Source of the DNA: a virus
Lineage: Duplodnaviria > Heunggongvirae > Uroviricota > Caudoviricetes
IMG/VR virus record: IMGVR_UViG_2695420817_000008
Strand: one strand, 5' to 3'
Length of the DNA stretch: 32,558 nt
How positions within the stretch are numbered: the first letter of the stretch is position 1; each line of letters opens with the position of its first letter. The notes under the pieces were generated by a model, which saw only the letters and a list, made by a program, of their open reading frames with translations, searched no databases and was not told the origin of the DNA. The translations under genes and the position numbers were made by a program. This document shows positions 1 through 32,558 of this stretch, in pieces.

Positions 1-201
1 AGGGAAGGCGTAAATTTCTTTCGTCCACGGATTAAGGCCGTACTGGTTGGCGACGATCAACAATGCGATGAACTGCGCATCGCTGGCATCACCTTTAAAT
101 GCCGTCTGGCGAAGAGTGGTGATCAGTTCCTGTGGGTCGACAGAATCCATGCCGACACGTTCAGCCAGCTTCCCAGCCAGCGTTGCGAGTGCTGTACTCA
201 T
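1..201 (-). CDS. bet: Bet (Red-beta) single-strand annealing recombinase, N-terminal 67 codons; gene continues past the window start
   Basis: Reverse-strand translation from the ATG at 199-201 reads MSTALATLAGKLAERVGMDSVDPQELITTLRQTAFKGDASDAQFIALLIVANQYGLNPWTKEIYAF, matching the lambda Bet N-terminus as recalled. Confidence 0.9.
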   Translation of the reverse strand, partial: MSTALATLAGKLAERVGMDSVDPQELITTLRQTAFKGDASDAQFIALLIVANQYGLNPWTKEIYAFP

Positions 202-206
202 CCGTT

Positions 207-503
207 TTATACCTCTGAATCAATATCAACCTGATGGTGAGCAATGGTTTCAACCATGTACCGGATGTGTTCTGCCATGCGCTCCTGAAACTCAACATCG
301 TCATCAAATGCACGGGTAATGGCTTTTTTGCTGGCCCCGTGGCGTTGCAAATGATCGATGCAGAGTGATTCAAACAGGTGCTGTGGAAGACCTTTTTCCA
401 TGTCGTCTGCCAGTTCTGCCTCTTTCTCTTCACGGGCAATCTGCTGGTAGTGACGCGCCCAGCTCTGAGCCTCAAGACGATCCTGAATGTAATAAGCGTT
501 CAT
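207..503 (-). CDS. gam: Gam host-nuclease (RecBCD) inhibitor, 98-aa short form
   Basis: Protein [39 protein letters not shown]...[10 protein letters not shown] matches lambda Gam from its internal Met onward. The upstream in-frame sequence hits a stop at 558-560 with no start codon, so only the short form is encoded. Confidence 0.9.
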
Positions 504-578
504 GGCTGAACTCCTGAAAATGGCTGTGAAAATATCGCCCGCGAAATGCCAGGCTGATTAGGAAAACAGGAAAGGGGA

Positions 579-989
579 TTAGTGATTCAGGCCGTTGCCT
601 CGTCCGTCGAGAAAAACTTCCACGAGCAAATCACGGGTATAAGTGCGCTCGATGCCGCGATGCAGATATAGCCGTCCGCGTAAATTAGCTGATGCTGTCC
701 AGGTACCATCTTTGTGTTTGACCAGCATTCCTGGCATGACCGCACCGCGATTAACGGTCTGCGTTCCGTAATGTTGATGAACCATAAAAACTCCTGCCCG
801 TAAGCTGGGCTGCTGAACATATAAAGACTTCTGCGCGTATTCAGGCGGTGGATGGCCGCCGGTTGTCATAACTAAGCCGCCTCGTTGAAGCGACTGAGGT
901 ATGAAATGTTGAGTTAATTTCAGCTGGTCACACCGACGTTCACGCGTCCGCTTCACCCCTCGCACTTCCCGGAGCCTGCTGAAATTCAA
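579..989 (-). CDS. hypothetical early-left protein (136 aa), first ORF downstream of the putative pL, in the N/kil position; function unknown
   Basis: Longest ORF between gam and the OL-like region, with an Arg-rich N-terminus. An alternative 77-aa ORF (587..820) in another frame overlaps it. No family recognised. Confidence 0.3.
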   Translation of the reverse strand: MNFSRLREVRGVKRTRERRCDQLKLTQHFIPQSLQRGGLVMTTGGHPPPEYAQKSLYVQQPSLRAGVFMVHQHYGTQTVNRGAVMPGMLVKHKDGTWTASANLRGRLYLHRGIERTYTRDLLVEVFLDGRGNGLNH

Positions 990-1059
990 GCTACGGATCT
1001 AAGCGGTCATCGCAACGGTGAATCAGGTGGTTGCCGTATCGTTGTGTTGTTGCGATATG

Positions 1060-1115
1060 ATGATAATAGCTATTGCTATTGGTGATATCAATACTTATTG
1101 CTATTGACTGATGTG
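1060..1115. promoter_or_regulatory. putative OL/pL operator-promoter region
   Basis: Two copies of TATTGCTATTG (1071..1082 and 1097..1108) in an AT-rich intergenic stretch; the same TTGCTATT motif recurs between the cI-like and cro-like genes. Confidence 0.4.
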
Positions 1116-1264
1116 TTTTGATATTAAATGTTTGATAGCAAAAAGAATTAATTTTGTGACTTGCATCGCATAGCGATAACTGAAGCAGGGGCATGGTGGT
1201 TTTTTGAACGGTGTGTGATGAGGGGAGGCAAAAGAAAACCCGGCACGACGGCCGGGGAGGGGGG

Positions 1265-1771
1265 TCATTTTAATCTATCAAGGAGTGGCTCTCTTTCCTT
1301 CTTCTCTGATTCTCTTCGGTTTAATAACGCTTTAAACTCTTGAAGCTCAACCATTATTTTATGAACGAATACACTGGTATAGAGAGAAATAAAGAGTAAT
1401 CCACCTGAAATTTTTAAGACCCTGAAGAGTAGGGCTTGATCATTTGTGCTTGCTATTAACCCCAAGATTACAAACAAAGTTGAAAATACATAGAAAGCTA
1501 ATAATAAAACCAATTTCAGTCTCTTGGATTTGACTATTGGCACTAATCGCCTAACCTCACTAGGGGTTAAAGACGAGTGGTCATTGGCCTCATTTGCCTT
1601 AAAAATGGCTTGTATACAATATGATAATGGCAATTGCATGAGTCCAACCACAGCCCACGGAGCTGTTAGGACAACACCCGGTGTAATATAGCCCAATGCT
1701 GACTTGAACAAAAAGTAACCAGCAACATAGAAGACCAACATACCAATAAGGTGGATGATGTTCGATTTCAT
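1265..1771 (-). CDS. small integral membrane protein (168 aa, four predicted TM helices); RexB-like or SieB-like exclusion candidate
   Basis: Hydrophobic segments IIHLIGMLVFYVAGYFLF, VVLTAPWAVVGLMQLPLSY, LKLVLLLAFYVFSTLFVILGLIA and GGLLFISLYTSVFV, with a charged C-terminal tail. AT-rich and co-oriented with the cI-like gene. Confidence 0.6.
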   Translation of the reverse strand: MKSNIIHLIGMLVFYVAGYFLFKSALGYITPGVVLTAPWAVVGLMQLPLSYCIQAIFKANEANDHSSLTPSEVRRLVPIVKSKRLKLVLLLAFYVFSTLFVILGLIASTNDQALLFRVLKISGGLLFISLYTSVFVHKIMVELQEFKALLNRRESEKKEREPLLDRLK

Positions 1772-1792
1772 TATCGCCCTCCTTTTGGTAGG

Positions 1793-2815
1793 TTATTTTG
1801 CAACCAATTCTCCGGCATCAAGTTTTGAGAACAGCCACTTATGCATTTTTAAGAATAAATCATTTTCATCAATAATGCCATTGTTATGTTCAACGCTAAT
1901 TTTTCCGGATAATTTTATCTCTTTTCCCGTTATTTCCCCACCGCCTTGAAGTTTGATGCTAATATCATCCTCATCTAGATGTCGTAGTGAGGTAGCAATA
2001 CTGTCTATAACAGCTTGACCGCTATCATTTGTTTTTCTGAAGTATGTAATCTCGAGGCTTACTTGTAAATTGGCCTCATCTAATGAATCTTTAATGTTTA
2101 TATCATTTGCCCAGTTATCGCCAAAAAATGCTTTTAGTAGCGCACCTCCTTTCCCTATTGGGCGGTATTTTATTGTCTTCACCGAACCATTTGAAAAGGA
2201 GGGTGTTTGGTTCTCTGAATTTTTAACTTCTGAAGTAATGGGTAATCCACCAATTTTTATGCTCTTGGCTGGTGCTTTCTCCATTTTTTTCATCGTTTCT
2301 TCGGATGGCTTATCTTGAAGCATTAACACAGATTCTTTTTCATCTGTGAATGTATTAATTAGCCAATTCAAATGCGCCTCAAGCTCCCTTGCTCGAAGCG
2401 ATGTGGATTGAACGATCATGACATGGTTGTTTAGTACACCAAAATATAAAATTGAATCTACAAACTCTCTTTTTTTGTCACTACGTTTATCTCCATCAAT
2501 AATTATATCATTAGACGTGATGGAGTTAATGTCATAAAATTTAACATTATCACTAAGCTCTAATAGAGACTGGCTTTTGTCTTTTTCAAATAAAACCAGT
2601 TGCCCAAAAAGTATAGTTTTGTATGTGTCGCTTTTATTTAAGAAACGATACCCCGAATTTTCATCTGAAGGTGTTATTTTTTCTTGTCTACTAAGTACTT
2701 TTTCTGCAACGCCGCCCTCACCTATAATACTAAGTAGTATGTTTTGTAATGATGATTTGCTGTGTGGGATTACTGCTTTTTTATAATGAACGACTTTTTG
2801 TCTGTTATCTTTCAT
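1793..2815 (-). CDS. hypothetical soluble protein (340 aa), RexA-position partner of the membrane protein; no recognisable catalytic motif
   Basis: Long AT-rich ORF immediately downstream of the cI-like gene on the same strand, 21 nt upstream of the membrane-protein gene. No Walker or nuclease motif seen. Confidence 0.6.
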   Translation of the reverse strand: MKDNRQKVVHYKKAVIPHSKSSLQNILLSIIGEGGVAEKVLSRQEKITPSDENSGYRFLNKSDTYKTILFGQLVLFEKDKSQSLLELSDNVKFYDINSITSNDIIIDGDKRSDKKREFVDSILYFGVLNNHVMIVQSTSLRARELEAHLNWLINTFTDEKESVLMLQDKPSEETMKKMEKAPAKSIKIGGLPITSEVKNSENQTPSFSNGSVKTIKYRPIGKGGALLKAFFGDNWANDINIKDSLDEANLQVSLEITYFRKTNDSGQAVIDSIATSLRHLDEDDISIKLQGGGEITGKEIKLSGKISVEHNNGIIDENDLFLKMHKWLFSKLDAGELVAK

Positions 2816-2873
2816 TGCTATAGTCCAACTAGTATTGAATAAATAAACACAGTAAAGACATAAAAATTTCTTA

Positions 2874-2901
2874 TAGCTACCGATAACGTAATCGGTAGCT
2901 A
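2874..2901. promoter_or_regulatory. perfect 11-bp inverted repeat (TAGCTACCGAT / ATCGGTAGCTA, 6-nt spacer) between cI-like stop and the RexA-position gene; hairpin terminator/attenuator or operator
   Basis: Read directly from the sequence; on the minus strand it is followed by a T-rich run. Confidence 0.4.
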
Positions 2902-2937
2902 TTACAAATCAACCAAAGGTAATTCTTTACATACTAC

Positions 2938-3630
2938 CTACCCATGCTTCCTGTAGGTCTGCGGCATGCTCCCAATAACTTTCCCGAAGATAAACACCCG
3001 GTTCATCTCGTCTTTCTCGATAGGATCCCACGGTGAGTAGCTCTTGTTATCAGAGATAACCAGCAGTTTATCCTTCATCATTTGCAGGCGCTTTACATGG
3101 GCGGTGTCGTCGTACAGAAATGCATAGATACCATCACCGTCGAAAGATTTAACCGTGATATCAACGAACAGCAGATCACCTGGTTCGATCGTTCCTGACA
3201 TGCTGTCACCACGCACGTTAATGATGCGGATATTTTCTGCCTTCCTGCCATCGAACATGTGACGAGCATCGTCAAACGAGTACTCAACCGAGCGTAGAAC
3301 TTCTACAAACTCACGGTTGATGACTCCCGGCCCGGCACTGACTTCTATATCAAGAACGTCAATTTTGAAGTATTTGGAATGGCTGACAGCAGGCTTCCCT
3401 GATTGTTGACCGTCATTTCTCATCGGGCCTATGCCTGATGAGAGCCATTCTGTTCGAACACCCAATGCATTAGCTATTTCAACAATTTTTGTTGAGCCGC
3501 GCGCGTTGCCGCTTGTCAGTCTCCAGATTGTGGGTTGAGCTACGCCAGACGCCTTTGCAAGAGCGCCTTGAGACATTCCAGATTGTTCCATCGCTAGGTT
3601 TAAGCGATCAGCAAGAGTTTCTTTTTTCAT
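2938..3630 (-). CDS. CI-like prophage repressor (N-terminal HTH, C-terminal LexA-like S24 peptidase domain)
   Basis: HTH segment QGALAKASGVAQPTIWRL, Ser nucleophile in VRGDSMSG and Lys in HVKRL. Start taken as the ATG at 3628-3630 (MKKETLADRL); the ORF is open to a TTG at 3666. Divergent from the cro-like gene. Confidence 0.8.
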   Translation of the reverse strand: MKKETLADRLNLAMEQSGMSQGALAKASGVAQPTIWRLTSGNARGSTKIVEIANALGVRTEWLSSGIGPMRNDGQQSGKPAVSHSKYFKIDVLDIEVSAGPGVINREFVEVLRSVEYSFDDARHMFDGRKAENIRIINVRGDSMSGTIEPGDLLFVDITVKSFDGDGIYAFLYDDTAHVKRLQMMKDKLLVISDNKSYSPWDPIEKDEMNRVFIFGKVIGSMPQTYRKHG

Positions 3631-3666
3631 AAGTTTTAATTTATACGCTTGCGTATTGATGGTCAA

Positions 3667-3740
3667 AACACGTTTTGCTATTGCTTGGATTAATACTCAT
3701 TGCTATTATTCATTCATTGCAATACCAATAGGAATTGATA
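3667..3740. promoter_or_regulatory. putative OR operator region (pR / pRM) between divergent cI-like and cro-like genes
   Basis: Repeated TTGCTATTG / TTGCTATTA / TTGCAATAC half-site-like motifs in a 70-bp divergent intergenic region. Confidence 0.5.
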
Positions 3741-3968
3741 ATGACAAATCAAACCATTCAACTCGCAATCAGTATTACAGGTAGTCAAAAGCGACTGGCA
3801 GATCTATGCGGTGTAGCCCAGCCCACTGTTTGGCGTTGGCTACACGGTGGCGGAATTGATGCCCGCTATGTAATGAAAATTGTCTCAGCCACTGGTGGAA
3901 AGATTAAACCAGCAGATATTCGTCCCGACCTCGCACCATTGTTTAACGCGAGTAATTCTGCCGCCTAA
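3741..3968 (+). CDS. Cro-like HTH regulator (YdaS family)
   Basis: 75-aa protein with HTH segment GSQKRLADLCGVAQPTVWRW, divergently transcribed from the repressor gene. Confidence 0.75.
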   Translation: MTNQTIQLAISITGSQKRLADLCGVAQPTVWRWLHGGGIDARYVMKIVSATGGKIKPADIRPDLAPLFNASNSAA

Positions 3969-3992
3969 TCTGCGGCGTTAACTGATAAGGCA

Positions 3993-4538
3993 ATGACTAT
4001 GCAACCACTTACATACCAACAGACTAGCGGATTTAGCCCGACTGCGGTGATAAATCGTTCTCAAACAAAACAAGCTCCAGGCCACGAAAAAATCCGTGAT
4101 GCCGTCCGCGCCTGGTCGGCTGCAGATAATCAGGATGTTGTTGCCGCACTCATTGTGAATGAGTATCGGGAGCAGGGCGGCGGCACCATCGATTTCCCTG
4201 ATGATGTCAGCCGTGCACGCCAGAAGCTGTTCCGCTTCCTCGATAACAAATTCGATTCTGAAAAATACCGAAATAACGTGCGTGAACTGACCCCGGCAAT
4301 TCTGGCGGTACTACCGCTGGAATATCGCGGCCACCTGGTTGAGCAGGATAGCTTCATGGCTCGGCTGGCTGAAATGGAAAAGGAACTCAGTGAGGCAAAA
4401 CAGGCTGTCATTCTCAACGCACCACGCCACCAGAAACTGAAGGAGATGAGTGAAGGCATTGTGTCGATGTTTCGTGTGGACCCGGATCTGGCTGGTCCAC
4501 TGATGGCGATGGTCACCACCATGCTGGGGGCAATATGA
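3993..4538 (+). CDS. YdaT-like protein (Rac prophage ydaT family) in the cII position
   Basis: Segments NEYREQGGGTIDFPDD and LTPAILAVLPLEYRGHL resemble Rac YdaT as recalled; lies between cro-like and O. Confidence 0.6.
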   Translation: MTMQPLTYQQTSGFSPTAVINRSQTKQAPGHEKIRDAVRAWSAADNQDVVAALIVNEYREQGGGTIDFPDDVSRARQKLFRFLDNKFDSEKYRNNVRELTPAILAVLPLEYRGHLVEQDSFMARLAEMEKELSEAKQAVILNAPRHQKLKEMSEGIVSMFRVDPDLAGPLMAMVTTMLGAI

Positions 4539-4624
4539 CAGGTTCGGAAATGGCGAAAGCCGGTCTGCGCGAACAGAACCGACTTTCAGGTGCAAATCGT
4601 AACACACTCATTGCGGGAGGAATT

Positions 4625-5554
4625 ATGGCAAACACTGCTGAGATATTCAATTTTCCAGTGCCGGATGCGGCACAAAAGGAGCCGCGCGTGGCAGATCTCG
4701 ATGATGGTTATACGCGCATTGCAAATGAGTTGCTGGAAGCTGTGATGCTGGCCGGATTAACACAGCACCAGCTTCTGGTCTTTCTGGCTGTCATGCGCAA
4801 AACATATGGCTTTAATAAAAAACTGGATTGGGTTAGCAACGAGCAACTTTCCGAATTAACCGGGATATTGCCGCACAAGTGTTCTGCTGCAAAAAGTGTT
4901 CTGGTAAAGCGTGGGATTCTTATTCAGAGCGGGCGGAATATCGGCATCAATAATGTGGTCAGTGAATGGTCAACATTACCCGAATCAGGTAAGAAAAATA
5001 AAGTTTACCTGAAAGAGGTAAATTTACCTGAATCAGGTAAGAAAAGTTTACCCAAATCAGGTAAAGGCACTTACCCGAATCAGGTAAACACAAAAGACAA
5101 ACTAACAAAAGACAATATAAAACCTTTTTCGTCCGAGAATTCTGACGAATCCTCTGACCAGCCAGAAAATGCCCTTCCTGTGGTGAAACCGGATGCTGCG
5201 ATTCAGAGCGGCAGCAAGTGGGGGACAGCAGAAGACCTGACTGCCGCAGAGTGGATGTTTGACATGGTGAAGACCATCGCGCCATCAGCCAGAAAACCGA
5301 ATTTTGCAGGGTGGGCTAACGATATCCGCCTGATGCGTGAACGTGACGGACGTAACCACCGCGACATGTGCGTGCTGTTCCGCTGGGCCTGCCAGGACAA
5401 CTTCTGGTCCGGTAACGTGCTGAGTCCGGCCAAACTACGCGACAAGTGGACCCAGCTCGAAATCAACCGTAACAAGCAACAGGCTGGCGTGACAGCCGGA
5501 AAACCAAAACTCGACCTGACGAACACTGACTGGATTTACGGGGTGGAGCTATGA
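4625..5554 (+). CDS. O: replication initiator O (divergent iteron-binding N-terminal half, lambda-like C-terminal half)
   Basis: GGAGG RBS before the ATG at 4625. N-terminus MANTAEIFNFPVPD...VADLDDGYTRIANELLEA resembles lambda O; C-terminus DMCVLFRWACQDNFWSGNVLSPAKLRDKWTQLEINRNKQQAGV...DWIYGVEL matches lambda O as recalled. Confidence 0.9.
   Translation: MANTAEIFNFPVPDAAQKEPRVADLDDGYTRIANELLEAVMLAGLTQHQLLVFLAVMRKTYGFNKKLDWVSNEQLSELTGILPHKCSAAKSVLVKRGILIQSGRNIGINNVVSEWSTLPESGKKNKVYLKEVNLPESGKKSLPKSGKGTYPNQVNTKDKLTKDNIKPFSSENSDESSDQPENALPVVKPDAAIQSGSKWGTAEDLTAAEWMFDMVKTIAPSARKPNFAGWANDIRLMRERDGRNHRDMCVLFRWACQDNFWSGNVLSPAKLRDKWTQLEINRNKQQAGVTAGKPKLDLTNTDWIYGVEL
4976..5130. repeat. phage origin of replication inside O: four 18-bp iterons (TTACC[C/T][G/A]AATCAGGTAA[G/A]) at 24-bp spacing plus one degenerate copy, followed by an A/T-rich segment
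   Basis: Iterons at 4976..4993, 5024..5041, 5048..5065 and 5071..5088; degenerate copy near 5004..5021. Each is an imperfect palindrome (TACC...GGTA). A-rich stretch follows at 5089..5130. Confidence 0.85.
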
Positions 5555-6261
5555 AAAACATCGCCGCACAGATGGTTAATTTTGACCGTGAGCAGATGCG
5601 CCGGATCGCCAATAACATGCCGGAACAGTACGACGAAAAGCCGCAGGTACAGCAGGTAGCGCAGATTATCAATGGTGTGTTCAGCCAGTTACTGGCAACT
5701 TTCCCGGCGAGCCTGGCTAACCGGGACCAGAATGAACTGAACGAAATCCGCCGCCAGTGGGTTCTGGCTTTCCGGGAAAATGGGATCACCACGATGGAAC
5801 AGGTTAACGCTGGAATGCGCGTAGCCCGTCGGCAGAATCGACCATTCCTGCCATCACCCGGGCAGTTTGTCGCCTGGTGCCGGGAAGAAGCATCCGTTAA
5901 CGCCGGGCTGCCAAACGTCAGCGAGCTGGTTGATATGGTCTATGAGTATTGTCGGAAGCGTGGCCTGTATCCAGATGCAGAGTCTTATCCATGGAAATCA
6001 AACGCGCACTACTGGCTGGTTACCAACCTGTACCAGAACATGCGGGCCAATGCGTTGACTGACGCGGAATTACGGCGCATGGCTGCCGATGAACTGTCCT
6101 GTATGACCGCGCGAATTAACCGTGGTGAAGCGATCCCTGAACCGGTGAAACAACTTCCTGTCATGGGCGGCAGGCCGCTTAATCGTGTTCAGAGCTTGGA
6201 AAAAATTAAACAATTGCGTGCTAAACATGGATTATGTAGAGGGAAAAGGTTTAGTGGATGA
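5551..6261 (+). CDS. P: replication protein P (DnaB helicase loader)
   Basis: MKNIAAQMVNFDREQMRRIANNMPEQYDEKPQVQQVAQIINGVF... matches lambda P as recalled for most of its length; the last ~25 residues diverge. ATGA overlap with the O stop. Confidence 0.92.
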   Translation: MKNIAAQMVNFDREQMRRIANNMPEQYDEKPQVQQVAQIINGVFSQLLATFPASLANRDQNELNEIRRQWVLAFRENGITTMEQVNAGMRVARRQNRPFLPSPGQFVAWCREEASVNAGLPNVSELVDMVYEYCRKRGLYPDAESYPWKSNAHYWLVTNLYQNMRANALTDAELRRMAADELSCMTARINRGEAIPEPVKQLPVMGGRPLNRVQSLEKIKQLRAKHGLCRGKRFSG

Positions 6262-6384
6262 AAGTAATGAGGTGATTTCCTTCTCTCCCACACTTCAAAA
6301 GATAGAGTTTATTATTTGAATTTACTATAATTTACTGATAAAACAAAAGAATTGTAGAGCAATTTTCATTTGAGGATGAAGTAA

Positions 6385-8031
6385 ATGTGTGAAACCTATA
6401 TTTTTAGGTTCCGTGACCTAGGAAAAAGTGAAGGATTTACCATCGAGCAACACAATAACATTGCTCGCCAAGAAGGGAATGTTTGGTGGGGGTGGTGGGC
6501 TAAATCTGGTGAGCGTTTCCCATCACTGGAACTAAAAAATGCGGCAGAAAAAAATAAACAAATATATTTTTTTGATTCAGGGCGGCTTAAATTTTATACC
6601 GCTGTATTAAAGGATACCTGCTCGTCAGCTTTAGGGGATATAAAAAAGCAATCTCCTAAGGATGGTCGCAGAACCCCAGCATATTATAATGAGAATGAGT
6701 TGCTGGGATGGTTAAATGTTTCTGAGATTATAGAAATTGATGCTTGTGATATCCTCAAAAAATTCACATATATTCCATTGGATGCATTGTTTGCAGGTAA
6801 TAAAGATTTAGATGAGCAACTTTTCAACAAAATTGTCTTTTCTTCAGCTGAATTAAAAAAACAAGATAGAACTATTTGGAAGATTAGACCTGCAAATGAT
6901 AAAGATTTACAGCATGAGTCATTAGCATCTCATTATGTTCCTTATAATTTCAGTCGGAAGTATAGCCAAAAAAAAGGGGAGTTTATAATTTGGCTTTCGG
7001 ATATTCATTTTGATGGCGGAAATGGGAAACATGCATTTCCGACACAAGATAATGATCAGCTAAAATGTTTATCCTCTCGAGTGGTGGAGTTGGCTGGAAA
7101 ATATAATAATGGGAGTAAATGTGCTGGGTTGGCTATTTCAGGTGATTTGACGTGGCAGTCACAGAAAGAGGGATTCGAGCAAGCTTTGAATTTTATCAAA
7201 GATGTTAGTTCTTCTCTTAGTCTGACAACGGATGATATAATTATTTGTCCTGGGAATCACGATGTAGGTCTGGTTTCTAAAGATGAGTACTTTAAAATCG
7301 TTGGTAAGCCTGTAACGGATAAACCATGGAAAATTCTGGCGGAAAACTACCATAGCGAAAGTAAACTTAATTATATAAAATTTTATCGAGATTTTTTTCA
7401 AAGGGAACCTGAAGAAAATTTATCACAAGGAAGGAAATTTTTACTAGGTGGCCATAAAGTTGTTGAAATAGCCGCATTGAACTCATGCGTATTACAACAA
7501 GTAAAAGATTCATTTTTGGGCATGGGATTTGTCGGTGAGCAACAACTCAGTGATGTTGCAAAATCTATGGGATGGATGAATGATAGCGGAGGAGATATAC
7601 TCAAAAAGAAAGGTGTTATAAGAATTGCTATGCTTCACCATCACCTAACTTCTATTAATGAAGTTGAAGATGCCTATCTTGATTCAAGATATAGTGTAAC
7701 ATTAGATGCAGAGCGATTATTACGTTGGGTAGTAAGGCATAAAGTTGATTATATTCTGCATGGTCATATGCACAGAAGTAGTTTTATTACAATAACAAAA
7801 AAACTATCTCCGTTAGAACCAGTGACGGATTCAAATCCTGAACATACATTCCAAATTGTTTCTTTGGGAAGTTCAGGAGTTGTTAGTTCGGAATTGCCAA
7901 GTCAGGATTGTGCTAACTATGCATGCGTACTGGATTTTTCTGGCGAAAAGCTAACTTTTAATTTTTTCAAGCTTGATAAACAGAGCGGAGAAAAAGTGGC
8001 GGCTACTTATATTGTTGAAGGTTTATTATGA
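6385..8031 (+). CDS. calcineurin-like metallophosphoesterase (548 aa) with an unassigned ~200-aa N-terminal domain
   Basis: All five metallophosphoesterase motifs in order: LSDIHFDG (D-x-H), ISGDLTW (GD), CPGNHD (GNH[DE]), MLHHHL (H) and LHGHMHR (GH-x-H). N-terminal region contains GNVWWGWWAK. AT-rich codon usage; GAGGA RBS. Confidence 0.8.
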   Translation: MCETYIFRFRDLGKSEGFTIEQHNNIARQEGNVWWGWWAKSGERFPSLELKNAAEKNKQIYFFDSGRLKFYTAVLKDTCSSALGDIKKQSPKDGRRTPAYYNENELLGWLNVSEIIEIDACDILKKFTYIPLDALFAGNKDLDEQLFNKIVFSSAELKKQDRTIWKIRPANDKDLQHESLASHYVPYNFSRKYSQKKGEFIIWLSDIHFDGGNGKHAFPTQDNDQLKCLSSRVVELAGKYNNGSKCAGLAISGDLTWQSQKEGFEQALNFIKDVSSSLSLTTDDIIICPGNHDVGLVSKDEYFKIVGKPVTDKPWKILAENYHSESKLNYIKFYRDFFQREPEENLSQGRKFLLGGHKVVEIAALNSCVLQQVKDSFLGMGFVGEQQLSDVAKSMGWMNDSGGDILKKKGVIRIAMLHHHLTSINEVEDAYLDSRYSVTLDAERLLRWVVRHKVDYILHGHMHRSSFITITKKLSPLEPVTDSNPEHTFQIVSLGSSGVVSSELPSQDCANYACVLDFSGEKLTFNFFKLDKQSGEKVAATYIVEGLL

Positions 8032-8864
8032 AATTACTTATTACTGATTTGGATAATACACTGTACGATTGGGTGAGTTTTTACTCCCAGTCATTTAGTG
8101 CCATGGCAGAGCAATTATCTAAGGATATTGATGTGCCTTTGGATACGCTCCTGTCAGAATATAAAACAATTCATCAGAAGTTTGGTAACTCAGAAAAACC
8201 ATTTGCTACTTTAGAGCTACCATCTGTGATATCTTACTTTGGAACTAATGATAAAACGATTTTGCAGGAAAAACTTACTAATGTTTTTCAGGCGTTTAGC
8301 ACAAAACGTAACCAGACATTAATGTTGTATCCTACTGTAAAAGAAACGCTGGAATTATTGAAGAAACGGGGGGTAAAAATTGTAGGGCATACTGAAGCTT
8401 TGGAGTTTAATTCTTTATATCGTCTGAATAAGCTTGGTATAATTGATTTTTTTGATCATCTTTATACATTAGAAGATATTCATAATATCCACCCGAATCC
8501 CAAAAATGCAAAAAAAATACCTGTGAAGGATGACTTTGTAATTAGATTGTCCTGCGCTGAGTCAAAGCCAAACCCTAAATTGCTTGAGCACATATGTTCT
8601 TTTGAAGGAGTTAGTGTTGAAGATGCGGTATACATTGGCGATTCTATAACTAAAGATATGTCCATGGCTAAAGCTGTGGGGGTTACTGCTGTTTGGGCTA
8701 ATTATGGGCGACAGTTTTCACCTGAATTGTGGAAAGTTTTAGTGAAAATCACACACTGGAAAGATGCAGATGTGGAGAGGGAGGAACAACTTAGAAAAGC
8801 ATTCTCCAATGTTAGACCTGATTATGTTGTTAATAGTTTTTCAGAGCTGCTGAATTTGAAATGA
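8028..8864 (+). CDS. HAD-superfamily phosphatase (278 aa), translationally coupled to the phosphoesterase gene
   Basis: HAD motif I LITDLDNTLYDW (DxD), a conserved Lys in ESKPNPK and motif IV YIGDSITKD. Its ATG overlaps the upstream TGA (ATGA). Confidence 0.8.
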   Translation: MKLLITDLDNTLYDWVSFYSQSFSAMAEQLSKDIDVPLDTLLSEYKTIHQKFGNSEKPFATLELPSVISYFGTNDKTILQEKLTNVFQAFSTKRNQTLMLYPTVKETLELLKKRGVKIVGHTEALEFNSLYRLNKLGIIDFFDHLYTLEDIHNIHPNPKNAKKIPVKDDFVIRLSCAESKPNPKLLEHICSFEGVSVEDAVYIGDSITKDMSMAKAVGVTAVWANYGRQFSPELWKVLVKITHWKDADVEREEQLRKAFSNVRPDYVVNSFSELLNLK

Positions 8865-8875
8865 GCATGTGCAGG

Positions 8876-8906
8876 CTCCAAATTTTTAATGATTTGGAGT
8901 TCTTTA
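8876..8906 (+). terminator. putative intrinsic terminator after the HAD gene
   Basis: Perfect 8-bp inverted repeat CTCCAAAT / ATTTGGAG with an 8-nt loop, followed by a T-rich stretch. Confidence 0.4.
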
Positions 8907-9455
8907 TGGGGTTATTTTTTAATTTGGTGATTTTTCCCAATATTGAGATGTTGTTGAACTCGTGAGTTATATTTAACGTATTTGATGTTAATGAAATAAT
9001 AATATCACAATGCAAGCTCCCTGCATTTTCTTGTAGGGGGCATGCTATTTAGAATAAGCTTATGGTCAAGATTAAATTATGAACTGCTATTTTGATGGGC
9101 TGTTTATTATATTGGGGTTGTTTTCTTTTTGAGTTTTTATGGTTGAGATGAACGTTTGTTAAATGTTTTAACACCCTTTGTTACAACATTCATCATTTTT
9201 ACTGTTTGCTAACATAATGTTAGACTGAAATTATTAATTTGTGAAACTAATCATCTAATTTAACAATACAAAATTGAGATCCAATAATCAAAATGCCATA
9301 ATAATGTCATCGGAGCCTGAACAACTCCGGTGACTTCTGCGCTAAACGGGGACGTTTATGCGCACATACAATCCAAACTCTCTTCTCCATTCACAGATGC
9401 AGAAATGCACCTGCGTTTTTTTGCATCCAGCGTCTGACCTCTGTGGAGGTGAAGC

Positions 9456-9911
9456 GTGAACCTACCACAAGATGGCATCAAACTGCATCGCGGTAACTTC
9501 ACCGCTATCGGTCAGCAGATCCAGCCTTATCTGGAGGACGGCAAATGCTTTCGCATGGTGCTTAAACCGTGGCGTGAGAAACGCAGTCTTTCCCAGAATG
9601 CACTCAGCCACATGTGGTACAGCGAAATCAGTGAATACCTCATCAGCAGGGGTAAAACGTTCGCCACTCCAGCTTGGGTAAAAGATGCTCTCAAACACAC
9701 ATATCTCGGTTATGAAACCAAAGACCTGGTTGATGTCGTAACCGGTGATATCACCACTATCCAGTCGTTACGCCATACCTCCGATCTTGATACCGGAGAG
9801 ATGTATGTCTTCCTGTGTAAGGTTGAAGCCTGGGCGATGAATATTGGCTGCCACCTGACTATTCCGCAGAGCTGCGAGTTCCAGCAGCTCCGCGACAAAC
9901 AGGAGGCGTAA
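9456..9911 (+). CDS. ybcN: YbcN-like protein (DLP12 ybcN homolog)
   Basis: GTG start after a [27 protein letters not shown]...[20 protein letters not shown]... matches E. coli DLP12 YbcN as recalled. Confidence 0.85.
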
Positions 9912-10081
9912 TGGCTACACCGCTTATTCGTGTCATGAACGGGCACATTTACAGAGTACCAAATCGTCGTAAGCGTAAACCTGAGCTGAAGCCTTCCGAA
10001 ATACCAACACTGCTCGGATATACCGCCAGCCTGGTTGATAAAAAATGGTTGCGACTGGCAGCAAGGAGGAATCATGGCTGA
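9911..10081 (+). CDS. ninE: NinE-like small protein (56 aa)
   Basis: [56 protein letters not shown]. Start overlaps the ybcN stop; not in the supplied ORF track because it is under 60 aa. Confidence 0.65.
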
Positions 10082-10556
10082 TTTGAGAAAAGCAGCGCGT
10101 GGTCGGGAATGCCAGGTAAGAATCCCTGGCGTATGTAATGGCAACCCTGAAACGTCTGTACTGGCACATATCCGGCTGGCTGGATTGTGCGGCACCGGTA
10201 TTAAACCGCCAGACCTTATTGCCACCATTGCCTGTTCTGCCTGTCACGACGAAATCGACCGCCGCACGCACATCAGCGCAGAAGGGCAGGTATACCGTGA
10301 TAACGTCGCCCGAATCATTAAAGGCTCAATGCTGGATATCGGTCTGGCTATGCCTGTGAAAATCCGCATTGAGTGCCACATGCCGGATCGCCGTCGCCGT
10401 GACCTGGATAATCTGCAAAAAGCCGCTTTTGACGCACTCACTAAAGCAGGTTTCTGGCTGGATGATGCTCAGGTCGTTGATTACCGCGTTGTGAAGATGC
10501 CTGTTACCAAAGGTGGGAGGCTGGAACTGACCATCACTGAACTGGGGAATGAATGA
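10074..10556 (+). CDS. rusA: in-frame YbcO (DUF1364) N-terminal part fused to RusA Holliday-junction resolvase C-terminal part (160 aa chimera)
   Basis: After an AAGGAGG RBS: [66 protein letters not shown] (YbcO-like) runs directly into [94 protein letters not shown] (RusA residues ~27-120 as recalled). Confidence 0.7.
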
Positions 10557-10693
10557 TGTTTGAGTCTTATATGGCAGAGCGTCTTCGCCGCCGCTGGGTG
10601 CGCCTGCGCTTATATCGTTTTCCTGGTTCTGTTTTGACCGATTACCGGATACTGAAGAATTACGCCAAAACACTGAAAGGAGCTGCCGCATGA
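10553..10693 (+). CDS. ylcG: YlcG-like small protein (46 aa)
   Basis: [46 protein letters not shown]; ATGA overlaps with both the rusA stop and the Q start. Confidence 0.65.
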
Positions 10694-11379
10694 ATACCCA
10701 ATATTTACAGTATGTCCGCGAGCAACTCATTGTGGCTACCGCTGATTTGAGCGGAGCAACGAAAGGACAGCTTGAAGCCTGGCTGGAGCATGCACAATTT
10801 GATACTGGTAAATACAAACGAAAGAAGCTGCGCATTCTGGATGAGGTAACTGGCAGGATGATTACGCTGGATAATCCGCCGATTTCCGGTAAGCAGTCGT
10901 ACGCAAAAGGTTCATCCATTGCACTGGTAAGCCAGGTTGAGTTCTCAACCTCGTCATGGCGCCGCGCGGTTCTGTCTCTCGAAGAACATCAGAAAGCGTG
11001 GTTGCTGTGGAGTTACAGCGAAAGTGTTCGCTGGGAACATCAGGTCACCATAACGCAGTGGGCATGGAGCGAGTTTAAGACTCTGTTGGGTACCAGAAAA
11101 ATTGCAGGTAAGACACTGGAACGTTTGAAGAAGTTGATCTGGCTGGCGGCACAGGATGTGAAGAACGAGCTGGCAGGGCGTAAGACCTATGAATACCAGG
11201 AGCTGGCATCACTGGTGGGAGTGACATCAAAAAACTGGTCTGAGACATTTACTGAACGCTGGGTTGCAATGAAGCACATTTTTCTACAGCTTGATAGCGA
11301 AGCTTTATTGCTTGTAACGAGAACACGTTCAAAACAAAAGACGACATTTTCACAGCAAAGTATTGCAAAACTGGATTGA
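10690..11379 (+). CDS. late-gene antiterminator Q-like protein (229 aa)
   Basis: Called by position: last gene of the nin region, directly upstream of a pR'-like promoter and a 6S-RNA-like leader. It is not lambda Q by sequence. Confidence 0.55.
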   Translation: MNTQYLQYVREQLIVATADLSGATKGQLEAWLEHAQFDTGKYKRKKLRILDEVTGRMITLDNPPISGKQSYAKGSSIALVSQVEFSTSSWRRAVLSLEEHQKAWLLWSYSESVRWEHQVTITQWAWSEFKTLLGTRKIAGKTLERLKKLIWLAAQDVKNELAGRKTYEYQELASLVGVTSKNWSETFTERWVAMKHIFLQLDSEALLLVTRTRSKQKTTFSQQSIAKLD

Positions 11380-11452
11380 AAGGCATATATTCCGTGTAAA
11401 TCTGATATTTTGCCAATGTTGTATGTGCAACTGTTCGTAGGTGTCGTAAGGG

Positions 11453-11481
11453 TTGACTATCCAATTTCCAGGATATAGATT
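11453..11481 (+). promoter_or_regulatory. late promoter pR'-like (TTGACT, 17-bp spacer, TAGATT) with a lambda-like leader downstream
   Basis: Sigma-70 hexamers read directly. The downstream leader (CCGCCAAGTTGGTAACTTCGAC...GGGACTCCAACC...GAGAGGTC) resembles the lambda pR'/qut leader as recalled. Confidence 0.6.
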
Positions 11482-11600
11482 TTTCTGCAATAAAGGTTTT
11501 GGGAATGAAGGGGCGGCTCCCAAAAGATAACCGCCAAGTTGGTAACTTCGACTCGATAATTGGTCTGGGACTCCAACCGTGTCGGCTGAGAGGTCGACGT

Positions 11601-12404
11601 CTATTTCTTTTGGGGAAGTGGATACTTTAAGCTAACATTTTGAGTTTCTATATCTCGTGGCCCTCGAGTTTTATCATAAAAATACCAGATATTAAATTTT
11701 CTCTCAGTGTGCCATGTATCATATTGCAAATGATCCCAGCCTAAATATGAAGCAACATAGTTTGATACTCTTATTTTGGCTTCAGATGAAGCTTTTCCTT
11801 GATATGCGCACATAACCGCACCTAAGAAAAAATCGGCTAGCTGAATGTTTTCAGATGCTTTAGAGTCTTTTGTCACTACACTGCTGATTATCCCTTTACG
11901 ACCAAATTTTCTATTCAATATGTTATTGGCAATAACATTTAGTTCTTCATCGGCCTTTTTATAACGAGATGCGATAGGATCAACTTCAATCCTGAAGTAA
12001 CTGTCTCTTTCAGGGTGTGCAGAAATTACAGAGCTAATTTTTGTGGTAATGAGATTTGTGAAGTGCTTTCTCCTTGCCAGGTCATAATCCCCATTATGAA
12101 ATGTCTTGTTTACTATTGATTTTTCAACCACGATACAATGAAAAGCTAGCCAAGGAACTCTAAAGAATAAGTCGATCAGCTCAAGATAAAATTCAGAGTA
12201 TCTTTTTGAATGGGCTTTTTGCCATTTTATTTCTTCAAAAAAACCATGTTTGCTACGTAGTTCTCTGATTAGTTGACAGAAATCCCCACGGCGTTGGTAC
12301 TTCATCCACAGACTGCCAAAGCCGTAGAAACGTTGCCCATCAATGCCAGATTCATCGCAAGCAATATGCCAAATTAACTTACCAATGTTATCTTTTTCTG
12401 TCAT
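11601..12404 (-). CDS. hypothetical accessory protein (267 aa), possibly DUF3800-like; moron between Q and lysis genes
   Basis: AT-rich ORF antisense to late transcription, with N-terminal HIACDESG and C-terminal QLADFFLGAV motifs. Family assignment is from memory and tentative. Confidence 0.6.
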   Translation of the reverse strand: MTEKDNIGKLIWHIACDESGIDGQRFYGFGSLWMKYQRRGDFCQLIRELRSKHGFFEEIKWQKAHSKRYSEFYLELIDLFFRVPWLAFHCIVVEKSIVNKTFHNGDYDLARRKHFTNLITTKISSVISAHPERDSYFRIEVDPIASRYKKADEELNVIANNILNRKFGRKGIISSVVTKDSKASENIQLADFFLGAVMCAYQGKASSEAKIRVSNYVASYLGWDHLQYDTWHTERKFNIWYFYDKTRGPRDIETQNVSLKYPLPQKK

Positions 12405-12632
12405 CTGCTGGTAATGCTCTTAGTCCTTAAAGCATGGTATTTAACCACACATGTAACTCATTGATAAAGATCGTTTTATGCAAGTTGCATGGATCGGCTT
12501 TTGAAGGCCATTCGCTTAGTTATAAGATTTTTTAGTTATTTTGAGTTGACTGTTTATAACAATATTTCCCATGTAAGTTTTTAATCATTAGCGTCCCGGC
12601 CTTTCGTCGGCGGCGAAACATTGGCTATTCAT

Positions 12633-12938
12633 ATGCACGAAAAAGAGAGCCTTGCCGGAGCGTTCTGGCTCGTTTTGCTGATCATCGCAGGTTGGGGCGG
12701 TCTGGTCCGCTATCTGATAGATGTGAAGCAAAGTAAAGCAACGTGGAGCTGGATAAATGCTCTGGCTCAGATAGTGGTATCGGGATTCACCGGTGTTATT
12801 GGTGGCCTGATCAGTATCGAAAGTGGATTCAGTATTTACATGATTCTCGCGACAGCGGGGATTAGTGGTGCGATGGGCTCGGTTGCACTGACGTACTTCT
12901 GGGAACGACTGACAGGGGTGAAAAATGCAAAATCTTAA
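12633..12938 (+). CDS. holin (three predicted TM helices)
   Basis: Hydrophobic segments AFWLVLLIIAGWGGLV, ALAQIVVSGFTGVIGGLISI and IYMILATAGISGAMGSVALTYFW with a charged C-terminus. Overlaps the R start as S does in lambda. The ORF is open from a TTG at 12621; not lambda S by sequence. Confidence 0.6.
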   Translation: MHEKESLAGAFWLVLLIIAGWGGLVRYLIDVKQSKATWSWINALAQIVVSGFTGVIGGLISIESGFSIYMILATAGISGAMGSVALTYFWERLTGVKNAKS

Positions 12939-13401
12939 TCCTCAGCGTAAAGCTTTCCTCGATATGTTGGCGTGGTCAGAAGGAACGGATAACGTGCGAC
13001 AACCGACACGTAACCGCGGTTATGACGTTATTGTCGGTGGCGAACTCTTCACTGATTACTCCGATCACCCTCGAAAACTTGTCACGCTAAACCCGAAACT
13101 CAAATCAACAGCCGCAGGCCGTTATCAACTTCTTTCACGCTGGTGGGATGCTTACCGCAAGCAGTTAGGGCTGACAGACTTCTCTCCTAAAAGCCAGGAT
13201 GCTGTTGCATTGCAGCAGATTAAGGAGCGTGGTGCTTTACTAATGATTGATCGCGGTGACATCCGTCAGGCAATCGACTGTTGCAGCAATATCTGGGCTT
13301 CGTTACCCGGAGCAGGTTACGGTCAGTATGAACATAAAATCGGTGACCTGATTTCCCGATTTAAAGAGGCTGGTGGGGTGGTAAATGAAGTTGAGCTATA
13401 A
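12925..13401 (+). CDS. R: endolysin R (lambda-type lytic transglycosylase)
   Basis: NPQRKAFLDMLAWSEGTDN...GYDVIVGGELFTDYSDHPRKLVTLNPKLKST...RYQLLSRWWDAYRKQLGL matches lambda R as recalled. Confidence 0.92.
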   Translation: MQNLNPQRKAFLDMLAWSEGTDNVRQPTRNRGYDVIVGGELFTDYSDHPRKLVTLNPKLKSTAAGRYQLLSRWWDAYRKQLGLTDFSPKSQDAVALQQIKERGALLMIDRGDIRQAIDCCSNIWASLPGAGYGQYEHKIGDLISRFKEAGGVVNEVEL

Positions 13402-13777
13402 GCTGGTTATCGCTGCTTTTCTCGTTACTGTCATCGGTTCTTTCATCTGGTCTGCCAACCACTACTACAGCAAATATCAGCACGAAAAGAAACGTGCTGA
13501 TGAGGCTGTACAAAATGCCAAATCGGCAACTGTCATTACCAATAACGTCCTGCAATCACTGCAAATCGTCAATACAGTTCTGGAGGCTAGCCAGCATGCA
13601 AAACAGCAGATTGCACTGGAGTCACAGAGAACCCAGACAGATATCAAAACGGCTGTTGCGAATGATGATTGCGCTGCCCGTCCTGTTCCTGCTCGTGCAG
13701 CTGAACGGCTGCGCCGGTACGCGGACAGTTTACGTACCAGTTCCAGCGGTACCGCTACCGGCGAATCTGACCACTGA
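13385..13777 (+). CDS. i-spanin (Rz-like), N-terminal TM anchor plus coiled-coil region
   Basis: MKLSYKLVIAAFLVTVIGSFIWSANHYYSKYQHEKKRADEAV...; positioned after R with its start overlapping the R 3' end. Confidence 0.6.
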   Translation: MKLSYKLVIAAFLVTVIGSFIWSANHYYSKYQHEKKRADEAVQNAKSATVITNNVLQSLQIVNTVLEASQHAKQQIALESQRTQTDIKTAVANDDCAARPVPARAAERLRRYADSLRTSSSGTATGESDH

Positions 13778-13919
13778 GACCCCACAACCAGTTATTCCTG
13801 ATCCGCTGACCTATGGGGGCAGTCTGGATTTGAATGTCAGTCTGCTTTCCGCGCTGGCGACCTGTAACCGAGATAAAGCTGATATTCGAAAAATTGAAGC
13901 AGAGAGGATCAAGCTATGA
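13662..13919 (+). CDS. o-spanin (Rz1-like lipoprotein) in overlapped architecture
   Basis: +1-frame ORF starting inside Rz: MMIALPVLFLLVQLNGC (signal peptide with lipobox-like LNGC) then a Pro-rich region VPVPAVPLPANLTTETPQPVIPDP; extends 142 nt past the Rz stop. Confidence 0.55.
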   Translation: MMIALPVLFLLVQLNGCAGTRTVYVPVPAVPLPANLTTETPQPVIPDPLTYGGSLDLNVSLLSALATCNRDKADIRKIEAERIKL

Positions 13920-14237
13920 AGCAGTAAAGCGGACGGACCGTGGCAAGTGGCGCCAATGCAGCAGTCATGATGCTGCCCCGAATACCCAAAGTTGCGGGTA
14001 GCCAGTCTCAGGTAAAAAGCTGAGGGCGTACTGGTGAGGGGTAACGGGAAGAAGCGCACCGGTACTCCAGGCTGGTCGCCAGTCAGCTTCCGGTTAGTGG
14101 TGAGGGATTCACGAGATACCCCTGACACATGGCCTCAAGGGAATGAGCGCAGCTACTGCGAGAGTGTGGTTGGCATTCACTTAGTGCTTGCGATAATGCT
14201 TTTAGTTACAATCACTTCATCGATAAATGAGGTGAAG

Positions 14238-14777
14238 ATGAACGCAGATTATATAGCTTACGAATCATTGGTTGCCACTAGAAATACAGCAGAATGGGCT
14301 TTTTGGTCAATGGTAGGAACGTGGTTTTCAGGCATTGCAACCTTTATGGCAGTATGCCTGACTTTATATATTTCTAACCGTCGACCTCGACCGAAGTTAA
14401 GAGGAACAGTATCGCTTGGGGGCATCACAGGCCAAAATGTGAGCACGTTTGGAGTTACGATCAACATTGCAAATGTTGGCATTCAAACCGCAACTATAAC
14501 TTCAGTAACATGGACGTTCGGTACAAAAAACTCACTACTTCAGATTCTGGGGGGTGGGTTTGGTGACGATTTACCAAAAAAAATTGAGCATGGCGAATAT
14601 GCATTTTTCTTTATTCAAAATGATACTAATGGCGACTGGGCCAGAGATATGAAAAATAAGATATGGGAACAGGGCGGCAACGTTCGCAAATTAATGTTGC
14701 TTGTGCACCTTGCTACCGGCGATACGATGAAAATTAAGCCAGCCAAAAATGTAATAAAAATGATCGAAAAATCATAA
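14238..14777 (+). CDS. hypothetical membrane-anchored protein (179 aa, one N-terminal TM helix)
   Basis: GAGG RBS then ATG. TM segment WAFWSMVGTWFSGIATFMAVCLTLYI followed by a Gly/Thr-rich domain. AT-rich, lying between the spanin genes and cos. The ORF is open from a GTG at 14034 but the upstream part has different composition. Confidence 0.55.
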   Translation: MNADYIAYESLVATRNTAEWAFWSMVGTWFSGIATFMAVCLTLYISNRRPRPKLRGTVSLGGITGQNVSTFGVTINIANVGIQTATITSVTWTFGTKNSLLQILGGGFGDDLPKKIEHGEYAFFFIQNDTNGDWARDMKNKIWEQGGNVRKLMLLVHLATGDTMKIKPAKNVIKMIEKS

Positions 14778-14884
14778 CATCCACAGGTGCATCACCATAG
14801 ACAGCCTCCATTCTAATCTCACCATCACAGGATCTCGTAGAGTGTCTGTGATGGTGCTATATCCTGTAAAGTAAAGGGAGACCA

Positions 14885-15172
14885 ATGATGACATCTTTAA
14901 CCGTTGCGGTATTAGCTTTAATAGTTGCAATCTGGCATGAGATAAACCGATTTCCAGCAACCGGGAAGAGCTTACTGTCTTTACAGCAAGAAGTTAGGGA
15001 GCTGAGGGATGAAAATGAAAGATTAGCCTCTGAAGTAGATTCTTTAAAGGATGAGTTACTTGAAATTTCAAATCAGATAGATCGAATTAAAGACCCTGAA
15101 TATTATGCATTGCTTGATGCAGGAGATGGAGTGGGTCTTTATGAAATAGAAAAGTCAAGAGGTCAAATTTAA
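14885..15172 (+). CDS. hypothetical small membrane-anchored coiled-coil protein (95 aa)
   Basis: AGGGAG RBS; N-terminal TM segment LTVAVLALIVAIW; heptad-like charged region LQQEVRELRDENERLASEVDSLKDELLEISNQIDRIK; terminator immediately downstream. Confidence 0.55.
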   Translation: MMTSLTVAVLALIVAIWHEINRFPATGKSLLSLQQEVRELRDENERLASEVDSLKDELLEISNQIDRIKDPEYYALLDAGDGVGLYEIEKSRGQI

Positions 15173-15173
15173 T

Positions 15174-15199
15174 AACCGCCTTTTTGGCGGTTTATTATT
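15174..15199 (+). terminator. intrinsic terminator (AACCGCC-TTTTT-GGCGGTT followed by TATTATT)
   Basis: Stem-loop and T-rich tail read directly after the 95-aa ORF stop. Confidence 0.6.
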
Positions 15200-15236
15200 C
15201 CGTCATCATGGGCAGGCCCATCGTAACTGCAGTATC

Positions 15237-15563
15237 TTATATACACCAATGACATCTCTGGATGGTTGGCAGTCCTGTTAGTTGGCCTGCGGTGGACTCG
15301 GCCTCGTCAAGCGTAAGAACACATACTTTTTGGTATCGGCCAGTAGTAAAGCCGGCGTGATTTTTTGGGCTGATTAACGGGTTGATTGATTTGCATGAGG
15401 CTCGATGAATCCGCGTAAATCTGGCATCATTTTTTCTGCCTTTCCCGCTGGCCGACTTAAGCAGATTAATAACGAATCCATCGGAATGGGTTGCTAGCCA
15501 ACTCTTGTACATCGCTTCGCTATCAACATCCTGTATTTCACTGCTGAAAATAGTAATGCCCAT
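15237..15563 (-). CDS. hypothetical protein (108 aa)
   Basis: Only sizeable ORF between the terminator and cos. Cys residues in ASCKS, KVCVL and RCHWCI; no family recognised. Confidence 0.35.
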   Translation of the reverse strand: MGITIFSSEIQDVDSEAMYKSWLATHSDGFVINLLKSASGKGRKNDARFTRIHRASCKSINPLISPKNHAGFTTGRYQKVCVLTLDEAESTAGQLTGLPTIQRCHWCI

Positions 15564-15671
15564 ATTTTTTCCGTATATGACTAACTGATATGAATATGTA
15601 TCAGGACTATTTTATGGCAAAACCAGAGTAGAAGGCCATTGGGGTCCGGAGTGTTGATGTGAACAAATTAA

Positions 15672-15682
15672 CCCCCCCCCCC
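15672..15682. repeat. C11 homopolymeric tract
   Basis: Eleven consecutive C residues, about 110 bp upstream of the minus-strand 108-aa ORF start and about 65 bp before cosN. Confidence 0.9.
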
Positions 15683-15699
15683 TTTAAGTGTAATTGATA

Positions 15700-15933
15700 T
15701 GTATTATCATTTTCGGGTCCTTTCCGGCGATCCAGAACGTTACGGGGCGGAAGGCGCGCGGGTTTTCGCTATTTATGAAAATTTTCCGGTTTAAGGCGTT
15801 TCCGTTCTTCTTCGTCGTAACTTAATGTTTTTATTTAAAACACCCTCTAAAAAGAAAGGAAACGACAGGTGCTGAAAACGGGCTTTTTGGCTTCTGTCGT
15901 TTCCTTTCTCTGTTTTTGTCCGTGGAATGAACA
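15700..15933. other. cos: cos region (cosQ, cosN, cosB); inferred cohesive-end 12-mer GGGCGGAAGGCG at 15745..15756
   Basis: Flanks match lambda (GGGTCCTTTCCGG...GTTACG upstream; CGCGGGTTTTCGCTATTTATGAAAATTTTCCGGTTTAAGGCGTTTCCGTTC... downstream). The 12-mer differs from lambda GGGCGGCGACCT at positions 7-12. Confidence 0.8.
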
Positions 15934-16453
15934 ATGGAAGTCAACAAAAAGCAGCTGGCTGACATTTTCGGCGCGAGTATCCGTACCATTCAGAACTGGC
16001 AGGAGCAGGGAATGCCCGTTCTGCGAGGCGGTGGGAAGGGTAATGAGGTGCTTTATGACTCTGCCGCCGTCATAAAATGGTATGCCGAAAGGGATGCTGA
16101 AATTGAGAACGAAAAGCTGCGCCGGGAGGTTGAAGAACTGCGACAGGCCAGCGAGACAGATCTCCAGCCAGGGACTATTGAGTACGAACGCCATCGACTT
16201 ACGCGTGCGCAGGCCGACGCACAGGAGCTGAAAAATGCCAGAGACTCCGCTGAAGTGGTGGAAACCGCATTCTGTTCTTTCGTGCTGTCGCGGATCGCAG
16301 GTGAAATTGCCAGTATTCTCGACGGGATCCCCCTGTCGGTGCAGCGGCGTTTTCCGGAACTGGAAAACCGACATGTTGATTTCCTGAAACGGGATATCAT
16401 CAAAGCCATGAACAAAGCAGCCGCGCTGGATGAACTGATACCGGGGTTGCTGA

Positions 16454-16479
<26 letters not shown>
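15934..16479 (+). CDS. nu1: terminase small subunit Nu1
   Basis: MEVNKKQLADIFGASIRTIQNWQEQGMPVLRGGGKGNEVLYDSAAVIKWYAERDAEIENEKLRREVEEL... matches lambda Nu1 as recalled. Confidence 0.95.
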
Positions 16480-20160
<3,681 letters not shown>

Positions 20161-20180
<20 letters not shown>

Positions 20181-21480
20181 TCTCCCGCATATTGCCAGCA
20201 TGGCCTTTAATGAGCCGCTGATGCTTGAACCCGCCTATGCGCGGGTTTTCTTTTGTGCGCTTGCAGGCCAGCTTGGGATCAGCCGCCTGACGGATGCGGT
20301 GTCCGGCGACAGCCTGACTGCCCAGGAGGCACTCGCGACGCTGGCATTATCCGGTGATGATGACGGACCACGACAGACCCGCAGTTATCAGGTCATGAAC
20401 GGCATCGCCGTGCTGCCGGTGTCCGGCACGCTGGTCAGCCGGACGCGGGCGCTGCAGCCGTACTCGGGGATGACCGGTTACAACGGCATTATCGCCCGTC
20501 TGCAACAGGCTGCCAGCGATCCGATGGTGGACGGCATTCTGCTCGATATGGACACGCCCGGCGGGATGGTGGCGGGGGCATTTGACTGCGCTGACATCAT
20601 CGCCCGTGTGCGTGACATAAAACCGGTATGGGCGCTTGCCAACGACATGAACTGCAGTGCAGGTCAGTTGCTTGCCAGTGCCGCCTCCCGGCGTCTGGTC
20701 ACGCAGACCGCCCGGACAGGCTCCATCGGCGTCATGATGGCTCACAGTAATTACGGTGCTGCGCTGGAGAAACAGGGTGTGGAAATCACGCTGATTTACA
20801 GCGGCAGCCATAAGGTGGATGGCAACCCCTACAGCCATCTTCCGGATGACGTCCGGGAGACACTGCAGTCCCGGATGGACGCAACCCGCCAGATGTTTGC
20901 GCAGAAGGTGTCGGCATATACCGGCCTGTCCGTGCAGGCTGTGCTGGATACCGAGGCTGCAGTGTACAGCGGTCAGGAGGCCATTGATGCCGGACTGGCT
21001 GATGAACTTGTTAACAGCACCGATGCGATCACCGTCATGCGTGATGCACTGGATGCACGTAAATCCCGTCTCTCAGGAGGGCGAATGACCAAAGAGACTC
21101 AATCAACAACTGTTTCAGCCACTGCTTCGCAGGCTGACGTTACTGACGTGGTGCCAGCGACGGAGGGCGAAAACGCCAGCGCGGCGCAGCCGGACGTGAA
21201 CGCGCAGATCACCGCAGCGGTTGCGGCAGAAAACAGCCGCATTATGGGGATCCTCAACTGTGAGGAGGCTCACGGACGCGAAGAACAGGCACGCGTGCTG
21301 GCAGAAACCCCCGGTATGACCGTGGAAACGGCCCGCCGCATTCTGGCCGCAGCACCACAGAGTGCACAGGCGCGCAGTGACACTGCGCTGGATCGTCTGA
21401 TGCAGGGGGCACCGGCACCGCTGGCTGCAGGTAACCCGGCATCTGATGCCGTTAACGATTTGCTGAACACACCAGTGTAA
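20161..21480 (+). CDS. C: head maturation protease / minor capsid protein C (S49 family)
   Basis: GTG start at 20161 after GAGGAGG; VTAELRNLPHIASMAFNEPLMLEPAYARVFFCALAGQLGIS... matches lambda gpC. The supplied ORF (20026..21480) extends further upstream in frame. Confidence 0.92.
20875..21480 (+). CDS. nu3: scaffolding protein Nu3 (in-frame internal start within C)
   Basis: Internal ATG at 20875 (MDATRQMFAQKVSAYTGL...) in the C reading frame, at the lambda-equivalent position. Confidence 0.8.
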   Translation: MDATRQMFAQKVSAYTGLSVQAVLDTEAAVYSGQEAIDAGLADELVNSTDAITVMRDALDARKSRLSGGRMTKETQSTTVSATASQADVTDVVPATEGENASAAQPDVNAQITAAVAAENSRIMGILNCEEAHGREEQARVLAETPGMTVETARRILAAAPQSAQARSDTALDRLMQGAPAPLAAGNPASDAVNDLLNTPV

Positions 21481-21489
21481 GGGATGTTT

Positions 21490-21822
21490 ATGACGAGCAA
21501 AGAAACCTTTACCCATTACCAGCCGCTGGGCAACAGTGACCCGGCTCATACCGCAACCGCGCCCGGCGGATTGAGTGCGAAAGCGCCTGCAATGACCCCG
21601 CTGATGCTGGACACCTCCAGCCGTAAGCTGGTTGCGTGGGATGGCACCACCGACGGTGCTGCCGTTGGCATTCTTGCGGTTGCTGCTGACCAGACCAGCA
21701 CCACGCTGACGTTCTACAAGTCCGGCACGTTCCGTTATGAGGATGTGCTCTGGCCGGAGGCTGCCAGCGACGAGACGAAAAAACGGACCGCGTTTGCCGG
21801 AACGGCAATCAGCATCGTTTAA
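21490..21822 (+). CDS. D: head decoration protein D
   Basis: [64 protein letters not shown]... matches lambda gpD (110 aa). Confidence 0.95.
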
Positions 21823-21877
21823 CTTTACCCTTCATCACTAAAGGCCGCCTGTGCGGCTTTTTTTACGGGATTTTTTT

Positions 21878-22903
21878 ATGTCGATGTACACAACCGCCCA
21901 ACTGCTGGCGGCAAATGAGCAGAAATTTAAGTTTGATCCGCTGTTTCTGCGTCTCTTTTTCCGTGAGAGCTATCCCTTCACCACGGAGAAAGTCTATCTC
22001 TCACAAATTCCGGGACTGGTAAACATGGCGCTGTACGTTTCGCCGATTGTTTCCGGTGAGGTTATCCGTTCCCGTGGCGGCTCCACCTCTGAATTTACGC
22101 CGGGATATGTCAAGCCGAAGCATGAAGTGAATCCGCAGATGACCCTGCGTCGCCTGCCGGATGAAGATCCGCAGAATCTGGCGGACCCGGCTTACCGCCG
22201 CCGTCGCATCATCATGCAGAACATGCGTGACGAAGAGCTGGCCATTGCTCAGGTCGAAGAGATGCAGGCAGTTTCTGCCGTGCTTAAGGGCAAATACACC
22301 ATGACCGGTGAAGCCTTCGATCCGGTTGAGGTGGATATGGGCCGCAGTGAGGAGAATAACATCACGCAGTCCGGCGGCACGGAGTGGAGCAAGCGTGACA
22401 AGTCCACGTATGACCCGACCGACGATATCGAAGCCTACGCGCTGAATGCCAGCGGTGTGGTGAATATCATCGTGTTCGATCCGAAAGGCTGGGCGCTGTT
22501 CCGTTCCTTCAAAGCCGTCAGGGAGAAGCTGGATACCCGTCGCGGCTCTCATTCCGAACTGGAGACAGCGGTAAAAGACCTGGGCAAAGCGGTGTCTTAT
22601 AAGGGAATGTATGGCGATGTGGCCATCGTCGTGTATTCCGGACAGTACGTGGAAAACGGCGTCAAAAAGAACTTCCTGCCGGACAACACGATGGTGCTGG
22701 GTAACACTCATGCACGCGGTCTGCGCACCTATGGCTGCATTCAGGATGCGGACGCACAGCGCGAAGGCATTAACGCCTCTGCCCGTTACCCGAAAAACTG
22801 GGTGACCACCGGCGATCCGGCGCGTGAGTTCACCATGATTCAGTCAGCACCGCTGATGCTGCTGGCTGACCCTGATGAGTTCGTGTCCGTACAACTGGCG
22901 TAA
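21878..22903 (+). CDS. E: major capsid protein E
   Basis: MSMYTTAQLLAANEQKFKFDPLFLRLFFRESYPFTTEKVYLSQIPGLVNMALYVSPIVSGEV... matches lambda gpE (341 aa). Confidence 0.95.
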   Translation: MSMYTTAQLLAANEQKFKFDPLFLRLFFRESYPFTTEKVYLSQIPGLVNMALYVSPIVSGEVIRSRGGSTSEFTPGYVKPKHEVNPQMTLRRLPDEDPQNLADPAYRRRRIIMQNMRDEELAIAQVEEMQAVSAVLKGKYTMTGEAFDPVEVDMGRSEENNITQSGGTEWSKRDKSTYDPTDDIEAYALNASGVVNIIVFDPKGWALFRSFKAVREKLDTRRGSHSELETAVKDLGKAVSYKGMYGDVAIVVYSGQYVENGVKKNFLPDNTMVLGNTHARGLRTYGCIQDADAQREGINASARYPKNWVTTGDPAREFTMIQSAPLMLLADPDEFVSVQLA

Positions 22904-22944
22904 TCATGGCCCTTCGGGGCCATTGTTTCTCTGTGGAGGAGTCC

Positions 22945-23343
22945 ATGACGAAAGATGAACTGATTGCCCGTCTCCGCTCGCTGGGTGAACAACTGAACCG
23001 TGATGTCAGCCTGACGGGGACGAAAGAAGAACTGGCGCTCCGTGTGGCAGAGCTGGAAGAGGAACTTGATGACACGGATGAAACTGCCGGTCAGGACACC
23101 CCTCTCAGCCGGGAAAATGTGCTGACCGGACATGAAAATGAGGTGGGATCAGCGCAGCCGGATACCGTGATTCTGGATACGTCTGAACTGGTCACGGTCG
23201 TGGCACTGGTGAAGCTGCATACTGATGCACTTCACGTCACGCGGGATGAACCTGTGGCATTTGTGCTGCCGGGAACGGCGTTTCGTGTCTCTGCCGGTGT
23301 GGCAGCCGAAATGACAGAGCGCGGCCTGGCCAGAATGCAATAA
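22945..23343 (+). CDS. FI: DNA packaging protein FI
   Basis: MTKDELIARLRSLGEQLNRDVSLTGTKEELALRVAELEEELDDTDE... matches lambda FI. Confidence 0.93.
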   Translation: MTKDELIARLRSLGEQLNRDVSLTGTKEELALRVAELEEELDDTDETAGQDTPLSRENVLTGHENEVGSAQPDTVILDTSELVTVVALVKLHTDALHVTRDEPVAFVLPGTAFRVSAGVAAEMTERGLARMQ

Positions 23344-23354
23344 CGGGAGGCGCT

Positions 23355-23708
23355 GTGGCTGATTTCGATAACCTGTTCGATGCTGCCATTGCCCGCGCCG
23401 ATGAAACGATACGCGGGTACATGGGAACGTCAGCCACCATGACATCCGGTGAGCAGTCAGGTGCGGTGATACGTGGTGTTTTTGATGACCCTGAAAATAT
23501 CAGCTATGCCGGACAGGGCGTGCGCGTTGAAGGCTCCAGCCCGTCCCTGTTTGTCCGGACTGATGAGGTGCGGCAGCTGCGGCGTGGAGACACGCTGACC
23601 ATCGGTGAGGAAAATTTCTGGGTAGATCGGGTTTCGCCAGATGATGGCGGAAGTTGTCATCTCTGGCTTGGACGGGGCGTACCGCCTGCCGTTAACCGTC
23701 GCCGCTGA
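23355..23708 (+). CDS. FII: head-tail connector protein FII
   Basis: MADFDNLFDAAIARADETIRGYMGTSATMTSGEQSGAVIRGVFDDPENIS... matches lambda FII (117 aa). Confidence 0.93.
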   Translation: MADFDNLFDAAIARADETIRGYMGTSATMTSGEQSGAVIRGVFDDPENISYAGQGVRVEGSSPSLFVRTDEVRQLRRGDTLTIGEENFWVDRVSPDDGGSCHLWLGRGVPPAVNRRR

Positions 23709-23719
23709 AAGGGGGATGT

Positions 23720-24298
23720 ATGGCCATACAGGGTCTTGAGCAGGCCGTTGAAAACCTCAGCCGTATCAGCAAAACGGCGGTGCCCGGTGCCTCCGCAATG
23801 GCCATTAACCGCGTTGCTTCATCCGCGATATCGCAGTCGGCGTCACAGGTTGCCCGTGAGACAAAGGTACGCCGGAAACTGGTAAAGGAAAGGGCCTGGC
23901 TGAAAAGGGCCACGGTCAAAAATCCGCAGGCCAGAATCAAAATTAACCGGGGGGATTTGCCCGTAATCAGGCTGGGTAACGCGCGGGTTGTCCTGTCCCG
24001 ACGCAGGCGTCGTAAAAAGGGGCAGCGTTCAGCCCTGAAAGGTGGCGGCAGCGTGCTTGTGGTGGGAAACCGTCGTATTCCCGGCGCGTTTATTCAGCAA
24101 CTGAAAAATGGCCGCTGGCATGTCATGCAGCGTGTGGCCGGGAAAAACCGTTACCCCATTGATGTGGTGAAAATCCCGATGGCGGTGCCGCTGACCACGG
24201 CGTTTAAACAGAATATTGAGCGGATACGGCGTGAGCGTCTTCCGAAAGAGCTGGGCTATGCGCTGCAGCATCAACTGAGGATGGTAATAAAGCGATGA
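23720..24298 (+). CDS. Z: tail completion protein Z
   Basis: 192 aa, MAIQGLEQAVENLSRISKTAVPGASAMAINRVASSAISQSASQVARETKV...; matches lambda Z. Confidence 0.93.
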   Translation: MAIQGLEQAVENLSRISKTAVPGASAMAINRVASSAISQSASQVARETKVRRKLVKERAWLKRATVKNPQARIKINRGDLPVIRLGNARVVLSRRRRRKKGQRSALKGGGSVLVVGNRRIPGAFIQQLKNGRWHVMQRVAGKNRYPIDVVKIPMAVPLTTAFKQNIERIRRERLPKELGYALQHQLRMVIKR

Positions 24299-24690
24299 AA
24301 CATACTGAACTCCGTGCAGCCGTACTGGATGCACTGGAGAAGCATGACACCGGAGCGACGTTTTTTGATGGTCGCCCCGCTGTTTTTGATGAGGCGGATT
24401 TTCCGGCAGTTGCCGTTTATCTCACCGGCGCTGAATACACGGGCGAAGAGCTGGATAGCGATACCTGGCAGGCGGAGCTGCATATCGAAGTTTTCCTGCC
24501 TGCTCAGGTGCCGGATTCAGAGCTGGATGCGTGGATGGAGTCCCGGATTTATCCGGTGATGAGCGATATCCCTGCACTGTCAGATTTGATCACCAGTATG
24601 GTGGCCAGCGGCTATGACTACCGGCGCGACGATGATGCGGGCCTGTGGAGTTCTGCCGATCTGACTTATGTCATTACCTATGAAATGTGA
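24295..24690 (+). CDS. U: tail tube terminator protein U
   Basis: 131 aa, [56 protein letters not shown]...; matches lambda U. Confidence 0.93.
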
Positions 24691-24697
24691 GGACGAT

Positions 24698-25438
24698 ATG
24701 CCTGTACCAAATCCTGTAATGCCGGTGAAAGGTGCCGGGACCACACTGTGGGTTTATCAGGGGAACGGTGACCCTTATGCGAACCCGCTTTCAGACGTTG
24801 ACTGGTCGCGTCTGGCTAAAGTTAAAGACCTGACGCCCGGCGAACTGACCGCTGAGTCCTATGACGACAGTTATCTCGATGATGAAGATGCAGACTGGAC
24901 CGCGACCGGACAGGGGCAAAAATCCGCCGGAGATACCAGCTTCACGCTGGCGTGGATGCCCGGAGAGCAGGGGCAGCAGGCGCTGCTGGTGTGGTTTAAT
25001 AAAGGTGATACCCGTGCCTATAAAATCCGCTTCCCGAACGGCACGGTCGATGTGTTCCGTGGCTGGGTCAGCAGTATCGGTAAGGCGGTGACGGCGAAGG
25101 AAGTGATCACCCGTACGGTGAAGATCACCAATGTGGGCCGTCCGTCAATGGCAGAAGATCGCAGTACGGTGACGGCGGCAACCGGTATGACCGTGACGCC
25201 TGCCAGCTCCTCGGTGGTGAAAGGGCAGAGCACCACGCTGACCGTGGCATTCCAGCCGGAGGGCGCAACTGACAAGAGCTTCCGTGCGGTGTCAGCGGAT
25301 AAAACAAAAGCCACCGTGTCGGTCAGTGGTATGACCATCACCGTGAAAGGCGTTGCTGCAGGTAAGGTCAACATTCCGGTTGTATCCGGTAATGGTGAAC
25401 TTGCTGCGGTTGCAGAAATCACTGTCACCGACAGTTAA
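24698..25438 (+). CDS. V: major tail tube protein V (with C-terminal Ig-like domain)
   Basis: [67 protein letters not shown]... matches lambda gpV; start taken at the ATG at 24698. Confidence 0.93.
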
Positions 25439-25453
25439 TCCGGAGAGTCAGCG

Positions 25454-25876
25454 ATGTTCCTGAAAACCGAATCATTTGAACATAACGGCGTGACCGTCAC
25501 GCTTTCTGAACTGTCAGCCCTGCAGCGTATTGAGCATCTCGCCCTGATGAAACGGCAGGCAGAACAGGCGGAGTCAGACAGCAACCGGAAGTTTACTGTG
25601 GAAGACGCCATCAGAACCGGTGCTTTTGTGGTGGCTATGTCCCTGTGGCATAACCATCCGCAGAAGACAAAGCAGCCTTCCATGAATGAAGCCGTTAAAC
25701 AGATTGAGCAGGAAGTGCTTACCACCTGGCCCACAGAGGCAATTTCTCATGCTGAAAACGTGGTGTACCGGTTGTCCGGTATGTATGAGTTTGTGGTGAA
25801 TGATGCCCCTGAACAGGCAGAGGACGCCGGGCCTGCAGAGCCTGTTTCTGCGGGAAAGTGTTCGACGGTGAGCTGA
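25454..25876 (+). CDS. G: tail assembly chaperone G
   Basis: 140 aa, MFLKTESFEHNGVTVTLSELSALQRIEHLALMKRQAEQAESDSNRKFTVEDAIRTGAF...; matches lambda gpG. Confidence 0.93.
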   Translation: MFLKTESFEHNGVTVTLSELSALQRIEHLALMKRQAEQAESDSNRKFTVEDAIRTGAFVVAMSLWHNHPQKTKQPSMNEAVKQIEQEVLTTWPTEAISHAENVVYRLSGMYEFVVNDAPEQAEDAGPAEPVSAGKCSTVS

Positions 25877-26292
25877 GTTTTTCCCTGAAACTGGCGCGTG
25901 AGATGGGGCGACCCGACTGGCGTGCCATGCTTGCCGGGATGTCATCCACGGAGTATGCCGACTGGCACCGCTTTTACAGTACCCATTATTTTCATGATGT
26001 TCTGCTGGATATGCACTTTTCCGGGCTGACGTACACCGTGCTCAGCCTGTTTTTCAGCGATCCGGATATGCATCCGCTGGATTTCAGTTTGCTGAACCAG
26101 CGCGAGGCTGACGAAGAGCCTGAAGATGATGTGCTGATGCAGAAAGCGGCAGGGCTTGGCGGAGGTGTCCGCTTTGGCCCGGACGGGAATGAAGTTATCC
26201 CCGCTTCCCCGGATGTGGCAGACATGACGGAGGATGACGTAATGCTGATGACAGTATCAGAAGGGATCGCAGGAGGAGTCCGGTATGGCTGA
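25454..26292 (+). CDS. T: tail assembly chaperone G-T fusion made by programmed -1 ribosomal frameshift
   Basis: Slippery heptamer GGGAAAG at 25852..25858 near the end of G; the -1 frame continues as the T ORF to 26292, as in lambda. Confidence 0.85.
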
Positions 26293-28846
26293 ACCGGTAG
26301 GCGATCTGGTCGTTGATTTAAGTCTGGATGCGGCCAGATTTGACGAGCAGATGGCCAGAGTCAGGCGTCATTTTTCCGGTACGGAAAGTGATGCGAAAAA
26401 AACAGCGGCAGTCGTTGAACAGTCGCTGAGGCGACAGGCACTGGCTGCACAGAAAGCGGGGATTTCCGTCGGGCAGTATAAAGCTGCCATGCGTATGCTG
26501 CCTGCGCAGTTCACCGACGTGGCCACGCAGCTTGCAGGCGGGCAAAGTCCGTGGCTGATCCTGCTGCAACAGGGTGGTCAGGTGAAGGACTCCTTCGGCG
26601 GGATGATCCCCATGTTCAGGGGGCTTGCCGGTGCGATCACCCTGCCGATGGTCGGGGCCACCTCGCTGGCGGTGGCGACCGGTGCGCTGGCGTATGCCTG
26701 GTATCAGGGCAACTCAACCCTGTCCGATTTCAACAAAACGCTGGTCCTTTCCGGCAATCAGTCGGGTCTGACGGCAGATCGTATGCTGGTCCTGTCCAGA
26801 GCCGGGCAGGCGGCAGGGCTGACGTTTAACCAGACCAGCGAGTCACTCAGCGCACTGGTTAAGGCGGGAGTAAGCGGTGAGGCTCAGATTGCATCCATCA
26901 GCCAGAGTGTGGCGCGTTTCTCCTCTGCATCCGGCGTGGAGGTGGACAAGGTCGCTGAAGCCTTCGGGAAGCTGACCACAGACCCGACGTCAGGGCTGAC
27001 AGCGATGGCACGCCAGTTCCATAACGTGACGGCGGAGCAGATTGCGTATGTTGCTCAGTTGCAGCGTTCCGGCGATGAAGCCGGGGCATTGCAGGCGGCG
27101 AACGAGGCCGCGACGAAAGGATTTGATGACCAGACCCGCCGCCTGAAAGAGAACATGGGTACGCTGGAGACCTGGGCAGACAGGACAGCACGGGCATTCA
27201 AATCCATGTGGGATGCGGTGCTGGATATTGGTCGTCCTGATACCGCTCAGGAGATGCTGATTAAGGCAGAGGCTGCGTTTAAGAAAGCGGACGACATCTG
27301 GAGTCTGCGCAAGGATGATTATTTTGTTAACGATGAAGCGCGGGCGCGTTACTGGGATGATCGTGAAAAGGCCCGTCTTGCGCTTGAAGCCGCGAGAAAG
27401 AAGGCTGAACAGCAGAGTCAACAGGACAAAAATGCGCAGCAGCAGAGCGATACTGAAGCGTCACGGCTGAAATATACCGAAGAGGCGCAGAAAGCTTACG
27501 AACGGCTGCAGACGCCGCTGGAGAAATATACCGCCCGTCAGGAAGAACTGAACAAGGCACTGAAGGACGGGAAAATTCTGCAGGCAGATTACAACACGCT
27601 GATGGCGGCGGCGAAAAAGGACTATGAAGCGACGCTGAAAAAGCCGAAACAGTCCGGCGTGAAGGTGTCTGCGGGCGATCGTCAGGAAGACAGTGCTCAT
27701 GCTGCCCTGCTGACGCTTCAGGCTGAACTCCGGACGCTGGAGAAGCATGCCGGAGCAAATGAGAAAATCAGCCAGCAGCGCCGGGATTTGTGGAAGGCGG
27801 AGAGTCAGTTCGCGGTACTGGAGGAGGCGGCGCAACGTCGCCAGCTGTCTGCACAGGAGAAATCCCTGCTGGCGCATAAAGATGAGACGCTGGAGTACAA
27901 ACGCCAGCTGGCTGCACTTGGCGACAAGGTTACGTATCAGGAGCGCCTGAACGCGCTGGCGCAGCAGGCGGATAAATTCGCACAGCAGCAACGGGCAAAA
28001 CGGGCCGCCATTGATGCGAAAAGCCGGGGACTGACTGACCGGCAGGCAGAACGGGAAGCCACGGAACAGCGCCTGAAGGAACAGTATGGCGATAATCCGC
28101 TGGCGCTGAATAACGTCATGTCAGAGCAGAAAAAGACCTGGGCGGCTGAAGACCAGCTTCGCGGGAGCTGGATGGCAGGCCTGAAGTCCGGCTGGAGTGA
28201 GTGGGAAGAGAGCGCCACGGACAGTATGTCGCAGGTAAAAAGTGCAGCCACGCAGACCTTTGATGGTATTGCACAGAATATGGCGGCGATGCTGACCGGC
28301 AGTGAGCAGAACTGGCGCAGCTTCACCCGTTCCGTGCTGTCCATGATGACAGAAATTCTGCTTAAGCAGGCAATGGTGGGGATTGTCGGGAGTATCGGCA
28401 GCGCCATTGGCGGGGCTGTTGGTGGCGGCGCATCCGCGTCAGGCGGTACAGCCATTCAGGCCGCTGCGGCGAAATTCCATTTTGCAACCGGAGGATTTAC
28501 GGGAACCGGCGGCAAATATGAGCCAGCGGGGATTGTTCACCGTGGTGAATTTGTCTTCACGAAGGAGGCAACCAGCCGGATTGGCGTGGGAAATCTCTAC
28601 CGGCTGATGCGCGGCTATGCCACCGGCGGTTATGTCGGTACACCGGGCAGCATGGCGGACAGCCGCTCGCAGGCGTCCGGGACGTTTGAGCAGAATAACC
28701 ATGTGGTGATTAACAACGACGGCACGAACGGTCAGATAGGGCCACAGGCGCTGAAGGCGGTTTATGACGTAGCCCGTAAGGCGGCAATGGATGTTGTGAC
28801 CGGGCAGATGCGCGATGGTGGTCTGTTCTCCGGAGGTGGACGATGA
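26285..28846 (+). CDS. H: tail tape measure protein H
   Basis: 853 aa, MAEPVGDLVVDLSLDAARFDEQMARVRRHFSGTESDAKKTAAVVEQSLRRQALAAQKAGIS...; matches lambda gpH in length and sequence. Confidence 0.95.
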   Translation: MAEPVGDLVVDLSLDAARFDEQMARVRRHFSGTESDAKKTAAVVEQSLRRQALAAQKAGISVGQYKAAMRMLPAQFTDVATQLAGGQSPWLILLQQGGQVKDSFGGMIPMFRGLAGAITLPMVGATSLAVATGALAYAWYQGNSTLSDFNKTLVLSGNQSGLTADRMLVLSRAGQAAGLTFNQTSESLSALVKAGVSGEAQIASISQSVARFSSASGVEVDKVAEAFGKLTTDPTSGLTAMARQFHNVTAEQIAYVAQLQRSGDEAGALQAANEAATKGFDDQTRRLKENMGTLETWADRTARAFKSMWDAVLDIGRPDTAQEMLIKAEAAFKKADDIWSLRKDDYFVNDEARARYWDDREKARLALEAARKKAEQQSQQDKNAQQQSDTEASRLKYTEEAQKAYERLQTPLEKYTARQEELNKALKDGKILQADYNTLMAAAKKDYEATLKKPKQSGVKVSAGDRQEDSAHAALLTLQAELRTLEKHAGANEKISQQRRDLWKAESQFAVLEEAAQRRQLSAQEKSLLAHKDETLEYKRQLAALGDKVTYQERLNALAQQADKFAQQQRAKRAAIDAKSRGLTDRQAEREATEQRLKEQYGDNPLALNNVMSEQKKTWAAEDQLRGSWMAGLKSGWSEWEESATDSMSQVKSAATQTFDGIAQNMAAMLTGSEQNWRSFTRSVLSMMTEILLKQAMVGIVGSIGSAIGGAVGGGASASGGTAIQAAAAKFHFATGGFTGTGGKYEPAGIVHRGEFVFTKEATSRIGVGNLYRLMRGYATGGYVGTPGSMADSRSQASGTFEQNNHVVINNDGTNGQIGPQALKAVYDVARKAAMDVVTGQMRDGGLFSGGGR

Positions 28847-29172
28847 AAACCTTCCGCTGGAAAGTGAAACCCGGTATGGATGTGGCTTCGGCCCCTTCCG
28901 TAAGAAAGGTGCGCTTTGGTGATGGCTATTCCCAGCGAGCGCCTGCCGGGCTGAATGCCGACCTGAAAACGTACAGCGTGACGCTTTCTGTTCCCCGTTG
29001 GGAGGCCACGGCGCTTGAGTCGTTTCTGGCTGAGCACGGGGGCTGGAAAGCCTTTCTGTGGACGCCGCCTTATGAGTGGCGGCAGATAAAGGTGACCTGC
29101 GCAAAATGGTCGTCGCGGGTCAGTATGCTGCGTGTTGAGTTCAGCGCAGAGTTTGAACAGGTGGTGAACTGA
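28843..29172 (+). CDS. M: tail tip protein M
   Basis: 109 aa, MKTFRWKVKPGMDVASAPSVRKVRFGDGYSQRAPAGLNADLKTYSVTLSVPRWEATALESF...; matches lambda gpM. Confidence 0.93.
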   Translation: MKTFRWKVKPGMDVASAPSVRKVRFGDGYSQRAPAGLNADLKTYSVTLSVPRWEATALESFLAEHGGWKAFLWTPPYEWRQIKVTCAKWSSRVSMLRVEFSAEFEQVVN

Positions 29173-29870
29173 TGCAGGATATCCGGCAGGAAACACTGAA
29201 TGAATGCACCCGTGCGGAGCAGTCGGCCAGCGTGGTGCTTTGGGAAATCGATCTGACAGAGGTCGGTGGAGAACGTTATTTTTTCTGTAATGAGCAGAAC
29301 GAAAAAGGTGAGCCGGTCACCTGGCAGGGGCGACAGTATCAGCCGTATCCCATTCAGGGGAGTGGTTTTGAACTGAATGGCAAAGGCACCAGTACGCGCC
29401 CCACGCTGACGGTTTCTAACCTGTACGGTATGGTCACCGGGATGGCGGAAGATCTGCAGAGTCTGGTCGGCGGAACGGTGGTCCGGCGTAAGGTTTACGC
29501 CCGTTTTCTGGATGCGGTGAACTTCGTCAACGGAAACAGTGACGCCGATCCGGAGCAGGAGGTGATCAGCCGCTGGCGCATTGAGCAGTGCAGCGAACTG
29601 AGCGCGGTGAGTGCCTCTTTTGTACTGTCCACGCCGACGGAAACGGACGGCGCTGTTTTTCCGGGACGTATCATGCTGGCCAACACCTGCACCTGGACCT
29701 ATCGCGGCGATGAGTGCGGTTATCACGGTCCGGCGGTCGCGGATGAATATGACCAGCCAACGTCCGATATCACGAAGGATAAATGCAGCAAATGCCTGAG
29801 CGGTTGTAAGTTCCGCAATAACGTCGGCAACTTTGGCGGCTTCCTTTCCATTAACAAACTTTCGCAGTAA
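29172..29870 (+). CDS. L: tail tip protein L
   Basis: 232 aa, MQDIRQETLNECTRAEQSASVVLWEIDLTEVGGERYFFCNEQNEKGEPVTWQGRQYQPYPI...; matches lambda gpL. Confidence 0.93.
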   Translation: MQDIRQETLNECTRAEQSASVVLWEIDLTEVGGERYFFCNEQNEKGEPVTWQGRQYQPYPIQGSGFELNGKGTSTRPTLTVSNLYGMVTGMAEDLQSLVGGTVVRRKVYARFLDAVNFVNGNSDADPEQEVISRWRIEQCSELSAVSASFVLSTPTETDGAVFPGRIMLANTCTWTYRGDECGYHGPAVADEYDQPTSDITKDKCSKCLSGCKFRNNVGNFGGFLSINKLSQ

Positions 29871-29875
29871 ATCCC

Positions 29876-30619
29876 ATGACAGAGACAGAATCAGCGATTC
29901 TGGCGCACGCCCGGCGATGTGCGCCAGCGGAGTCGTGCGGCTTCGTGGTGAGAACGCCGGAGGAGGAAAGATATTTTCCCTGCGTGAATATCTCCGGTGA
30001 ACCGGAGGATTATTTCCGGATGTCGCCGGAGGACTGGCTGCAGGCCAAAATGCAGGGTGAGATTGTGGCGCTGGTCCACAGTCACCCCGGTGGTCTGCCC
30101 TGGCTGAGTGAGGCCGACCGGCGGCTGCAGGTGCAGAGTGATTTGCCGTGGTGGCTGGTCTGCCGGGGGGCGATTCACAAGTTCCGCTGTGTGCCGCATC
30201 TCACCGGGCGGCGCTTTGAGCACGGGGTGACGGACTGTTACACGCTGTTCCGGGATGCTTACCATCTGGCGGGAATTGAGATGCCGGATTTTCATCGCGG
30301 GGATGACTGGTGGCGTAACGGTCAGAATCTCTATCTTGACAATATGGAGGCGACTGGTTTTTACCGTGTCGCACTGACAGAGGCGCAGCCTGGCGACGTG
30401 CTGCTGTGCTGCTTTGGTTCATCGGTGCCGAATCATGCCGCTATTTACTGTGGTGACGGCGAGCTGCTGCACCATATTCCTGAACAACTGAGTAAACGAG
30501 AGAGGTATACCGACAAATGGCAGCGACGCACACACTCCCTCTGGAGTCACCGGGCATGGCGCGCATCTGCCTTTACGGGGATTTGCAACGATTTGGCCGC
30601 CGCATCGACCTTCGTGTGA
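29876..30619 (+). CDS. K: tail tip assembly protein K (MPN/JAMM-like plus NlpC/P60-like domains)
   Basis: ORF MTETESAILAHARRCAPAESCGFVV...; JAMM-like motif HSHPGGLPWLSEAD. The lambda annotation as recalled (199 aa) would start at the internal Met at 30020 (MSPEDWLQ...). Confidence 0.88.
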   Translation: MTETESAILAHARRCAPAESCGFVVRTPEEERYFPCVNISGEPEDYFRMSPEDWLQAKMQGEIVALVHSHPGGLPWLSEADRRLQVQSDLPWWLVCRGAIHKFRCVPHLTGRRFEHGVTDCYTLFRDAYHLAGIEMPDFHRGDDWWRNGQNLYLDNMEATGFYRVALTEAQPGDVLLCCFGSSVPNHAAIYCGDGELLHHIPEQLSKRERYTDKWQRRTHSLWSHRAWRASAFTGICNDLAAASTFV

Positions 30620-31188
30620 AAACGGGGGCTGAAGCCATCCGCGCACTGGCCACACAGCTCCCGGCGTTTCGTCAGAAACTGAGCGACGGCTGGTATCAGG
30701 TACGGATTGCCGGGCGGGATGTCAGCACGTCCGGGTTAACGGCGCAGTTACATGAGACTCTGCCTGATGGCGCTGTGATTCATATTGTTCCCAGAGTCGC
30801 CGGGGCCAAGTCAGGTGGTGTATTCCAGATTGTCCTGGGAGCAGCCGCCATTGCCGGATCATTCTTTACTGCCGGAGCCACCCTTGCAGCATGGGGGGCA
30901 GCCATTGGGGCCGGTGGTATGACCGGCATCCTGTTTTCTCTCGGTGCCAGTATGGTGCTCGGTGGTGTGGCGCAGATGCTGGCACCGAAAGCCAGAACTC
31001 CCCGTACACAGACAACGGATAACGGCAAACAGAACACCTATTTCTCCTCCCTGGATAACATGGTTGCCCAGGGCAATGTTCTGCCCGTTCTGTACGGTGA
31101 AATGCGCGTGGGGTCACGTGTTGTCTCTCAGGAGATTAGCACGGCAGATGAAGGGGACGGTGGTCAGGTTGTGGTGATTGGTCGCTGA
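30517..31188 (+). CDS. I: tail tip assembly protein I
   Basis: 223 aa, MAATHTLPLESPGMARICLYGDLQRFGRRIDLRVKTGAEAIRALATQLPAFRQKLSDGWYQV...; matches lambda gpI and overlaps the K 3' end as in lambda. Confidence 0.93.
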   Translation: MAATHTLPLESPGMARICLYGDLQRFGRRIDLRVKTGAEAIRALATQLPAFRQKLSDGWYQVRIAGRDVSTSGLTAQLHETLPDGAVIHIVPRVAGAKSGGVFQIVLGAAAIAGSFFTAGATLAAWGAAIGAGGMTGILFSLGASMVLGGVAQMLAPKARTPRTQTTDNGKQNTYFSSLDNMVAQGNVLPVLYGEMRVGSRVVSQEISTADEGDGGQVVVIGR

Positions 31189-31249
31189 TGCAAAATGTTT
31201 TATGTGAAACCGCCTGCGGGCGGTTTTGTCGTTTATGGAGCGTGAGGAA

Positions 31250-32558
31250 TGGGTAAAGGCAGCAGTAAGGGGCATACCCCGCGCGAAGCGAAAGATAACC
31301 TGAAATCCACGCAGCTGTTGAGTGTGATTGATGCCATCAGCGAAGGGCCGATTGAAGGTCCGGTGGATGGATTAAAAAGCGTGCTGCTGAACAGTACGCC
31401 GGTGCTGGACAGTGAGGGGAATACCAACATCTCCGGCGTCACGGTGGTGTTCCGGGCAGGTGAGCAGGAGCAGTCACCGCCGGAGGGATTTGAATCCTCC
31501 GGTTCCGAGACGGTGCTGGGTACGGAAGTGAAATATGACACGCCGATCACCCGGACCATCACGTCGGCAAACATCGACCGTCTGCGCTTTACCTTCGGTG
31601 TACAGGCACTGGTGGAAACCACCTCAAAGGGAGACAGGAATCCGTCGGAAGTCCGCCTGCTGGTTCAGATACAGCGTAACGGTGGCTGGGTGACGGAAAA
31701 AGACATCACCATTAAGGGCAAAACCACCTCGCAGTATCTGGCCTCGGTGGTGGTGGATAACCTGCCGCCGCGCCCGTTTAATATCCGGATGCGCAGAATG
31801 ACGCCGGACAGCACCACAGACCAGCTGCAGAACAAAACGCTCTGGTCGTCATACACCGAAATCATCGATGTGAAACAGGGCTACCCGAACACGGCACTGG
31901 TCGGCGTACAGGTGGACTCGGAGCAGTTCGGCAGCCAGCAGGTGAGCCGTAATTATCATCTTCGCGGGCGCATTCTGCAGGTGCCGTCGAATTATAACCC
32001 GCAGACGCGGCAATACAGCGGTATCTGGGACGGAACGTTTAAACCGGCATACAGCAACAACATGGCCTGGTGTCTGTGGGATATGCTGACCCATCCGCGC
32101 TACGGCATGGGGAAACGTCTTGGTGCGGCGGATGTGGATAAATGGGCGCTGTATGTCATCGGCCAGAATTGCGACCAGTCGGTGCCGGACGGCTTTGGCG
32201 GCACGGAGCCGCGCATCACCTGTAATGCGTACCTGACCACACAGCGCAAGGCGTGGGATGTGCTCAGTGATTTCTGCTCGGCGATGCGCTGTATGCCGGT
32301 ATGGAACGGGCAGACGCTGACGTTCGTGCAGGACCGACCATCAGATAAGGTGTGGACCTATAACCGCAGTAATGTGGTGATGCCGGATGATGGCGCGCCG
32401 TTCCGCTACAGCTTCAGCGCCCTGAAGGACCGCCATAATGCCGTTGAGGTGAACTGGATTGACCCGAATAACGGCTGGGAGACGGCGACAGAGCTTGTTG
32501 AAGATACGCAGGCCATTGCCCGTTACGGTCGTAATGTCACGAAGATGGATGCCTTTGG
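31250..32558 (+). CDS. J: central tail fibre / host specificity protein J, N-terminal 436 codons; gene continues past the window end
   Basis: MGKGSSKGHTPREAKDNLKSTQLLSVIDAISEGPIEGPVDGLKSVLLNSTPVLD... matches the lambda gpJ N-terminus; no stop before the window end. Confidence 0.93.

Follow-up and report, generated by a model that had tools for sequence, protein, structure and literature searches.

The two-gene operon in the window, a 32,558-nt stretch of Caudoviricetes DNA (IMG/VR record IMGVR_UViG_2695420817_000008), is very probably a type I Metis system (MisA-MisB; also published as DS-9) carried by a prophage. The system itself is already known: it has been named, validated experimentally in homologs and described in its mechanism, and it is recognized by the current RefSeq annotation. 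In NZ_OZ547246.1, the two genes are annotated as misA ("anti-phage phosphoesterase") and misB; MisB of this copy is identical to that of the window and MisA differs by D143N. The sequence-only reading had proposed a candidate anti-phage defense or counter-defense module formed by a novel, unnamed gene pair. The membership in DS-9/type I Metis argues for the defense function, while the pair is neither novel nor unnamed: MisA matches the NCBIfam model of the DS-9 family, and the two proteins, at 80% and 78% identity to a tested pair, are close homologs of an already characterized system.

The tested clone (MHAD/DS-9) consists of WP_000665639.1 and WP_000770925.1 (DefensePredictor, Science 2026, PMC13092281). 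The window MisA is 80% identical to DS-9A (WP_000665639.1) over 548 aa with a single 1-residue gap, and the window MisB is 78% identical to DS-9B (WP_000770925.1) over the full length. In addition, MisA scores 530.3 bits against the NCBIfam equivalog NF053862.1 ("DS9_1_antiphage, anti-phage phosphoesterase"; cutoff 420), with residues 8-508 aligned to model positions 1-484 of 486. The metal-ligand mutants that had been suggested as a check have in fact been made in the 80% identical allele, where D207A and N292A abolish defense (PMC13092281); the equivalent residues of the window MisA, D206 and N291, are both present and invariant in 44 homologs. Like type I Metis/DS-9, the window copy has two overlapping genes that encode a PUA-like plus calcineurin-like metallophosphatase protein followed by a HAD phosphatase, and it keeps every catalytic and conserved sensor residue. 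Judging from the 80% identity, the window allele would behave like the tested ones. The two copies differ in their surroundings, as the tested DS-9 lies beside Hachiman in a chromosomal defense island whereas the window copy lies in a lambdoid prophage where it replaces ren, and the window copy has a unique non-coding tail of ~400 bp with 29% GC.

The misA gene (6385..8031, + strand) encodes a 548-aa protein of two domains. The N-terminal PUA-like/YTH-like sensor domain covers residues 5-178 (nt 6397-6918) and corresponds to Pfam PF24405 (Pua-like, E 3.7e-43), so that the description of this region as a domain of unknown function no longer applies. The C-terminal calcineurin-like metallophosphatase domain (PF00149) covers residues 201-464 (nt 6985-7776), and its motifs D206-x-H208, G253-D254, G290-N-H-D293, H418-H419 and G460-H-x-H463 confirm the complete set of metal-binding motifs noticed from the sequence. 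In an alignment of 44 homologs, which reaches down to 27% identity and takes in the tested DS-9 allele, the metal ligands D206, H208, D254, N291, H292, H418/H419, H461 and H463 are invariant. The same is true of the sensor residues H23, W35, G36, W37, W38, E43, Y100, Y101, W109, Q160, R162, T163 and W165, which include the aromatic core W35-G-W37-W38, Y100, Y101, W109 and W165; the stretch GNVWWGWWAK, singled out earlier, begins at residue 31. Fold searches with the AF2 model of MisA (pLDDT 87.6) place the N-terminal domain closest to the YTH m6A readers among solved structures, and the metallophosphatases related by fold are Rv0805, SMPDL3A and GpdQ, which have varied nucleotide substrates. 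The likeness of the sensor to the eukaryotic YTH m6A readers fits the N6-methyl-dAMP (m6dAMP) ligand proposed for MisA. The gene is under purifying selection (dN/dS 0.15).

The misB gene (8028..8864, + strand) is co-oriented with misA and overlaps it by 4 nt (ATGA, 8028-8031), as had been noted, and the two are translationally coupled through this overlap. The 278-aa product is a HAD-family phosphatase, in agreement with the earlier assignment: it matches Pfam HAD_2/Hydrolase and, over its full length, PADLOC PDLC03008 ("Hydrolase", E 4e-57), and its motifs D7-x-D9, T122, K180 and G204-D205 are intact. Among the MisA-linked HAD partners, D7, D9, T122, K180, D205 and D210 are invariant, and the dN/dS of 0.06 indicates strong purifying selection. 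We surveyed the pairing on contigs encoding distant MisA homologs; a scan of contigs for the single protein was too insensitive and gave two loci, both 80% alleles. A HAD gene of 277-282 aa follows within 10 nt of MisA in all four distant homologs examined (61-33% identity), which come from Shewanella, Myxococcaceae, Bradyrhizobium and Klebsiella and often lie beside TIR, SIR2 or OLD+UvrD genes. The pairing, conserved across lineages, also occurs in an 82% variant and on plasmids.

In the annotation of a 99.9% identical RefSeq locus, the block is flanked by the gene for replication protein P and by ybcN, within a lambdoid prophage. Its GC content agrees with the AT-rich block described earlier, being 0.34-0.39 across 6200-9400 and 0.50-0.56 in the flanks (misA, 0.361; misB, 0.359; tail at 8865-9275, 0.292; whole window, 0.505). 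The insert spans about 6190 to 9275 and is thus larger than the 6262-8906 given by the sequence-only reading. Its left junction is at ~6188-6200, within the last ~60 bp of P, where other P genes cease to match, and its right junction is at ~9275-9285, where the backbone resumes. Between P and ylcH/ybcN there are only two genes. In other prophages, the interval from P to ybcN/ninB contains ren, emrE and ybcK, or a ren pseudogene with TagO and IS3, or ren alone; this variability supports the proposed lambdoid accessory hotspot, in which misAB occupies the place of ren. The exact window protein appears in 656 index blocks of public assemblies; in all 26 contigs that were read, its prophage context was the same. 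A megablast-level search of 50,697 phage genomes gave no match to the operon. We searched for repeats that could be transposon-like ends of the cassette and found short chance pairs only; the insert looks like the product of ordinary lambdoid mosaic recombination. The ompC and iss annotations of a reference locus could not be transferred to the window, as collinearity is lost between about 10,700 and 15,700.

The region from the left junction to misA (6190..6384, + strand) contains a candidate promoter with a -35 element TTGAAT (6316-6321), a 17-nt spacer and an extended -10 element TGnTAAAAC (6336-6344; bases TGATAAAAC). In the same region, a perfect TATAAT at 6326-6331 is an alternative, and a GAGGA Shine-Dalgarno sequence lies at 6372-6376. 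The promoter bases are as previously described, and the block is conserved in the 80% DS-9 allele, with ATTTACTGATAAAAC unchanged and TTGAAT/TTGAGT kept. However, the site was not called by a generic sigma-70 scan, and the region has no more promoter-like sites than shuffles do (11 vs 11.9 expected). We regard it as a consensus-like conserved site only, from which misAB might be expressed in the lysogen; H-NS can silence AT-rich inserts of this kind. Directly 3' of the misB stop codon, a hairpin at 8873..8906 (+ strand) has a folding energy of -15 to -17 kcal/mol and z-scores between -2.2 and -2.5; at the corresponding place, the DS-9 allele carries a hairpin with another sequence (z -5.0). 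The proposed terminator holds as far as the hairpin itself, which is real but modest; the U-tract is poor and a terminator scan did not call the element, which is probably a weak terminator or a 3'-end stabilizer.

The remainder of the insert (8907..9275, no strand assigned) is an AT-rich non-coding tail that was found only in the 12 E. coli genomes that have the same misAB copy. The terminator scan called a terminator-like hairpin within it at 9016-9041. Searches of the tail against phage (distant mode) and plasmid collections gave no match, its + strand has no ORF of at least 60 aa, and an Rfam scan of 6000-9600 found no family, only a sub-threshold chance match to mir-1271 (20.5 bits vs 80.5). 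We also asked whether the tail derives by decay from the 107-aa minus-strand gene located 3' of misB in the 82% variant and rejected this, as neither tblastn nor blastn found similarity.

The mechanism of type I Metis has been described in a single preprint, by Osterman et al., with E. coli strains 401675, 402837 and E308, and the NAD+ diphosphatase activity activated by m6dAMP was reported for the 402837 homolog (bioRxiv 10.1101/2025.11.05.686725). If the window system works in the same way, the GATC adenines of the chromosome would be methylated by the host Dam, and m6dAMP would build up when a lytic phage such as T2, T4, T5, T6 or T7 breaks the chromosome down to mononucleotides. Binding of m6dAMP in the N-terminal PUA-like/YTH-like pocket of MisA would then switch on the C-terminal dimetal phosphatase, which would cleave NAD+ at its pyrophosphate bond into NMN and AMP, and the resulting collapse of NAD+ would abort the infection. 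MisB, a Mg2+-dependent HAD phosphatase, would continuously turn the trace m6dAMP released by DNA repair into inert m6dA and thereby keep MisA off in uninfected cells, without being needed for defense itself. According to the preprint, defense depends on dam and on degradation of the host DNA by the phage, denA escaper phages occur, mutations in the m6dAMP-binding pocket abolish defense, and MisB is dispensable for defense and removes the activating ligand m6dAMP as a safety valve (bioRxiv 10.1101/2025.11.05.686725). By analogy with the NAD+ and m6dAMP substrates reported for these homologs, the earlier suggestion that the two proteins act on nucleotides is probably right. The idea of a phosphodiesterase and a phosphatase stripping second messengers in series does not fit, as MisA is reported to be an NAD+ diphosphatase and MisB to act on the activating ligand. 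We infer that Metis would do no harm to a lambdoid prophage that carries it, since temperate lambdoid phages leave the host DNA undegraded, and that the lysogen would gain protection against lytic phages.

Other systems share single parts with the window operon. Type II Metis (MisC-MisB), which is Rst_Hydrolase-Tm/Hydrolase-3Tm of DefenseFinder and comes from phage-satellite hotspots, has the MisB HAD phosphatase in common with type I: the window MisB matches PDLC03008, the DS-9 MisB matched Rst_Hydrolase-Tm__Hydrolase, and the reported trigger is also m6dAMP (bioRxiv 10.1101/2025.11.05.686725). Its effector, however, has three TM segments and is predicted to form a pore, whereas that of the window is the soluble MisA, reported to be an NAD+ diphosphatase; no three-TM MisC lies beside misB in the insert, where the upstream neighbor is misA. 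A putative type III Metis combines MisA with a DNA methyltransferase (MisD), and none is present in the operon between P and ylcH/ybcN. This is consistent with type I, and the window system must therefore rely on the host Dam. DS-8 (metallophosphatase-NACHT) has a homologous metallophosphatase domain (NF053861.1 DS8_antiphage, E 1.5e-14, MisA residues 204-472), but the match is confined to that domain and, with 52.7 bits, falls far short of the cutoff of 790, so that MisA is not a member; DS-8 carries a NACHT module without the PUA-like sensor and the HAD partner (PMC13092281). The PUA-like readers of the YTH, EVE, ASCH and McrB-N types, at 10-16% sequence identity to MisA, recognize modified bases in RNA or DNA polymers, whereas for MisA the reported ligand is a free mononucleotide, whose recognition controls an enzyme allosterically. 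The SIR2, TIR and SEFIR effectors (Thoeris, DSR, CBASS, Pycsar, pAgo) likewise stop phage replication by NAD+ depletion and sacrifice the infected cell; they have different folds and cut the nicotinamide-ribose bond to give ADPR and nicotinamide, in contrast to the cut at the pyrophosphate bond (NMN and AMP) reported for MisA.

The identity to the tested allele is only 80%, and the Metis authors themselves expect some variants to respond to other modified bases (bioRxiv 10.1101/2025.11.05.686725); given also the differing nucleotide substrates of Rv0805, SMPDL3A and GpdQ, a diverged member of the same family could sense another modified nucleotide or hydrolyze another dinucleotide or nucleotide. 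We consider this very unlikely in view of the invariant sensor residues and metal ligands, the score above the equivalog cutoff and the lack of a linked methylase. A broader form, which would set the prophage allele apart from an ordinary copy through either a sensor drifted to another modified mononucleotide or a tail and site that tie Metis expression to the prophage's own lysis-lysogeny state, seems very unlikely. Such a tie would rest on the ~400 bp tail and on the location of misAB immediately 3' of P within the pR early-right operon; it could come about through read-through when the prophage is induced, through silencing by H-NS in the lysogen or through a regulatory RNA.

The composition of the insert (GC 0.36 vs 0.50 for the window), a promoter that is statistically indistinguishable from background and a weak terminator would suit horizontally acquired DNA that is silent or decaying in the lysogen, an unexpressed or non-functional passenger. 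That is highly improbable for two intact ORFs that keep all catalytic residues under purifying selection (dN/dS 0.15 for misA and 0.06 for misB), with the exact protein in 656 index blocks, the same context in 26/26 contigs and a promoter-like block conserved between alleles. The prophage location, together with the resemblance of the metallophosphatase fold to cyclic-nucleotide phosphodiesterases (Rv0805) and SMPDL3A, could also recall the counter-defense role put forward earlier, in which the pair would break down the second messengers of host immunity (cyclic oligonucleotides, cADPR isomers) in two steps to nucleosides. This role found no support and is extremely improbable: homologs alone protect cells against phages (PMC13092281; bioRxiv 10.1101/2025.11.05.686725), MisA is reported to cleave NAD+ while MisB acts on m6dAMP and not on the MisA products (bioRxiv 10.1101/2025.11.05.686725), and the pair also occurs in chromosomal defense islands (with Hachiman, TIR, SIR2 or OLD/UvrD) and on conjugative plasmids, and the 50,697 phage genomes gave no match at the megablast level.

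With type I Metis as the preferred reading, little is left as discovery: this particular allele, its replacement of ren in a prophage hotspot and its tail of 29% GC. The reasoning from an AT-rich moron encoding a phosphoesterase with an extra domain and a HAD partner to defense was sound as a pattern drawn from sequence, and its claim of novelty was not. If the allele or its regulation has diverged, Metis would have a role in temperate-phage biology that published work does not address; prophages go unmentioned in the text of the Metis preprint (bioRxiv 10.1101/2025.11.05.686725). The common exact allele in one prophage slot illustrates that Metis spreads by lysogenic conversion, in a cassette that takes the place of ren, and a temperate phage would be a logically safe carrier because only degradation of the host genome triggers Metis.

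The misA and misB genes lie on the + strand at 6385..8031 (548 aa) and 8028..8864 (278 aa), with an ATGA stop/start overlap at their junction and a Shine-Dalgarno sequence, GAGGA, 8 nt ahead of the misA ATG. The GC content is 0.55 in gene P but drops to 0.34-0.39 over the misAB block (misA 0.361, misB 0.359, window 0.505), so the two overlapping genes in a low-GC block described in the sequence-only reading are real. The complete calcineurin-like metal motif set attributed to gene 1 was located in MisA (5/5 motifs: D206xH208, G253-D254, G290-N-H-D293, H418-H419, G460-H-x-H463), as were the HAD phosphatase motifs of MisB (D7xD9, T122, K180, G204-D205). In the profile searches proposed by that reading, MisA exceeded, with 530 bits, the 420-bit cutoff of NF053862.1, a curated equivalog of NCBIfam entitled "DS9_1_antiphage, anti-phage phosphoesterase", its N-terminal domain, previously called unassigned, matched Pfam PF24405 Pua-like (E 3.7e-43), and MisB gave a full-length match to the PADLOC defence model "Hydrolase" (E 4e-57). 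The RefSeq record NZ_OZ547246.1, which carries a near-identical prophage locus, labels the pair misA and misB; its MisA differs from that of the window by one substitution (D143N) and its MisB is identical.

DS-9, the earlier name of type I Metis, was reported from DefensePredictor (Science 2026, PMC13092281) as a two-gene unit of a metallophosphatase and a HAD phosphatase that is protective in E. coli MG1655 and loses defence upon catalytic mutation of DS-9A, its MisA. The clone consisted of WP_000665639.1 and WP_000770925.1, the mutants were D207A and N292A, and the screen predicted a defensive role for MisA alone (log-odds 4.5), with MisB at -1.10 and flagged as a homologue of Rst_Hydrolase-Tm__Hydrolase (PMC13092281 supplement). 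The tested proteins, which we found as exact matches in a chromosomal island of E. coli H15, are 80% (MisA) and 78% (MisB) identical to those of the window, and D207 and N292 correspond to D206 and N291 with an offset of one residue.

The name Metis was introduced by Osterman et al. (bioRxiv 10.1101/2025.11.05.686725), who reported abortive-infection defence against T2, T4, T5, T6 and T7 by three E. coli MisA-MisB operons, NAD+ depletion in infected Metis cells, denA mutations in T4 and T6 escapers, and a need for host dam in defence. In the same study, purified MisA converted NAD+ to NMN and AMP only with m6dAMP and was not activated by dAMP, m6AMP, m6dA or m6-adenine; m6dAMP in the medium arrested Metis-carrying cells; and MisA without MisB defended with mild toxicity, MisB converting m6dAMP to m6dA and so clearing the basal signal. 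The DefensePredictor scores are in line with the role later found for MisB, a safety component and not the effector, and the serial stripping of nucleotides to nucleosides suggested in the sequence-only reading differs from the reported action. In contrast to type II Metis, in which the three-TM effector MisC accompanies MisB, and to the putative type III, which adds a methylase, the window contains neither a MisC nor a methylase gene and is therefore assigned to type I. Judged by homology, the window misAB is a type I Metis system that is already known. The defence cassette and its enzyme classes had thus been recognised correctly, while the suggestion that the pair may be novel does not hold, since DS-9/Metis is named, validated and mechanistically described.

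Both PF24405 and PF00149 are present in 87/89 MisA homologues. In an alignment of 44 MisA sequences with identity down to 27%, the metal ligands are invariant, and so are sensor-domain residues H23, W35-G36-W37-W38 (the core of the GNVWWGWWAK motif singled out before), E43, P98, Y100, Y101, W109, Q160, R162, T163 and W165. The AF2 models of MisA are confident (pLDDT 87.6 for the full protein, 89.7 for residues 1-190), and structure searches, as earlier suggested, matched the sensor domain to modified-base readers, with YTH m6A readers closest and McrB-N with m5C DNA, THYN1 EVE and ASCH next, and the catalytic domain to the metallophosphatases YydD, Rv0805, SMPDL3A/B and GpdQ. These predicted fold matches are compatible with an N6-methyladenine ligand, short of proof. 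The suggested co-occurrence check showed that the pair is kept elsewhere: a HAD gene (277-282 aa) starts within 10 nt downstream of MisA in Shewanella, Myxococcaceae, Bradyrhizobium and Klebsiella loci, frequently next to TIR, SIR2 or OLD+UvrD genes, and on plasmids. Across these MisA-linked partners the catalytic residues of MisB do not vary, and in a comparison with the DS-9 allele misA and misB have dN/dS values of 0.15 and 0.06, respectively.

The flanks are replication protein P and ybcN, as annotated in a RefSeq locus 99.9% identical to the window, a lambdoid prophage integrated beside icd. The insert had been placed at 6262-8906; it is real but extends farther on both sides. Its left junction is at ~6188-6200, inside the final ~60 bp of P, where other E. 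coli P genes cease to match, and over 6188..6261 the final ~20 P codons (…LEKIKQLRAKHGLCRGKRFSG) are unlike those of ~3,200 other E. coli P genes (…LAKIAEIKAKFGLKGARV). The window also lacks ren, a gene that usually overlaps the stop codon of P; the cassette junction has thus rewritten the P C-terminus. On the right, sequence common to ~2,780 E. coli genomes picks up again only at ~9275-9285, and a repeat search found no terminal repeats around the cassette. A ~370-bp non-coding tail of 29% GC (8907..9275) lies 3' of misB; among complete E. coli genomes it is confined to the 12 with the same misAB copy, and it shows no ORF of note, Rfam match, or relatives in the phage and plasmid collections searched; it contains a terminator-like hairpin (9016-9041) and promoter-like sites (9260-9302). 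Three further prophages whose P is related carry, in the same interval, ren, emrE, ylcJ and ybcK, a ren pseudogene with TagO and IS3, or ren alone, and the description of an accessory hotspot therefore stands.

The proposed promoter has the bases described, but a generic sigma-70 scan does not pick the site and found no excess of promoter-like sites (11 vs 11.9 in shuffles). Across alleles 80% identical overall, ATTTACTGATAAAAC does not vary and the -35 is kept as TTGAAT/TTGAGT, with homology weakening farther upstream, and this allele comparison is more useful than the generic scan for the candidate. The hairpin proposed as a terminator is present 3' of misB (-15 to -17 kcal/mol, z -2.2 to -2.5) but lacks a clean U-tract. 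The DS-9 allele has a hairpin of other sequence at the equivalent position (z -5.0), indicating that the structure is conserved and the sequence is not.

Two further accessory loci look less well characterised than misAB. In lambda, rexAB occupies the slot just downstream of cI. Here, directly downstream of a cI-like repressor gene (2938..3666, - strand), this slot holds two co-directional - strand genes of GC 0.32-0.40, 1265..1771 (168 aa) and 1793..2815 (340 aa). Both are "hypothetical" in RefSeq, their sole matches are PHROGs of unknown function (phrog_3482, phrog_16807), with none in Pfam, NCBIfam or PADLOC, and their accessions do not appear in the DefensePredictor tables examined. We consider them a candidate uncharacterised prophage exclusion/defence pair, which may be more novel than misAB. 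The second locus encodes a 267-aa DUF3800 protein (11601..12404, - strand; PF12686, E 1.3e-10) with a match to PDC-M04A, a candidate defence family of PADLOC (E 7.8e-35). Its gene occupies the Q-to-lysis moron slot, just downstream of the antiterminator gene Q (10690..11379), where the local GC content is 0.35-0.38. The window and the NZ_OZ547246.1 prophage are collinear over 1-10,270 (99.7%) and 15,689-19,669 (97.7%) and differ across the Q-to-lysis region (10,700..15,700), as is typical of lambdoid mosaicism; in this comparison, the window lacks, at the corresponding coordinates, the ompC and iss morons found in that prophage.

An index of public assemblies lists the exact MisA sequence in 656 blocks, with the order P-misA-misB-ybcN in 26/26 contigs examined. 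Among 5,426 complete E. coli genomes, 12 carry the exact copy and ~23 more the 80% allele; a ~79% allele is on 14 plasmids (11 from Klebsiella; 9/14 conjugative). The DS-9 allele of E. coli H15 lies in an island (NZ_CP010178.1, 1..13505) with a TIGR02391 protein, a restriction endonuclease and a 1,040-aa hypothetical protein upstream and Hachiman HamA and its helicase downstream. That misAB resides in a prophage adds a little to what has been published on Metis. A lambdoid prophage would make biological sense as a carrier, since phages of this group spare host DNA from degradation and should leave their own cargo untriggered.

Follow-up and report, generated by a model that had tools for sequence, protein, structure and literature searches.

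A deletion between short direct repeats joins ybcO and rusA in frame in an Escherichia coli prophage and has most likely cost it the RusA resolvase

Background

The RusA resolvase of DLP12 and phage 82 (PDB entries 1Q8R, 2H8C and 2H8E; Pfam PF05866) is built on a four-stranded sheet flanked by two helices, and its dimer is held by a sheet-to-sheet interface, with active-site residues which hydrogen-bond across the subunits (PMC1636454). Residues 13-16 contact DNA, and N15, R16 and R19 have been proposed to recognise the crossover (PMC1636454); catalytic and DNA-binding roles have been assigned to D70, D72, D91, K76 and the loop 66-69 (PMC1636454, PMC10956419). YbcO (DUF1364; PF07102; PDB entry 3G27) is predicted from its structure to be a His-Me finger nuclease and stands in group 7 of Jablonska et al. 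2017 (PMC5714182). In more than 2,900 complete genomes of E. coli the two proteins are encoded at the same place by separate genes, ybcO (96 aa) and rusA (120 aa), overlapping by four bases. As to deletions between short repeats, a classic example is given by the hotspots in lacI, reportedly described by Albertini et al. in 1982. We found no relevant description of a ybcO-rusA fusion or of rusA decay in the literature.

The fused reading frame and its surroundings

By "window" we mean the whole stretch of DNA analysed, 32,558 nucleotides long and identical with contig CYBO01000036.1 in GCA_001277715.1, a draft assembly of E. coli. It carries a lambdoid prophage, in which the replication genes O and P are followed by an insert coding for a metallophosphoesterase and a HAD hydrolase, then by ybcN, ninE, the fused ORF, ylcG and the antiterminator gene Q, and beyond Q come a DUF3800 gene, read from the other strand, and then the genes for lysis and the terminase. 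The exact fused protein has been deposited as CTU33482.1, CTV69460.1, CTV88920.1 and CTX46384.1, with the name 'endodeoxyribonuclease RUS'. The features on which the analysis bears are the following.

9456-9911, plus strand: ybcN (NinB-like), the upstream neighbour, in an unchanged nin-region context (annotation of syntenic intact loci; weak Pfam NinB match)
9911-10081, plus strand: ninE, which ends 8 nt inside the fused ORF
10063-10069, plus strand: Shine-Dalgarno sequence AAGGAGG of ybcO, now serving the fused ORF, four bases upstream of the ATG and the same in intact relatives
10074-10556, plus strand: fused ybcO'-'rusA ORF, 160 aa, with ATG at 10074 and stop at 10554-10556 (ORF listing and sequence, two Pfam domains, matches to 3G27 and 1Q8R)
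10074-10262, plus strand: ybcO-derived part (YbcO residues 1-63), sharing 100% identity with ybcO as it stands intact in SCU-301 and FHI_NMBU_03
10263-10270, plus strand: deletion junction, the surviving copy of the 8 bp direct repeat CGCACGCA; codons R64-T65-H66 span 10263-10271
10271-10556, plus strand: rusA-derived part (RusA residues 27-120 and stop; DNA alignment, PDB sequence match)
10553-10693, plus strand: ylcG, its start codon sharing bases with the stop codon of the fused ORF (ATGA), whereby the downstream coupling is kept
10690-11379, plus strand: antiterminator gene Q, intact, downstream (Pfam Phage_antiter_Q, E 8e-95)

Nothing supports the antisense ORFs 9710-10228, 9933-10271 and 10326-10919 (all on the minus strand), which we set aside as mirror frames of the coding strand. 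Scans for Rfam families, promoters and terminators gave nothing beyond chance within or adjoining the fused ORF; no Rfam family attained its gathering score in the window as a whole (1-32558), and PADLOC returned no match for the fused protein.

Accessory genes are also found elsewhere in this prophage. The insert between P and ybcN (6385-8864, plus strand) consists of two genes, one coding for a 548-aa protein with Pua-like and metallophosphoesterase parts, the other, which overlaps it, for a 278-aa HAD hydrolase; in DLP12-like loci an alpha/beta hydrolase occupies this site. The 278-aa protein matches the PADLOC profile PDLC03008 'Hydrolase' from end to end (E 4e-57), and the 548-aa protein has weak PADLOC matches only. 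This insert may be a prophage-borne defence or moron cassette. The DUF3800 protein (11601-12404, minus strand) is encoded between Q and the holin, a classic moron site; in PADLOC it hits PDC-M04A, a candidate defence family, with E 8e-35.

Domain content of the hybrid

A preliminary description of this DNA had taken the ORF for a chimera of YbcO (about residues 1-66) and RusA (about residues 27-120), joined at a common R-T-H tripeptide. Profile and structure-sequence searches both bear this out. The Pfam profile YbcO/PF07102 matches residues 3-70 of the fusion (E 3.9e-34; profile positions 2-69 of 92; 117 bits for a cut-off of 29.9), and RusA/PF05866 matches residues 63-154 (E 6.3e-17; profile positions 18-123 of 124; 62.8 bits for a cut-off of 22.8). 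Searched against the sequences of the PDB, residues 1-71 align to residues 1-71 of YbcO in 3G27, and residues 63-160 to residues 23-120 of RusA in 1Q8R (E 1.9e-58). The overlap of the YbcO and RusA alignments is confined to the tripeptide R-T-H, that is YbcO 64-66 or RusA 24-26, at which the DNA alignment also places the joint. The ORF 10074-10556 is thus confirmed to be YbcO 1-66 joined in frame to RusA 24-120.

The preliminary description is thus exact down to single residues. The acidic cluster of RusA, which the same description had given as retained, is indeed in place: DRRRRDLDN occupies residues 105-113 of the fusion and LDDAQ residues 129-133. With an offset of +40, the catalytic residues D70, D72, K76 and D91 of RusA are kept as D110 (10401-10403), D112, K116 and D131, and the Arg-rich DNA-binding loop 66-69 is intact as R106-R109.

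One can also notice a private C-to-T change of the fused allele at position 10296 (codon 10294-10296, GTA, V73 of the fusion), which turns A33 of RusA into a valine. It is not found in the intact relatives that were aligned, and position 33 is variable in the family; this substitution is too little to serve as an argument for relaxed selection.

A 167 bp deletion between direct repeats

When the window is aligned at the DNA level with the intact ybcO-rusA loci of E. coli SCU-301 and FHI_NMBU_03, there is a single gap of 167 bp and otherwise nothing notable. In the intact loci a copy of CGCACGCA stands at either end of this gap (ORF positions 190 and 357), and the window retains one of the two. 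The origin first proposed for the chimera, a deletion between short homologies which removed the C-terminus of YbcO and the N-terminus of RusA, therefore agrees with the alignment: YbcO 67-96 and RusA 1-23 are missing.

The 8 bp repeat reads R-T-H in the own frame of ybcO and in that of rusA. The two frames are offset by 2 nt, and the length removed is 167 = 55x3+2. Because of these two properties, a deletion between the two copies always yields a hybrid in frame. This means that the in-frame outcome is automatic and gives no evidence of selection. Several repeats of 8-10 nt are present in the intact locus, and an exact repeat of 8 bp in 650 bp is unremarkable by itself. Among intact copies we found none that would be the exact parent of the window allele; the closest, that of SCU-301, differs from it by 21 sites over 1245 bp.

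A separate observation concerns a sister prophage, carried by E. coli FHI_NMBU_03 and also by Z1323HEC0016 and Z1323HEC0300, which is 99.8% identical to the window over positions 1-12500 and in which ybcO is intact. Its rusA (L005:1062-1418; about 10389-10400 in the window) has lost 6 bp in frame within a tandem TCGCCG-TCGCCG tract, by which DRRRRD is shortened to DRRD and the protein to 118 aa, two arginines of the DNA-binding loop 66-69 being gone. This loss is a second, independent slippage lesion of rusA in the same prophage lineage.

Recurrence of the deletion and other hybrids

A second fused allele was found in SRR23826124 (protein P0002, locus L004); it is the other member of the 90% cluster of the fusion, which has 2 members on about 10 contigs. 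Its prophage context is different and DLP12-like, with an alpha/beta hydrolase upstream, another Q, an nmpC-type porin and another lysis cassette. Base for base, the fused ORF of L004 is the intact ybcO-rusA of FDAARGOS_144 minus the segment between two 9 bp repeats CGCACGCAT: the identical prefix of 198 nt and the identical suffix of 294 nt add up to the 483 nt of the ORF plus 9. Between L004 and the window allele there are 68 differences in 1245 aligned sites, some to the left and some to the right of the junction. Since L004 is the intact FDAARGOS_144 locus deprived of a repeat-bounded segment, it has an origin independent of that of the window allele, and the lack of divergence from its intact parent means that the event is very recent. 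The comparison of these sequences supports at least two independent occurrences of the same ybcO-rusA deletion.

Other in-frame hybrids of ybcO and rusA exist: P0005 (112 aa), P0022 (91 aa; entered for E. coli O106 as a hypothetical protein), P0123 (117 aa; deposited as 'nuclease domain-containing protein') and P0135 (83 aa), to which one may add P0003, a 216-aa read-through fusion of the two genes. Their breakpoints differ, the deletions amounting to 311 and 374 bp where measured (loci L006:1501-1839 and L008:1501-1776), and those that were looked up form singleton clusters on 1-7 contigs. As a survey based on proteins detects in-frame events only, these hybrids are the visible portion of a general and repeated decay of the ybcO-rusA locus.

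Distribution of the junction

We searched 5,426 complete genomes of E. coli with a probe of 121 bp laid across the junction. The junction occurs in none of them: all 18 matches of full coverage consist of two pieces spanning 288 bp. It is likewise missing from the GTDB species representatives, IMG/VR and the JGI metagenomes, according to exact-pattern scans, and from the phages of GenBank. The exact fused protein is encoded on about nine draft contigs, which include four NCBI records and Logan assemblies of other runs. As to the presence of the junction in other prophages, a point raised with the first description, it is rare: it was found again on the second allele and on these contigs, and in 0 of the 5,426 complete genomes.

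We also ran an exhaustive HMMER search on 1.84 billion representative proteins. The only end-to-end match (residues 1-160) came from the cluster of the fusion itself; all the rest are of two kinds, YbcO-like proteins of about 90-110 aa which align with residues 1 to about 70, and RusA-like proteins of about 120 aa which align with residues 63-160. The clusters of intact RusA have from hundreds to more than 1,600 member sequences. The fused allele occurs in at least four deposited assemblies and in several sequencing runs; it is inherited in some lineage. Its persistence in several assemblies indicates that there is no strong counter-selection, which fits neutrality and is compatible with usefulness too.

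Loss of the N-terminal part of RusA

The fusion lacks residues 1-23 of RusA, and with them strand beta1, the helical PPSNN turn (13-16), N15, R16 and R19. In an alignment of 26 RusA homologues, the deleted segment ranks with the best conserved parts of the protein: L8, P11, P12, S13, N14, N15, Y17, Y18, H20, R22 and G23 do not vary at all, and conservation is 90% or higher at P9, R16, R19 and N21; the N-terminal motif L-P-x-P-P-S-N-N-R-Y-Y (RusA 8-18) is not in the fusion. As beta1 (residues 3-9) lies wholly inside the deleted segment, the four-stranded sheet is incomplete. The fusion is also deprived of half of the loop which enters the junction.

We modelled intact RusA as a control and obtained a pLDDT of 85.9 and, against PDB 2H8E, a TM of 0.96 with an rmsd of 1.2 Å. 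The elements of this model are beta1 (3-9), a turn (14-17), a hairpin (18-27), alpha1 (29-45), a beta strand (55-62), alpha2 (71-85) and two further beta strands (94-102 and 109-116). The AlphaFold2 model of the fusion, made from an alignment of 31 sequences with the same homologues as the control, has a mean pLDDT of 46 (50-65 in the RusA part, below 45 in the YbcO half), a figure too low for a fold search and to be taken only as a contrast to the intact-RusA control, as AlphaFold confidence is not a measure of stability and the alignment of the YbcO half was very shallow. In this sense the low pLDDT of the fusion gives weak, supportive evidence of damage to RusA. An N-terminal fusion to full-length RusA is known to be tolerated in FokI-dRusA (PMC12120656), where tagging is an addition and not a replacement of beta1.

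From these residues and models, the resolvase activity of the fusion is most likely lost or severely reduced. The preliminary description had left the choice between a defective resolvase and a resolvase with a new N-terminal domain; our data favour the former, because the deleted segment holds a core beta-strand and near-invariant residues in contact with DNA.

Interpretation

We read the fused ORF as a spontaneous short-repeat deletion allele of ybcO and rusA, by which the resolvase has most likely been lost, as in ordinary prophage gene decay; we would give this reading a probability of about 0.8. The parent would have carried two adjacent, translationally overlapping genes of the nin region, in a lambdoid prophage with a nin module of the phage 82 / DLP12 type. 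Slipped-strand or microhomology-mediated illegitimate recombination between the copies of CGCACGCA, 167 bp apart, would have cut 30 codons from the end of ybcO and 23 from the beginning of rusA. The hybrid would be translated from the ribosome-binding site of ybcO in the early-right operon, the couplings with ninE, ylcG and Q being untouched, and it retains the full zinc/His-Me-finger core of YbcO together with the active-site residues of RusA. The loss of RusA would be tolerated because the recombination functions of the nin region are accessory for phage and host, as is established from nin deletions of lambda. What counts against a plain loss is that the RusA portion has its catalytic Asp and Lys residues together with its Arg loop, and that, of the fold, both helices and three strands out of four are left.

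The state of the YbcO half deserves a separate discussion. In the fusion, the 30 C-terminal residues of YbcO (67-96) are replaced by the RusA remnant. In a 44-sequence alignment of YbcO, the nine invariant residues A8, C13, C21, H32, G40, K44, C54, C57 and D62 are all kept in the fusion, and so are the six near-invariant ones, G10, R16, T27, V29, D47 and H58 (44 representatives), all of them lying within residues 1-62. The Cys4 cluster C13, C21, C54 and C57 is hence present together with H32, H58 and D62. The family is least conserved over residues 67-96, where there is no more than a loose helix-like pattern G-x-x-R-T...L...G. It follows from this conservation that the YbcO activity of the fusion, itself only a predicted activity, possibly survives. 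The hybrid would then be a YbcO nuclease with an inert RusA tail, in effect a clean knockout of rusA which spares ybcO. We regard this as possible but rather doubtful: nearly all homologues have a C-terminal segment with the recurring helix-like pattern, on which folding may depend, the pLDDT of the model stays below 45 across the YbcO half, though with a shallow alignment, and the nuclease activity of YbcO has been no more than predicted (PMC5714182).

It could also be imagined that the His-Me-finger/zinc module of YbcO takes the place of the N-terminal strand and loop of RusA, the product being an active junction or branch nuclease which has thereby gained a DNA-binding domain or a second nuclease domain and is maintained by selection. 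Every invariant residue of YbcO and every catalytic residue of RusA is retained, reading frame and translational couplings are preserved, the same junction arose twice and the allele is found in several isolates. However, the in-frame result is forced by the codon phase of the repeat and says nothing about selection, and a fixed microhomology makes recurrence expected. The hybrids are singleton clusters on 1-7 contigs, compared to hundreds to more than 1,600 sequences for intact RusA, and the L004 allele, undiverged from its intact parent, is very recent. Moreover the missing RusA segment is near-invariant and structural, the model of the fusion is of low confidence, and one sees neither diversification nor spread, nor any conservation past what descent explains. 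We consequently hold a selected new enzyme to be unlikely. Very unlikely, in our estimation, is a working two-module nuclease, in which the zinc/His-Me-finger domain would be tethered to a RusA core still able to dimerise, with an altered branch or sequence specificity. If it were true, the R-T-H repeat would be a ready-made route to domain fusion in lambdoid nin regions.

The window being a draft contig (CYBO01000036.1), one may ask whether the repeat was collapsed during the assembly of short reads. We consider such an artefact highly improbable, as an 8 bp repeat is far shorter than the k-mers of assemblers, as the identical protein is found in four NCBI records and in independent Logan assemblies (about nine contigs in total), and as an unrelated sample has the same type of junction on another allele. 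Finally, that the ORF might be colinear with an established full-length family of phage proteins, the chimera being a misreading, was the refuting condition named with the preliminary description; nothing speaks for it, and it is itself refuted, given that the HMMER search gave only the fusion's own cluster across residues 1-160 and that two separate genes stand at this position in over 2,900 complete genomes of E. coli.

Returning to the deletion allele with a defective resolvase, its biological importance is small, and it provides a clear natural example of a recurrent microhomology deletion of 8-9 bp fusing overlapping phage genes in frame. It also calls for caution in annotation, as the name 'endodeoxyribonuclease RUS' is carried by a protein without a core strand and without the conserved N-terminal motif. 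If the hybrid were active, this would mean that RusA tolerates the replacement of its N-terminal strand, and the present evidence points the opposite way.

Comparison with known systems

Compared to the RusA resolvase of DLP12 and phage 82, residues 64-160 of the fusion correspond to RusA 24-120 with few substitutions, it has kept D70, D72, N73, K76 and D91 along with the Arg loop 66-69, and the gene sits in the same genomic place, between ybcO and ylcG and upstream of Q. The difference is that the fusion has 63 residues of YbcO in place of RusA 1-23. Compared to YbcO, residues 1-66 of the fusion are those of the K-12 protein save 2 substitutions and show no difference from YbcO as encoded at the intact sister loci, whereas the RusA remnant replaces the C-terminal residues 67-96.

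The other ybcO-rusA hybrids resemble this one in joining the same pair of genes in frame and in being rare (1-7 contigs each); they have their breakpoints elsewhere, and most of them remove even more of RusA. With the slippage deletions between short repeats, for instance those of lacI, the present case shares a direct repeat of 8-9 bp which flanks the lost segment in the parent and of which one copy is left, as well as the recurrence of the event at the same repeat on independent backgrounds. There is no mechanistic difference from these deletions, except that in the present case two nuclease genes are joined.

Follow-up and report, generated by a model that had tools for sequence, protein, structure and literature searches.

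The window, by which we mean the whole stretch of phage DNA analysed here (32,558 nucleotides), represents a phage-82-type E. coli prophage. Between its antiterminator gene and its lysis genes lies a two-part cargo cassette, made of a DUF3800 gene and a convergent small RNA. The features of the locus, in window positions, are listed below.

10690..11379, plus strand: antiterminator Q, phage-82 type (Pfam PF06323, E=8e-95), outside the cassette
11363..11423, plus strand: predicted late promoter pR'82 (promoter scan) with the Q-loading leader, which runs to the pause
11424..12587, no strand: cargo cassette of 1,164 bp, delimited by the homology breaks against prophage Sp8 (L084)
11453..11481, plus strand: predicted sigma-70 promoter of the RNA, TTGACT-17-TAGATT (promoter scan)
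11492..11611, plus strand: structured, lambda-6S-like small RNA (covariance model R1, 113.6 bits)
11497-11504 with 11518-11525, plus strand: H-type pseudoknot of the RNA
11512-11516 with 11531-11535, plus strand: RNA helix P3
11538-11542 with 11573-11577, plus strand: RNA helix P2
11550-11552 with 11563-11565, plus strand: RNA helix P2a
11581-11587 with 11592-11598, plus strand: RNA helix P1, with a GAGA loop
11600-11611, plus strand: T-tract of the RNA
11601..12404, minus strand: DUF3800 gene, ATG start, 267 aa (RefSeq WP_024223832.1)
12439..12467, minus strand: predicted promoter of the DUF3800 gene (-35 TTATCA at 12467-12462; TGn and -10 TTAAAT at 12444-12439)
12621..13401, plus strand: LydA-type holin and GH24 endolysin (Pfam PF16083, PHROG 785, RefSeq), outside the cassette

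Over its 3′ 228 nt, Q shares 98.2% identity with the Q record of phage 82 (X92588). The predicted pR'82 (TTGCAA-17-TATATT, 11363..11391) has its -35 hexamer at 11363-11368 and its -10 hexamer at 11386-11391, and transcription would start at 11398. An extended -10-like pause element (TGaTATTTT) is found at +6..+14, followed by GCC at +15..+17 and U at +25, and the +25/+26 pause falls at 11422/11423. These elements agree with the published features of the 82 pR' (PMC5001585). Judged by these sequence features, the Q-cognate late promoter is the site at 11363..11391 and not that at 11453..11481, where the earlier note had placed a pR'-like late promoter; the latter is indeed promoter-like, but the Q-cognate late role belongs elsewhere.

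The sequence is kept relative to the Sakai prophage Sp8 as far as 11423, where homology ends, and homology restarts at 12588. The cassette begins directly after the +25/+26 pause site of pR'82. Q and holin are the same in Sp8, where a 232-bp terminator-bearing leader stands in place of the 1,164-bp cassette; this comparison indicates that the gap between Q and the lysis genes is a cargo site, as the earlier note had stated. This 3′ end of Q is present in 1,166 E. coli genomes, and only in 44 of them does similarity extend beyond 11423, in agreement with the 43 E. coli genomes that contain the whole Q-to-lysozyme stretch including the DUF3800 gene. The majority of Q82 prophages carry neither the RNA nor the DUF3800 gene. 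The gene points away from the holin (12621..12938, plus strand) and is convergent with Q; late transcripts thus have to traverse about 1.2 kb, including DUF3800 in antisense, and can reach the lysis genes only through the cassette, which bears out another claim of that note.

The same note had described the antisense ORF as AT-rich, with two motifs associated with DUF3800-type proteins, and both the description and the family hold. The ORF is intact and real in our ORF reading of the window, and the GC content is 0.35-0.39 over 11600..12650, compared with 0.49-0.51 for Q and the lysis genes. Its stop codon (11601-11603) lies within the T-tract of the RNA. Membership of the DUF3800 family is established by the match to Pfam PF12686 over residues 16-197 (42.6 bits, E=1.3e-10; the gathering cut-off is 21 bits), by HIACDESG at residues 13-20 (CDESG at 16-20) and QLADFFLG at residues 188-195 (QLAD at 188-191), and by the modelled fold. 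D17, E18, S19, G20, Q188 and D191 were unchanged across 29-30 homologues, and the invariant acidic residues are D17, E18, D142 and D191. We obtained an AlphaFold model with pLDDT of 90.5, in which the protein adopts an RNase-H-like fold; the nearest folds were RNase H2/HII, RNase HIII and PIWI. Unlike type 2 RNase H and PIWI domains, the protein carries an additional conserved stretch of about 70 residues at its C-terminus. No sequence-level similarity to RNase HII/RnhB was detected (hhalign probability 0.2%) and a profile search of the PDB gave a chance match only, and we dropped a sequence link between DUF3800 and RNase HII; the same lack of detectable similarity sets the protein apart from PIWI. 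We collected 499 homologues, and the best 120 of the 499 were mostly of similar length, with 53-100% identity. By itself, the gene is ordinary and is already annotated in RefSeq, where WP_024223832.1 is a 'DUF3800 domain-containing protein'.

Upstream of the gene, a block of about 45 nt (-77..-31) is common to the lambdoid and P2-type copies, and its flanks diverge. The promoter hexamers were taken from the alignment by reading, and the transcript probably starts near 12432.

The block 3′ of the DUF3800 gene is 74-94% identical between copies, compared with about 68% for the coding DNA between lambdoid and P2 contexts. RNAalifold gave invariant G-U pairs on the strand of the gene, and our first reading of this block was a 3′-UTR element. 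That reading was ruled out by the internal mismatches, which on the strand of the gene comprised 43 C.A and only 2 G.U, and by the other strand, which has the GNRA-capped P1, a promoter (among the copies listed) and the T-tract. The RNA lies on the plus strand. It consists of an H-type pseudoknot and two hairpins, the last of which, with the T-tract, overlaps the DUF3800 stop codon. Over 54 distinct copies, 95.9% of the cells were paired, compared with 29-54% in slid controls; compensatory double changes were found in 13 pairs, and none of 500 shuffles was as good as the real alignment. Complementarity was kept in seven differing pseudoknot sequences.

The predicted transcript spans about 11488..11611 (~115-125 nt), with a putative start near 11488 and a constitutive-type promoter of its own. 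Among the copies listed, a promoter-like hexamer pair is present upstream of the RNA, with hexamers kept and spacers diverging; the copies linked to DUF3800 have it at about the same distance. P1 (11579..11600, with the T-tract to 11611) is the sole plus-strand terminator-like site near the 3′ end of DUF3800. It cannot always be a terminator, because the T-tract is missing in some DUF3800-linked copies. Two further proposals of the earlier note did not survive. The hairpin and T-run at 11654..11672, put forward as a tR' equivalent, form a 4-bp stem in conserved coding sequence and were missed by the terminator scan. The interval 11453..11600, regarded as an ordinary leader, is a conserved structured RNA gene with its own predicted promoter, which travels with DUF3800. 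ARAGORN found no tRNA or tRNA remnant in 11500..11600, and the RNA matched no Rfam family at gathering or permissive thresholds. The Rfam families DUF3800-I to -XI had no match in the window up to E=10, and the DUF3800-type families none in ten related loci up to E=1.

Covariance model R1 matched lambda at 44609..44716 with 63.1 bits (113.6 bits for the window copy), which corresponds to about +23 to +130 of 6S RNA. The helices and the pseudoknot are common to lambda and the window; the lambda pseudoknot has its own, complementary sequence, and an RNA variant intermediate between the two is 88% identical to lambda. The small RNA and the core of lambda 6S RNA are homologous. Lambda 6S RNA is the 194-nt leader transcript from pR' to tR', known since 1971 and still with no function assigned (PMC7547250; bioRxiv 10.1101/2024.10.31.621285). 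A band of ~121 nt has also been reported (bioRxiv 10.1101/2024.10.31.621285), and such a species would end near P1. The core of 6S RNA is a member of a well-supported pseudoknotted RNA family that is absent from Rfam 15 and appears to be new. As in lambda, the window RNA lies downstream of Q in the same direction. It differs in that its own promoter lies only ~15 nt from the pseudoknot, against ~25 nt of leader after the start site in lambda, and in that it has neither a Q-loading leader nor a separate tR'. It is located behind another Q type (Q82), which has its own pR', and it is joined tail-to-tail with the DUF3800 gene. Thus, the window RNA does not come from a Q-cognate pR' with a Q-loading pause and tR'; pR'82 and the +25 pause occupy 11363-11423.

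The RNA family was seen in lambdoid, P2-like and Mannheimia phages, and the RNAs linked to DUF3800 form a subfamily of their own with a shortened leader. In this UUUGGG-type subfamily, a convergent DUF3800 gene abuts 63 of the 72 copies, a count inflated by the many near-identical copies, compared with 0/20 in the lambda-type late-leader subfamily. In the set of genome, phage and E. coli loci, the DUF3800 gene ends at the RNA in all 17 RNA-bearing loci, and the same geometry is retained in Mannheimia phage PHL101, at 47% protein identity. Such a genetic tie between one branch of the 6S-like family and an RNase-H-like DUF3800 gene also appears to be new. Recombination at the RNA, whose sequence is conserved, may account for part of the linkage. 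The RNA also stands alone, with no DUF3800 gene, in lambda, in P2-like phages and in phages whose Q position is taken by a 207-aa protein, which implies that it has a function of its own. Conversely, marine and myxobacterial members of the same DUF3800 subfamily have no RNA, and the protein therefore does not strictly need it; the covariance model found no matches at the more distant homologues (Vibrio, Shewanella, Alteromonas, Myxococcota). The marine homologues have flanking direct repeats, like integron cassettes. Among 77 loci, DUF3800 had no conserved protein neighbour (the biggest neighbour cluster comprised 6/77). Two candidates for a second component were rejected: the 88-aa ORF of phage Chuche is a spurious frame in a non-coding stretch beside the portal gene, where P2-type phages have cos, and ORF32 of PHL101 encodes an unrelated secreted protein.

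Weinberg et al. (2017, PMC5737381) described 11 unrelated structured RNA motifs that accompany DUF3800 genes; the motifs may lie on either flank and point either way, and several have a terminator at their end. Type VII retrons and Cas12a2/a3 loci are further settings in which DUF3800 is found. Our locus resembles those of DUF3800-I to -XI in the protein family, the DESG and QxxD motifs, the RNase-H-like fold, and an adjoining structured non-coding RNA with a terminator-like end, outside the 5′ UTR of the gene. The window RNA, in contrast, matches none of these motifs, is related to the lambda 6S core and also stands alone in many phages. Our literature search found nothing on the RNA sequence, on follow-up of the DUF3800 RNAs, or on the candidate defence system PDC-M04.

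The DUF3800 protein matched PADLOC candidate PDC-M04A (PDLC04353, E=7.8e-35; PDLC04354, E=1.7e-15). PDC-M04 is a candidate defence system only, and the 'M' prefix presumably denotes a multi-gene candidate; PDC-M04B had no match among the 19 neighbouring or related ORFs scanned. A copy with ~64% identity lies in the P2 region that has the replication/partition genes on one side and portal/cos on the other; there it adjoins bSEFIR (E=7e-101), retron RT-Toprim I-C (E=2e-177) and PDC-S49. The P2 hotspot, the Q-to-S cargo site and the integron-like cassettes together suggest that the DUF3800 gene and its RNA are a candidate for defence. Like the morons and defence genes that prophages carry at other hotspot insertions (stx in the lambdoid Q-to-S gap, for example, or cargo of the P2 old/tin region), the cassette is AT-rich, has its own promoter, was inserted directly after a late-promoter pause site and has homologues in the P2 hotspot. 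It differs from such cargo in joining a structured RNA gene to a protein gene.

We lean, with a confidence little better than even, towards a lysogen-expressed, RNA-associated candidate nuclease module for phage-phage conflict, with the RNA as a dedicated partner or regulator. The protein would presumably be made in the lysogen, because it has its own conserved sigma-70 promoter, and the RNA would be bound by it or would pair with the DUF3800 mRNA at its unterminated 3′ end. Upon induction, Q82-modified polymerase that starts at 11398 would ignore the terminator of the RNA and, before it reaches the lysis genes, would transcribe DUF3800 in the antisense direction; this would turn the nuclease off during the lytic growth of the phage itself. 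From the insertion exactly behind the Q82 pause site we infer such a switch, on in the lysogen and antisense-silenced on induction; this arrangement, too, appears to be new. The DUF3800 gene and the 6S-like RNA each gain a concrete, testable partner. A more far-reaching version, which we hold to be unlikely, is that lambda-6S-type RNAs are the natural ligands of this DUF3800 lineage: the resident copy would programme or restrain the protein, and the 6S RNA that incoming lambdoid phages would express immediately, pR' being constitutive, would trigger it or neutralise it as a decoy. If true, this would be the first function for lambda 6S RNA and would add an RNA-recognition axis to phage-against-phage conflict; it would also explain why DUF3800 genes across bacteria stand beside a dozen unrelated structured RNAs.

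The RNA might instead be autonomous, with a function unrelated to DUF3800, and the gene an independent moron beside it; cargo would insert just 3′ of late-leader RNAs, and phages would exchange adjacent cargo by recombining at the conserved RNA sequence. We regard this as somewhat unlikely, even though each part occurs without the other (the protein alone in marine cassette-like loci) and convergent genes other than DUF3800 can also adjoin the RNA (one Ogr/Delta-like, the others uncharacterized ORFs of 104 aa and 123 aa). Against it, the stop codon abuts P1 alike in lambdoid phages, at the P2 hotspot and in the cI operon of the Mannheimia phage, at protein identities as low as 47%, and Q82 prophages, natively without the RNA, acquire it only with DUF3800. 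The separate subfamily with its shortened leader speaks against independence as well, as does the general company of DUF3800 genes with structured RNAs (PMC5737381). The pair could also work as toxin and antitoxin in abortive infection, which seems improbable to us: a toxic DUF3800 nuclease would be restrained by abundant RNA, through antisense pairing with the unterminated mRNA 3′ end (type I-like) or through protein binding (type III-like), and freed when an infecting phage stops host transcription and the RNA decays. On this view, phages would encode mimics of the antidote in the form of lambda-type 6S RNAs. The 3′ ends do overlap convergently, and the interval from the stop codon to the RNA gene lacks a minus-strand terminator; the RNA promoter is consensus-like and that of DUF3800 weaker, and the pair resides in prophage and defence-hotspot sites. 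The pseudoknot recalls the ToxI antitoxin RNA, which is pseudoknotted too. Intrinsic toxicity is argued against, however, because close homologues exist without such an RNA. ToxIN-like type III systems place tandem antitoxin repeats upstream of a toxin of ToxN/AbiQ fold in one operon, whereas here a single copy of the RNA faces the gene convergently, and the protein does not resemble ToxN but is modelled with an RNase H fold. Prophage type I systems (txpA/RatA, bsrG/SR4) share the convergent small RNA whose 3′ end overlaps that of the gene; their toxins are small membrane peptides, unlike this 267-aa soluble RNase-H-like protein, and pure antisense action would not need a conserved pseudoknot. 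IS1-truncated copies lose the DUF3800 C-terminus and the RNA together, which has no bearing either way on toxin-antitoxin pairing.

Least probable of all, and by our estimate very improbable, is that 11453..11600 is the late promoter and leader of the phage itself, with a tR' and an unrelated moron, or that DUF3800 serves the lytic cycle, for instance in late-leader RNA processing or RNA primer removal. RNase H-type enzymes can process primers. The homology of the RNA to the lambda late leader, its position downstream of Q and the terminator-like P1 and T-tract would also fit. Nevertheless, a Q82-cognate promoter and pause that match the published 82 pR' lie 90 bp upstream (PMC5001585), and the promoter at 11453 leaves no room for a Q-loading pause, because the pseudoknot is so close. 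DUF3800 would be least expressed in lytic growth, because it is antisense to late transcription, and most Q82 prophages do without both parts.

The strand of the ORF and its neighbours bore out what the earlier note had proposed, an antisense cargo gene between the antiterminator gene Q and the lysis genes:

10690..11379, antiterminator Q (Pfam PF06323, E=8e-95)
11601..12404, minus strand, DUF3800 ORF of 267 aa, bearing HIACDESG towards its N-terminal end and QLADFFLG towards its C-terminal end
12621..12938, LydA-type holin, neighbour of the DUF3800 gene
on the lysis-gene side, GH24 endolysin, also a neighbour

The AT-richness and both motifs were likewise as described, with a GC content of 0.35-0.39 across 11600..12650 vs ~0.50 for Q and the lysis genes on either side. 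The protein scored 42.6 bits against Pfam DUF3800 (cut-off 21), so the membership suspected in the note is practically certain. It also matched PHROG 3732, of unknown function (E=1e-136), and the PADLOC candidate PDC-M04A (E=7.8e-35); no mention of PDC-M04 was found in the searchable literature. In the E. coli FHI_NMBU_03 prophage, 99.9% identical, the gene is annotated 'DUF3800 domain-containing protein', and the note's finding is an already annotated family member at a known cargo site. We also observed that ybcO and rusA (10035..10556, plus strand) form a single 173-aa frame with both Pfam domains in the ORF list; RefSeq has two overlapping genes instead in this near-identical prophage.

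Directly 3' of the DUF3800 stop codon, flank comparison revealed a ~105-nt block that was 74-94% identical between copies, lambdoid and P2 included, while their coding DNA was only ~68% identical. In the first comparison, which took in genome, phage and E. coli loci, all block-bearing ones (17/17) had a DUF3800 gene ending at the block. The covariance model also detected it in Mannheimia phage PHL101, and the 21-nt core of the model was present in 73 IMG/VR viral contigs (55 distinct sequences). A 3'-UTR element on the gene strand was considered and rejected; the non-Watson-Crick internal pairs there were C·A in 43 cases vs G·U in 2, and the RNA therefore lies on the opposite, plus strand of the window:

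~11488..11611, plus strand, structured small RNA, convergent with the DUF3800 gene
11497-11504 with 11518-11525, plus strand, H-type pseudoknot interlaced with helix P3
plus strand, helix P3, GGCGG/CCGCC
plus strand, helix P2, surrounding the variable hairpin P2a
plus strand, helix P1, the third structural part besides pseudoknot/P3 and P2/P2a

P1 is a 7-bp stem, GUCGGCU/GGUCGAC, with a GNRA cap (GAGA, GUGA, GAAA or GGAA). In the window a T-tract (11600..11611) comes after P1, and its reverse complement makes up the final Lys codons and the stop codon of the gene. Across 54 distinct sequences, 95.9% of cells were paired, vs 29-54% with slid partners, and both-sided changes occurred at 13 pairs; none of 500 shuffles reached the observed pairing values. 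The pseudoknot occurred in seven versions, all complementary despite different sequence:

version 1, UUUUGGGA / UCCCAAAA
version 2, UUUUGGGG / CCCCAAAA
version 3, GGUGAG / CUCACC
version 4, GUGAUUCAGG / CCUGAAUCAC
version 5, UAACAAG / CUUGUUA
version 6, ACACAAAG / CUUUGUGU
version 7, GGUAGUGAG / CUUACUACC

In the copies listed, the RNA was preceded by sigma-70 promoter-like hexamers, which in the DUF3800-linked ones stood at a similar distance from it; the hexamers were conserved and the spacers free to vary. No family in Rfam 15 matched the RNA. We consider it very probable that the plus strand carries a real structured small RNA gene.

An intermediate RNA variant was 88% identical to phage lambda 44613..44713, and the RNA model scored 63 bits on lambda 44609..44716, which falls inside lambda 6S RNA, the pR'-to-tR' transcript. 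Counted from 44587, which we take to be the lambda pR' start site and which agrees with the sequence examined, the lambda pseudoknot begins at ~+26 and P1 ends at ~+127. Homology of the RNA to the lambda 6S core can thus be held with high confidence. Two recent reports credit lambda 6S RNA with no known function (PMC7547250; bioRxiv 10.1101/2024.10.31.621285), and one of them describes bands of ~194 and ~121 nt in lysogens; the shorter would suit a 3' end near P1. No description of this conserved fold was found in the literature searched, which lay outside older subscription journals. What lifts the finding above the ordinary is that the RNA belongs to a new family, well supported statistically, that takes in the lambda 6S core; one branch of this family is welded to an RNase-H-like gene whose family is already known for unexplained RNA partnerships. 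In type VII retrons, DUF3800 has been described as a domain with an RNase-H-like character (PMC7736814), and at Cas12a2/a3 loci as an accessory gene (PMC10910872, PMC12669027, bioRxiv 2026.01.16.699850); its gene family has also been associated with 11 unrelated structured RNA motifs, none with a known function (PMC5737381).

The RNA copies fell into two subfamilies. In the lambda-type copies, the gene upstream is lambda Q or encodes a 207-aa protein at the Q position; these copies keep a 25-35 nt leader from promoter to pseudoknot; some have a separate strong terminator, tRNA genes come next in several loci, and a DUF3800 gene was beside none of 20. In the UUUGGG-type pseudoknot copies, the promoter-to-pseudoknot distance is only ~15 nt, and a convergent DUF3800 gene abuts 63 of 72, a ratio that takes in many close relatives and so overstates independent events; one more abuts a frameshifted DUF3800. 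In the rest, different small genes seem to have recently taken the place of DUF3800 (locus L140 vs L120; L132 vs L155). Linked copies occurred downstream of three Q families, namely Q82 (window), lambda-type (L009) and Q21-type (L012, L068), as well as in the P2 hotspot and the Mannheimia cI operon, with the stop codon abutting P1 in every context. The model search found the RNA absent from Q82 prophages of the type of E. coli Sakai prophage Sp8. From this linkage, the variety of contexts and the Sp8-type prophages without the RNA, we conclude that RNA and DUF3800 gene move as a unit.

Some loci showed other neighbours. In P2-like L097 (887..1213), and also in L123, L126, L128 and L147, the tail-to-tail neighbour of the RNA is a 108-aa Ogr/Delta-type zinc-finger protein (PF04606). 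tRNA genes lie near the RNA in L158, L105, L112, L113 and L141; in L158 (2668..2823), tRNA-Asn and tRNA-Thr directly follow it, before the holin gene. Stx phages similarly carry tRNA genes after pR'. In L013 (Xenorhabdus hominickii, 6195..7070), the Q21-type gene and the RNA have between them a gene whose product contains a Tad2-like (Thoeris anti-defence 2) domain.

Sp8 has the same Q and holin as the window, whose Q matches the phage 82 gene at 98% identity over its 3' 228 nt. Homology to Sp8 runs up to 11423 and resumes from 12588, so that 1,164 bp in the window stand in place of 232 bp with two strong terminators in Sp8. Both share one late promoter:

11363..11391, late promoter TTGCAA-17-TATATT, start site 11398

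Three features counted from 11398 agree with the published 82 pR' (PMC5001585): TGaTATTTT at +6..+14, an extended -10-like element, GCC at +15..+17, and U at +25. With Sp8 homology ending at 11423, the cassette therefore starts directly after the Q82 loading pause. The earlier note's placement of the late promoter was therefore wrong, as was that of the terminator, which it had sought inside the 3' end of the gene. The 3' end of this Q was present in 1,166 genomes, and only 44 of them continue past 11423, in agreement with the 43 that carry everything from Q to the lysozyme gene, with the DUF3800 gene.

Among 5.8 billion proteins searched there were 499 homologues, from Enterobacterales, Vibrio, Shewanella, Aeromonas and Sorangium; the best 120 of the 499 were mostly ~260-290 aa and 53-100% identical. 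A genome scan added myxobacterial and acidobacterial carriers. Invariant residues include D17, E18, S19, G20, D142, D152, E153, D180, Q188 and D191. The gene was present in 95 of 5,426 complete E. coli genomes. Fifty-seven copies were >95% identical, and those examined adjoin a phage holin gene, either in the Q-to-holin gap itself or in what IS1 has left of that gap. The other 38 had ~68% DNA identity; two of these were examined and lie in P2-like prophages between replication/partition genes and the portal gene, a layout repeated in phage Chuche. IS1 cuts the gene in some Rac-type remnants; in L004 and L005 (E. coli YY76-1 and M159-1, Rac-like remnants beside trkG), IS1 has deleted the C-terminal part, the RNA gene and all that lay further upstream. 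The cI operon of Mannheimia P2-like phages has a 47%-identical copy as its last gene. Clustering of neighbours at 77 loci gave no conserved protein partner. In the P2 region, the genes next to it belong to known or candidate defence systems (bSEFIR, retron RT-Toprim type I-C, PDC-S49), and the content of the slot beside the DUF3800-RNA pair differs between prophages:

L017 3026..4465; L058 2778..4563; L016 2964..4646, variable defence slot, P2-like prophages

The L058 retron is split or frameshifted. In marine relatives, the DUF3800 gene lies between direct repeats, in the manner of integron cassettes; in L019, L024, L027 and L073 (Colwellia, Psychromonas, Vibrio, Polyangia), repeats of 106-267 nt, 78-98% identical, form a pattern as expected of putative attC-bounded cassettes. 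Such a distribution is typical of mobile genes with an accessory or candidate defence role. Context and the PADLOC candidate model suggest a defence role, and for a part in phage-phage conflict the chances appear even.

Judged from sequence, the pair forms two convergent transcription units, each with its own conserved promoter, that of the gene being:

12439..12467, minus strand, TTATCA-17-TTAAAT with TG upstream

The scan found no minus-strand terminator between stop codon and RNA gene; DUF3800 transcripts would therefore enter the complement of the RNA. Both units may be on in the lysogen, with the RNA either bound to the nuclease or paired with the 3' end of its mRNA; P1 with the T-tract would keep transcription from the strong RNA promoter out of the gene. 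Once the prophage is induced, Q82-modified polymerase that started at 11398 would pass the RNA terminator, run antisense across the gene and on to the holin, and this transcription could silence the nuclease in the phage's own lytic growth. Any specific molecular mechanism is doubtful, and functional coupling as such is moderately favoured. Besides coupling of this kind, we considered a toxin-antitoxin-like pair, and pure hitch-hiking of the gene at a recombination-prone conserved RNA. The strongest point against coupling is that the protein subfamily occurs without the RNA in the marine cassette-like loci, and the RNA without the protein in lambda itself. We also weighed the earlier note's layout, whose promoter and terminator differ from those found here, or a lytic-cycle role, during which the proposed antisense transcription would silence the gene.

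Elsewhere in the window, two overlapping AT-rich nin-region genes (6385..8864, plus strand) separate replication gene P from ninB/ybcN. The first encodes 548 aa with PUA-like and calcineurin-type metallophosphoesterase domains (PF24405, PF00149), the second a 278-aa HAD hydrolase (PADLOC 'Hydrolase' model PDLC03008, E=4e-57); together they resemble a second defence-type cargo, made up of two genes. Immediately downstream, the cI-like repressor (2938..3666) is followed by two hypothetical genes of 168 and 340 aa (1265..2815, minus strand), which have no Pfam or PADLOC match and stand where lambda has rexAB. Between Rz/Rz1 and the small terminase subunit (14034..15563), unassigned ORFs had weak PHROG matches only:

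14034/14239..14777, plus strand, ORF
14885..15172, plus strand, 95-aa coiled-coil ORF
15237..15563, minus strand, ORF

What the first reader, a model, noticed from the sequence alone, without database searches (positions are those of the whole stretch)
14238..15199. Pair of small membrane-anchored proteins (179 aa and 95 aa coiled-coil) with their own terminator between the spanin genes and cos
Both genes are AT-rich and have good RBSs, and the pair ends at a clean intrinsic terminator. The first has one TM helix and a Gly/Thr-rich probable periplasmic domain; the second has a TM anchor and a charged heptad-repeat region. They occupy the slot lambda uses for bor-type lysogenic-conversion genes, and I recognise neither. 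A surface-exclusion or envelope-modification role is plausible.
Basis: partly seen in the sequence, partly recalled or inferred. Interest (0 to 1): 0.55.

Follow-up and report, generated by a model that had tools for sequence, protein, structure and literature searches.

The report
Two unrelated prophage cargo membrane genes
Between the lysis genes and the DNA-packaging site of an E. coli lambda-like prophage sit two real but uncharacterised small membrane-protein genes that are independent add-on ("moron") genes rather than a working pair, so this is an ordinary kind of phage cargo whose function is still unknown.

Summary
Two conserved, AT-rich genes (40.7% and 37.2% GC against 48-58% in the flanks) lie at 14238-14777 and 14885-15172. 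Both have Shine-Dalgarno sites. A terminator follows, and the position is between Rz/Rz1 and cos.

The interpretation needs correcting in three places.
- **They are not a pair.** The two genes co-occur only in this prophage type (5 of 5426 complete E. coli genomes). Elsewhere each occurs without the other.
- **The first protein probably faces inward.** It belongs to a large unnamed family (976 clusters, no Pfam match). It has a highly conserved N-terminal membrane helix and an Ig-like beta-sandwich. The positive-inside rule places that domain in the cytoplasm in 141 of 147 members, not the periplasm. The family sits after lysis genes or inside tail operons, and is always lower in GC than its flanks (33 of 33 loci). 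That is moron behaviour.
- **The second protein is a membrane-anchored leucine zipper.** Its resemblance to FtsB/DivIC stays below threshold.

The terminator and a 35-nt joint belong to the slot, not to these genes. Function is inferred only: most likely prophage accessory or anti-phage genes acting at the inner membrane. This is a new member of a known kind, of moderate-to-low interest.

The parts
13920..14172 (.). Conserved GC-rich (58%) non-coding element just after the Rz1-like stop codon. It forms the left backbone edge of the variable slot.
   Evidence: It is 85-95% identical in other E. coli prophages that carry different cargo downstream. Its 33 substitutions show no codon-phase bias, at 13/8/12. 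There is no Rfam match. Folding z-scores are -1.5 and -1.2.
14170..14197 (+). Sigma-70 promoter-like site: TTGGCA, a 16-nt spacer, then GATAAT preceded by TG. It lies about 40 nt upstream of the A179 start.
   Evidence: It matches 10 of 12 consensus positions and is the best site in 11400-16100. Homology to other prophages breaks at about 14173-14200. Part of the site is also present in locus L023, where the cargo differs. Whether it belongs to the cassette, and whether it is active, is therefore unproven.
14238..14777 (+). A179. A 179-aa single-pass inner-membrane protein: a long N-terminal helix containing a highly conserved membrane segment, followed by an Ig-like beta-sandwich of about 125 aa that is predicted to be cytoplasmic.
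14820..14856 (+). Strong hairpin in the A-B spacer (12-bp stem, -21.8 kcal/mol) with no U-tract. It immediately precedes a weak extended -10-like TGCTATAT.
   Evidence: Fold. A hairpin at the same position, with a different stem sequence, lies upstream of B95 homologues in Citrobacter loci. Its role is unknown.
14885..15172 (+). B95. A 95-aa (probably 94-aa, from ATG 14888) N-terminally anchored leucine-zipper protein. It has a conserved juxtamembrane motif WHEINRFPA and a conserved C-terminal cap DPEYYALLDAGDGxGLYELEKSRG.
   Evidence: ORF. A family of 23 clusters in Citrobacter, Enterobacter, Klebsiella and E. coli. Alignment. AlphaFold2 model with pLDDT 88, helices 2-22, 24-69, 71-79 and 82-91. 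Heptad register with invariant Asn44 at an a position. Pfam DivIC match below threshold. dN/dS 0.06.
15174..15199 (+). Intrinsic terminator: a 7-bp GC-rich stem, a 5-nt loop and a T-rich tail. It also reads as a hairpin on the minus strand.
   Evidence: An equivalent hairpin with compensatory stem changes ends the slot in all B95-homologue loci, and in L002, which carries a different small gene.
15199..15235 (.). Conserved 35-nt joint (CCGTCATCATGGGCAGGCCCATCGTAACTGCAG) immediately after the terminator. It forms the right backbone edge of the slot.
   Evidence: It is conserved in the window, L009, L011, L012, L013, L017 and L002, whatever cargo lies to its left. It was not found in the lambda region fetched.
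15237..15563 (-). C108. A third, convergent cargo ORF (108 aa) between the terminator and cos. It is not part of the finding but lies in the same slot.
   Evidence: ORF. It is 99% conserved in L002, which lacks A179 and B95. A 52%-identical homologue lies next to an A179 homologue in a Raoultella prophage. A 54%-identical homologue is present in Klebsiella phage ST846-OXA48phi9.2. No family match.

Best explanation
The region holds two independent morons, stacked in the variable slot that lambdoid and P22-like prophages keep between the spanin genes and the packaging genes. A moron is an add-on cargo gene that is not needed for phage growth.

**A179.** It is a stand-alone, single-pass inner-membrane protein. 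Its short acidic N-terminus is outside. It has a highly conserved membrane helix rich in small residues. An Ig-like beta-sandwich sits on the cytoplasmic face.

**B95.** It is an unrelated protein anchored by its N-terminus. It most likely forms a parallel dimer through a six-heptad leucine zipper with a buried Asn. The zipper presents a conserved juxtamembrane motif and a conserved C-terminal helical cap.

**Inferred function (not shown).** Each acts alone as a prophage accessory factor at the inner membrane. The most likely role is protecting the lysogen from other phages. A179 would do this either by blocking a step at the cytoplasmic face of the membrane or by sensing a phage product and disturbing the membrane through its conserved helix. 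In the lytic cycle both genes would simply be read through by Q-modified polymerase.

**Shown versus inferred.** Shown here are gene reality, architecture, independence, moron-type distribution and the lack of any known family. Inferred are topology, dimerisation, expression from the prophage and the anti-phage role.
For: **Presence/absence polymorphism.** The cassette is in 5 of 5426 complete E. coli genomes. Collinear prophages carry other cargo between the same backbone edges.

**Independence.** tblastn and HMM searches over all fetched loci find A179 and B95 together only in this prophage type.

**Moron signature for the A179 family.**
- GC is lower than both 2-kb flanks in 33 of 33 distinct loci, with a mean of 40% against 52% and 51%.
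- The family occupies two unrelated late-operon positions. One is after lysozyme/Rz/holin and before terminase. The other is between the tail tube and the tape measure.
- Distant members are singletons in chromosomes with no conserved partner.

**Dispensable for lytic growth.** B95 has no match in 50,697 phage records. A179 has one full-length match, Pantoea phage AH07 gp56.

**Purifying selection.** dN/dS is 0.13 and 0.06.

**Architecture.**
- AlphaFold2 models have pLDDT 85 and 88.
- 16 of the 21 invariant columns of the A179 family lie in residues 1-43.
- The positive-inside count is 141 of 147.
- Asn44 of B95 is invariant and sits at an a position.

**Regulatory signals.** A promoter-like site lies at the left edge and a terminator at the right edge.

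**Literature.** The position upstream of the packaging module is a recognised site for anti-phage morons in E. coli phages such as phi80 (PMC11364771). Small late-operon morons such as Tab defend lysogens (PMC10884400).
Against: **No direct evidence of function or expression.**
- No match to any PADLOC defence model or to any PHROG annotated as exclusion.
- The promoter scan has no statistical force: 4 sites were found against 9.0 expected in shuffles.
- Part of the promoter-like sequence is backbone rather than cassette.

**Signs of late co-transcription.** In several phages the A179 homologue starts only 7-25 nt after the preceding late gene. It would then be made late in infection, which would also fit a role in the phage's own cycle.

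**Weak association evidence.** Neighbours of distant family members are mostly housekeeping genes, so there is no clear defence-island signal.

**Topology is only predicted.** It rests on the positive-inside rule. For B95 the charge bias is weak: +2/-1 after the helix and no charge before it.
Confidence: 0.5

Rival explanations
1. Both genes are late lytic-cycle accessories of the lysis module, for example regulators of holin or spanin timing. They would be transcribed with S-R-Rz from pR' and have no role in the lysogen.
For: - Both families lie on the late strand just downstream of spanin genes in many phages of different types.
- Some A179 homologues start 7-25 nt after the preceding gene, which implies co-transcription.
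- B95 has the membrane anchor plus coiled coil of Rz-type i-spanins, with weak PHROG hits to them at E 0.03-0.09.
- The conserved membrane helix of A179 could contact a holin.
Against: - About a quarter of distinct A179-family phage loci lie between the tail tube and tape measure genes, far from any lysis gene.
- Distant members are chromosomal singletons.
- Both genes are missing from nearly all cultured phages and from collinear prophages that have the same holin, lysozyme and spanin genes.
- The GC deviation is present in 33 of 33 loci.
- The phages concerned use unrelated holin and spanin families.
- B95 contains no embedded or adjacent lipoprotein ORF.
Confidence: 0.2
2. B95 is a phage-borne FtsB/DivIC-like protein that inserts into or competes with the FtsQLB divisome subcomplex and so modulates host cell division.
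For: - Pfam DivIC (PF04977) is the top and most consistent match, hitting 20 of 21 family members at E <= 1e-3, with a best E of 1.9e-6.
- The family profile hits solved FtsB chains 8bh1_E and 8p1u_E over residues 30-90. This extends beyond the coiled coil, unlike the other coiled-coil hits.
- hhalign against an FtsB alignment is collinear over 76 columns, covering the membrane helix, LKxxNxxLxxEIDxL, and PE-YYALL against PGETFYRLV. It gives E 3.2e-4.
- The size and architecture are the same as FtsB.
Against: - Every score is below threshold: 23 bits against a gathering score of 28.9, and an hhalign probability of only 39%.
- Generic leucine zippers (NEMO, C/EBP) score as well or better.
- No family member has a positive charge before the membrane helix, and one has Asp. 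This favours an N-out, C-in orientation, the opposite of FtsB.
- The C-terminal motif is modelled as two short helices at pLDDT above 88, not as the strand FtsB uses to bind FtsQ.
- The NCBIfam FtsB model matches at E 0.15.
Confidence: 0.1
3. A179 and B95 form one two-component, periplasm-facing surface-exclusion or envelope-modification system.
For: - The two genes are adjacent and on the same strand.
- They share low GC.
- One promoter-like site lies before them and one terminator after them.
- Both are membrane-anchored.
- The slot is the one lambda uses for bor.
Against: - The two families do not co-occur anywhere else among about 110 fetched loci.
- In a near-identical prophage A179 is truncated while B95 is intact (locus L025).
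- Charge distribution places the A179 domain in the cytoplasm.
- Neither protein has a lipobox or a cleavable signal peptide (sequence read directly).
- There is no similarity to Bor or to any exclusion family.
Confidence: 0.08

Closest known systems
Phage morons as defined for HK97/HK022 (Juhala et al. 2000), for example the HK97 gp15 superinfection-exclusion moron (Cumby et al. 2012). Both are cited in PMC10884400. Details of gp15 are from my own knowledge.
   Same: - Extra genes in a late operon between genes that are adjacent in related phages.
- Deviant base composition.
- A terminator downstream and a promoter-like site upstream.
- A small inner-membrane protein product.
   Different: - No sequence similarity to gp15 or to any characterised moron product.
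- No phenotype is known.
- A179 is larger and carries a folded beta-sandwich that is predicted to be cytoplasmic.
Lambda bor and the Rz-to-cos accessory region of lambda (bor, lambdap78, lambdap79)
   Same: The same slot between Rz/Rz1 and cos, holding non-essential cargo.
   Different: - bor is on the opposite strand and encodes an outer-membrane lipoprotein.
- A179 and B95 are on the late strand, lack a lipobox, and share no similarity with bor.
Tai (tail assembly inhibition) and Tab anti-phage morons (PMC11364771, PMC10884400)
   Same: - Tai: single small genes carried as morons, predominantly just upstream of the packaging module of E. coli phages such as phi80.
[quoted passage not shown]
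- Both act for the lysogen.
   Different: - The word 'transmembrane' occurs in neither paper.
- A179 and B95 found nothing beyond Pantoea phage AH07 and a partial Salmonella phage match among 50,697 phage records. They are therefore probably not Tai or Tab homologues, although phi80 was not compared directly.
- A179 and B95 are membrane-anchored.
FtsB/DivIC family (Pfam PF04977)
   Same: For B95: about 95-100 aa, an N-terminal membrane helix, a leucine zipper with Asn at an a position, and a short conserved C-terminal region. The alignment is collinear but weak.
   Different: - Below the Pfam gathering score.
- Opposite predicted orientation.
- Helical rather than strand-forming C-terminus in the model.
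- Encoded in a prophage cargo slot and not in a division or housekeeping context.
Membrane effectors of defence systems built from membrane helices plus a small beta domain, for example CBASS Cap15 (from my own knowledge)
   Same: For A179: an N-terminal membrane helix followed by a small all-beta cytoplasmic domain. This is a plausible sensor-plus-membrane-effector logic.
   Different: - One helix rather than two.
- No partner signalling enzyme nearby.

Membership tests
Phage moron (Juhala et al. 2000 sense) | Present in some phages and absent from otherwise collinear relatives, inserted between conserved backbone segments | tested here: met
   The cassette is in 5 of 5426 E. coli genomes. 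The backbone edges 13770-14173 and 15187-15700 are found in other prophages with different or no cargo.
Phage moron (Juhala et al. 2000 sense) | Base composition different from the neighbouring phage genes | tested here: met
   GC is 40.7% and 37.2% against 48-58% in the flanks. A179-family genes are lower in GC than both flanks in 33 of 33 loci.
Phage moron (Juhala et al. 2000 sense) | Own promoter upstream and terminator downstream | tested here: inconclusive
   The terminator is present but is shared by the slot. The promoter-like site matches 10 of 12 positions. It is partly backbone, and the scan is not enriched over shuffles.
Phage moron (Juhala et al. 2000 sense) | Expressed from the repressed prophage and beneficial to the lysogen | not testable with these tools
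   This needs transcript mapping and phenotype assays.
FtsB/DivIC (Pfam PF04977), for B95 | Score at or above the Pfam gathering threshold | tested here: not met
   23.0 bits against 28.9 for the window protein. 20 of 21 relatives match at E <= 1e-3, with a best E of 1.9e-6. The hhalign probability against FtsB is 39%.
FtsB/DivIC (Pfam PF04977), for B95 | Bitopic N-in/C-out topology with a periplasmic coiled coil | tested here: inconclusive
   No positive charge precedes the helix in any of the 21 members, and the net charge after it is +1. This leans towards N-out/C-in. Reporter fusions are needed.
FtsB/DivIC (Pfam PF04977), for B95 | Leucine zipper after the membrane helix with polar residues at core positions | tested here: met
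   Six heptads, with invariant Asn44 at an a position.
FtsB/DivIC (Pfam PF04977), for B95 | C-terminal segment that binds FtsQ by strand addition | tested here: inconclusive
   PEYYALL aligns with PGETFYRLV. The monomer model, however, makes two helices there. No complex could be modelled.
Rz-type i-spanin, for B95 | Membrane-anchored periplasmic coiled coil paired with an embedded or adjacent o-spanin lipoprotein gene | tested here: not met
   PHROG spanin matches reach only E 0.03-0.09. There is no second plus-strand ORF of 30 aa or more within or next to B95. The prophage already has Rz and an Rz1-like gene.
Known anti-phage defence or superinfection-exclusion families (PADLOC 2.0, PHROGs) | Significant match to a model of a known or candidate system | tested here: not met
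   A179 has no PADLOC match. B95 matches only a coiled-coil stretch of LmuB at E 0.005. A179 matches phrog_16957 and phrog_6169, both of unknown function, over the membrane helix.
Bor-type outer-membrane lipoprotein | Lipobox signal peptide and similarity to Bor | tested here: not met
   B95 has no Cys. The only Cys of A179 lies inside the membrane helix. There is no family match.
Obligate two-gene system (A179 + B95) | Co-occurrence and conserved adjacency across relatives | tested here: not met
   The two co-occur only in the window prophage type (L001, L024, L025, L031). They are separate in L003-L008, L009-L019, L020 and L026-L062.

The most novel reading that the evidence does not exclude
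The A179 family is a previously unrecognised, widespread, single-gene anti-phage factor (exclusion or abortive infection). The family has 976 clusters at 50% identity, no Pfam or defence-database entry, a highly conserved membrane helix and a cytoplasmic Ig-like domain. It is carried as a moron in at least two late-operon hotspots and as chromosomal singletons. A second, less likely novelty is that B95 is a phage-borne FtsB-like decoy acting on the divisome.
Probability: 0.3. Interest if true: 0.6.

Novelty: new member of a known kind. Interest (0 to 1): 0.35.

Why it matters
If either gene protects lysogens or alters host physiology, it adds a new protein family to the catalogue of prophage cargo. 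The A179 family is the better candidate, because it is large and entirely unannotated. The analysis also maps a reusable cargo slot in enterobacterial prophages. The slot is bounded by a conserved 250-nt element on the left and by a terminator plus a 35-nt joint on the right. Searching for those boundaries could turn up further cargo genes. As it stands, this is a well-defined but functionally unresolved example of ordinary moron biology.

Tried and rejected
**Family and database searches.**
- Pfam, NCBIfam, PADLOC and PHROGs scans of both proteins gave nothing informative.
- 44 diverse A179 relatives gave no Pfam match.
- A literature search for the accessions and for the PHROG identifier found nothing.

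**Structure searches.**
- The A179 model gave only generic Ig-like matches: TRAP-alpha, archaeal pilins, ApaG.
- The viral structure library returned only uncharacterised proteins.
- The AlphaFold database library was not available.
- The B95 model gave nothing.

**RNA and non-coding element.**
- Rfam and tRNA scans of the window and of the conserved upstream element found nothing.
- Folding of that element was not significant.
- A coding test on it was negative.

**Context of distant A179 relatives.**
- Three loci showed restriction-modification, recombinase or DUF3800 neighbours.
- A wider sample of 11 loci showed mostly unrelated housekeeping neighbours. I therefore dropped the defence-island argument.

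**Other readings rejected.**
- The lysis-accessory reading was rejected as the main explanation because of the tail-operon loci.
- The lambda cohesive-end sequence is not present exactly. A variant cos region was read directly.
- The first two attempts to scan collections with broad alignments failed for lack of a conserved stretch.
Full report
**Setting.** The window is a lambda-like prophage of E. coli. Reading left to right it carries:
- antiterminator Q;
- a minus-strand DUF3800 gene (11601-12404);
- holin (12621-12938);
- GH24 lysozyme (12925-13401);
- Rz (13385-13777), overlapped by an Rz1-like gene that ends at 13919;
- the finding;
- a lambda-type cos region at about 15741-15790;
- Nu1 (15934-16479), terminase A, and the head and tail genes.

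The same prophage is annotated in strain FHI_NMBU_03. There both genes of the finding are called 'hypothetical protein' (WP_126119126.1 and WP_024223836.1).

**Observation.**
- A179 (14238-14777) and B95 (14885-15172) are intact ORFs on the late strand.
- Their Shine-Dalgarno sites are GAGGTG and GGGAG.
- Their GC content is 40.7% and 37.2%. The lysis genes are 48-51%, the intergenic element just upstream is 58%, and the packaging genes are 53-54%.
- A hairpin with a T-rich tail follows B95 at 15174-15199, at -13 kcal/mol.
- Each protein has one strongly hydrophobic N-terminal segment.
- The A179 domain is 12.8% Gly and 10.4% Thr.
- B95 has six clean heptads with a = L,V,N,V,L,I and d = T,L,L,L,L,I,I.
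- Both are under purifying selection, with dN/dS of 0.13 and 0.06 against homologues of 70% and 65% identity.
- One detail differs: all B95 homologues begin at the second Met, which has the better spacing from the ribosome-binding site. The product is therefore probably 94 aa, starting at 14888.

**The genes are cargo in a variable slot.**
- Only 5 of 5426 complete E. coli genomes carry the cassette, all at 99.6% identity or more. No phage record matches it at the DNA level.
- To the left, homology to other prophages runs from the Rz1-like gene through a 250-nt GC-rich element and stops at about 14173-14200. Beyond that point those prophages carry an S1 peptidase gene or a minus-strand hypothetical gene instead.
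- To the right, homology resumes inside the terminator at 15187. Strain C4 has a different 67-codon gene there. That gene is followed by an equivalent terminator and the same 35-nt sequence.
- The terminator stem shows compensatory changes, and the joint is conserved after every B95 homologue examined. The 'own terminator' is therefore a property of the slot.
- A promoter-like site (TTGGCA, 16 nt, TG-n-GATAAT) sits at 14170-14197. Part of it also occurs in a prophage with other cargo, and the scan is not enriched over shuffled sequence. I treat it only as a candidate.

**They are not a pair.**
- A179 has 10 close clusters in the large protein collection: Citrobacter, Raoultella and metagenomes.
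- B95 has 23: Citrobacter, Enterobacter, Klebsiella and E. coli.
- In the loci fetched for A179 relatives, no B95 relative is present. In those fetched for B95 relatives, no A179 relative is present.
- An HMM search over all ORFs of the 86 loci held at that point confirmed that the two co-occur only in the window prophage type.
- In one near-identical viral contig A179 is truncated while B95 is intact.

**A179: family and structure.**
- A profile search of 1.84 billion representatives found 976 clusters at E <= 1e-3 and 234 at E <= 1e-10. Nearly all are 170-195 aa with the same layout.
- None of 44 diverse members matches Pfam. 36 of the 44 match phrog_16957, which has no known function.
- Every source name seen is 'hypothetical protein'. 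Hosts range from Enterobacterales to Dyella and Candidatus Kuenenia.
- The AlphaFold2 model (pLDDT 85) is a long helix (residues 3-47) followed by a beta-sandwich.
- Conservation is concentrated in the helix. 16 of the 21 invariant columns among close relatives fall in residues 1-43, including small residues G27, G32, A34 and A38. Some phage proteins share only this N-terminal module.
- Across 147 family members, the 15 residues after the helix hold 3.9 K+R on average, against 0.7 before it. The C-flank is the more positive in 141 of them. By the positive-inside rule the beta-sandwich is cytoplasmic and the short acidic N-terminus is outside.

**A179: genomic behaviour.** Thirty-six distinct phage or prophage loci were examined.
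- In one group, the upstream neighbours are lysozyme, Rz, holin or DUF2514, and the downstream neighbours are Nu1, small or large terminase, or HNH.
- In the other group, the upstream neighbours are the tail terminator and an Ig-decorated tail tube protein, and the downstream neighbours are tail chaperones and the tape measure.
- A gene that turns up in two unrelated late-operon positions is unlikely to be an accessory of either module.
- In 33 of 33 loci its GC is below both 2-kb flanks.
- Distant relatives are chromosomal singletons. A few lie beside restriction-modification, recombinase or DUF3800 genes. A wider sample shows no recurring neighbour. The protein therefore appears to work without a dedicated partner, and I make no defence-island claim.
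- Among 50,697 phage records the only full-length homologue is Pantoea phage AH07 gp56. It too lies directly after the Rz-like gene.

**B95.**
- The family is small and confined to Enterobacteriaceae prophages. It always sits on the late strand between lysis and packaging genes, and it is the last gene before the slot terminator.
- It has no match in the phage collection.
- Conserved parts are the juxtamembrane motif W17-H-E-I-N-R-F-P24 and the C-terminal D70-P-E-Y-Y-A-L-L-D-A-G-D-G-x-G-L-Y. The exposed coiled-coil positions vary.
- The model (pLDDT 88) has helix 2-22, a kink at Pro24, helix 24-69, and two short capping helices.
- An invariant Asn at a core a position is the classic mark of a parallel dimeric zipper. 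That is established knowledge from GCN4, applied here as an inference.

**B95 and FtsB/DivIC.** Pfam DivIC is the most consistent match, but every score is below threshold.
- *For a relationship:* the family profile finds solved FtsB chains over residues 30-90. hhalign against an FtsB alignment is collinear through the helix, the zipper and PE-YYALL / PGETFYRLV, with E 3.2e-4.
- *Against:* the hhalign probability is only 39%. Unrelated leucine zippers score as well. No member has a positive charge before the helix, which points to the opposite orientation from FtsB. The C-terminal motif is modelled as helices rather than a strand.
- I keep this as a low-probability rival.

**Function.** Nothing here shows function.
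- *What is shown:* each gene is an independent moron encoding an inner-membrane-anchored protein, and neither belongs to a characterised family.
- *What is inferred:* they serve the lysogen, most plausibly by interfering with other phages at the inner membrane. The grounds are the moron signature and the genes' absence from cultured phages. A further ground is that this slot is known to hold anti-phage morons. [quoted passage not shown] Tab is an 83-residue late-operon moron (PMC10884400).
- *The main rival:* a role in the phage's own late cycle. It draws on the tight spacing to the preceding late gene in several phages.

**Verdict.** The finding is real and correctly located. It is two unrelated cargo genes, not a system. 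The first protein's domain faces the cytoplasm. The terminator belongs to the slot. It is a new member of a known kind (phage morons), with moderate-to-low interest. The large unannotated A179 family is the part most worth an experiment.

Noticed in passing
window 13920-14172: A 250-nt, 58%-GC non-coding element directly after the Rz1-like stop codon. It is 85-95% conserved in other E. coli prophages whose downstream cargo differs. It shows no codon-phase bias, has no Rfam match, and does not fold significantly better than shuffles. Its nature is unknown; it may be a recombination joint or a regulatory element.
   Followed up: partly
window 15174-15235; also L002 3988-4045, L009/L011/L012/L013/L017 about 6290-6380: A terminator hairpin (with compensatory stem changes) plus a conserved 35-nt sequence containing the palindrome ATGGGC-AG-GCCCAT. 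Together they mark the right end of the post-lysis cargo slot in many enterobacterial prophages, whatever the cargo.
   Followed up: partly
window 15237-15563 (minus strand): A 108-aa ORF next to cos that RefSeq leaves unannotated in most records examined. It is conserved at 99% in a prophage lacking A179/B95, at 52% beside an A179 homologue in a Raoultella prophage, and at 54% in Klebsiella phage ST846-OXA48phi9.2. No family match. It is probably a third moron.
   Followed up: partly
window 14820-14856: A 12-bp-stem hairpin (-21.8 kcal/mol) without a U-tract, between A179 and B95. A hairpin with a different stem sequence occupies the same position upstream of B95 homologues in Citrobacter. 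It could be an operator, a processing site or a transcript stabiliser.
   Followed up: partly
window 11601-12404 (minus strand): A DUF3800 protein between Q and the holin. It matches the PADLOC candidate defence model PDC-M04A (E 7.8e-35) and phrog_3732 (E 1e-136). It is another cargo gene in a second moron slot of the same prophage.
   Followed up: partly
window 6385-8864: An AT-rich (34-37% GC) two-gene insert between replication gene P and the nin genes. It encodes a 548-aa metallophosphoesterase (weak PADLOC 'Effector' endonuclease match, E 9e-10) and a 278-aa HAD hydrolase. The hydrolase strongly matches PADLOC model PDLC03008 'Hydrolase' (E 4e-57). This is a likely defence-type cargo pair.
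   Followed up: partly
window 1265-2815 (minus strand): Two AT-rich hypothetical genes (168 and 340 aa) in the early-left/immunity region, with no PADLOC match. They occupy the kind of position where lambda carries accessory immunity-region genes.
   Followed up: partly
window about 15741-15790: The cos region closely resembles lambda's, but the cohesive-end core reads GGGCGGAAGGCG instead of GGGCGGCGACCT.
   Followed up: no
L064-L086 (viral contigs), L021 (Salmonella phage 118970_sal3, 4001-4300): Proteins of 99-220 aa that share only the N-terminal 30-60 residues (amphipathic helix plus conserved membrane helix) with A179 and have different C-terminal parts. They again lie just after spanin genes. 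This suggests the membrane helix is a reusable functional module.
   Followed up: no
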